A stretch of DNA of 41,413 bases, taken from assembly GCA_027365385.1 (NCBI GenBank), contig DAHXNN010000136.1, forward strand, positions 1 through 41,413, given 5' to 3'. Both the position numbers and the translations under genes were made by a program. The notes beneath the pieces are model-generated. The model did no database searches. It saw only the letters and a list, made by a program, of their open reading frames with translations, and was not told the origin of the DNA. This stretch comes from Acidimicrobiaceae bacterium (GTDB lineage Bacteria > Actinomycetota > Acidimicrobiia > Acidimicrobiales > Bog-793). Below, piece after piece: positions 1-41,413 of this stretch. Positions within the stretch are counted from its first letter, which is position 1; each line of letters opens with the position of its first letter.

Positions 1-1443
1 GGGTCGACTCGCCGTCCCGGTGCTCGCGCCACCGAGGACGCGACGTTGCGCCACCTTGTCGGCGCTGGCACGGAGGCGGTGTGCATCGTCGCCAAGGCGT
101 CGGACCTCCATGTGACCGATGCCTTGCGTACGAGCCTCGACGAGGCAGTAGCGATGGTCTCGGACTCGGTCGGCTTCCTCCGCTCTCGAGGGTTGCGGGT
201 CTTTCTCGACGCCGAGCACTTCTTCGACGGCTACCTTCGCGATCCGTCGTTCGCACTCAGGGTGCTCGATGCGGCCGAGGTCGCAGGTGCGGAAGCGCTC
301 GTGCTGTGCGACACCAACGGTGGGCGGCTCCCGCACGAGGTCGAGCAGGTCCTCGCCGAGGTACGTGCAGCGACGTCGGCGACCCTCGGGGTCCACTTCC
401 ACAATGACAGCGGCTGCGCGGTCGCGAACACCTTGACGGCGGTCAGGTACGGAGCGACCCAGGTGCAGGGCTGCATCAACGGCTACGGCGAGCGTGCGGG
501 CAACGCGGACCTCTCGGCTGCGATCCCGGACCTGACGCTCAAGATGGGCGTCGAGACGATCCCGCGGGAGCGCCTCGAGCTGGTGACGCCCGTCGCGCGC
601 CACATCGCCGAGCTCGTCAACGTCAACCTCGACGCCCAGCGCCCTTACGTCGGCGCTGCCGCATTCGCGCACAAGGCTGGCTTGCATACGAGCGCTATCG
701 CACGCCGGTCGGACGCCTACGAGCACGTACGTCCCGATGCCGTGGGCAATGGCACCCGCTTCGTCGTGAGCGAGCTGGCGGGCCGGTCGACCCTCGCCCT
801 GAAGGCGGCGGAGCTCGGCATCGAGCTCGACTCGGCGGCGCTCGGCAGCGTCCTCGACGCGCTGAAGACGCTCGAGCACGCTGGCTACCACTTCGAAGTC
901 GCGGACGGCTCGCTGGAGCTGCTCATGCGGGCCGCAGCGGGTGGCCTCCAGGCGGCGCTCGACGGTTTCTTCACCGTCGAGTCGTACCGTGTGACCACGG
1001 ACTGGAGGGCGGCGCCCGCGCTCGATCCGGAGGTCGCGGTCCACGAGCGTCTCGTGCACCCCTGGGCTGGGGAGGGCGAGCTCGTCACCGAGGCGACGGT
1101 GAAGGTCCGGATCGCTACAGAGCGCGTCGTCGCGACCGCCGAGGGCAACGGCCCGGTGAACGCGCTCGACGCGGCACTTCGCCAGGCGATCGGACCACGC
1201 TTCCCCGAGCTGTCGTCGATGCATCTCGCCGACTACAGGGTGAGGGTGCTCGACACGGCGAAAGGGACGGCGGCAGTCACGCGTGTCCTGCTCGACACGG
1301 CCGACTCCGACGGCGGATGGTCGACGATCGGCGTGTCGGAGAACGTCATCGAGGCGTCGTGGCACGCGCTCGTCGATTCGGTCGTGTACGGCCTGCTCCG
1401 GGCTTCGGCTGCGACGACTAACGTGCCGGAGGAGGCCCCATGA
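1..1443 (+). CDS. cimA: Citramalate synthase (LeuA/CimA family, DRE-TIM), 5'-truncated by the window edge
   Basis: Frame open from base 1 (GSTRRPG...). Motifs DAEHFFDGY, LCDTNGG, HFHND, NGYGERAGNA, AFAHKAG(L)H and C-terminal regulatory domain EGNGPVNALD...WSTIGVSENVIEASW. Confidence 0.88.
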   Translation, partial: GSTRRPGARATEDATLRHLVGAGTEAVCIVAKASDLHVTDALRTSLDEAVAMVSDSVGFLRSRGLRVFLDAEHFFDGYLRDPSFALRVLDAAEVAGAEALVLCDTNGGRLPHEVEQVLAEVRAATSATLGVHFHNDSGCAVANTLTAVRYGATQVQGCINGYGERAGNADLSAAIPDLTLKMGVETIPRERLELVTPVARHIAELVNVNLDAQRPYVGAAAFAHKAGLHTSAIARRSDAYEHVRPDAVGNGTRFVVSELAGRSTLALKAAELGIELDSAALGSVLDALKTLEHAGYHFEVADGSLELLMRAAAGGLQAALDGFFTVESYRVTTDWRAAPALDPEVAVHERLVHPWAGEGELVTEATVKVRIATERVVATAEGNGPVNALDAALRQAIGPRFPELSSMHLADYRVRVLDTAKGTAAVTRVLLDTADSDGGWSTIGVSENVIEASWHALVDSVVYGLLRASAATTNVPEEAP

Positions 1444-1946
1444 CCCAGCCCAGCTTCGCTCCTATCGCGCTCGAGGACGAGGTACGCCCGTCGTACCGCC
1501 TCGAGCCGCCCGCCCCGTGGCGGGCGAGCCGCCCCGCCGACCTGCCTCCCGGAGTCCGAGCCGGGGTGGTCGGAGGCGGAGTGCCAGGCCCGGACCAGGG
1601 CTATGCCCTGCACCTCGCCTCCCGCTTCCGGGACCGGCTCGTGCTCCTGCCGGGCGAGCACGCCGAGGACGTGATCGCGGGCGCGTTGACCTTGGCGCTC
1701 CGACGGGCGGCGCTCTACGGCAGGGCCCCCGTCGCGAGCGATCTCGAGCTGGCTCTCACTGTCTTCGGCTACCTTGGCGACGCTCCCGGGGACCTCGTCG
1801 AGCATCGGCGCTCGCTGTTCGCAGGGGCCGCGCACGACTACTCGCGTCAGAGGGCTTTGTCGGAGGCGCTCCCCGACGAGACGCTCCGCTCGAACCCAGC
1901 TGCCGTGCGGTCCACCGACTGGCGACGTCTCGTCGAGCTGACCTAG
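1440..1946 (+). CDS. Hypothetical protein, translationally coupled to cimA
   Basis: ATGA overlap with the cimA stop; 168 aa protein-like composition (PGPDQGYALHLA...ALRRAALYGRAPV). Confidence 0.7.
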   Translation: MTQPSFAPIALEDEVRPSYRLEPPAPWRASRPADLPPGVRAGVVGGGVPGPDQGYALHLASRFRDRLVLLPGEHAEDVIAGALTLALRRAALYGRAPVASDLELALTVFGYLGDAPGDLVEHRRSLFAGAAHDYSRQRALSEALPDETLRSNPAAVRSTDWRRLVELT

Positions 1947-2128
1947 CGCACGCCGCCGCCATCTGCCGCGCGCACGCGTGCTATCGGTGGAGCGCGGTCG
2001 TCCGAGCCGCCGACCAGCACGTCCGCGGTGCGCCGTTGTCGTAGTCTGGTTGGCGACACGCCGGACGGCGCGCCGCGGAACGCGCAGGTCGCGGCGGTCG
2101 AGCCCGGGTGGTTGCCGAGGAGGCCGAC

Positions 2129-2473
2129 ATGGGCTTGATGGACAAGATGAAGGCTCAGGCGACGCAGATCGCCGAGAAGGCGCAGGAGGCCGGCAAGGTC
2201 GGCCAGGCCAAGCTCGAGGCCGTCCAGGCGCGCCGAAAGGCGGACTCGCTCCTCTCCGAGCTCGGAGCCATCGCTTTCGAGTCGCGGACGGGCCGTGGCG
2301 CGCCAGGGGACGAGAGACGGGCCGAGCTTCTCGTCGAGCAGCTCCGGCAGTACGAGGCAGAGTACGGATCCCTCGACGGCCATGGGGACGGCGAGGGATC
2401 CGTGGCAGGTACCGCGCCAGTCGGGGCGGACGACGACATGCCGCGTTCGACCCACGAGGGCGGCGGGCTCTGA
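2129..2473 (+). CDS. Small helical hypothetical protein (MGLMDKMKAQATQIAEKAQ...)
   Basis: GAGGAGG RBS at 2117-2123 before ATG 2129; amphipathic/coiled-coil N-terminus. Confidence 0.75.
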   Translation: MGLMDKMKAQATQIAEKAQEAGKVGQAKLEAVQARRKADSLLSELGAIAFESRTGRGAPGDERRAELLVEQLRQYEAEYGSLDGHGDGEGSVAGTAPVGADDDMPRSTHEGGGL

Positions 2474-2506
2474 CCCGGCGCCGGGTGGTCGCCGCGTGAG
2501 CGCGCG

Positions 2507-2532
2507 CCATCCGGTGCGCCCGCCGCGCCGAA
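2507..2532 (+). promoter_or_regulatory. SigK-type ECF promoter (CCATCC-N15-CCGAA)
   Basis: CCATCC at 2507-2512, 15-nt spacer, CCGAA at 2528-2532, 11 nt upstream of the sigK-like ATG; matches the mycobacterial SigK consensus as I recall it. Confidence 0.65.
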
Positions 2533-2543
2533 CAACCGACGAG

Positions 2544-2965
2544 ATGCGGCCCGACCTCGAGAACGCCAGCGACGCGAACCTCGTGATGGCGATCGTGCGC
2601 CAGCACGAGGACGCGATCGCCGAGGTCTACCGGCGCCATGCTGGGGCGGTCTTCGGCCTCGCGAAGCGGGTCCTCTAGGATGCTGCTCTCGCCGATAGGA
2701 GGTGGTCCAGGAGGTCTTCCTGAGGCTGTGGAGCGCTCCGGAGCGCTTCGACCCCGAGCGGGGCTCGCTCCGGTCGTTCCTGCTCGCGCAGACCTACTGT
2801 CGCGCCGTCGTCGCGGCGCAACCGAGTGGCCAGGCCTATTGGATCACGACGGGCGCGTTGCAACCGCTACGCGCCGACCAGACCTATCAGCTGTGGGCGG
2901 AGGTCCACGGTCGGATCGTCTCGATCGGGCTGCTCGGGCGCGCGCCGACCGACGTCCCGTCGTGA
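2544..2965 (+). pseudogene. SigK-like ECF sigma factor pseudogene fused by deletion to an RskA-like anti-sigma C-terminal fragment
   Basis: Region-2 sequence DAIAEVYRRHAGAVFGLAKRVL is followed by in-frame TAG (2676-2678) and a frameshift near 2697-2702, then VQEVFLRLW..PERFDPERGSLRSFLL. Region 4 is absent; the frame instead continues LQPLRADQTYQLWA..GRIVSIGLLG, typical of RskA C-termini. Confidence 0.75.
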
Positions 2966-3038
2966 CGAGCGGGCACGTCTCCGAAGGACCGGTCGCCGAC
3001 GCGTGCGGGCGGCGCCGCGGAGATGGGAAGATCGCGAC

Positions 3039-4049
3039 GTGCTGAGAGTCCTGCCTGACCCCGCGCCATCCGTCACGGAGCGGCAGTCGCTCCCCGACGG
3101 TCCGGCGGACGTCGATACCGAGTCGCTCGAGGTGGCGACCGTCCGTGAGCGCACCTCCGTCGTCAGCCAGGTCGTCACCCTCGTCGCCGTCGTCGTCCCC
3201 GCAGCGGGCATCCTCTCCGCGGCCGGGCTGCTCTGGGGGGTCGCGTTCCGGCCGCTCGATCTCGTGCTCGGTCTCGTGCTCTACGTGCTCACCGGTCTCG
3301 GGATAACGGTCGGTTACCACCGCTACTTCACCCACCGCTCCTTCGAGGCGGTCGGTGCCGTGAAGGTCGCGCTCGCGGTGCTCGGCGCCATGACGCTGCA
3401 AGGACCGGTGACCCAGTGGGTCACCGACCATCGCAAGCACCACGCCCGTTCCGACAACGAGGGCGACCCGCACTCACCTCATCTCGCGGGCGACGGCGTC
3501 GTCGGGGCAGTGAAGGGGCTTTGGCACGCGCACGTCGGCTGGATGTTCACGACCAAAGGGATGGAGCGGGGAGCAGCGTACGGTCGCGACCTCTTCGAGG
3601 ACCGCACGATCCGGCTCATCGACCGCCTGTACCTCGTCTGGGTGGCGCTCTCCGTCGGGGTGCCGTTCCTCGTCGGCTATGCGGTCACCGGCAGCGTCGA
3701 CCGTGGCGTCGAGGCGATGGTCTGGGCCGGCCTCGTACGGATCTTCGCGTTCGAGCACGCGACGTTCGCGGTCAACTCGATCTGCCATACCTTCGGGCGG
3801 CGGACCTACGATGCGCGTGACCAGAGCAGGAACAACTGGTTCGTCGCACTTCTCACCTTCGGCGAAGGCTGGCACAACAACCACCATGCGTTCCCGCGCT
3901 CGGCGCGCCACGGTCTCGCGCTCGCACAGGTGGACGTGTCGTGGATGGTCATCCGCCTGCTCGAGCGCTGCCATCTCGCCCGGAACGTCAAGCTGCCGAC
4001 CGCGGCACAGATCTCCCGGGTGCCACGTGTCGGGGTGGCGAGCGCCTGA
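3039..4049 (+). CDS. Acyl-CoA/acyl-lipid (delta-9-type) fatty acid desaturase
   Basis: His boxes GYHRYFTH, DHRKHH, GEGWHNNHH; DPHSP and VNSICH motifs; hydrophobic segments. Start approximate (GTG 3039). Confidence 0.92.
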   Translation: MLRVLPDPAPSVTERQSLPDGPADVDTESLEVATVRERTSVVSQVVTLVAVVVPAAGILSAAGLLWGVAFRPLDLVLGLVLYVLTGLGITVGYHRYFTHRSFEAVGAVKVALAVLGAMTLQGPVTQWVTDHRKHHARSDNEGDPHSPHLAGDGVVGAVKGLWHAHVGWMFTTKGMERGAAYGRDLFEDRTIRLIDRLYLVWVALSVGVPFLVGYAVTGSVDRGVEAMVWAGLVRIFAFEHATFAVNSICHTFGRRTYDARDQSRNNWFVALLTFGEGWHNNHHAFPRSARHGLALAQVDVSWMVIRLLERCHLARNVKLPTAAQISRVPRVGVASA

Positions 4050-4107
4050 AAGGCCGAGGCCCCCGGCCGCGGGTGCCTGACAGGCTCTGCGGGCCGGGCG
4101 GCCGGTA

Positions 4108-5382
4108 TCAGCCGGCGGGGCGCGAGAGGCCGGCGGCACGCCAGCCAGGCTTGGCGAAGAAGCACTGCACGTCGCCGATCCTGCGCTCGGCGAACGCGGC
4201 CTCGCAGTAGCACAGGTAGAACTCGAACAGCCGTCGAGTCGTCACGTCGACCCCGAGCTCGCCGATCTCGCCTTCGTGTGCGACGAACGCATCGCGCCAG
4301 CGGTGCAACGTCTCGGTGTAGTGGTGCCCGATCTCGTCGAGGGCGACGAGGCGCAGGTCGGTCGTGCGAGCGACCGCGTCGACGATCGTAGCGACGGACG
4401 GGATGCACGAGCCCGGGAACACGTACCGCTTGACGAAGTCCTCGGTGTGCTTCGCGCGCTCGTAGAGCTGGTCGGCGATGACGATCGCTTGGAGGGCCAT
4501 CGTCCCGCTCGGAGCGAGGAGCTCCGAGCAGGTCCGGAAGTAGCGGTCGTATTGGTGCCAGTCGAGCGCCTCGACCATCTCGATCGACACGAGGTGGTCG
4601 TAGGTTCCCCGCAGGTCGCGGTAGTCGTCGCGCAGCACGGTCACGAGGTCGTCGAGGCCCGCCTCCTTGACCCTTGTCGTCGCGAGCTCGTACTGGCTCT
4701 CCGAGATCGTCGTCGTCGTCACCTTGCAGCCGTAGTGGCGCGCTGCGTGCATGGCGAAGCTTCCCCAGCCAGTGCCGATCTCGACGACGTGGTCCGCCGG
4801 CGACAAGGAGAGCTTGCGACAGATGCGGTCCAGCTTCTCGACCTGCGCGTCGTGGAGGGTCGTGGAGGGGCTCGTGAAGATACCGGCGGAGTAGGTCATC
4901 GACTCGTCGAGGAAAAGGGCGAACATCTCGTTTCCGAGGTCGTAGTGCGCTCGCGCGTTCCGCCGGTCCACCTCCAGGTTGCCCGGGCGGTCGTCGGAGC
5001 GCGTGAGGACGCGGTGGACCGGAGCGCGGAGGCGCTGACCGAGTGCGCTCGCACGCTCGATCGAGTCGAGGTTGCGGATCACGACCCGAAGGAACAGCGC
5101 CAGCTCGTCGAGGGAAGGGCAGGTCCACCAGCCGGAGAACCACGCCCGACCGAGACCGGCGCTCCCCTCCGTGGCCACGACGCGCCATGCCCGCGGCGAC
5201 GTCACGACGACCTCCGCGACTGGCTCGCCTGGCGCCGGCCGGCCGCAGAGATGGCGCTTGTCGCCCTCGCGGACGATGACCGCCCCATCTCGCACCCTGC
5301 CGAGCAGGCCGAGCACGAGTGCACGCGCGGCGAGATCTCGCGCTCCGGCTCGCCCGCGGGACGCCCGGCGCAGCGTCCTCAT
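4108..5382 (-). CDS. Cyclopropane-fatty-acyl-phospholipid synthase family SAM methyltransferase (Cfa/UfaA1/UfaM-like)
   Basis: HYDLGNE.F..FLDESMTYS, EIGTGWG SAM motif, DYRDL.G.YD..VSIEM.EA, YVFPG, HY.ETL.RW, YLCYCEAAF.ER. ATG at 5382. Confidence 0.92.
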   Translation of the reverse strand: MRTLRRASRGRAGARDLAARALVLGLLGRVRDGAVIVREGDKRHLCGRPAPGEPVAEVVVTSPRAWRVVATEGSAGLGRAWFSGWWTCPSLDELALFLRVVIRNLDSIERASALGQRLRAPVHRVLTRSDDRPGNLEVDRRNARAHYDLGNEMFALFLDESMTYSAGIFTSPSTTLHDAQVEKLDRICRKLSLSPADHVVEIGTGWGSFAMHAARHYGCKVTTTTISESQYELATTRVKEAGLDDLVTVLRDDYRDLRGTYDHLVSIEMVEALDWHQYDRYFRTCSELLAPSGTMALQAIVIADQLYERAKHTEDFVKRYVFPGSCIPSVATIVDAVARTTDLRLVALDEIGHHYTETLHRWRDAFVAHEGEIGELGVDVTTRRLFEFYLCYCEAAFAERRIGDVQCFFAKPGWRAAGLSRPAG

Positions 5383-5585
5383 GCCGTTCGGCCCGGTGCC
5401 GGTCGCGCGCCCGGCGTCTCGTTCGGCCGAGGGCTTCCGGTCCCGACTACGACGACACCGGTCGGTCGCCTCGCCGCCGCCTCCACGAGGTCGATGCACG
5501 CCATGGTGATCCTGCAGGCGGACGCGTGCGATGCCGGGCCGAGCCGGCGGTGGTGCACCGTGCCTTCGTGGAGACCGCTGCTCAT
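5379..5585 (-). pseudogene. Truncated DUF1365 (UfaO/Rv0448c-like) gene remnant
   Basis: MSSGLHEGTVHHRRLGPASH...ITMACIDL resembles the DUF1365 N-terminus (Y.G.V.H.R..P..H.F.Y...M..lDL). Only 68 aa, and its stop overlaps the cfa-like start (ATGA). Confidence 0.65.
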
Positions 5586-5661
5586 CTGCGTCCCGCGCTC
5601 GTCCCGTCGCTGACCGTTCCGGGCCGACCGTGTGGTCGGACCCCTGTCGCGACGGTAGCTC

Positions 5662-5745
5662 TCAGAGCGGGGCACCGAGCGCGCTCGCGCTCGTCTCGGC
5701 ACCGGGCAGCCCGTCGTCCTCGTGGACCGCTGCAACGGTCAGCCC
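5662..5745 (-). pseudogene. Possible C-terminal relic of a COG2907 FAD oxidoreductase (UfaD/Rv0449c-like)
   Basis: HEDDGLPGAETSASALGAPL* resembles the family C-terminus (FHEDG..S...A..LG...*) at the expected position upstream of DUF1365; the preceding GAYW/GF motif is not recognisable. Confidence 0.3.
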
Positions 5746-5800
5746 GAGCGCGACGCCCGGGCGCACGCGTCCGCGGGTGAGGGCTCGCAGCGCCCGCAGG

Positions 5801-6529
5801 TCAGGGCGAGGGCGCTTCAGCTCCCGGCAGAGGCAGGCGCAGCGTCTCGCCCGGCGCGTAACGGGTCCTCGTCCCGTCGCGCCCGAGGTGCCAGACACCT
5901 TGGCGGCCGGCGACCGACCAGTCCTCGATCCCGCCGACGAGCGCGGTCTCCTCGTCGATGCCGAGCACGGACACGGTGGCCGGCGACGTCGCCAGAAGAC
6001 CTTTCGCAAGCTCGGGGGCCCAGCCGTCGAACTTGTCGAAGTGCGGGATCGCCGCGACGTGGGGAACGACGCCGAGCCCGAGCCCGGAGAAGCGGCCCGG
6101 CCGGCGGAAGTCGTCGGCGACAGCGCTCAGCGCGCAGGCGCCGGCGGAGCAGCCAGCGACGGCGCTACCGTTCTTCCAGGCCTCGAGGACTGCCCGCCAT
6201 ACGGCGGTCGAGCGGAGCGTGTCGGCGAGGTAGCCGGGGTTTCCCCCGGACAGATAGACGAGGCCCGCACCTGCGACGAGCTCGGCTAGATCCGCGCGCT
6301 CGGCCCCAGCCCGATCGAGGACGGCGAGTGGTACCGGCTCGACGCCGAGCGACGCGAAGTGCCGGGTGCCGAGGTCCAGCCAGTAGCGGACGCGCTCTTC
6401 ACCCTCCTCCGCGGCTGCCGTCGGGAGGAACACGGCGCGGCGCGGTCGCCCGGCGAGCAGGGCCTCGTCGACCTCACGCATCACCTCGAGGAACTCGCCA
6501 CTGCCGACGAGAGCGACAGGCCCGTGCAT
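5801..6529 (-). CDS. Peptidase S51 / cyanophycinase-like (type 1 glutamine amidotransferase-like) protein
   Basis: ALVGSGEF, LPTAA, YLSGGNP, GCSAGA nucleophile elbow, PHFD, GIDEETAL. ATG 6529 with TAGCCT 7 nt upstream. Confidence 0.85.
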   Translation of the reverse strand: MHGPVALVGSGEFLEVMREVDEALLAGRPRRAVFLPTAAAEEGEERVRYWLDLGTRHFASLGVEPVPLAVLDRAGAERADLAELVAGAGLVYLSGGNPGYLADTLRSTAVWRAVLEAWKNGSAVAGCSAGACALSAVADDFRRPGRFSGLGLGVVPHVAAIPHFDKFDGWAPELAKGLLATSPATVSVLGIDEETALVGGIEDWSVAGRQGVWHLGRDGTRTRYAPGETLRLPLPGAEAPSP

Positions 6530-6771
6530 CCCCGGCAGGCTACCGGCTGCGGGTGGCGCTCCCATGTGGTCTCCGGGGGGTGCCGGTCCGCTCCCGCACC
6601 CCGCTGCGGTGCCCGACCCGCGGCCGATGGTCGGCGGTCGTCGCCGGCGGGCGCCGGGGCGGCTCGTCGTGCGGAGAGGCTCGCGGATCCGCGCGATGAT
6701 GGAGTGCCCCGGTGACCGTTCGGCGGCGATGCCACGCGGCAACGCCCGAGCGGTACGACCGCCTCCCGACC

Positions 6772-8373
6772 TTGCTCACCGCCACCGACCTCGAGATTGC
6801 CGCGGGCGGCCGCGTCCTGTTGTCGGGCGCGTCGTTCCAGGTGGCGCCCGGCGACCGGGTCGGTCTCGTCGGGCGCAACGGGGCTGGCAAGACCACCCTG
6901 ACCCGCGTGCTCGCAGGCGAGGCGCTCCCGGCGGCCGGCACGTTGCGGCGCTCGGGAGAGATCGCCTACCTCCCCCAGGATCCACGCACCGGCGACCTCG
7001 AGGTCCTCGCACGTGACCGCATCCTGTCGGCTCGCGGGCTCGACGTCGTCGCTCGAGACCTCGCCGATGCCGCAGCGAAGATGGGGACAGCGGACGACTC
7101 CGCGCGGGAGTCCTCGATGCGGCGCTACGCGGCGCTCGAGGAGCGCTTCGTCGCTCTCGGTGGCTGGGCCGCCGAAGCCGAGGCCGCAGCGATCTCCTCC
7201 AGCCTCGGCCTGCCCGATCGCGTGCTCGAGCAGGCGCTCGGGACGCTCTCGGGCGGCCAGCGCCGGCGGGTCGAGCTCGCACGGGTGCTGTTCTCCGGCG
7301 CCCAGGCTCTCTTGCTCGACGAGCCGACGAACCACCTCGACGCAGACTCGGTCACCTGGCTCCGCAACTACCTACGCGGCTACTCAGGCGGGCTCGTCGT
7401 GATCAGCCACGACACGGACCTGCTCGAGGCCACTGTCAACCGTGTGCTGCATCTCGACGCGACCCGGCAGGTCATCGACGTCTACAACATGGGCTGGCGC
7501 GCCTACCGCGAGCAGGTCGCGAGCGACGAGCGGCGACGCCAGCGTGAGCGAGCGAACGCGGAGCGCAAGATCGTGACGCTGCGCTCGCAGGCGGACAGGA
7601 TGCGCGCGACGGCGACGAAGGCACGTGCGGCCCACCAGCTCGATCGCCGTGCGGCCCGCATCGCGGGTGGCTTGCCGGAGACGAGGAGCCAGGACAAGGT
7701 CGCGAAGCTTCGCTTCCCGGATCCCGCGCCGTGCGGTCGGACGCCTCTCACCGCAACGGGCCTTTCGAAGGGCTACGGCTCGCTCGAGGTCTTCTCCGGC
7801 GTGGACCTCGCGATCGACCGCGGGAGCAGGGTCGTCGTGCTCGGCCTCAACGGCGCCGGCAAGACGACCCTGCTCCGAGTGCTCGCCGGCGTCGAGATCC
7901 CGGACGCGGGCGAGGTCGTCCCTGGCCATGGCCTGCGCCTCGGCTACTACGCGCAGGAGCACGAGACGCTCGACGCGCATGCCGGGGTGTTCGACAACGT
8001 ACGGCGTAACGCGCCTTCCTCGCTGACCGACGTAGAGCTGCGCCGGATCCTCGGTGCCTTCCTGTTCGGTGGCGACCGTGTCGACCAGCCCGCAGGAACC
8101 CTCTCCGGCGGCGAGAAGACGCGCCTCGCTCTCGCCGCGCTCGTCGTGTCGTCGGCGAACGTGCTCCTTCTCGACGAGCCGACGAACAACCTCGACCCGG
8201 CGAGCCGTGCTGAGGTGCTCGGCGCGCTGCGAAGCTACGCCGGAGCGATCGTGCTCGTTACCCACGACCAGGGTGCCGTCGAGGCGCTCCAGCCCGAACG
8301 GGTGCTGCTCATGCCCGACGGGGTCGAGGACCACTGGAGCGACGAGCTTGGCGACCTCGTCGCCCTCGCGTAG
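6772..8373 (+). CDS. ABC-F family ATPase (tandem ABC domains, no TM segments)
   Basis: Two Walker A motifs (GRNGAGKTT, GLNGAGKTT), signatures LSGGQ and LSGGE, LLLDEPTNHLD and LLLDEPTNNLD, interdomain helical linker. Start approximate (TTG). Confidence 0.93.
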   Translation: MLTATDLEIAAGGRVLLSGASFQVAPGDRVGLVGRNGAGKTTLTRVLAGEALPAAGTLRRSGEIAYLPQDPRTGDLEVLARDRILSARGLDVVARDLADAAAKMGTADDSARESSMRRYAALEERFVALGGWAAEAEAAAISSSLGLPDRVLEQALGTLSGGQRRRVELARVLFSGAQALLLDEPTNHLDADSVTWLRNYLRGYSGGLVVISHDTDLLEATVNRVLHLDATRQVIDVYNMGWRAYREQVASDERRRQRERANAERKIVTLRSQADRMRATATKARAAHQLDRRAARIAGGLPETRSQDKVAKLRFPDPAPCGRTPLTATGLSKGYGSLEVFSGVDLAIDRGSRVVVLGLNGAGKTTLLRVLAGVEIPDAGEVVPGHGLRLGYYAQEHETLDAHAGVFDNVRRNAPSSLTDVELRRILGAFLFGGDRVDQPAGTLSGGEKTRLALAALVVSSANVLLLDEPTNNLDPASRAEVLGALRSYAGAIVLVTHDQGAVEALQPERVLLMPDGVEDHWSDELGDLVALA

Positions 8374-8452
8374 CTCCTCGTGCCGGTCTCGTCTGCGCCC
8401 ACCGTCACCCGCGAGGCCGAATCGGCCGCGACCTGCGGTAGCGTCCCGCGTC

Positions 8453-9859
8453 GTGCCCCTGCCCCCACGTCGCGCCGCTCTCGCGGTCGCAGCAGCGCTC
8501 TTGTCCGTCCCCGTGCTCGCCGCGGGCAGCGGCGCAGCTGTCGTGACCACCGCCCGTGCGCCCCGGGGCACGGCTCAGGCGAGCACGCCCCGGGTTGCGA
8601 TCGTGGCGAGCAGCTTGCCCGTCGTCGAGACCGGCGAGCCGCTGGCGGTGCAGCTCGCAGCGGTCGGAGGGACGCCGCCCTACCAGTGGTCGCCCGTTGC
8701 GCTGCCCGCCGGGGTCACGATCAGCTCGACGGGTGAGATCGCTGGGGCACCGTCGGCAGCTGGTCACCAGAGCATCCAGATCGAGGTCGTGGACGCGCTG
8801 AACGCGACAGCGAAAGCGACACTCGTGCTCGACGTCCGGCCAGGGCCGGTGGTCGCGACGGCCTCGTTGGCGGACGGGATGGTCGGAGCCGACTACGCGA
8901 CGCGGCTCGCCGCGCGCGGGGGCACTCCGCCTTACAGCTGGTCTGTGGCAACTGGCCGCCTCGCAGGTGGGCTCGTCCTCGCCTCGTCCGGGTTGCTCAC
9001 CGGACGCCCGGGCACTCCCGGCACGACGACCTTCGACGCCCGTGTGACCGATGCGCTCGGTGCGGAGGCGACCGAGCAGCTGAGTGTCGTGGTAGCGCCG
9101 GCGGCCGCGGAGGGCTACGCCACCCTCGACGTCACAGGCCAGGCGGTCACCTACGGCATGAGCGCGCCGCCGACGCTCACGAGGAAGTCCTGGTACGCGT
9201 CCGGGATCGCGGCTACGCCCGACGGCGACGGCTACTGGCTCGTGAGCACGACGGGGCATGTCTACGGCGTCGGCGGCGCACGCAGCCTCGGCTCGGTCCC
9301 ACCTCGTACGCACGCTGGCCGCATCGCCGGGATCGCGGCGACGCCCGACGGCGACGGCTACTGGCTCGTGAGCACCATGGGGCGCGTCTTTGCCTTCGGT
9401 GGTGCCCAGCTGCTCGGCTCGATACCTCCCCGGGCGCTTGTCGGGAGCGTCATCGGCATAGCAGCGTCGCGGACCGGCATGGGCTACTGGCTCGCGACGT
9501 CGACCGGGCGCGTCTACCGCTTCGGAGCAGCACGCAGGCTCGGCTGGGTCACTCCGGGCACGCTCGTCGGAAGCATCGTCGGGATCGCAGCCGTACCCGG
9601 ATCCCCTGGCTACTGGTTGGCCGACGCGAACGGGCAGGTCTACGCCTACGGTGCAGCGCGCCAGCTCGCCGACTACGCGGGCAAGCCTGACCATGGTGTC
9701 GTTGCTATCGCGCCCGCCCCAGCCGACGCGGGCCCAGGCTATTGGCTGCTCACCCGATCGGGGGAGGTCTACGGCTTCGGCGCCGCGCGCAACATGACGC
9801 CGACGAACCAGCACGTGCCAGGAGCGACACGCGCGGTGGCGCTCGCTGCCAGCTCCTGA
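8453..9859 (+). CDS. Secreted protein with two putative Ig (He_PIG-like) domains and ~42-aa GIA.TP.G.GYWLV repeats
   Basis: Signal-like RRAALAVAAALLSVPVLA; two GGTPPY.W...LP.G...S.G.I.G.P units; five GYWL repeats. Start uncertain. Confidence 0.8.
   Translation: MPLPPRRAALAVAAALLSVPVLAAGSGAAVVTTARAPRGTAQASTPRVAIVASSLPVVETGEPLAVQLAAVGGTPPYQWSPVALPAGVTISSTGEIAGAPSAAGHQSIQIEVVDALNATAKATLVLDVRPGPVVATASLADGMVGADYATRLAARGGTPPYSWSVATGRLAGGLVLASSGLLTGRPGTPGTTTFDARVTDALGAEATEQLSVVVAPAAAEGYATLDVTGQAVTYGMSAPPTLTRKSWYASGIAATPDGDGYWLVSTTGHVYGVGGARSLGSVPPRTHAGRIAGIAATPDGDGYWLVSTMGRVFAFGGAQLLGSIPPRALVGSVIGIAASRTGMGYWLATSTGRVYRFGAARRLGWVTPGTLVGSIVGIAAVPGSPGYWLADANGQVYAYGAARQLADYAGKPDHGVVAIAPAPADAGPGYWLLTRSGEVYGFGAARNMTPTNQHVPGATRAVALAASS
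9201..9790 (+). repeat. Intragenic tandem repeats of about 126 bp (42 aa) encoding GYWL units
   Basis: ccgggatcgcggc(t/g)acgcccgacggcgacggctactggctcgtgagcac at 9201 and 9327, followed by more diverged copies. Confidence 0.85.
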
Positions 9860-9871
9860 CCGGGACGATTC

Positions 9872-9960
9872 TCTCAGGTAGTTCCCAGGCCGAGCCCAGC
9901 AACCGTGCAGGCAGGCCAGGCATGCTGTCAGGGAGGACGGGAGCTGGGAAGCTCCCGGGA
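9872..9960. promoter_or_regulatory. MprA/OmpR-type direct-repeat operator upstream of htrA
   Basis: TCTCAG-N5-TCCCAG-N5-GCCCAG-N5-GTGCAG (9872-9910, 11-bp period) plus an inverted pair CTGGGA-N5-CCGGGA (9944-9960). Confidence 0.55.
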
Positions 9961-10041
9961 AGCGGCCCAGCCGGCGCATGCGGGGACATGTCCCGATGCA
10001 ATGGGCGGGCCGTAAGGACGTGAGAGGACGAGGTGGGAGAT

Positions 10042-11511
10042 ATGGACGAGACCTACGACCCCGGCAAGCCGCTCGACGCCGTGCCCAGCGCCGGCGCGGA
10101 GCGCGCAGAGCCGACCCCGCTCCCGGCACCTGGCGCCGGGAGCGGGGCGTGGGAGCCCCTGATGCCGCTTTCGATGCCGCCGTTCGCCCCCCCGGCGGCG
10201 GCATCGGGCGGCGTCGGCGCAGGTGCCGTGCCCCCTGGAGGCGAGAGCACGACGGGTGCCACTCCTCCGGGGGGCGCGCCACCGGTCGTCCCGTGGCTCC
10301 CGGACGGGTCGGGCTGGTACGGGCCCACGGGCCCGGTTCCGCCAGCGGCAACGCCGGCGCGCAATGGCCGCAAGGCGTTCACCGTGGCTGCGGCTGCGGC
10401 ACTGCTCGCCGGCGGTCTCGGTGCAGGACTCGGCATCGCTTTCTCGGGGGGCACGTCCGGGTCGTCGACCGGAGCGAACGTGCCGGTCATCCCGACTCCG
10501 ACCCGGTCGACGGTGGCGAGCAGCGGGCCGACCGAGTCCACCGGGGCGATCGCGAAGGCGGTCGAACCGGCGATCGTCGACATCAACACCAACGTGGCGA
10601 GTCCGGCGAGCCAGGGCCAGGCGCAGGCAGCCGGGACCGGCATGATCATCACCTCGAGCGGCGAGGTGCTCACGAACAACCACGTCGTCGCAGATGCGAC
10701 GAAGATCACCGTCAGCATCCAGGGGCGCTCCGGAACCTACGGGGCGACCGTCATCGGGGTCGACCCACTGAAGGACGTCGCGCTCCTGCAGATCCAAGGG
10801 TTCTCCGGTACGCTCCCGACCGTCCGCCTCGGGAACTCCTCGACCGCAGCGGTCGGCAACCCCGTCGTCGCGATGGGGAACGCGCTCGGGCTCGGACAGC
10901 AACCGACGACGGTGACTGGCATCGTCTCCGCGCTCGGCAGGACCATCACGGCGAGCGACTCCTCGCCGACGAGCGTGAGCGAGACGCTCCATGGGCTCAT
11001 CGAGACCGACGCGCCGATCCAGCCCGGTGACTCCGGAGGGCCACTTCTAAATGGCCAGGGCCAGGTCATCGGTATGGATACGGCCGCGGCGTCGGCCTCG
11101 GGCAGCGGTACCGGCTCGACCCTCGGCTTCGCGATACCGATTAACGAGGCGCGGGCGATCGTCCAGCAGATGGAGCGCGGCAAGGCCGGCGGTGGGGTGG
11201 TGCTCGGCGAGACGGCCTTCCTCGGCGTCTTCGACGGCACGACGTCGAGCGTCGGCGGCTTCGGGTTCAGCCAGCCGACGGTGAGCGGGGTGCCGGTCTC
11301 CGACGTGGCGATCGGCAGCCCCGCCCAGGCAGCCGGCATCTCCGGTGGTGACACCATCACGGCGGTCGACTCGGTCGCGACCCCGACCGTGGCGTCGCTG
11401 CAGAAGGCCATCGAGTCGAAGAAGCCGGGCGACCAGGTCACCGTGACCTACGTCGACACGACCGGTACGTCCCACACGGCGACGGTCACCCTGATCGGCA
11501 TGCCGAAGTAG
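10042..11511 (+). CDS. HtrA/PepD-like S1C serine protease with TM anchor and one PDZ domain
   Basis: AGTGMI, LTNNHVV (His), DVALL (Asp), IETDAPIQPGDSGGPL (Ser), GFAIPI, C-terminal PDZ (SPAQAAGI..GD.IT.VD); Pro-rich N-terminus and TM helix. Confidence 0.93.
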   Translation: MDETYDPGKPLDAVPSAGAERAEPTPLPAPGAGSGAWEPLMPLSMPPFAPPAAASGGVGAGAVPPGGESTTGATPPGGAPPVVPWLPDGSGWYGPTGPVPPAATPARNGRKAFTVAAAAALLAGGLGAGLGIAFSGGTSGSSTGANVPVIPTPTRSTVASSGPTESTGAIAKAVEPAIVDINTNVASPASQGQAQAAGTGMIITSSGEVLTNNHVVADATKITVSIQGRSGTYGATVIGVDPLKDVALLQIQGFSGTLPTVRLGNSSTAAVGNPVVAMGNALGLGQQPTTVTGIVSALGRTITASDSSPTSVSETLHGLIETDAPIQPGDSGGPLLNGQGQVIGMDTAAASASGSGTGSTLGFAIPINEARAIVQQMERGKAGGGVVLGETAFLGVFDGTTSSVGGFGFSQPTVSGVPVSDVAIGSPAQAAGISGGDTITAVDSVATPTVASLQKAIESKKPGDQVTVTYVDTTGTSHTATVTLIGMPK

Positions 11512-11772
11512 TTCCTTGCCTGGCCCAGGAGTGAAGGGCCCAGGAGTGGTGACACAGGGCCGGGCGGCTGGCGCCCGGCCCTGCTGCGTCGCGTGCGCTC
11601 GTGTCGCCGCATTCCGAGCACCTCTGTCACAGCGGCGCGGCAAGCTCGCTGTCGGATCCGATGGACCTGGAGGTGGTCGTGGAGGACGAGCTCGAACGAC
11701 GCAGGAAGGCGCGGCTTGCAGAGACCACCGAGCTGCGAGCTCGCGTCGCTGCGCTCGAGGCCCTCCTCGGTG

Positions 11773-12093
11773 TCACGCCTCGCGCTGGCGAGCGACCTCC
11801 TCTTCGAGACGCTCCACTCGGGCTCGCAGCTCGGCCATCTCCTCGTCGCGAGCCCCGGGGCGAACTGGGCGCGCTGGAGCAGCCGAGCCGAGACGCTCGA
11901 GCACCTCGTCCGTCGTCACGTCGAGCGCGTGGGCGATGGCGTGGGCGTGCGTCACGTTGGGGAGGGTCTGGCCGAGAAGCCAACGGCTGGCCGTCTGCTG
12001 GCTGACGTTCGTCGCGTTGGCGAGGTCACGCTGGAGCCAGCCATGCGCGTCGACCTTGTGCCTCAGCCAGCCGGAGAATCCGATCGTGCTCAC
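11773..12093 (-). CDS. XRE-family HTH regulator with C-terminal coiled coil
   Basis: GWLQRDLANATNVSQQTASRWLLGQTLP...IAHALDV HTH, then EEMAELRARVERLEEEV. Start taken as GTG 12093 (alternative 12138). Confidence 0.8.
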   Translation of the reverse strand: MSTIGFSGWLRHKVDAHGWLQRDLANATNVSQQTASRWLLGQTLPNVTHAHAIAHALDVTTDEVLERLGSAAPARPVRPGARDEEMAELRARVERLEEEVARQREA

Positions 12094-12232
12094 GTACGTA
12101 GTTGTATCCGATCCAGCGATGGTCTGTGACAAGCCCACTTGTGCCTCTCGGGTGAAGCACGCCAGCAGAACGGTGAGCGGAGTTCAACGCAATGTGGAGA
12201 CACGTACACGAGTATGCGTTACAGTGCGTAGT

Positions 12233-12556
12233 ATGTCGCGTCCTCGAGACCGTGCAACGCACGCTGCACCGGCAAGCGACGAGGCGTGCTCGTGGGCACG
12301 CCTCGTCCGTGAGCGGCGACGCGAGCTCAGGCTCTCCCAGCTCGAGCTCGGCAGGCGAGCGGGTCTCACCCAGCAGGCGGTTTCGTACATCGAGCGTGGG
12401 ATCGGGATCCCTCGCGTGACGACGATGGTGCGAGTCGCGCGCTCGCTGGGCACGACGGTCGAGCAGCTCGTGCCCGATACGGATGGTCCAGATGGTCCCG
12501 ATGTGGACGCCGGGGCCCGTCCCGATCTGGAGCTCCCGTCGGGCACCGAGCCGTAG
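12233..12556 (+). CDS. XRE-family HTH regulator (divergent partner)
   Basis: VRERRRELRLSQLELGRRAGLTQQAVSYIERGIGIPRVTTMVRVARSLGTTVEQL; ATG 12233 with TACAGT 7 nt upstream. Confidence 0.85.
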   Translation: MSRPRDRATHAAPASDEACSWARLVRERRRELRLSQLELGRRAGLTQQAVSYIERGIGIPRVTTMVRVARSLGTTVEQLVPDTDGPDGPDVDAGARPDLELPSGTEP

Positions 12557-12595
12557 TCTGGCGAAGGCGAGACGATCGACGAGGAGGACGACGAC

Positions 12596-12997
12596 GTGGG
12601 CGATCCCGAGGTGCGTAGCGACGACGAATGGAAGCAGGCACTCTCGCCCGAGCAGTACGGCGTGCTCCGCTGCTCGGCTACGGAGGCCCCGTTCACAGGG
12701 CGCTACGTCGACTGCCACGACGACGGGACGTACCGCTGCGCCGCCTGCGGCGCGGCGCTGTTCTCCTCGGGGACGAAGTTCGACTCCGGTTCGGGATGGC
12801 CGAGCTTCACCGAGCCCGCCGTAGCGAGCGCTGTCGAGCTACGAGAGGACAGGAGCCATGGAATGGTGCGCACCGAGGTGGTGTGCCGTACCTGTGGCTC
12901 TCACCTCGGCCACGTGTTCGATGACGGTCCCGGCCCGACCGGCCGGCGCTACTGCATCAACTCGCTGGCGCTCGACCTCGACCCGATGCTTCCCTGA
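12596..12997 (+). CDS. msrB: Peptide-methionine (R)-S-oxide reductase MsrB
   Basis: EW...L.PEQY.VLR..ATE.PF.G, two CxxC Zn motifs, [29 protein letters not shown]; GAGGAGG RBS. Confidence 0.96.
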
Positions 12998-13042
12998 GCA
13001 TCTCGTCACACGACCGCGGCTACGCACTCCACCGGACGCGCC

Positions 13043-13402
13043 TCACGGTGCCGAGCTGCGGTCGCGCGTATGCAGGCTGGCGAGGTAGCTGTTGTATGCG
13101 GCCATCTCCTCGTCGTGCGATCGGATGTCATCGCCCTCCGGCGCCGCCGCCCGCGGCTCGGGGGTGATGGTGTCCGCGCCCTCTCGAGCGCGGTCCTTCG
13201 CGACGTCGTGGACGAGCCGCCACCACATGAACATCGCGTAGGCCGAGAAGAACGGCCACTCGACCGTGTAGGCCCAGCTCAAGTCGTTGCCACCGAGTGC
13301 CCGGTGAAGCTGCCACCAGCCGAGCCACAAGAAGCCCGGAACGACGACCAGCACCGTTGCATGCAAGCCGAGTGCCCTCGGGGACAACCACGTGCGCCGC
13401 AC
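13043..13402 (-). CDS. Actinobacterial two-TM membrane protein (LGWWQ..RA..GN.LSWAY..EWP.F motif)
   Basis: Two hydrophobic helices and a C-terminal AAYN.YLA motif; TAGCGT 6 nt upstream of the GTG start. Confidence 0.8.
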   Translation of the reverse strand: MRRTWLSPRALGLHATVLVVVPGFLWLGWWQLHRALGGNDLSWAYTVEWPFFSAYAMFMWWRLVHDVAKDRAREGADTITPEPRAAAPEGDDIRSHDEEMAAYNSYLASLHTRDRSSAP

Positions 13403-13636
13403 AGCCTGACGCTAGGCCGCAAGGTCTCCCTGCTGCTGGTCGCGGGTGGTCGGTGTGCTCACGCCTGCCGTCCGTTGTCGTGCACCTCGGCGGGTGCGGG
13501 AGCCCGTAGGCTCGGTCGACGCTCGAACTTCGTGCGCCGTTGCCGTTAGTCGAGCTGGCTGTCTCGCACGCCGGGCGCTCCATGATGCATGCTCGCGGGG
13601 AGGGGGAGCCGATAGCGAGATCCGGGAGACGAGCAG

Positions 13637-13954
13637 ATGATCATCGTGAAGATCGAGCGCTGGCCCGACCAGGTCGATCCCGACGACCCTCAGGAGAAGC
13701 AGAGACCGCACACCGACATCGCACGTGCCGTCATCCGCAACGACCACACCGGAACACACGAGACGGGGAACTACCACGTCGAGCTCTACGACCCACCTGC
13801 GTACAACCCGTGGGCCGGCGTCGTGCTCGAGACCGAGGTCCACGAGTTCCCGCGGCGGGAGCTCGGTGCGTGGGATCTCCTCTACCAGGCGCTCGACTCT
13901 CTCGTGCGCGACCGCAACGCGCAGCAGCAAGGTGCTGCGGTCGCCGACCTGTGA
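13637..13954 (+). CDS. Small hypothetical protein (MIIVKIE.WP...I.ND.TGT...GNY...FPR.....WDLL..AL)
   Basis: GGAG RBS upstream, clean coding composition, stop overlaps the next start (GTGA). Confidence 0.75.
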   Translation: MIIVKIERWPDQVDPDDPQEKQRPHTDIARAVIRNDHTGTHETGNYHVELYDPPAYNPWAGVVLETEVHEFPRRELGAWDLLYQALDSLVRDRNAQQQGAAVADL

Positions 13955-15249
13955 CGTCAGCTCCAGGAGCGACGAGCGGCGTCGGCGGCCGATGGTCCGG
14001 CTCCGGGATTCACGAGACATGGCTGCGTAGCGAGGCGCTCCGGCTCCTGCAGTTCTTCCGGGCGACGGTCGACCCCGGTGGGCGGTTCGTCGAGCTGGAC
14101 GACGAGCGTCGACCGATGCCGACGGGATGCCCCCCGGCGACCGAGCCGCGGCAGAGCCTTCTCACCGTCGCGCGCGCCGTCCATGGCTATGCGCTGGGCG
14201 AGCTCGTCGGCGTGCCGGGATCGCGTCCGATCGTTGCCCGTGGCCTCGACGTGCTCTGGACGGAGCACCGGGACACCGTGAACGGCGGTTACGTCGAGGC
14301 CACCGGGAGCCCGAGCGCGACGGTGACGACGAAGTCAGCGTACGGCCATGCCTTCGTCCTGCTCGCGGCGTCGAGCGGCATTGCGGCTGGCCACGACATC
14401 GCCCGAGCGCTCTATGACGACGTCCTGCGCGTCATCGGCGAACGTTTCTGGTCGCCGGAGGAGGGCGCGTCCCGCGAGGCGTTCTCTGCCGACTGGTCGG
14501 AGCTCGAGGACTACCGAGGCGCGAACAGCAACATGCACATGTGCGAGGCCTTCCTCGCCGCCTCCGACGTCACCGGTGACGACGAGCTTGCGGCACGTGC
14601 GCTACGCATAGCGCAGCTGCTCATCGGAGATCGCGCTCGTGGCAACGGCTGGCTGCTGCCGGAGCACTACGACAGGTCCTGGCACCCCGAGCTCGAGTAC
14701 AACCGTGACCAGCCCGATCATCCCTTCCGTCCCTACGGTGTGACGATCGGTCACCTGCTCGAGTGGTCGCGGCTCGTGCTGTCGACGTGGCTCGCCACAG
14801 GCAGGAGCGACGTCTGGCTCGTCGAGGCGGCGGAGGCATTGTTCGACCGCGCTGTCGCGCTCGGTTGGGACCGTGAGCACGGCGGTCTCGCCTACACGGT
14901 CGGCTGGGACGGCACTCCGGTGAACGACGACCACTACTGGTGGCCCATCGCGGAAGGAATCGGCGCGAGCTCGTATCTCGGCGAGCTTGTCGGCGGTGCC
15001 CGCTACGAGGAGTGGTACCGCAGGTTCTGGGACTTCGCGGCCGAGCACCTCATCGACGACGAGCGCGGAGGCTGGTACGCCCAGCTCGACGTTGCGAACC
15101 GCCGAAAGGTCCATCCTTGGTACGGCAAGCCGGACCTCTACCACGCCCTCCAGGCCTGCCTGCTCCCACTTGCCGCGCCGGCTCCCGCGCTGGCGGCGGA
15201 GCTGCGACGTGACGCCGAGGGTCGTGGCATCTCCGGGGTGCGGGGCTGA
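13951..15249 (+). CDS. AGE-family sugar epimerase/isomerase (YihS / D-mannose isomerase-like)
   Basis: KSAYGHAFVLLAAS, YRGANSNMHMCEAFL, PEHYD..W, PFRPYG.T.GH.LEWSRL, WW..AEG, W.GKPDLYHALQA. Confidence 0.9.
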   Translation: MTSAPGATSGVGGRWSGSGIHETWLRSEALRLLQFFRATVDPGGRFVELDDERRPMPTGCPPATEPRQSLLTVARAVHGYALGELVGVPGSRPIVARGLDVLWTEHRDTVNGGYVEATGSPSATVTTKSAYGHAFVLLAASSGIAAGHDIARALYDDVLRVIGERFWSPEEGASREAFSADWSELEDYRGANSNMHMCEAFLAASDVTGDDELAARALRIAQLLIGDRARGNGWLLPEHYDRSWHPELEYNRDQPDHPFRPYGVTIGHLLEWSRLVLSTWLATGRSDVWLVEAAEALFDRAVALGWDREHGGLAYTVGWDGTPVNDDHYWWPIAEGIGASSYLGELVGGARYEEWYRRFWDFAAEHLIDDERGGWYAQLDVANRRKVHPWYGKPDLYHALQACLLPLAAPAPALAAELRRDAEGRGISGVRG

Positions 15250-15251
15250 CC

Positions 15252-15974
15252 GTGACGACGACTGTCATGCGCCAGGGGCGGGAGCGATGGGGAGCCGGCC
15301 CGGAGGCCGTCGTGCTTGACCTCGACGGCACGCTTGTCGACAGCGTCTACCAGCACGTCGTCGCCTGGCAGGAGGCGCTCGAGGAGATCGGTGTCTCGCT
15401 CCCCGCGTGGCGCGTGCACCGGCGGATCGGGATGAGCGGCGCGGCCTTCGTCGACGACCTGACCCGTGAGGCCGGTGTGGTCGTCGACGAGGTGGTCCTC
15501 CGACGGCTCTCGTCGGCCCATGCCGACGCTCTCAGCCGCCAGAGCGCGTCGGTTGGCGTCTTGCCCGGAGCCGAGCCGCTTCTCGCCGAGCTGTCCCGCA
15601 TCGGCCTACCGTGGGCCGTAACGACGAATGGGACCCTCCGGCTCGCGTGCCCCGCGCTCGAGCTGCTCGGCGTGCCCGACGCGGTGCTCGTCTGCGGTGA
15701 CGAGGTGCGCCGGGCGCCAAGGGCGCCGCGGACCCTCGACCTCGTGCTCGTCGCCGCAGCGCGGCTGCACGTCCTTCCGGCGTCGTGCGTCGTGGTCGGC
15801 GACTCGGTGTGGGACCTGCTCGCCGCCCGGCGCGCCGGAGCAGGTGCCATCGGCGTGCTGTCGGGCGGCTACGGGCGCGAGGAGCTCGAGCGTGCCGGCG
15901 CGTCGCGCGTGTTCGACGACGCCAACGACCTGCTCGCGCATCTCGGCGAGGTCGGGATCCGCTCACCGGGCTGA
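15252..15974 (+). CDS. HAD-superfamily hydrolase
   Basis: Motif I LDLDGTLVDS, motif II VTTN, motif IV VGDSVWD; the motif III Lys appears absent. Confidence 0.88.
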   Translation: MTTTVMRQGRERWGAGPEAVVLDLDGTLVDSVYQHVVAWQEALEEIGVSLPAWRVHRRIGMSGAAFVDDLTREAGVVVDEVVLRRLSSAHADALSRQSASVGVLPGAEPLLAELSRIGLPWAVTTNGTLRLACPALELLGVPDAVLVCGDEVRRAPRAPRTLDLVLVAAARLHVLPASCVVVGDSVWDLLAARRAGAGAIGVLSGGYGREELERAGASRVFDDANDLLAHLGEVGIRSPG

Positions 15975-15981
15975 TCCGCTT

Positions 15982-17004
15982 CTAGCGCGTCGTCGGACGC
16001 GCAGCTGGTGGCGAGTCCGCCGCCGGCCACGAGCCTGCACCGCTCTCGCCCTCGTCCTCGACCGGAGCCGCTGTGCGTTCGAGGATCTCGACGACGATCC
16101 CGCCGGCAGACGTGCCGCGCAGGCGAGCGGACGCGCTCAGGTTGATCCTGTGGGCGAGCACGGGGACGGCAAGCGCCTTCACGTCGTCCGGCAGGACGTA
16201 GGAGCGGTCGTCGAGCAGGGCACGCGCCTGGCAGGCGCGGTGGAGGGCGAGCGCCGCCCGTGGGCTCGCCCCGAGGGTGAGGCGGTCGTCCTCGCGGGTC
16301 GCCCGCACGACGTCGAGGAGGTAGGCCAGCACGTCGTCGCCGACCACTACGTCGGCACGCTGCCGCTGGAGCGCGAGGAGCCCGGCGGGATCGGTCACCG
16401 GTGCGAGCTCGGGCACGTCGTCGTGCTCGAAGCGGCGGAGGATGTCGTGCTCCTCGCCACGGTCCGGGTAGCCGAGAGCGACGCGCACGAGGAAGCGGTC
16501 CAGCTGCGCCTCGGGAAGCGGGAACGTCCCCTCGAGCTCGACCGGGTTCTGTGTCGCGAGGACGAGGAATGGCTCGGGCAGTATTCGGGTCTCGCCGTCG
16601 ACTGTGACCTGGCGTTCTTCCATCGCCTCGAGCAGTGCCGACTGCGCTCGCGGGGTCGCGCGGTTCACCTCGTCGGCGAGCAGCACCTGGGTGAACACCG
16701 GGCCCGGTCGGAACTCGAAGCCCGCGGTCGCCTGGTTGAACACGCTCGAACCGGTGATGTCGGACGGCATCACGTCGGGCGTGAGCTGGACTCGTCGGAA
16801 GTCGCAGCCGAGGACGCGCGCGAACGAACGGGCCAGCAGGGTCTTTCCGACGCCGGGGACGTCCTCGACGAGCGCATGGCCACGGCAGAGGAGCGCGACG
16901 AGCAGGAGCTCGAGGGCGTGCTCGTTGCCGACGACGACCGAGCCCACCGCCTCGCGGATCAGCGAGACCACCGTCCCGGCCGGGTGACTGGTCCCGGGAG
17001 CCAT
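15982..17004 (-). CDS. MoxR-family AAA+ ATPase
   Basis: LVEDVPGVGKT, RVQLTPD.MPSDITG, LADEVNRATPRAQSALLEAMEE, ATQNPVE.EGTFPLPEAQLDRF, GASPRA. Confidence 0.93.
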   Translation of the reverse strand: MAPGTSHPAGTVVSLIREAVGSVVVGNEHALELLLVALLCRGHALVEDVPGVGKTLLARSFARVLGCDFRRVQLTPDVMPSDITGSSVFNQATAGFEFRPGPVFTQVLLADEVNRATPRAQSALLEAMEERQVTVDGETRILPEPFLVLATQNPVELEGTFPLPEAQLDRFLVRVALGYPDRGEEHDILRRFEHDDVPELAPVTDPAGLLALQRQRADVVVGDDVLAYLLDVVRATREDDRLTLGASPRAALALHRACQARALLDDRSYVLPDDVKALAVPVLAHRINLSASARLRGTSAGGIVVEILERTAAPVEDEGESGAGSWPAADSPPAARPTTR

Positions 17005-17026
17005 ACGAGGATCGTCCACGGCGCGA

Positions 17027-17070
17027 CCCTATTCGCCGACGGATGGCCCTATTCGCCGACGGGCAGCCCT

Positions 17071-17072
<2 letters not shown>
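17027..17072. repeat. Tandem direct repeat with 20-bp period between divergent genes
   Basis: ccctattcgccgacgg at 17027-17042 and 17047-17062; partial third copy ccctat at 17067-17072. Confidence 0.85.
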
Positions 17073-19058
<1,986 letters not shown>

Positions 19059-19105
19059 GCCCTTGCAAGGCACAGCCAGCCTGTGCCCGCGCGGGAGTGC
19101 TCCCG

Positions 19106-21673
19106 TCAGCATGCTCGCAGCTTGTCAAGACAACACAACGCTGCGACATCGACCGCTGGCACCGCCCGGGAGAACAGGTAGCCTTGGCCGAGATCGCAAC
19201 CGAGCGCGCTCAAGCGTGCGAGCTGCTCCGGTGTCTCGATGCCCTCCGCGACGACGATCATGTCGAGATCGTGACCCAGGGAGACCATCGCGCCGAGAAG
19301 GGACTCTGCGTGGGCGGTCTCGGCTCGCGAGCTCACGAACGACTTGTCGATCTTGATGATATCTGGGCGGAGCCTGGCAAGATACGACAGCGACGAATAG
19401 CCGGTCCCGAAGTCGTCGAGCGCGATGGCTACCCCAAGGCGGTGCAGCTCCTCGATGGTGCTCGCTGCTCGCGCGACATCGACGAGCGCCGTGCTCTCGG
19501 TGATCTCGACCACCAGGCGGCCCGGAGCAAGGGGAGCCGTCGAGAGCACATCGTCGATCGACGCAAGAAGAGCGGAATCGTGGAACTGGTGAGCAGACAG
19601 GTTGACCGACACGTACGGGGCCACGCCATCGCCGACCGCCTTCTGCCACGATGCGGCCGCGCGACCGGCCTCGCGAAGCGCGAACTCGCCGAGCTCGGCG
19701 ATGAGGCCACTTCGCTCGGCCAGAGGGATGAAGACGTCGGGTGAGATCGGGCCGCGCGTCCTCTGGTGCCAGCGCATGAGTGCCTCGAAGCCGACGACGG
19801 TTCCACTCGCGAGCTGGACGAGCGGCTGGTAGTGCATCGAGAGCTCGTTCGACGACAGCGCCTGATGCAGCTCTTGGAGAAGAGCGAAGCGGACGGAGAC
19901 CTGCTCGCGCATCTCCGGGGTGAAGGTGGCGAACCCACCCTTGCCTTGGCGCTTGGCTTCGTAGAGTGCGGAATCGGCGTCCTGCAGCAACTCGGCCCAG
20001 TCCGTGCCGAGACGCTTTCGGACCACGACTCCCAGGCTCGCGTGCTGCTCGACGCGCCCACCTCCAAGATAGAAGGGCGCGGCCAGTGCGTCGAGCAGGC
20101 TTCTCGCCACGTCGCCGGCCTCGGCGGCGGATGCGAGTCCCTCCGCGAGATACAGGAACTCGTCCCCGCCGAGGCGGCACAACATGTCGCTCGCGCGCGC
20201 TGTCTTCGATAGGCGACGGGCAAGCTCTACGAGGAGTTGGTCGCCGACATTGTGACCGAGACTGTCGTTGACGGACTTGAAATCGTCGAGGTCGAGCAGC
20301 ATCACTGCGCTCCAGCCGTCGCGACCGTCGCTCACCGAGGACGCGCGCTCGAACCGCTCTTGGAACAGGGACCGGTTCGCGAGCCCGGTAAGTGGGTCGT
20401 GCAGAGCCTGGTGGGAGATCTGGGCAGCAAGCAGGCGCTCCTCGGTCACGTCCCGCACCGAGGCGACGAGGTACACGGGCGCGCCGCTCTCGTCCTTCAC
20501 GACGGCGGTGAGCAGGTTCGCGTCGACGACGTGGCCGTCGCTGTGGAGGTAGCGCTTGACGTAGCTGACGTGCTCGACCTCTCCGGAGACGAGGCGGCGG
20601 TTCATCTCCGCGGTGAGTGCCCGGTCCTCCGGGTGGGTGGCATCGACGAGGTCGCGCCCGAGCATGTCGGCCGCCGTGAGGCCGAGCATGGTGCAGTAGG
20701 AGCGGTTGACGTCGACCAACCGTCCGTCCAGGCTTGCGAGAGCCATGCCGGCGACATTGTTCTCGAAGGCCAGGCGGAAGCGCCTCTCCGCGTCGTCACG
20801 AGCGCGCTCGGCTTGCTCCAGGACGCTGTCGTCGCGGACCATGACGATCGTGTAAGGCGTGGTGTCCGTCGCGAGCGGAGCGAGGGCGATGTCGACAGGC
20901 ATCTCGGCGCCGTCCTGGCGCAGCAGTAGGAGTCCCGGTCGTGCCCCGTGTGGGCGAGTCACGGACGTGCCTCTTGTGCCGTTTCGCTGGGCGACGTGGT
21001 GCTCACGGAAGCCCGCGGGAACGAGCAGCTCGACGGCGCTACCGACGAGCTGCTCGCTCTGGTAGCCCGAGAGCATCTCGAGCTGCCCGTTCGCGTAGCG
21101 GATCGCACCGTCCGCGTCGACGAGAGCGATGCCATAGGGGAGGGCGTCGAACAGGGTGTGCCAGGAGAGGGAATGGCCCTCGATGCTGCCCATGATCCGT
21201 TCGCGCTCTGCCTCGACCATCCGGTGGCGCAGGGAGCGCTCATCCTCGAAGCGGTAGCCGAGAAGTACCGCGGTGACGAGCACCATCGACAAGACGCCCC
21301 ATGCGCCCCAGGCTTCGGTGGAGCTGTGACGGGCGAACAGCTCCTCGGGAGCGAGGAGGGCGATCCCACCGACCGCGGCGCCGAGCGATCCGACGAGCCC
21401 GAATACCGTGCCCGCGTAGACTGTGGGGACGAGCAGCAGCAAGGTCCACACGAAGCCCGGAACCGGGAACACGCCCGCGTCCTGGGCGAGGTCGGCGGCG
21501 AGGTGGACGAGAACGGCGATCACGACCATCGCTTGGACCATCCAGAATCGACGGTCGCCGAGAGGCGGGTGTGCCAGATTCGCGACCATCGAGCCGCGGA
21601 CGGGACGGGACGAGCCGTCGTCGTGCGCGCCGCTGGGCTTGTCGCTCTCTGCCGTCCCGTCGGATCTCGGCAC
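19106..21673 (-). CDS. Membrane-bound PAS-PAS-GGDEF-EAL c-di-GMP enzyme
   Basis: N-terminal TM helices; two PAS/PAC domains; HDPLTGLANR, DLDDFK.VND, RASD I-site with RLGGDEF; FEALMRW, EITES, DDFGTGYSSL, KIDKSFV, AEGIET, QGYLF. Confidence 0.94.
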   Translation of the reverse strand: MPRSDGTAESDKPSGAHDDGSSRPVRGSMVANLAHPPLGDRRFWMVQAMVVIAVLVHLAADLAQDAGVFPVPGFVWTLLLLVPTVYAGTVFGLVGSLGAAVGGIALLAPEELFARHSSTEAWGAWGVLSMVLVTAVLLGYRFEDERSLRHRMVEAERERIMGSIEGHSLSWHTLFDALPYGIALVDADGAIRYANGQLEMLSGYQSEQLVGSAVELLVPAGFREHHVAQRNGTRGTSVTRPHGARPGLLLLRQDGAEMPVDIALAPLATDTTPYTIVMVRDDSVLEQAERARDDAERRFRLAFENNVAGMALASLDGRLVDVNRSYCTMLGLTAADMLGRDLVDATHPEDRALTAEMNRRLVSGEVEHVSYVKRYLHSDGHVVDANLLTAVVKDESGAPVYLVASVRDVTEERLLAAQISHQALHDPLTGLANRSLFQERFERASSVSDGRDGWSAVMLLDLDDFKSVNDSLGHNVGDQLLVELARRLSKTARASDMLCRLGGDEFLYLAEGLASAAEAGDVARSLLDALAAPFYLGGGRVEQHASLGVVVRKRLGTDWAELLQDADSALYEAKRQGKGGFATFTPEMREQVSVRFALLQELHQALSSNELSMHYQPLVQLASGTVVGFEALMRWHQRTRGPISPDVFIPLAERSGLIAELGEFALREAGRAAASWQKAVGDGVAPYVSVNLSAHQFHDSALLASIDDVLSTAPLAPGRLVVEITESTALVDVARAASTIEELHRLGVAIALDDFGTGYSSLSYLARLRPDIIKIDKSFVSSRAETAHAESLLGAMVSLGHDLDMIVVAEGIETPEQLARLSALGCDLGQGYLFSRAVPAVDVAALCCLDKLRAC

Positions 21674-22040
21674 GTCTACTCTCGCCCCACGGACTCGCCT
21701 ACCAGCCTTGCTGTCGGATCGAGCCGGCAGATCGTCGAGTCGACGTCCGTGGGCTCGACGTCGAGGGGACCGCTTCCTTCGAACGGGGCCACCGGAGGAT
21801 CATTGCTACAGCCTACGGTTCGATCCACGGCGCGGTGAAGGAGAAATCCTGGGCATCCCGGCCGAGCGGCTCGGCAGTGCGAGGTAGGCGGAGAACTGGG
21901 CCAGGTTGCCGCGAATGCCATGTGATCAACCTTTATTGCTCAACCACACGACAAGTGGATCCGTAAGGCATGCGGCCACAGCGCATGTGGCGCGGGGCGG
22001 CATCGTGCCGTGCGGGCATGCTAGCGAGAGGGGTGGGGCC

Positions 22041-24593
22041 ATGTCGCGTGGGAGCAATGGCGGGGGTAGCGGGTCAGGTTACGCCGCATCGACCGCACGG
22101 CCGTTCGCGCTGCGCGAGCGGGACGTCGTGGCGGTACGCGGCGGTTCGAGCGCCACGCAAGGTATCGCCGCCGCTGCGTCCTATCCGCGAACCGACCCGA
22201 TCCCGCCGGAGCGCCCCACGGCCGCTGCCCCATCTCCGACCGGGGCCTTGGACGATGTCGCCGCCGACATCCCCTTCGACGTCCCCTTCGATGTCTCTGC
22301 CGAGCGGCGTCTCCGATCCACGCAGGCGAGCAGGCGGCCGATCGGGCCGGGACGAGCCATCCGCGACCTGAGCGTACGCAGAAGGCTGCTCGTCATCTTC
22401 CTCGCCCTTGCCCTGCTCTTCGCCGCCTGCATGGCCGTCTCGTTCTCCGCGATCTCCTCCGGCCGGTCCTCGACGGCCTCCGCCGACTCCTTCACGGCGA
22501 GCTATGCCACTGTCGATGCCGCCTACCAGGGCTGGACCATGGACGACTCGCAGACCAATGCCTACGTCGCCCTCGCTCTCTACGGCAACCCGTCCCCGAG
22601 CGTGCTCGCTGGCCAATGGCGACTGGTCGAGCAAGGTCACGCCACCGCGTTGTCCGAGCTGACGAAGCTCGCCACGCTCGACAGCGGACCTGGTTCGGCG
22701 TCGTTGCGGGCCCAGGTGGGTCGCGCGAAGGCAGATCTCGCCGCGTACAACGTCTTCACCAACGAGGTCCACAGGAGCGTCCTCGCGCACCATCTCGGCG
22801 AGGCGGCTCAGGTCGTGGACACGACGAACGGCGCGGTGTCGAGCGCGATGGCAGCTGCCTTTACGGGATTCGAGCGGGAGTTCAAGGCTCGGGCCTCTGC
22901 CCTCAAGTCGTCATCCCTCGCTTCGGCCGGTCAGAACCAGCTCCTTCTCGTCGTCTTCCTCGCCGTCGCTGTGCTCCTCGCTGTGCTCCTCGTCCGCTGG
23001 CTGACCGGCACGATCACCCGGCCGCTCGAGATCGTCGGCGAGACGCTGCGCCGTGTCGCACGTGGCGACCTTTCAGCCCGTGCCGCCGTCGAGACGCGAG
23101 ACGAGCTCGGCGAGGTCGCCGGCCTTCTCAACCAGGCGATCACGGCTCAGGCAGCCGCCCAAGAGGACCTTGCCGCACGAAGCGCCGAAGACGCCGAGGC
23201 GGCCGCCGACACGAGAGCGGCTGGAGAGGTCGTGGGTGTCGTGCAGGGCATGACGAGCACCGACGAGGCGGTCACCGGCATCCTCGAGGTGATGAAGCGG
23301 TCCTTCTCCTTCGCCCGGGGGACCTTCCTGGACGGCGCCGAGCACGGCACCGGGACAGGGCTCGTCGCGCGCGCATGGCAGAGTCGCGATGTCGTGCTCG
23401 TCGGTGACCTCGGCTCCGTCGTCGGCGACCCTCGAGCCGAGAGCGCTGCCCGCGACGGTGCCCGTACGGCGCTCGCCCTCCCGATGGTCGCCGATGGCGA
23501 GACCATCGGGGTCATCGAGCTGTATTCGAAGGAAAGGTACGGTAGTGCCGGGCGGCGTCTCGAGGTCTTCCGGAGCCTTGCGCAGTCGCTCTCGGCCGCG
23601 CTCGAGAGGATAGCGGCACGCGAGCGGGAGCATCTCGCCGAAGCGGAGCTGCGCGCAAAGGTCGAAGACATTCTCGTAGTCGTGAACGCAGCTGGCGACG
23701 GCGACCTGACTGTCGTCGTGCCCGTATCGGGAGACGATCCTGTGGGCCAGGTCGGCGAGAGCCTCGCTCGGTTCCTCGCCGATCTTCGGAGTCGCATCGC
23801 GGCGATAAGTGGGAACAGCCAGAGCCTCGCGTCGGCCGCCGAGCAGCTGGCGACGACGGCGGCGCAGATGTCTGTCGGCGCGGAGGAGACTGCCGCCCAG
23901 GCGAACGTCGTGTCCGACACGTCGGGAGTCGTGGCGGGCAACGTCGAGACTGTCGCTGCTGCGGCCGAGGAGCTCACTGCGTCGATCCGGGAGATCGCGA
24001 AGAACGCCGCTGACGCGTCGCGTGTGGCGACACTCGCTGCAGAGGTGGCGTCGACGACCAACGCGCAGGTCGCAAGGCTCGGAGAGTCGTCGGAGGAGAT
24101 CGGCAAGGTCGTCAAGGTCATCACCCAGATCGCGCAGCAGACGAATCTCCTGGCGCTCAACGCCACGATCGAGGCTGCGAGGGCGGGCGAAGCTGGCAAG
24201 GGCTTCGCTGTCGTCGCCAGCGAGGTGAAGGACCTCGCACGCGAGACGGCGATCGCGACCGAGGATATCGGTGCGAAGATCGGTGCGATCCAGGGTGACA
24301 CAGAGGGTGCCGTGGCGGCCATCGGCCAGATCGGCCACATCGTCGCTCAGATCAACGACCTCCAGGCCACGATCGCGTCGGCAGTAGAGGAGCAGACGGC
24401 GACCACGAACGAGATCGCTCGCTCCGTGTCGAGCGCTGCGCAGGGCGCCGCCGAGATCACGGGCAACATCAGCGGTGTCGCCGACGTCGCGCGGTCGACC
24501 TCGGCAGGTACGGCAGAGACCACCCGCTCTGCCGGCGAGCTCGCACGCATGGCCGCAGACCTCCAAGCTCTGGTCGGGCGCTTCGTGTTCTGA
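22041..24593 (+). CDS. Methyl-accepting chemotaxis protein (TM-sensor-TM-HAMP-GAF-HAMP-signalling domain)
   Basis: [37 protein letters not shown] signalling tip; HAMP ITRPL...GDLS...DELGE; GAF-like [16 protein letters not shown]. Start uncertain. Confidence 0.92.
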
Positions 24594-24818
24594 CGGTCCC
24601 GGTAGGGTGGGGCGCCTGTGACACCACGGGACGTGCACGACCCAGGCTGATCCGGCGGACGTCGAGCCGTCGCCGACGGAGGCGAAGCCGGCGAGCTCAG
24701 GTGCGCCGGACGCGTCGGCGGGCTGGGAGGACGACCCCGATCCCCTCTGCTCGCCGGTCCGCCGGTCCGCTGCGTTGGCCGGGACCATGATGCGACCTAT
24801 GCCAGGGTGCTCACGTCG

Positions 24819-24891
24819 TGGGGCCGGCAGGGATCGAACCTGCGACCCAGGGATTATGAGTCCCCTGCTCTGACCACTGAGCTACGGCCCC
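24819..24891 (-). tRNA. tRNA with CAT anticodon, most likely tRNA-Ile2 (lysidine type)
   Basis: Reverse complement GGGGCCGTAGCTCAGTGGTCAGAGCAGGGGACTCATAATCCCTGGGTCGCAGGTTCGATCCCTGCCGGCCCCA: 7-bp acceptor stem, CTCATAA anticodon loop, GTTCGA T-arm; CCA not encoded. Confidence 0.9.
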
Positions 24892-24910
24892 TCGAGGCAA
24901 TCCGGTAAAG

Positions 24911-24983
24911 CTCCGGGGGAGAGACTCGAACTCTCAACCCTGCGGTTAACAGCCGCATGCTCTGCCAATTGAGCTACCCCGGA
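24911..24983 (-). tRNA. tRNA-Asn (GTT)
   Basis: Reverse complement TCCGGGGTAGCTCAATTGGCAGAGCATGCGGCTGTTAACCGCAGGGTTGAGAGTTCGAGTCTCTCCCCCGGAG; TATCGT -10-like hexamer at 24993-24998. Confidence 0.95.
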
Positions 24984-25216
24984 ATAGCTCGAACGATAGC
25001 AGCGCCGTCACGGCCGGTCGGCATCGAGGCGGCCGAAGCAGCCGGGCTCGACGCGGCCTACCGGGCCGCCTGGGCTGCGGGTCGCCTACGGGCGCAGGGA
25101 CCCGGTCGCCCTGACGAGCCTCAAGCGCACGACTGCGCGAGCGTTAGGACAGGTAGTGCTGCCGTCTCGGGGGAGATCTCCCGGTCTCCGGCGGCAGGCG
25201 CGCGTCCGGAGGCGAC

Positions 25217-26431
25217 ATGACCATTGGGGTCCAGTGCGAGAGCTGCACGTGCCAGGAGCTGGCTCAGGGCGCCGCCGGGACCCGACTCCTCGTCGCGAGC
25301 AACGTCGCCCACTCGATTGCCACCGTGCGTCGCGCCTGCAGGCACGCGGGTGGGACGGTCACGACCACCGAGTCCGGCATGGTCGAGATCACCGCCGAGG
25401 ACGTCGCAGCGGTGCTCCACGCGATCGCCGGCGAGCTGACGAGCGTCGAGCGGGAGGAGGTCCGTGTCCTCAGCGTCGCGAACCCGCCGGGCACAGCAGC
25501 ACGAGCAGGTGGCTTCCACGGGCTGGGCGGCACCGGCGTGCTCGCGGGGGCACTCCGCGCCCCGACGCTCGCCCAGCTCGACGCGCGGGCCACGCATGGC
25601 GACCTCGCAGCGCTGCTCGCCGACGAGCTCGCTCGTTTCTACAGCGTCTACCAGCCCATCGTGCGCCTGGACGACGGGGCGATCGCGGGCCACGAGGCAC
25701 TGCTCAGAGCATCGAGCCCCTCGGGGCGGGTGATGCCGGACGAGATGTTCGCTGCGGCAGCAGAGGCGGGGTGGATCCATGTGCTCGACCGGGTCGGCCG
25801 CACGACGGCGCTCCGCGGCGCGCAGGGTTGGATCGGAGACGACCTCCTCTTCGTCAACTTCGTTCCGACGACGATCTACCGTCCCGAGGTCTGCCTCCGC
25901 ACGACCGAACGCGCGGCCATAGACTCCGGACTCCGTCTCGACCAGCTCGTCTTCGAGATCACCGAGAGCGAAGAGGTGCGCGACGTCGACCACTTGGCGC
26001 ACCTCTTCGCCTACTACAAGGCCAAGGGCTGCAAGGTCGCTCTCGACGACCTCGGCTCGGGATTCTCCTCGCTCAACCTGATGGTGCGCCTCGAGCCCGA
26101 CATCGTCAAGATCGACCGCGAGACGGTCCAGCGGCTTCCCGGCAAGGTCGCGACCGCGATAGTCGGAGCCATCGTCGACATCGGGCGCGCGGCGGGAACG
26201 GTGGTGCTCGCCGAGGGCATCGAGACGGCCGAGCAGGCGAGCGCCGCCAGGGATCTCGGGGTCGAGCTCGCTCAGGGCTGGTACTTCGGCCGGCCGGTGC
26301 TCCGCACGCAGCACGCTTCGGCACTCGCCGCGGACCGCAGGCCGTATTCCGCCGCGCCCAACGTGGCAGGGCTCCAGCGGGTGCACGGCGTCGACCCCGC
26401 TGTCGCCGCGCGACCGGCCACGCCAGGGTGA
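25217..26431 (+). CDS. Stand-alone EAL-domain c-di-GMP phosphodiesterase with an uncharacterised Cys-rich N-terminal domain
   Basis: YQPIV, HEALLR, FVNF.P, VFEITESE, ALDDLGSGFSSL, VKIDR, LAEGIET, QGWYFGRP; GGAGG RBS. Confidence 0.92.
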   Translation: MTIGVQCESCTCQELAQGAAGTRLLVASNVAHSIATVRRACRHAGGTVTTTESGMVEITAEDVAAVLHAIAGELTSVEREEVRVLSVANPPGTAARAGGFHGLGGTGVLAGALRAPTLAQLDARATHGDLAALLADELARFYSVYQPIVRLDDGAIAGHEALLRASSPSGRVMPDEMFAAAAEAGWIHVLDRVGRTTALRGAQGWIGDDLLFVNFVPTTIYRPEVCLRTTERAAIDSGLRLDQLVFEITESEEVRDVDHLAHLFAYYKAKGCKVALDDLGSGFSSLNLMVRLEPDIVKIDRETVQRLPGKVATAIVGAIVDIGRAAGTVVLAEGIETAEQASAARDLGVELAQGWYFGRPVLRTQHASALAADRRPYSAAPNVAGLQRVHGVDPAVAARPATPG

Positions 26432-26459
26432 CCCTGGGAAAAGACCAGGGTCACCCTGG
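26423..26459. repeat. Perfect 15-bp inverted repeat whose arms are each 7-1-7 palindromes
   Basis: CCAGGGTGACCCTGG-gaaaaga-CCAGGGTCACCCTGG, overlapping the EAL gene stop. Confidence 0.85.
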
Positions 26460-26492
26460 TAGGACAGGGCGACGCCGGACGCGCGGACCCAG

Positions 26493-26537
26493 CGCGACCC
26501 CCCGGGCCGGGGAAGCTCTCCCAGCCCGGGGGTCGCG
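26493..26537 (-). terminator. GC-rich hairpin just downstream of satP (probable terminator)
   Basis: cgcgacccccc-gggc-cgggga / tccc-agcccggg-ggtcgcg imperfect stem of about 19 bp between convergent genes; no U-tract. Confidence 0.5.
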
Positions 26538-26543
26538 GCAGGC

Positions 26544-27182
26544 CTAGCCGAGCGGCCAGACGGGCAGCACGACCTTCTTCCACGTCGCGTTCGTGACCCC
26601 GGCGAACGACGCGTACCAGGCGAGTGCCGCGGTGACCAGGCCGGCATAGCCGCCCACGTGCGTGATGTTGGTGCTCTGGTCGAGCGCACCGGCTGCCAGC
26701 AACGCGAACGTGACCGTGAGGGCGAGGAACACCGCCGCTACCGCCGCGTTGGTCCTCAGGCTCGCGACGAGCATGTAGGCCGTGAAGATCGTCCACATGA
26801 GGAGGAAGTAGCCCGTCGCCTGGTAGGCGGTTGCCGCCGGCAGCCCGCCGGCGACGTAGCGGACGTAGTAGAAGAACGCGATCCAGAAGGCTCCATAGGA
26901 GGTGAAGGCCAGCGCGCCGAAGGTGTTCTTGTTCTTCAGCTCCCACATTCCGGCCAGCAGCTGGGCGGCGCCGCCATAGACGAGTGCGAGCGGGAGCACC
27001 ACACCTTCGAGGTTGCCGGCGAGGACGCCGGCGTTGAACAGGCTGAGCAAGAACGTCGTCATAGCGAAGCCGGCCAGCCCGATCGGGGCGGGATCGCCTA
27101 TCGGCGACGTCACCGTCGCCTCGACGCTCGTCGCTCTCGCGGGTATGGCCTGTGTGCCTGTTCCCGTGCTCGGTTCACTCAT
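26544..27182 (-). CDS. satP: Acetate uptake transporter (SatP/YaaH/GPR1/FUN34 family)
   Basis: DPAPIGLAGFAMTT, YGGAAQLLAGMWE, NTFGALAFTSYGAFW, GG.AGL.TA.LAWY; directly downstream of acs. Confidence 0.92.
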   Translation of the reverse strand: MSEPSTGTGTQAIPARATSVEATVTSPIGDPAPIGLAGFAMTTFLLSLFNAGVLAGNLEGVVLPLALVYGGAAQLLAGMWELKNKNTFGALAFTSYGAFWIAFFYYVRYVAGGLPAATAYQATGYFLLMWTIFTAYMLVASLRTNAAVAAVFLALTVTFALLAAGALDQSTNITHVGGYAGLVTAALAWYASFAGVTNATWKKVVLPVWPLG

Positions 27183-27369
27183 CTCGTGGTTCCCCCTTCG
27201 TTGGGTCGTCTCGACGCAATCCGGTGGTCCCATCGCGCAGCCGCGATCCCCTGGACGACCCCCGGGTGCTGCTTGGAGCTTCTCGTTCCTCCTTTCCCTG
27301 CCGAGCTGGTAGTGAGTGGAGCTACAGCCGCGACGCAGGCCGGAATGCGGCCGACCCGATCACCGCGCG

Positions 27370-29352
<1,983 letters not shown>

Positions 29353-29665
29353 CGCGCGTCCCCTCTCGCCTTGCTCGTCGGTCACCCACGTGGCCGCACC
29401 CCGGGATGCAGGCGTGCCGGTCTGCGACCTTGTGGCGGTCACCCGCGAGCCTCAGCGCGGTGGCTGGTGCCTGCTCCCGCCCAGCAGGTCTAGCCCGCCC
29501 CCACCGCACCGGTCGGTCGCAGCATCGTCGGACGACCCAGTTATACGGTGATGAGAAGCTCGGCACAAGGACCTGCTGGACGGCGTCACATGTCGCCACG
29601 AGAGCGCAACGTCAGGGACACATTTCCGCAATGACAGCCGGTGCGACGCCGCCCTATGTGTGCGG

Positions 29666-30691
29666 TCAGTCCGATCCCAGATAGTCGCGCAGCGGGCGCG
29701 AGAGAGCGGGCTGCCGGAGCTTCGCAAGCGTCTTCGTCTCGATCTGGCGGACGCGCTCGCGTGTCACTCCGAAGATCTGCCCGACCTCTTCGAGGGTGCG
29801 GACGCGCCCGTCGTCCAGGCCGAAGCGCAACCGGACGACTTCCTGCTCTCTCGGCGAGAGCTCGCCGAGCGCTCGCTGGACCGCCTCGTTGAGCATCACC
29901 CGCGTCGCCACGTCGACCGGCACCTCGGCGCAGCGGTCCTCGACGAGGTCGGAGAGGCTGAAGTCGTCCTCGTCGCCGATCGGCTGCTCGAGCGAGACCG
30001 TGTCCTGACTTATGCGCTGGATCTCGAGGACCCGTTCGACGGGGAACTGGATCCGTACGGCGACCTCCTCCACAGTCGGCTCTCGTCCGAGCTCCTGGGA
30101 CAGCTGCCGCTGGACGCGCACGATCTTGTTGATCGTCTCGACCATGTGGACCGGTATGCGGATCGTGCGCGCCTGGTCTGCGACCGCCCGCGTGATCGCC
30201 TGGCGGATCCACCACGTCGCATAGGTCGAGAACTTGAAGCCCTTGCGGTAGTCGAACTTCTCGACGGCGCGCATGAGCCCGAGATTCCCCTCTTGTATCA
30301 GGTCGAGGAACGCCATGCCGCGGTTGCGGTAGCGCTTGGCGATCGAGACGACGAGGCGGAGGTTCGCCTCGGTGAGGAGGTCCTTCGCTTCGAGACCTTC
30401 GGCGACGAGGCGCTCGGCTGAGCGCCGCTCCGGAGAGGGGACACTCGAGAGGCTCCCGTCCGAGCTCCACGCCTCGAGTCGCGCCGCCGCTTCTTGTCCG
30501 AGCTCGATGCGCTTCGCGCAGAGCACTTCGAGGTCCGCCGAGAGCAGCGAGACCCTACCGATCTCGCGTAGATAGGCCCGCACGGTGTCGCCTGCGGGCG
30601 AGCCGGGAGCGCCCGCCGAGCCTCCGCCCCTAAGCGCTCGCAGAGCGACACCGTCGGCGTCGCTCTCGTCCGTCAGGTCGATGCGCGCCAT
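29666..30691 (-). CDS. rpoD: RpoD/SigA-family sigma-70 factor lacking a region 1.1
   Basis: [11 protein letters not shown] (1.2), [90 protein letters not shown]; GGAGG RBS. Primary versus paralogous status cannot be settled from this window. Confidence 0.88.
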
Positions 30692-32718
30692 CCTCCACCG
30701 TCCTCTTCGCGCTGCACCATCCACGCTACCAACCGTTTCGCCGCATCAATCGCCGGCGCGCCCGGACCCAGGGAGTCGCCGGCGTCTCGCAGCAGCTCGA
30801 GGTCTCGTCGGACGACCCCGCTCTTCTCGAGATGCTCCCGCGTGCCTGCGGGGCTACCGGAGCGCTCGGCTACGCGCGCCTCGCGTCCGAACGCGGCGAG
30901 GGCGGCCTCCGCTGCGGCGCGTGTCAGCGCGACGAAGGTGCCTAGCGGGTCCGCGTCAGTCTCGAGATCCGCGACGGCGATTCGTAGGAGCAGGTCGGCG
31001 ACGCTCGGTGCCGACGCAGCGATCGCCTCGTGAAGCTCCGAAGCCGACGCGAGCACTTCGAAGGCCTCTCGCTGGAGCGGGTCGGTGAACAGGACCGCGT
31101 CGAACAGCTCGGCCACCTCCACCGGTCGGTGCACGGCGAGCGCGAGCCCGTCGAGCCCGGCGCGGGAGGCTCGAGGTCGCCGACCGCGTCCGGTCCTCGG
31201 CACGGTCTCGTCCGGCCCCGAGCCGCGCCTCGACTGGCGGGCGCCACCAGATGGCGGCCGCCCGACGTCCGATACCGGGTCGGAGGCGCTTGGCCCGTCG
31301 CCGCCCGGGTCGTCGTAGGCCGGCCAGTCGTCCGACGGGAGAGGCTCCGCCGCGGTGCGCGTGCTGTCGGGACGACGTGCCGCGCCCCCGCGTTTGCTCG
31401 CCGATGGTCCCACCAGCGACTCGCGGCGCAGCGTCTCGAGCAGGGGGCGCAGTCGCTCGGGATCGTGGTGGGTGCGGTCCGCGATCTCGACGAGGTACTG
31501 ATCGCGGACGAGCTCGCTCGGGTGCTCCGCGACGCGCGCGAGGGCGGATTCCGCCGCGCGTGAACGTCCCTCGGGAGAGCCCAGGTCCGACGCTCCGATC
31601 GCTCGTTCCACCTGGAACGCGAGGAAAGGTCGCGCGTCGCGCACAGCGTTAGCGAGGCCGTCTGGGTCGCTCTCCGCGAGCTCGGCCGGGTCGCTCCCGG
31701 CAGGCAGTATCGCGACGGCGAGCTCGAGCGAGTGCCGTCGCTCCCATTCGTAGATGCGTGCGGCTGCGTTCTGGCCGGCGCTGTCCGCGTCGAAGGCAAG
31801 CACGACGCGCTTGGCGAAGTTCGCGAGCAGGCGGAGGTGCTCCTCGGTCAGCGACGTGCCACACGTCGCGACCGCACGTGGGACGCCGGCCCGGAAGAAG
31901 CCGATAACGTCCGTGTAGCCCTCGCAGACGACCGCCTCCCCGGCCCGGACCATGTCCTGCTTCGCCCAGTTGAGGCCGTAGAGGGTGCGCCGCTTCTGGT
32001 AGACCGACGATTCTGGCGAGTTGCGGTACTTCGGCCCCGGGTCGCGGTCGGTCGCGCGCAGCTCGGGGGGCAGGACCCGCCCCCCGAGAGCGATGGGCCG
32101 CCCGCCCGGGTCGAAGATCGGGAAGATGATGCGCTCACGGAAAGCGTCGCGCCCTTGCTCGCGACCGTCGAACGCGAGGCCGGCTTCCACGAGCAGACCC
32201 GTCGGGAGGCGGAGTGCGCGGACGAGCTCGTCGAAGCCCGCTGGCGCATAGCCGAGGCGGAACTGCCGCACGACGGCACCGTCGTAGCCGCGTGCGCGCA
32301 GGTACTGGCGGGCTCCGCCGGCGTCTCGGGCTGTGAGCAGGCGCTCGTGGTAGAACGCGGCCGCGGCGGCGAGGACGTCGTAGAGCTGCTTTCGCCGCCC
32401 GTGCTGCGCTGGGGCCCCCTCGTCGTCGTGGCGGATCGCGATGCCTGCACGCGCAGCGAGCCGCTCCACCGCTTCGACGAAGTCGCACCCCTCGACCGCG
32501 CGCACGAAGCTGATCGCGTCACCCGACGCCTGGCAGCCGAAGCAGTAGTAGAGGCCCTCCTCTGCGTTGACGCTGAACGACCCCGAATTCTCCGAGTGGA
32601 ACGGGCAGAGCCCGACGTAGCGCCGGCCGACGCGCTTGAGTGCCGTCTGCTCGCCGACGAGGGCGACCATGTCGGTCGCCGCGCGCACCTGGGCGACGTC
32701 CTCGTCGGGAATGGCCAT
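30673..32718 (-). CDS. dnaG: DNA primase
   Basis: CHC2 Zn finger (GLCPFH...YYCFGC), PKY.NSPE, TOPRIM CEGYTDV and [12 protein letters not shown]. Confidence 0.96.
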
Positions 32719-32790
32719 GGTCCGGACCGTACCCGCCTGAGCGTTCCCGCGGCGGCGGCTCGCGACGGAGGCGGGGTCCCGTGCCTGTCC

Positions 32791-34188
32791 CTAGCTGCCG
32801 ATCCGCTCCGCGACGTACGCGACGACGTCGTCGACCGGGACGCGCTCTTGTGCCGTGGTGTCCCGGTCGCGCACGGTGACGCAACGGTCGACGAGACTGT
32901 CGAAGTCGACCGTGACGCACAGCGGCGTGCCGATCTCGTCCTGACGCCTGTAGCGCCGGCCGATCGACTGCGTCTCGTCGCGCTCGCACACGAAGCGACG
33001 GCGACACGACGCGAGCACCTCGTCGGTGAGCGGTGCGAGCTCCGGCTTCTTCGACAGAGGGAGCACTGCTACCTGGTACGGGGCGAGCCGTGGGTGGAGG
33101 CGGAGCACGGAGCGGCGCTCGCCTCCTACCTCGTCTTCGTCGTAGGCGGCGAGCAAGAAGGCCATCATGGTCCGCGTCGCACCGGCGGCCGGCTCGATGA
33201 CGTGGGGGACGTACCGCTCTCCGCTCGCCTGGTCAAAGTACTCGAGTCGCACGCCGGAGTGCTCGGAGTGCGCCTTCAGGTCGAAGTCCGTGCGGTTGGC
33301 GATCCCTTCGAGCTCGCCCCAGCCCCAGGGGAAGGCGAACTCGACGTCGGCCGTGCCCGAGGAGTAGTGGGAGAGCTCCTCGGTCTCGTGCGGCCGGAGC
33401 CGCAGCATTGCCTCGGGGATGCCGTACCGGCTGTACCAGGACAAGCGTTCGGCGCACCAGTATGCGAACCACTGGGGGCTCTCGGCTGGCGGCACGAAGT
33501 ACTCCATCTCCATCTGCTCGAACTCACGTGTCCGGAAGACGAAGTTGCCCGGCGTGATCTCGTTGCGGAAGCTCCGCCCGAGCTGCGCGATCCCAAACGG
33601 TGGCTTGCGCCGCATCGTCGTCTGCACGTTCGCGAAGTTGACGAACATGCCCTGCGCGGTCTCGGGGCGCAGGTAGGCGACGGACGCCTCGTCCTCGACC
33701 GGACCGACGAAGGTCTTGAACATCAAGTTGAACGGCCGGGCCTCGGTCAGGTCCGTCGAGCCGCAGTGCGGGCAGACCGGAGCACCGGTCTCGTCCGTCT
33801 CGAGGTGGTCGGCGCGCGAGCGCTCGTTGCAGCTCCGGCAGTCGACGAGCGGGTCGGTGAAGGTCGCGAGGTGGCCGGAGGCCTCCCAGACCTTGGGGTT
33901 GGTGAGGATCGCGGCGTCGAGCGGGACGACGTCGTCACGTTCTTGGACCACGGCCCGCCACCACGCGTCTTTCACGTTGCGCAGCATGAGCGTGCCGAGC
34001 GGGCCGTAGTCGTAGGTCGAGCGGATCCCGCCGTAGATCTCCGCCGACGGGAAGACGAAGCCACGACGCTTGCAGAGGTTCACGACGGCGTCGAACAGTG
34101 CCGTGCCGGAGGGCCGTGTCTTGTCACCTGCACCCGGAGCTGTCGCGTCGAGCGGCTCTGTCGTCTGGGAGAGGTGCTGGTCGGGCAT
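32791..34188 (-). CDS. glyQS: Glycine--tRNA ligase (alpha2, GlyQS type)
   Basis: KRRGFVFPS.EIYGG, YDYGPLG, FNLMFKT, YLRPETAQGMFVNF, SFRNEITPGNFVFRTREFEQME, GIANRTDFDL, SIGRRYRRQDEIGTP. Confidence 0.96.
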   Translation of the reverse strand: MPDQHLSQTTEPLDATAPGAGDKTRPSGTALFDAVVNLCKRRGFVFPSAEIYGGIRSTYDYGPLGTLMLRNVKDAWWRAVVQERDDVVPLDAAILTNPKVWEASGHLATFTDPLVDCRSCNERSRADHLETDETGAPVCPHCGSTDLTEARPFNLMFKTFVGPVEDEASVAYLRPETAQGMFVNFANVQTTMRRKPPFGIAQLGRSFRNEITPGNFVFRTREFEQMEMEYFVPPAESPQWFAYWCAERLSWYSRYGIPEAMLRLRPHETEELSHYSSGTADVEFAFPWGWGELEGIANRTDFDLKAHSEHSGVRLEYFDQASGERYVPHVIEPAAGATRTMMAFLLAAYDEDEVGGERRSVLRLHPRLAPYQVAVLPLSKKPELAPLTDEVLASCRRRFVCERDETQSIGRRYRRQDEIGTPLCVTVDFDSLVDRCVTVRDRDTTAQERVPVDDVVAYVAERIGS

Positions 34189-34255
34189 GGGCGCAGGATG
34201 GTCCGGCCGGTCGCACTCACCTCCCGGAGAAGGTTTCCCCGGAGGCAGGCGATCC

Positions 34256-34996
34256 TCAGAAGCGGGCCGTGCCGGCCGGGGCGACCTCGAGCATGTGCCG
34301 CGTGGTGCGGAGCCGACGTTCGAGGTGGCACTCGACCGCGAGGAGCGCCAGGCGCTCGACCTCGGAGTCGGCGTCGTGTGGGCTCTCCTCGAGCACCCGT
34401 CTCAGGTCGCCCCCGACGATCCGGCGGACGAGATCGACCGTCTCGGTGGCGACGGCCTGGCCGCGTCGGCAGGCCCGGCAGAGCATGCCCCCCTCGCCCG
34501 GGTCGAACGCGACGAGAGGATCCGGGCCACCGCAGTGGGCGCACGCGACGACGACGGGCGCTACCCCCTCGACAGACAGCAGCTTCCAACAGAAGCCCGC
34601 GAGCACGAGGCGGGACTCGCTCGTCGCGAGCGTCCGCAGAGCCCCGATGAGCATCGCGAACAGCTCGGGCATCGGCTGGCGCTCCACCGCGACCTGGTCG
34701 ACGATCTCGAGCATCGTCATCGCGGGGACGAGGCGGTCGAGGTCTTCCCGCAGAGACCTCGGCGAGCCGAGGACCTCGGACTGGGTGACGACGTCGAGCT
34801 CGCGCCCGTGCCAGCAGAGCATCGTGACGTGGCTCAGCGGCTCGAGGCGTGCCCCGATGCGGCTCTTGGTCCGGCGGACGCCTTTCGCCACCGCGCGCAC
34901 CTTCCCGTGCCCAGGTGTCGCCAAGGTGACGATACGGTCCGCCTCGCCGAGGCGGACCGTCCTCAGCACGACGCCTTCGTCGCGGTAGAGGGTCAC
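34256..34996 (-). CDS. recO: DNA repair protein RecO
   Basis: LYRDEGVVLRT..LGEADRIVTL.T..HGKVRAVAKGVRRTKSR.GARLEP; C4 Zn motif CAHC...CRAC. Confidence 0.95.
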   Translation of the reverse strand: MTLYRDEGVVLRTVRLGEADRIVTLATPGHGKVRAVAKGVRRTKSRIGARLEPLSHVTMLCWHGRELDVVTQSEVLGSPRSLREDLDRLVPAMTMLEIVDQVAVERQPMPELFAMLIGALRTLATSESRLVLAGFCWKLLSVEGVAPVVVACAHCGGPDPLVAFDPGEGGMLCRACRRGQAVATETVDLVRRIVGGDLRRVLEESPHDADSEVERLALLAVECHLERRLRTTRHMLEVAPAGTARF

Positions 34997-34998
34997 CG

Positions 34999-35286
34999 TC
35001 AGGTGCTCCTGATCCGTCCTCCGACGGCGATGAGCACGACGCCGGCCACGAGAAGCACGACGAGGAAGAGGGCGGGCTTGAAGCCGATGGCGGCGAGGAA
35101 GACCGTCGCCCCGAACGCGAGCAAGCCGAGCAGCGCTCCGGCGAGCCTCCCTGCGTGGTCCCACAGCCAGCCGGCATGCGTCGCGTCCCCGGGCGTTCCG
35201 GCCGGCGTGGTTGCCTGTCGTCCTCGCGATTGTGCTGTCGCGGCTGTCCCGTCGTTGCCCGCGGCCCGACGCCCTCCTGTGCTCAC
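34999..35286 (-). CDS. Small two-TM membrane protein between uppS and recO
   Basis: Start overlaps the uppS stop; two hydrophobic helices; ends 2 nt before the recO start. Confidence 0.65.
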   Translation of the reverse strand: MSTGGRRAAGNDGTAATAQSRGRQATTPAGTPGDATHAGWLWDHAGRLAGALLGLLAFGATVFLAAIGFKPALFLVVLLVAGVVLIAVGGRIRST

Positions 35287-36002
35287 GCGTCGACCCCGCC
35301 GTAGCGGCGGTCACGCCGCTGGAACTCCCGCACCGCCTCGAACAGGTGCTCACGGCGGAAGTCCGGCCACAGCACGTCGGTGAAGACGAGCTCGGAGTAC
35401 GCGAGCTCCCAGAGCAGGAAGTTCGAGATGCGGTACTCACCCGACGTCCGGATGACGAGATCCGGGTCTGGCATGTCGGGATAGTACAGACGCGAGCGGA
35501 TCGCCCGCTCGTCGATCTTCGACGCAGGCAGGCCGGCGTCGACGAGATCGCGCACCGCGTCGACGATCTCGGCGCGCCCTCCGTAGTTGAAGCAGATCGT
35601 GAGGGTCATCCGGCGGTTCGCCGCGGTGAGCTCGACGGCGTCGTCCATGTGCCGGACCAGGCGCCTCGGCACTCGCCAGTCGCGCCTGCCTGCGAAGCGG
35701 ACGCGTACGCCCTTCGCGTTGAGGTCGTCGCGGTTGCGGGTGAGGATGCCCTCGTTGAAGTGCATGAGATAGCGCACCTCGTCGGCGGGTCGCCGCCAGT
35801 TCTCCGTCGAGAAGGCGTACATCGACAGCCAGCGGATCCCGGCATCGAGTGCCCCGTCGATGACGTCGAGCATCGCCTCCTCGCCTGCCCCGTGGCCCTC
35901 GGTCCTCGGTAGGCCACGTGCCCGAGCCCAACGGCCGTTGCCGTCCATGACGCAGCCGACATGCACCGGCACGCGTGTCCCATCGATGCCCTCGACCGCC
36001 AC
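35283..36002 (-). CDS. uppS: cis-prenyltransferase (polyprenyl diphosphate synthase)
   Basis: HV..VMDGNGRWA, YAFSTENW.RP, NYGGR.EI, PDPDLVIRTSGE.RISNFLLW..AYSE, WPDF, R.RRYGG. Confidence 0.95.
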   Translation of the reverse strand: MAVEGIDGTRVPVHVGCVMDGNGRWARARGLPRTEGHGAGEEAMLDVIDGALDAGIRWLSMYAFSTENWRRPADEVRYLMHFNEGILTRNRDDLNAKGVRVRFAGRRDWRVPRRLVRHMDDAVELTAANRRMTLTICFNYGGRAEIVDAVRDLVDAGLPASKIDERAIRSRLYYPDMPDPDLVIRTSGEYRISNFLLWELAYSELVFTDVLWPDFRREHLFEAVREFQRRDRRYGGVDA

Positions 36003-36021
36003 GCAGGCGAAGTTAGCCGTC

Positions 36022-36693
36022 CTAGGGACAGTGCTCCCGGCAGGGTGGCCATGGGTCGGCACCGTGGATCTCCGCCCAGCGGCCGACGACGGCCTCTGCC
36101 TCGGCGATCCTGCCCGCGGCGACGAGCACCGGCAGCTCCCCGTCCAGCAGCTCCCGCCAGGGCAGCGTCGCGCTCGAGCGACCGCTCGAGCGCAGTGACT
36201 CCCTGACCTGGCCGAGCATCGCCGCGAGGACCTCCACCTCGGGACCCACGAGGGCAGCGACGCGGTCGCGCAGCCAGCTCGCGAGCGCTGGGCTCGTGCC
36301 CGCTGTCGAGACGGCGACCGAGACGGGACCTCGCCGGACCACCGCGGGCAGGATGAACGAGCAGCCGGGGATGTCGTCTGCGGCGTTGACGAGCACGCCG
36401 GAGCGCTCGCCGTCGGCGAACACCGCCCGGTCGACCTCGGGTCGGCCCGTCGCAGTCACGACGATCCTGTAGAGCGCTGCTTCGCCGGCCTCGTACCGGC
36501 GCCGCTCGACCGCGACGCCGAGGGCGTCGATCGCTTCGTCGACCCGCGGGGCCACGACCGTCACGTGCGCTCCGGCGGCGACAAGGCCCTCGACCTTGCG
36601 GAGCGCGACGCGGCCGCCTCCGACCACGAGGCACCGGTGGCCGGCGAGGAGGAGCGAGACGGGGTAGGTAGGGGCGGTGAACGGCACGAGCAA
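36022..36693 (-). CDS. Precorrin-2 dehydrogenase/sirohydrochlorin ferrochelatase (CysG N-terminal / SirC-Met8 type)
   Basis: YPV.L.L.G..CLVVGGG.VA.RK, VNAAD....CSF.LPA...RG...VAVST.G.SPALA; no methyltransferase domain. Confidence 0.9.
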   Translation of the reverse strand: MLVPFTAPTYPVSLLLAGHRCLVVGGGRVALRKVEGLVAAGAHVTVVAPRVDEAIDALGVAVERRRYEAGEAALYRIVVTATGRPEVDRAVFADGERSGVLVNAADDIPGCSFILPAVVRRGPVSVAVSTAGTSPALASWLRDRVAALVGPEVEVLAAMLGQVRESLRSSGRSSATLPWRELLDGELPVLVAAGRIAEAEAVVGRWAEIHGADPWPPCREHCP

Positions 36694-36740
36694 CGAAGTC
36701 TACGGCGTTCGGGCCCGAAACATGACTCGCCGGGTCGGGT

Positions 36741-36768
36741 TATAATTCCGATCTGTCAAGTCAGGTAT
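36741..36768. promoter_or_regulatory. TATAAT -10 box overlapped by an Rrf2 (IscR/CymR)-like imperfect palindrome
   Basis: TATAAT at 36741-36746; AATTCCGATC-TGTCA-AGTCAGGTAT at 36744-36768; AT-rich island between the divergent siroheme gene and cysH. Confidence 0.55.
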
Positions 36769-36821
36769 GAGCTCGAGCGGCCCGGGATCTCGGCTGCCGG
36801 CGGCGAGGAGCGGGAGCTAGC

Positions 36822-37538
36822 GTGAGCACGGTCGTGGAGAGTGCATCGGAGCTCGTGGGCGCGTCGGGCGGGCAAGACCCGGGTCTCGACCTCGCGGCCG
36901 AGCTCGACAACGTGCGGAGCGAGCTCGCCGGGGCGACAGCCACCGAGGTCGTCTCGTGGTCGGTCGTCCGGTTCGGACGAGGTGTCGTCCTCACGTCGTC
37001 CTTCCAGGACTGCGTCCTTCTCGACGTGGCGGTCCAGGTCGACCCGCGTATCCGGATCGTCTTCCTCGACACCGGCTACCACTTCCCGGAGACTCTCGAG
37101 TACCTGCACCTCGTGGAGGATCGTTACGGGCTCGACGTCGAGGTCGTCACGCCTGCCCTTCCGCTCGGCGAGCGCGCGTGTGGCACGCCGGGCTGCTGCC
37201 AGGCGCGCAAGGTCGAGCCGCTCAACGCCGTTCTCGCCGGTGCGCGAGCGTGGATGACGGGCGTGAAGAGGGTCGATACCCCCGAGCGCGCCGAAGCGCC
37301 CGTGGTGGCCTGGGATCCCGCCAAGAATGTCGTGAAGGTCAACCCCATCGTCGCCTGGACCGAGGACGACGTCGAGTCGTACGTCGTCGAGCACGGTCTC
37401 CCGCGCCACCCGTTGAATGCCGCCGGGTACTTGTCGATCGGCTGCGCGCCGACGACGCGCGCGGTCGCCGACGGGGAGGACCCACGCGCCGGGCGGTGGC
37501 CCGGCTCCGGCAAGACAGAGTGCGGACTGCATCTCTGA
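36822..37538 (+). CDS. cysH: APS/PAPS reductase (CysH family)
   Basis: SSFQD, FLDTGYHFPET, CC..RKVEPL, W.TG..R, K.NP...W, GY.SIGC.P.T, RAGRW...KTECGLH; GAGGAG upstream. Confidence 0.93.
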   Translation: MSTVVESASELVGASGGQDPGLDLAAELDNVRSELAGATATEVVSWSVVRFGRGVVLTSSFQDCVLLDVAVQVDPRIRIVFLDTGYHFPETLEYLHLVEDRYGLDVEVVTPALPLGERACGTPGCCQARKVEPLNAVLAGARAWMTGVKRVDTPERAEAPVVAWDPAKNVVKVNPIVAWTEDDVESYVVEHGLPRHPLNAAGYLSIGCAPTTRAVADGEDPRAGRWPGSGKTECGLHL

Positions 37539-37577
37539 GCGCGGCCCGACGCGAGATACGACAGGACCGTCCCAGAG

Positions 37578-39323
37578 ATGGAGTTCATAAGACCGTTCCG
37601 CCACGGCACCGAGCTGAGCCAGCAGGAGAGGTGGAAGCTCGAGCGGCATCCGCTCGACGTCGCCGAGGCGATCCGCGAGCGCTACTCGCGCCTCGGCCCC
37701 GATTCGATCGCGAAGGTCCCCGGCGAGGTCGAGCGCCTAAAGTGGGTCGGGCTCTACCCCCAGCGCCAAGGCGGCGACGCCTTCATGCTCCGGGTGAAGG
37801 TCCCAGGCGGGCGGCTCAGCGCGGCACAGGCCAGGCGCATCGGAGAGCTCGCGGACGAGCTCGCCCACGGCCCGGAGCCGCACCCGGTCTGGGGTGACCG
37901 GTACTGCGACATCACGACGCGCCAGACGGTGCAGCTGCACTGGCTCCACATCGGTGACATTCCGCAGGCATGGGACCGGCTCGCAGAGGTCGGGCTCACG
38001 ACGGTGCAGGCCTGCGGTGACTCGGCGCGTAACGTCTCGTGCTGCCCGGTCGCCGGGATCGACGCCGACGAGGCGTTCGACGCCTCGCCCGTGGCCCGGG
38101 CGATCTCGGAGCTCTTCACCGGCAACCGCGAGTACGCGAACTTGCCGCGCAAGTTCAAGATCAGCGTGACCGGTTGCCTCGACGACTGCGCCCGCGCGGA
38201 GATCAACGACGTCGCGATGTGGCCCGCCCGCCTGGACGACGGCACTCTCGGATTCAACCTTCTCGTCGGCGGTGGGCTCTCGGACGGGCCGCGCATGGCG
38301 AGCGACGTCGACGTCTTCGTCGAACCTCGCGACGCCCCGGAGTGCGCCCGGGCGATCGCTCAGCTCTATGGCGAGCTCGGCAACCGCGAGAACCGCGGGG
38401 TGAACCGCTTCCGCTATCTCGTCCAGGAGCTCGGACCCGAGCTGATCCGTGACGAGCTCGAGGCCAGGGCGACGTTCGAGCTGCGCCCCGCTGGCGAGGC
38501 GCTCACCCGCCGCTACCGCGGCGACCACGTCGGCGTGCACCGTCAGCGGGCAGCGAGCCCGGACGGCCCCCTGCGGTCCTATGTCGGCTGCTCGGTCACC
38601 GTCGGGCGGATCACGGGCGCAGATCTCGTCGAGGTGGCCCACCTCGCCGAGGCGTACGGCGATGCGACGGTACGCCTCACCGCGGATCAGAACCTGGTGC
38701 TCTCCGGTGTCCCGGACGACTGCCTCGACGAGCTGCTGGCGCACGAGGTGCTCGGGCGGTGCTCGCCGTTCCCGGGTCCGTTCACCCGTGGCGTCGTCGC
38801 TTGCACGGGGAACGAGTTTTGCCGCTTCGCGATCGTCGAGACCAAGGTCCGGGCGGCGGACTGGGCCCGGGAGATGGACGAGAGGTTCGCGGACGTGCTC
38901 GGTGGCCCCGAGGAGGAGGTCGTCCGCATGCACTTCTCCGGCTGCTCGGCCTCGTGCGCGCAGCCCCAGATAGCGGACATCGCGTTCCGGGGCGAGACGG
39001 CACACGTCGGCGAGTCGATCGTCGAGGCGGTCGATGTCGGTCTCGGAGGTGGTCTCGGGCCGGACGCGGTCTTCGCCGACTGGGTCGCAGGCGCGGTTCC
39101 GGTCGGGGACGTCCCGGACGCGATCGCTGCTGTCCTGCACAGGTACCTGGTCGAGAGGCGTGCCGGCGAGCCGTTCCGCAGCTTCGTCCGCCGTCTCGGC
39201 GCCGAGGATCTTGCACCTCAGCTCTCCACTGCTGGTGTGCCCGGTCGCCCCGTCCCGGACCGTGACGCGGGCGCGAGCAGCACGGGGACGGACGAACGGC
39301 CCACGACGAGAGGATCGACATGA
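37578..39323 (+). CDS. sir: Ferredoxin-type siroheme sulfite/nitrite reductase (Sir/NirA family)
   Basis: ERLKW.GLYPQR, FMLRVKVPGG, DITTRQ.VQLHW, ACGD..RNV, NLPRKFKISVTG, siroheme/[4Fe-4S] ligands CTGNEFC and SGCSASC. Sulfite specificity is inferred from the cysH context. Confidence 0.9.
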   Translation: MEFIRPFRHGTELSQQERWKLERHPLDVAEAIRERYSRLGPDSIAKVPGEVERLKWVGLYPQRQGGDAFMLRVKVPGGRLSAAQARRIGELADELAHGPEPHPVWGDRYCDITTRQTVQLHWLHIGDIPQAWDRLAEVGLTTVQACGDSARNVSCCPVAGIDADEAFDASPVARAISELFTGNREYANLPRKFKISVTGCLDDCARAEINDVAMWPARLDDGTLGFNLLVGGGLSDGPRMASDVDVFVEPRDAPECARAIAQLYGELGNRENRGVNRFRYLVQELGPELIRDELEARATFELRPAGEALTRRYRGDHVGVHRQRAASPDGPLRSYVGCSVTVGRITGADLVEVAHLAEAYGDATVRLTADQNLVLSGVPDDCLDELLAHEVLGRCSPFPGPFTRGVVACTGNEFCRFAIVETKVRAADWAREMDERFADVLGGPEEEVVRMHFSGCSASCAQPQIADIAFRGETAHVGESIVEAVDVGLGGGLGPDAVFADWVAGAVPVGDVPDAIAAVLHRYLVERRAGEPFRSFVRRLGAEDLAPQLSTAGVPGRPVPDRDAGASSTGTDERPTTRGST

Positions 39324-40621
39324 CCGATCTCGCGCTCCGCGACGGGGAGCGCTCGCCGGGTGGCGAGCGCACAGGGTACGACCAGCGACCTGCACTGCCC
39401 CCATTCCGGCTACGTGCCTCGATGAACGGGATCACGGAGGCGCCCGGCAAGGTCTGGTTCTTCGAGCTGGCGGCGGCAGTCATCGACGCCGACCGCTGCG
39501 TGCGCTGCGGCGCCTGTGTGGCCGCGTGCCCGTCCGACTCGATCGGCGTCGGCCACGACGACCTGCCCATACTCGTGAAGATGTGCACCGGCTGCTCGCT
39601 CTGCTGGGACTTCTGCCCGCGCGGGGGTCTGCGCTACGAGACGACCTGGCTTCCCGAATCGGAGCCGAGCGACTCGTCGTGGCGCATCACCGGTGCCGAT
39701 CCGGCGCCAGGGCTCGGCAAGGTCGTCGCCAGCTATGCAGCGCGAGTCCGCACGGGGAACCCGCACAGGGCTCCCGGCGCCCAGGACGGAGGCGTCGTCT
39801 CGGCCATCTTGCTGTCGGCTCTCGCGTCGGGCCAGATCGACGGCGCCTTGATCGCTCGTGTCGACCCGCAGACCCCCTGGCGTGGGGTCCCGTACGTCGC
39901 GACGACGAGCCAGGAGATCCTGAAGAGCGCGGGGACGTTCTACAACCAGACGATGGCGCTCGCGGCGCTCGACCTCGAACGGGCTGGCCTCGGCCCCGAG
40001 GCGAGGATCGCGGTGGTCGGGACGCCGTGCGAGATCGAGGGCATACGGGCGCTCCAGGCGCGGGCGTGGGGCAGGGGAGCATCGCGAGTCGACGCGGTCG
40101 CGCTCACGATCGCGCTCTTGTGCACGAAGAGCTTCGACTACCGCAAGCTGATGCTCGAGAGCCTGCGCGACGAGCGCGGCCTCGACCTCGGCCGTGTCGG
40201 CAAGGTCGACGTCGCGCACGGCCGGCTCCTCGTCGAGGACCTGGAGCACCGCGTCGTGGTCGACGAGCCCGTGAAGGCCTTCCACGGCGCCGCGCTGAAG
40301 GGCTGCGACGAGTGTGCCGACTTCCTCGGGCGGGCAGCCGACCTCGCGGTCGGAAGCGTCGGCAGTCCGGACGGTTGGTCGAGCGTGCTCGTCCGCACCC
40401 CCGCGGGCCTGGCAGCGTTCGAGCTCGCGGCACCGAGCCTCGAGCTCGCCGAGATCGCACGGCCCGAGGCGCTCGACAAGCTCGACCGCATCGACAAGAG
40501 CATCGCGACCGGGAGCCTGCGCCGAGCGCTCGAGCCGGACGGGGCGATGTTCGTCGACTTCGCGGACCATCTCGCCGCCTACGACGGCAGCGACCGGGCG
40601 CCGGTTTGGAAGGGATGGTGA
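39320..40621 (+). CDS. Coenzyme F420 hydrogenase/dehydrogenase beta-subunit (FrhB/FpoF) family protein with N-terminal 2x[4Fe-4S] ferredoxin domain
   Basis: CVRCGACVAACP and CTGCSLCWDFCP; AQDGGVVSAIL, VVGTPCEI, IALLCTKSF, GCDECADF, D.AVGSVGSPDGWSSVLVRT; ATGA overlap with sir. Confidence 0.9.
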   Translation: MTDLALRDGERSPGGERTGYDQRPALPPFRLRASMNGITEAPGKVWFFELAAAVIDADRCVRCGACVAACPSDSIGVGHDDLPILVKMCTGCSLCWDFCPRGGLRYETTWLPESEPSDSSWRITGADPAPGLGKVVASYAARVRTGNPHRAPGAQDGGVVSAILLSALASGQIDGALIARVDPQTPWRGVPYVATTSQEILKSAGTFYNQTMALAALDLERAGLGPEARIAVVGTPCEIEGIRALQARAWGRGASRVDAVALTIALLCTKSFDYRKLMLESLRDERGLDLGRVGKVDVAHGRLLVEDLEHRVVVDEPVKAFHGAALKGCDECADFLGRAADLAVGSVGSPDGWSSVLVRTPAGLAAFELAAPSLELAEIARPEALDKLDRIDKSIATGSLRRALEPDGAMFVDFADHLAAYDGSDRAPVWKGW

Positions 40622-40953
40622 GCGTCGTGGAACGCGAGCTGCGGGACCGGCTCCTCGGCCACCTCCCCGTGGATCCCGTGATCCTGCGCGCCCGGCTCCA
40701 CGCGATCGCGGCGAGCGACCCGGAGGCCGCACCGGTCGCGATCGCCGAAGCGCTCAGCGAGGAGCTGGCCGAGGCGTGGGGAGGCGAGCTCGGGTCAGAG
40801 CAGTCGTCGCAGCGCGTCATCGGCTCCGCGCTCGCTGCCGGTGCCCGTGAGACCTGGCTGTGGGTGATGGGCGAGAGGACCTGGCGTCACACCGCGGAGG
40901 GTCTCGCGGGCCGTGCGGCGCGGCGTGTCGAGCCGGCGGCGAGCAGCGGGTAA
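40615..40953 (+). CDS. Small hypothetical protein coupled to the FrhB-like gene
   Basis: Start ATG 40615 or GTG 40618 overlaps the upstream TGA; helical sequence with RETWLWVMGERTW..AEGLAGR. Confidence 0.7.
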   Translation: MVSVVERELRDRLLGHLPVDPVILRARLHAIAASDPEAAPVAIAEALSEELAEAWGGELGSEQSSQRVIGSALAAGARETWLWVMGERTWRHTAEGLAGRAARRVEPAASSG

Positions 40954-41023
40954 CGCTCCAGGAGCAGCTGCCATAGGTCCCGCGGCAGCTGTCATGGCAC
41001 AGCCCGGTCCTATGCTCCGCGCC

Positions 41024-41413
41024 GTGAGCGGACACGTGGAGATCCTTGCCTACGGCGACGCGACCTTCGCCGCGCTCGGCGAGGTGGTCGACTCGTGCCG
41101 GGCAGGTGATCCACTCGCGCCGGTCGTCGTGGTGGCCCCCAACGCGAGCGCGAGGTCGCAGCTTGGCGCCCGGCTCGCCCGCCGCGGCTCTGCGGTCGGC
41201 GGCCTGGCGGGCGTGCGCTTCGTGCTCGCCGCAGAGCTCGTACGTGCGCTCGGCGAGGAGAGCCTGCTCGCGCAAGGTCGCCGACCGCTCACGCGTGTCG
41301 CGTTGCTCGTCGCGGTGCGCGCGACGCTCGCCTCGCGGGTCGGGCTCCTGGCGCAGGTCGCCGACCACCGCTCGACGGCCGAGGAGCTCGCCGACCGCTA
41401 CGAGGAGCTGAGG
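41024..41413 (+). CDS. N-terminus of an AddB/RecC-like (PD-(D/E)XK nuclease family) protein, 3'-truncated by the window edge
   Basis: Not in the ORF track (no stop). Translation VSGHVEILAYG...GDPLAPVVVVAPNASARSQL..RLA.....LAGVRF....ELV..LG...L...GRRPL; TATGCT 7 nt upstream of GTG. Confidence 0.65.
   Translation, partial: MSGHVEILAYGDATFAALGEVVDSCRAGDPLAPVVVVAPNASARSQLGARLARRGSAVGGLAGVRFVLAAELVRALGEESLLAQGRRPLTRVALLVAVRATLASRVGLLAQVADHRSTAEELADRYEELR

What the first reader, a model, noticed from the sequence alone, without database searches (positions are those of the whole stretch)
36822..40953. Sulfate-assimilation operon pairing a sulfite reductase with an FrhB-family protein: candidate two-component F420H2-dependent sulfite reductase in a bacterium
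Seen: cysH, sir, a 2x[4Fe-4S]-FrhB gene and a small ORF are co-oriented; sir/frhB-like overlap as ATGA (39320-39323), and a siroheme-synthesis gene is divergent. No ferredoxin-NADP reductase or CysJ flavoprotein is in the cassette. Known: the Fsr of methanogens fuses an FpoF/FrhB-like F420H2 dehydrogenase module to a DsrAB-like sulfite reductase; characterised actinobacterial Sir enzymes are ferredoxin-dependent; many Actinobacteria make F420. Inference: the FrhB-like protein could oxidise F420H2 at FAD and pass electrons through its own ferredoxin domain to Sir. That would be a convergent, split Fsr-like system built on a Sir/NirA scaffold. I recall similar gene pairs in haloarchaea but cannot verify this or the novelty here.
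Basis: partly seen in the sequence, partly recalled or inferred. Interest (0 to 1): 0.85.

Follow-up and report, generated by a model that had tools for sequence, protein, structure and literature searches.

The report
Two-subunit F420-type assimilatory sulfite reductase operon
An Acidimicrobiales bacterium encodes a sulfite reductase next to a partner protein that probably feeds it electrons from the cofactor F420; this pairing was predicted in print in 2012 but, as far as I could find, has never been tested at the bench.

Summary
The order is cysH (36822-37538), sir (37578-39323), a 2x[4Fe-4S]+FrhB gene (39320-40621, ATGA overlap) and a conserved 111-aa ORF (40618-40953). A siroheme-synthesis gene lies divergent. 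The sir/frhB-like adjacency is conserved: 77 of 77 testable species-genome loci and 63 of 63 testable metagenome loci. It occurs in Acidimicrobiales, Rubrobacteraceae and haloarchaea. All Sir-linked FrhB-like proteins form one clade (support 1.0), separate from a second FrhB-like paralog that is common in the class. The nearest characterised relatives all use F420 (Ethanoperedens F420-reductase subunit, Fsr, FrhB); HCAR is remote. F420 biosynthesis genes sit beside the operon in two lineages: cofD-cofC-cofE in Rubrobacter-type loci and cofG/cofH in Haloferax-type loci. The window's genome has fbiC, cofD and cofE. A complex prediction passes its controls (0.66 against 0.30) and places the ferredoxin domain on Sir's siroheme-cluster loop. 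The idea is not new. Susanti & Mukhopadhyay (2012) proposed this two-subunit "aFsr" for haloarchaea, and their figure legends list Rubrobacter and Thermobaculum homologs. My searches found no biochemical test. F420 dependence therefore remains inferred. Verdict: a new bacterial member of a predicted kind.

The parts
36022..36693 (-). Divergent siroheme-synthesis gene (CysG N-terminal type: precorrin-2 dehydrogenase / sirohydrochlorin ferrochelatase). It supplies the Sir cofactor.
   Evidence: PF13241 92 bits and PF14824 35 bits. TIGR01470 127 bits against a cut-off of 62.3. A homolog lies upstream of the operon in most Acidimicrobiales loci.
36694..36821 (.). 128-nt divergent intergenic region between sirC-like and cysH. 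Presumed to hold the promoters; nothing was recognised in it.
   Evidence: Read. No sigma-70 consensus match. No Rfam family at E<=1 in 36500-37000.
36822..37538 (+). cysH, (P)APS reductase. It makes the sulfite that Sir consumes.
   Evidence: PF01507 132 bits. NF002537 238 bits against a cut-off of 154. Directly upstream of sir in 69 of 72 testable genome loci.
37578..39323 (+). sir: NirA/SirA-type siroheme-[4Fe-4S] reductase (aFsr-alpha type). Cluster cysteines C409, C415, C456 and C460 are invariant.
   Evidence: NIR_SIR 187 bits and NIR_SIR_ferr 117 bits. M. tuberculosis NirA 1zj8 262 bits and tobacco NiR 277 bits. Invariant columns in A3. 49% identical to the Haloferax mediterranei pHME505 partner gene.
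39320..40621 (+). FrhB-like electron-input subunit (aFsr-beta type). It has a conserved N-terminal arm (about residues 31-47) and a 2x[4Fe-4S] ferredoxin domain (C60/63/66/70 and C89/92/95/99). The FrhB core has the QDGG motif and cysteines C237/268/329/332.
   Evidence: Pfam. PDB 8riu_B E 3.3e-41, Fsr 7np8 8.3e-38, FrhB 6qii 2.2e-36, HCAR 5dqr 1.5e-4. Invariant columns. Clade support 1.0. Predicted interface with Sir.
40618..40953 (+). Conserved 111-aa ORF of unknown function, translationally coupled by a GTGA overlap. It has no cysteines. Motifs: LPxEPxxLR, ExWLWVMGERTW, GLAGRVxRR.
   Evidence: GC3 0.88 in frame, and alignment of 14 homologs. A homolog lies directly downstream in 44 of 78 genome loci and 39 of 72 metagenome loci. 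No Pfam or NCBIfam hit. No Atlas hit.

Best explanation
The cassette encodes sulfate assimilation with a two-subunit sulfite reductase. CysH makes sulfite. The FrhB-like subunit oxidises F420H2 at a bound FAD, which converts the two-electron hydride into single electrons. These pass through the FrhB-core [4Fe-4S] and the two [4Fe-4S] clusters of its N-terminal ferredoxin domain. That domain, together with a conserved N-terminal arm, docks on Sir next to the siroheme-coupled [4Fe-4S]. There, six electrons (three F420H2) reduce sulfite to sulfide.

Shown here: the gene set, the domain and cysteine content, the strictly conserved adjacency, orthology with the haloarchaeal 'aFsr' pair, F420 genes in the genomes and next to the operon in two lineages, and a predicted interface that passes its controls.

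Inferred: FAD binding, F420H2 as the donor, the direction of electron flow, and sulfite rather than nitrite as the main substrate.
For: (1) Architecture. The protein has Fer4 dicluster + FrhB_N + FrhB_C. All 8 ferredoxin cysteines and 4 core cysteines are invariant in 26 orthologs.

(2) Nearest characterised relatives all act on F420: the zeta F420-reductase subunit of Ca. Ethanoperedens CODH (8riu_B, E 3.3e-41, same Fd+FrhB layout over query residues 48-370), Fsr (8.3e-38) and FrhB (2.2e-36). FdhB scores 2.3e-8 and HCAR only 1.5e-4. The zeta subunit is anchored to its partner through its N-terminal ferredoxin domain (PMC11493965, passages).

(3) Synteny. sir is directly upstream in 77 of 77 and 63 of 63 testable loci. 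This holds in Acidimicrobiales, Rubrobacteraceae and haloarchaea. In an order sample of 91 genomes, all 8 other genomes with a Sir ortholog (>=59% identity) have the frhB-like gene downstream. By contrast, 5 of 5 examined loci of the distant Sir paralog (31-33% identity) lack it.

(4) Co-inheritance. The identities of Sir and FrhB-like to the window's proteins correlate (r=0.955, 130 loci). The loci are related, so this is descriptive only.

(5) One clade. All 36 Sir-linked FrhB-like sequences are monophyletic (support 1.0, stem 0.80), apart from the class-wide paralog.

(6) F420 link. The window's genome has fbiC (464.6 bits), cofD (270 bits) and cofE (238.5 bits), all above cut-off. cofD is above cut-off in G029, G155, G211 and G231. 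cofD and fbiC are above cut-off in 5 of 5 further pair-bearing genomes. Rubrobacter-type loci read cofD-(cofC)-cofE-cysH-sir-frhBL, co-oriented: 8 of 80 genome loci carry cofD or cofE, and 17 of 80 metagenome loci carry cofE. NCBIfam scores are above cut-off. Haloferax-type loci L174, L187 and L190 have cofG just upstream of sir. L164, L187 and L190 have cofH downstream.

(7) Complex prediction. The score is 0.66 against a best control of 0.30. That mark was reached by 58 of 80 solved complexes and 2 of 110 mismatched pairs. The runs agree in at least 88% of contacts, and partner pLDDT is at least 81. The interface is Sir 456-458, 416-419 and 499-506 against FrhB-like 31-46, 71-74 and 85-94. 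No FrhB/aSir complex appeared among the PDB hits, so a pass from memory seems unlikely.

(8) Pathway. CysD is present (435.8 bits). This is the only Sir-like gene found in the genome at E<=1e-40.
Against: - There are no biochemical data for any aFsr, here or in the papers found.
- F420-pocket residues could not be checked. The published motif marks are in figures and supplements that are not held.
- The AlphaFold model was poor (mean pLDDT 58.6; residues 1-131 below 50).
- cofD is present in 286 of 301 genomes of the class (257 above cut-off). Co-occurrence within the class is therefore uninformative.
- No F420-reducing enzyme was recognised in the window's genome, which is 92% complete. Fgd scored at best 51.5 bits against a cut-off of 420, and Fno gave no hit. 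The source of F420H2 is therefore unknown.
- The protein scores below every NCBIfam cut-off: frhB 148 against 331.5, FpoF 128 against 475.
- The FrhB family has members that do not use F420 (HCAR; from my knowledge). It also has many bacterial clusters of unknown cofactor.
- Sir's best NCBIfam and PDB matches are nitrite reductases.
- F420 genes are not adjacent to the operon in the window or in any Acidimicrobiales locus.
- The fused Sir-FrhB proteins in the database look like frameshift artefacts and give no Rosetta-stone support.
Confidence: 0.68

Rival explanations
1. The pair is a real two-subunit sulfite reductase, but the FrhB-like subunit takes electrons from something other than F420H2. 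Candidates are NAD(P)H at the flavin, or a soluble ferredoxin or flavodoxin, with the subunit acting as a dedicated wire.
For: The FrhB family includes ferredoxin-dependent members that do not use F420 (HCAR, a weak hit; its function is from my knowledge). Many FrhB-family clusters lie in bacterial phyla whose cofactor use is unknown. No Fgd or Fno was recognised in the window's genome. F420-pocket residues were not verified.
Against: The close characterised relatives all use F420, and HCAR is remote. The pair was found only in lineages that carry F420 genes. cofD-cofC-cofE or cofG/cofH sit next to the operon in two lineages. I know of no NAD(P)H-dependent FrhB-family member; this is recalled, not tested.
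Confidence: 0.17
2. The pair is mainly an F420H2-dependent nitrite reductase (nitrogen assimilation or nitrite detoxification) rather than a sulfite reductase.
For: Sir's best matches are nitrite reductases: NF007125 394 bits, below its cut-off of 594, and tobacco NiR 277 bits. The Haloferax mediterranei partner is annotated 'ferredoxin--nitrite reductase'. The Natronococcus pair lies beside nosZ/nosD. FsrII of ANME is a nitrite reductase (PMC9295563, abstract and passages). MtFsr prefers nitrite (PMC10229431, passages).
Against: cysH is directly upstream in 69 of 72 testable genome loci. M. tuberculosis 'NirA' (1zj8, 262 bits over residues 9-545) is named a sulfite reductase by the title of Schnell et al. 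2005, seen in the reference list of PMC11237513. It is the only Sir-like gene found in a genome that has CysD and CysH. Natronococcus-type partners are fused to a rhodanese domain, which is a sulfur-handling domain (PMC11237513 passage).
Confidence: 0.08
3. The FrhB-like gene is only a conserved neighbour with an unrelated role, and Sir uses a free ferredoxin as M. tuberculosis SirA does.
Against: Adjacency holds in 140 of 140 testable loci across two domains of life. There are start/stop overlaps. The Sir clade is specific to the pairing. The predicted interface places a ferredoxin-domain cluster motif on the Sir cluster loop.
Confidence: 0.04

Closest known systems
aFsr: putative F420H2-dependent assimilatory-type sulfite reductase of haloarchaea (aFsr-alpha = aSir, aFsr-beta = Fsr-N homolog); Susanti & Mukhopadhyay 2012, PMC3448663
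   Same: It has the same two gene products, the same order and the same adjacency. The window's Sir is 49% and its FrhB-like protein 48% identical to the Haloferax mediterranei pHME505 pair. All fall in one clade with support 1.0.
   Different: The host is a bacterium (Acidimicrobiales), whereas the paper's text assigns aFsr to haloarchaea and calls it an archaeal invention. However, Rubrobacter xylanophilus Rxyl_0964 and Thermobaculum terrenum appear in its figure legend and in that of PMC9295563. The bacterial operons add cysH and a small ORF. Haloarchaeal forms carry a YEEWC-type C-terminal tail, a roughly 170-aa N-terminal extension (Haloferax type), or a Sir-rhodanese fusion (Natronococcus type). 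aFsr itself is a prediction; I found no assay of it.
Fsr, the F420-dependent sulfite reductase of Methanococcales (PDB 7np8, 7npa)
   Same: It has an FrhB-type F420H2-oxidase module with ferredoxin-type clusters feeding a siroheme-[4Fe-4S] site (E 8.3e-38; PMC10229431 passages).
   Different: Fsr is a single polypeptide whose reductase half is Dsr-like. Here there are two genes, and the reductase is the two-repeat NirA/SirA type (dsrA/dsrB models score only 28-36 bits against 394 for NirA). The likeness in function would be convergent on the reductase side.
[quoted passage not shown] Ethanoperedens thermophilum (PDB 8riu_B, 8rja_E)
   Same: It is the best solved match (E 3.3e-41). It is a free-standing subunit with an N-terminal 2x[4Fe-4S] ferredoxin domain plus an FrhB core with [4Fe-4S] and FAD. 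It docks on its partner through the ferredoxin domain.
   Different: Its partners are CODH and Fwd, and electrons flow towards F420. Here the partner is Sir, and the flow would run from F420H2.
Ferredoxin-dependent SirA (NirA) of Mycobacterium tuberculosis (PDB 1zj8) and the sirA-cysH operon
   Same: It is a homologous siroheme protein (262 bits over residues 9-545) linked to cysH.
   Different: It has no FrhB-like partner. In the window's order, the Sir paralogs without a partner are only 31-43% identical to the window's Sir. Of 5 such loci examined, 2 show sir followed by cysH.
E. coli CysJI NADPH-sulfite reductase
   Same: The logic is the same: a flavoprotein subunit turns a hydride donor into single electrons for a siroheme hemoprotein (analogy drawn in PMC3448663).
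   Different: CysJ is not homologous to FrhB, and the donor is NADPH. CysI models score far below cut-off here (121 against 757 bits).

Membership tests
aFsr (two-subunit putative F420H2-dependent assimilatory sulfite reductase) | An assimilatory-type (NirA/SirA/CysI superfamily) siroheme-[4Fe-4S] subunit | tested here: met
   NIR_SIR and NIR_SIR_ferr, two stretches each. The CX5C...CX3C cysteines C409, C415, C456 and C460 are invariant. PDB hits are NiR and NirA.
aFsr (two-subunit putative F420H2-dependent assimilatory sulfite reductase) | A free-standing Fsr-N homolog: FrhB core plus two ferredoxin-type [4Fe-4S] motifs at the N-terminus | tested here: met
   Pfam domains. Two CxxCxxCxxxCP motifs and 4 core cysteines are invariant.
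aFsr (two-subunit putative F420H2-dependent assimilatory sulfite reductase) | The two genes are adjacent | tested here: met
   ATGA overlap. 77 of 77 and 63 of 63 testable loci.
aFsr (two-subunit putative F420H2-dependent assimilatory sulfite reductase) | Common descent with the haloarchaeal aFsr-beta genes | tested here: met
   tblastn finds 11 plasmid records, all Halobacteria. Annotated pairs are seen. Identity is 42-48%. Single clade with support 1.0.
aFsr (two-subunit putative F420H2-dependent assimilatory sulfite reductase) | F420H2-dependent sulfite reduction | not testable with these tools
   Only indirect evidence: F420 genes are present and adjacent in two lineages.
Fsr (fused F420-dependent sulfite reductase of methanogens) | One polypeptide carrying both halves | tested here: not met
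   There are two ORFs in different frames. The 8 longer 'fused' database proteins include 3 that I read. In these, the Sir C-terminus is replaced by Arg/Ala/Pro-rich out-of-frame-looking text.
Fsr (fused F420-dependent sulfite reductase of methanogens) | A Dsr-like reductase half | tested here: not met
   dsrB scores 35.9 bits and dsrA 27.8 bits, against NirA-type 394 bits.
FrhB (beta subunit of the F420-reducing [NiFe] hydrogenase) | Score above the TIGR03289 / PRK09325 cut-offs | tested here: not met
   148.1 bits against 331.5, and 167.4 against 269. The extra ferredoxin domain is absent from FrhB according to PMC3448663.
FpoF/FqoF (F420H2 dehydrogenase input subunit) | Score above the NF040616 cut-off | tested here: not met
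   128.2 bits against 475.
HCAR/BciB (ferredoxin-dependent FrhB-family chlorophyll reductases) | Full-length sequence similarity | tested here: not met
   5dqr_A scores E 1.5e-4 over query residues 151-246 only.
Classical ferredoxin-dependent SirA of Actinobacteria | Same orthologous group as the unpartnered Sir genes in related genomes | tested here: not met
   Identity is bimodal: at least 59% for partnered Sir and 31-43% for unpartnered Sir paralogs.

The most novel reading that the evidence does not exclude
F420H2 is the physiological reductant of sulfur assimilation in a large, mostly uncultured set of soil and freshwater Actinomycetota. That set comprises Acidimicrobiales (relatives in at least 567 species genomes) and Rubrobacteraceae. 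The enzyme pair is shared with haloarchaea through inter-domain transfer. In Rubrobacteraceae the F420 tail-synthesis genes cofD-cofC-cofE lie in the same co-oriented gene string as cysH-sir-frhB, so cofactor supply and sulfite reduction would be expressed together. The conserved 111-aa ORF would be a new accessory factor of this enzyme.
Probability: 0.5. Interest if true: 0.55.

Novelty: new member of a known kind. Interest (0 to 1): 0.45.

Why it matters
If confirmed, this would give F420 a central anabolic role in bacteria, namely sulfur assimilation. It would provide the first biochemical example of the aFsr class predicted in 2012. It would also show that FrhB-type modules plug into an assimilatory NirA/SirA scaffold as they plug into Dsr-like, CODH, Fwd, hydrogenase and Fpo partners. 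Cultured carriers make it directly testable: Rubrobacter xylanophilus according to the published figure legends, and Haloferax mediterranei.

First, the spread of the pair in Acidimicrobiales. Second, the placement of F420 biosynthesis genes next to the operon. Third, the predicted docking of the ferredoxin domain and an N-terminal arm on the Sir cluster loop.

Tried and rejected
**Rosetta-stone fusions.** A 'longer' search found 8 proteins of 780-1127 aa at E<=1e-30. Of these, 7 carry NIR_SIR and FrhB domains. In the 3 I read (P0273, P0274, P0276), the conserved Sir C-terminus is replaced by Arg/Ala/Pro-rich text just before the FrhB part. One also has an out-of-frame-looking patch inside Sir. 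Each has a single member on a single contig. I take them as frameshift or gene-calling artefacts and do not use them as support.

**Co-occurrence with F420 genes inside the class.** This is uninformative, because cofD is in 286 of 301 genomes.

**Structure of the FrhB-like protein.** The AlphaFold2 model from 26 sequences gave mean pLDDT 58.6. I did not send it to fold searches.

**Tyr-Cys pair of M. tuberculosis SirA.** I tried to map it onto the window's Sir. The 1zj8 alignment was never printed, because plant NiR entries filled the 5 slots. All I can say is that C146, C156 and Y60 are invariant in the partnered Sirs, and that tobacco NiR has other residues at the aligned C146 and C155-C156 positions. 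The mapping is not established.

**Taxa and names.**
- The Atlas search for P0137 gave only generic FrhB clusters.
- The Atlas search for the small ORF gave no hit.
- The whole-word search for 'aFsr' was swamped by Streptomyces AfsR (293 papers, 20 listed, 1 relevant).

**Operon signals.**
- No promoter-like site was found in 36000-41413. The one terminator-like match (+ strand, 36723-36737, in the sirC-cysH intergenic region) is no more than the shuffles give (mean 0.6).
- No Rfam family was found upstream of cysH.

**F420-reducing enzymes in the window's genome.**
- Fgd scored below cut-off.
- Fno gave no hit.
- sat gave no hit.

**Supplements are closed.** I could not see Figs S2-S4 of PMC3448663, or Fig 4 and its motif marks in PMC9295563. 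These would show how Rxyl_0964 and Tter were labelled and which residues are called the F420 motif.

**Unpublished genomes.**
- G350 is one of the 8 orthologs. Without it the count is 7 of 7.
- G212, G254 and G275 are inside the class tallies.

Full report
**What is there.** The window is contig C59 of a 2.39-Mb, 243-contig genome that is 92% complete. It has about 70% G+C. The best homologs of its proteins are labelled Acidimicrobiales or Acidimicrobiaceae.

On the + strand lie four genes:
- cysH, 36822-37538: PAPS_reduct; NF002537 238 bits against a cut-off of 154.
- sir, 37578-39323: NIR_SIR and NIR_SIR_ferr, two stretches each.
- A 433-aa gene, 39320-40621: Fer4 dicluster at residues 52-104, FrhB_FdhB_N at 144-217 and FrhB_FdhB_C at 229-376.
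- A 111-aa ORF, 40618-40953, with no family match.

These are supported. sir and the FrhB-like gene overlap as ATGA at 39320-39323, with GAGAGGA just upstream. The FrhB-like gene and the small ORF overlap as GTGA. The small ORF has the coding signature of this genome: GC3 is 0.88 in frame and 0.58-0.79 out of frame.

Divergent at 36022-36693 is a CysG N-terminal type siroheme-synthesis gene. Further upstream lie housekeeping genes: undecaprenyl-diphosphate synthase, RecO, a class II tRNA synthetase, DnaG, a sigma-70 factor and acetyl-CoA synthetase.

**The adjacency is conserved.** Of these, 567 encode a relative, and the best 80 were kept. By record title, most are Acidimicrobiales, Acidimicrobiaceae or 'Actinomycetes' MAGs. 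Eleven are Rubrobacter-type, and one is labelled Acidobacteriota.

| Feature | Genome loci | Metagenome loci |
|---|---|---|
| sir co-oriented, ending within -200 to +700 nt of the FrhB-like gene (loci with at least 600 nt upstream) | 77 of 77 | 63 of 63 |
| cysH just upstream of sir | 69 of 72 testable | 26 of 51 testable |
| Small-ORF homolog directly downstream | 44 of 78 testable | 39 of 72 testable |

The metagenome scan was seeded with the most distant orthologs. The single genome locus with no sir hit (L090) has only 213 nt upstream.

Sampling from the Sir side gives the same picture. Among 91 genomes of the window's order, 9 have a Sir ortholog (59-68% identity, including the window's own). 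All 8 others carry the FrhB-like gene directly downstream; this is 7 of 7 without the unpublished G350. About 29 genomes have only a distant Sir paralog (31-43% identity). In 5 of 5 such loci examined, no FrhB-like gene lies within 1.5 kb, and 2 of them show the classical sir-cysH order. The partnered Sir is therefore a clade of its own, and two alternative sulfite reductase systems exist in this order. The window's genome has only the partnered one at E<=1e-40.

**What the FrhB-like protein is.** It scores below the cut-offs of all NCBIfam models for FrhB and FpoF, so it belongs to none of those named families.

Against solved structures, the best match is chain B of 8riu (E 3.3e-41, query residues 48-370). 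This is the zeta subunit of the CO dehydrogenase of Ca. Ethanoperedens thermophilum. Next come Fsr (7np8, 8.3e-38) and FrhB (6qii, 2.2e-36). FdhB (2.3e-8) and the chlorophyll reductase HCAR (1.5e-4, about 95 residues only) are remote.

The zeta subunit has the same layout: a ferredoxin domain with two [4Fe-4S] clusters, then an FrhB-type domain with [4Fe-4S] and FAD. It is anchored to its partner through the ferredoxin domain and reduces F420 (PMC11493965, passages).

In 26 orthologs, all 8 cysteines of the two CxxCxxCxxxCP motifs are invariant. So are the 4 core cysteines (C237, C268, C329, C332), the QDGG motif and an N-terminal segment (R32, K44, W46, F47).

A class-wide search showed that the window's genome and about half of 301 sampled class genomes carry a second FrhB-like paralog. 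It is 30-36% identical to the Sir-linked protein and is not next to sir.

I built a FastTree of 76 sequences over 374 columns with midpoint rooting. It held 36 Sir-linked proteins, 13 paralogs and 27 unnamed cluster representatives, and no row was dropped.
- All Sir-linked proteins form one clade (support 1.0, stem 0.80).
- The Natronococcus-type haloarchaeal group is basal.
- The Haloferax-type group is sister to the bacteria (0.90).
- The bacteria are monophyletic (0.997).

This fits a transfer between haloarchaea and Actinomycetota. The direction was not tested.

**The link to F420.**
- The window's genome has fbiC (464.6 bits), cofD (270 bits) and cofE (238.5 bits), all above the curated cut-offs.
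- Within the class this says little, because cofD is found in 286 of 301 genomes.
- The four other pair-bearing genomes of that sample have cofD above cut-off.
- Five further carriers, four Rubrobacter-type and the 'Acidobacteriota' MAG, have both cofD and fbiC above cut-off.

More telling is gene order. In Rubrobacter-type loci the string is cofD-(cofC)-cofE-cysH-sir-frhB-like-small ORF, all co-oriented. Eight of 80 genome loci carry cofD or cofE in the fetched flank, that is 8 of the 8 Rubrobacter-type loci with enough upstream sequence. Seventeen of 80 metagenome loci carry cofE. NCBIfam confirms the names above cut-off, for example cofD 274.8 and cofE 277.6 bits in L058.

In Haloferax-type metagenome loci, cofG lies just upstream of sir (L174, L187, L190) and cofH lies downstream on the other strand (L164, L187, L190). 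In L190, cofG scores 463 bits and cofH 518 bits.

These are two lineages, so at most two independent events. No Acidimicrobiales locus, the window included, shows such clustering.

**Against the F420 reading.**
- I could not recognise an F420-reducing enzyme in the window's genome. Fgd scored at best 51.5 bits against a cut-off of 420, and Fno gave no hit.
- I could not check the F420 pocket.
- FrhB-family proteins that do not use F420 exist.

**Docking.** The complex job used paired 26-row alignments: Sir residues 1-545 and FrhB-like residues 30-433. It scored 0.66 (three runs: 0.65-0.67) against a best control of 0.30. That mark was reached by 58 of 80 solved complexes and 2 of 110 mismatched pairs. 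The runs agree in at least 88% of contacts, and partner pLDDT is at least 81.

The interface joins Sir 416-419, 456-458 (the loop with cluster cysteine C456), 472-488 and 499-506 to FrhB-like 31-46 (the conserved N-terminal arm), 71-74 and 85-94 (the second cluster motif of the ferredoxin domain). This is the geometry expected if the ferredoxin domain takes the place of free ferredoxin. It is a model's confidence, not a measurement. I saw no solved FrhB/aSir complex among the PDB hits.

**Sulfite or nitrite.** Sir's top matches are plant nitrite reductases, with M. tuberculosis NirA nearly equal. A title in a reference list names NirA a sulfite reductase. Sequence alone does not decide the substrate. 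Several points favour sulfite:
- cysH is a near-constant neighbour.
- The siroheme gene is adjacent.
- CysD is present in the genome.
- No other Sir was found.

Nitrite may well be a side substrate, as it is for Fsr.

**Comparison with what is known.** Susanti & Mukhopadhyay (2012, PMC3448663; abstract and passages read) proposed exactly this enzyme under the name aFsr. It comprises an aSir subunit (aFsr-alpha) and an Fsr-N homolog (aFsr-beta) encoded together in haloarchaea. They called it an archaeal invention. The legend of their supporting tree lists Rxyl_0964 of Rubrobacter xylanophilus and a Thermobaculum terrenum ORF among the Fsr-N homologs.

The Fig. 4 legend of Heryakusuma et al. (2022, PMC9295563; passages) lists aFsr-beta among the aligned protein groups and Rxyl, Tter and three haloarchaea among the organism abbreviations. 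Bacterial homologs were therefore already noticed, at the level of figure legends.

My searches found only these two papers using the term, and no assay of any aFsr. The library omits most subscription journals.

I confirmed annotated haloarchaeal pairs in two records. In Haloferax mediterranei pHME505, 'ferredoxin--nitrite reductase' overlaps an FrhB-family gene. In Natronococcus occultus plasmid 2, a Sir-rhodanese fusion precedes an FrhB-family gene beside nosZ. The window's proteins are 42-49% identical to them.

**Verdict.** It is a bacterial member of a kind that has been predicted, though never tested at the bench as far as I could find. It is not a new kind.

- the scale of its spread in Acidimicrobiales;
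- the partner-specific Sir clade;
- the placement of F420 biosynthesis genes next to the operon in two lineages;
- a conserved small ORF and a predicted docking mode.

Interest is moderate. A specialist in F420 or sulfur assimilation would not be surprised, but would find a clear enzyme to test in cultured organisms.

Noticed in passing
G000:C73:14477-15502 (-), = L038:7340-8983 (-); also L009-L033, L039: A second FrhB-like paralog (Fer4 + FrhB_N + FrhB_C) is 30-36% identical to the Sir-linked protein. About 150 of the 301 sampled class genomes carry it (155 of 301 matched the query at E<=1e-20, including the 5 with the Sir-linked ortholog). The copies are 52-69% identical to the window genome's own copy in 23 of the 26 loci compared and 38-39% in 3 (L013, L015, L024). 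It has no conserved partner gene; a histidine phosphatase lies downstream only in close relatives. Its role is unknown.
   Followed up: partly
window 40618-40953 (+): A conserved cysteine-free 111-aa ORF is coupled to the frhB-like gene, with motifs LPxEPxxLR, ExWLWVMGERTW and GLAGRVxRR. It is present in Acidimicrobiales and Rubrobacter-type loci but was not seen in the haloarchaeal loci. It has no Pfam, NCBIfam or Atlas match.
   Followed up: partly
L058:2141-8490; L119:2151-8491; L109, L111, L114, L116, L118, L096: In Rubrobacter-type genomes, cofD, a cofC remnant match and cofE lie directly upstream of cysH-sir-frhB-like, co-oriented with them. F420 tail synthesis and sulfite reduction may therefore be one transcription unit.
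   Followed up: partly
L200 (Natronococcus occultus plasmid 2): 2568-6206: The Sir partner is fused to a rhodanese-like domain (799 aa). The pair sits next to nosZ and nosD. Metagenome loci L120-L129 and L179 share this fused form.
   Followed up: partly
L201 (Haloferax mediterranei pHME505): 4509-6233: The Haloferax-type FrhB-like protein is 574 aa long, with about 170 extra N-terminal residues that the bacterial forms lack. This accounts for the 280-620 nt 'gap' seen between the tblastn hits in that group.
   Followed up: no
P0273-P0280 (database proteins of 780-1127 aa): Apparent Sir-FrhB (and one CysH-Sir-FrhB) fusion proteins occur, each as a single member on a single contig. The three I read look like frameshifted gene calls, not real fusions.
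   Followed up: partly
G000, whole genome: No Fgd above cut-off and no Fno hit were found, although fbiC, cofD and cofE are present. Four luciferase-like ORFs match the Fgd model weakly (25-51 bits).
   Followed up: no
L071 (record titled Acidobacteriota bacterium): Its FrhB-like gene nests inside the Acidimicrobiales clade in the tree, and the locus has the same cysH-sir-frhB order. The contig may be misbinned or mislabelled.
   Followed up: no
window 19106-26431: A PAS-GGDEF-EAL protein, an MCP-HAMP-GAF protein and an EAL protein lie in a row. These are ordinary signalling genes, unrelated to the finding.
   Followed up: no
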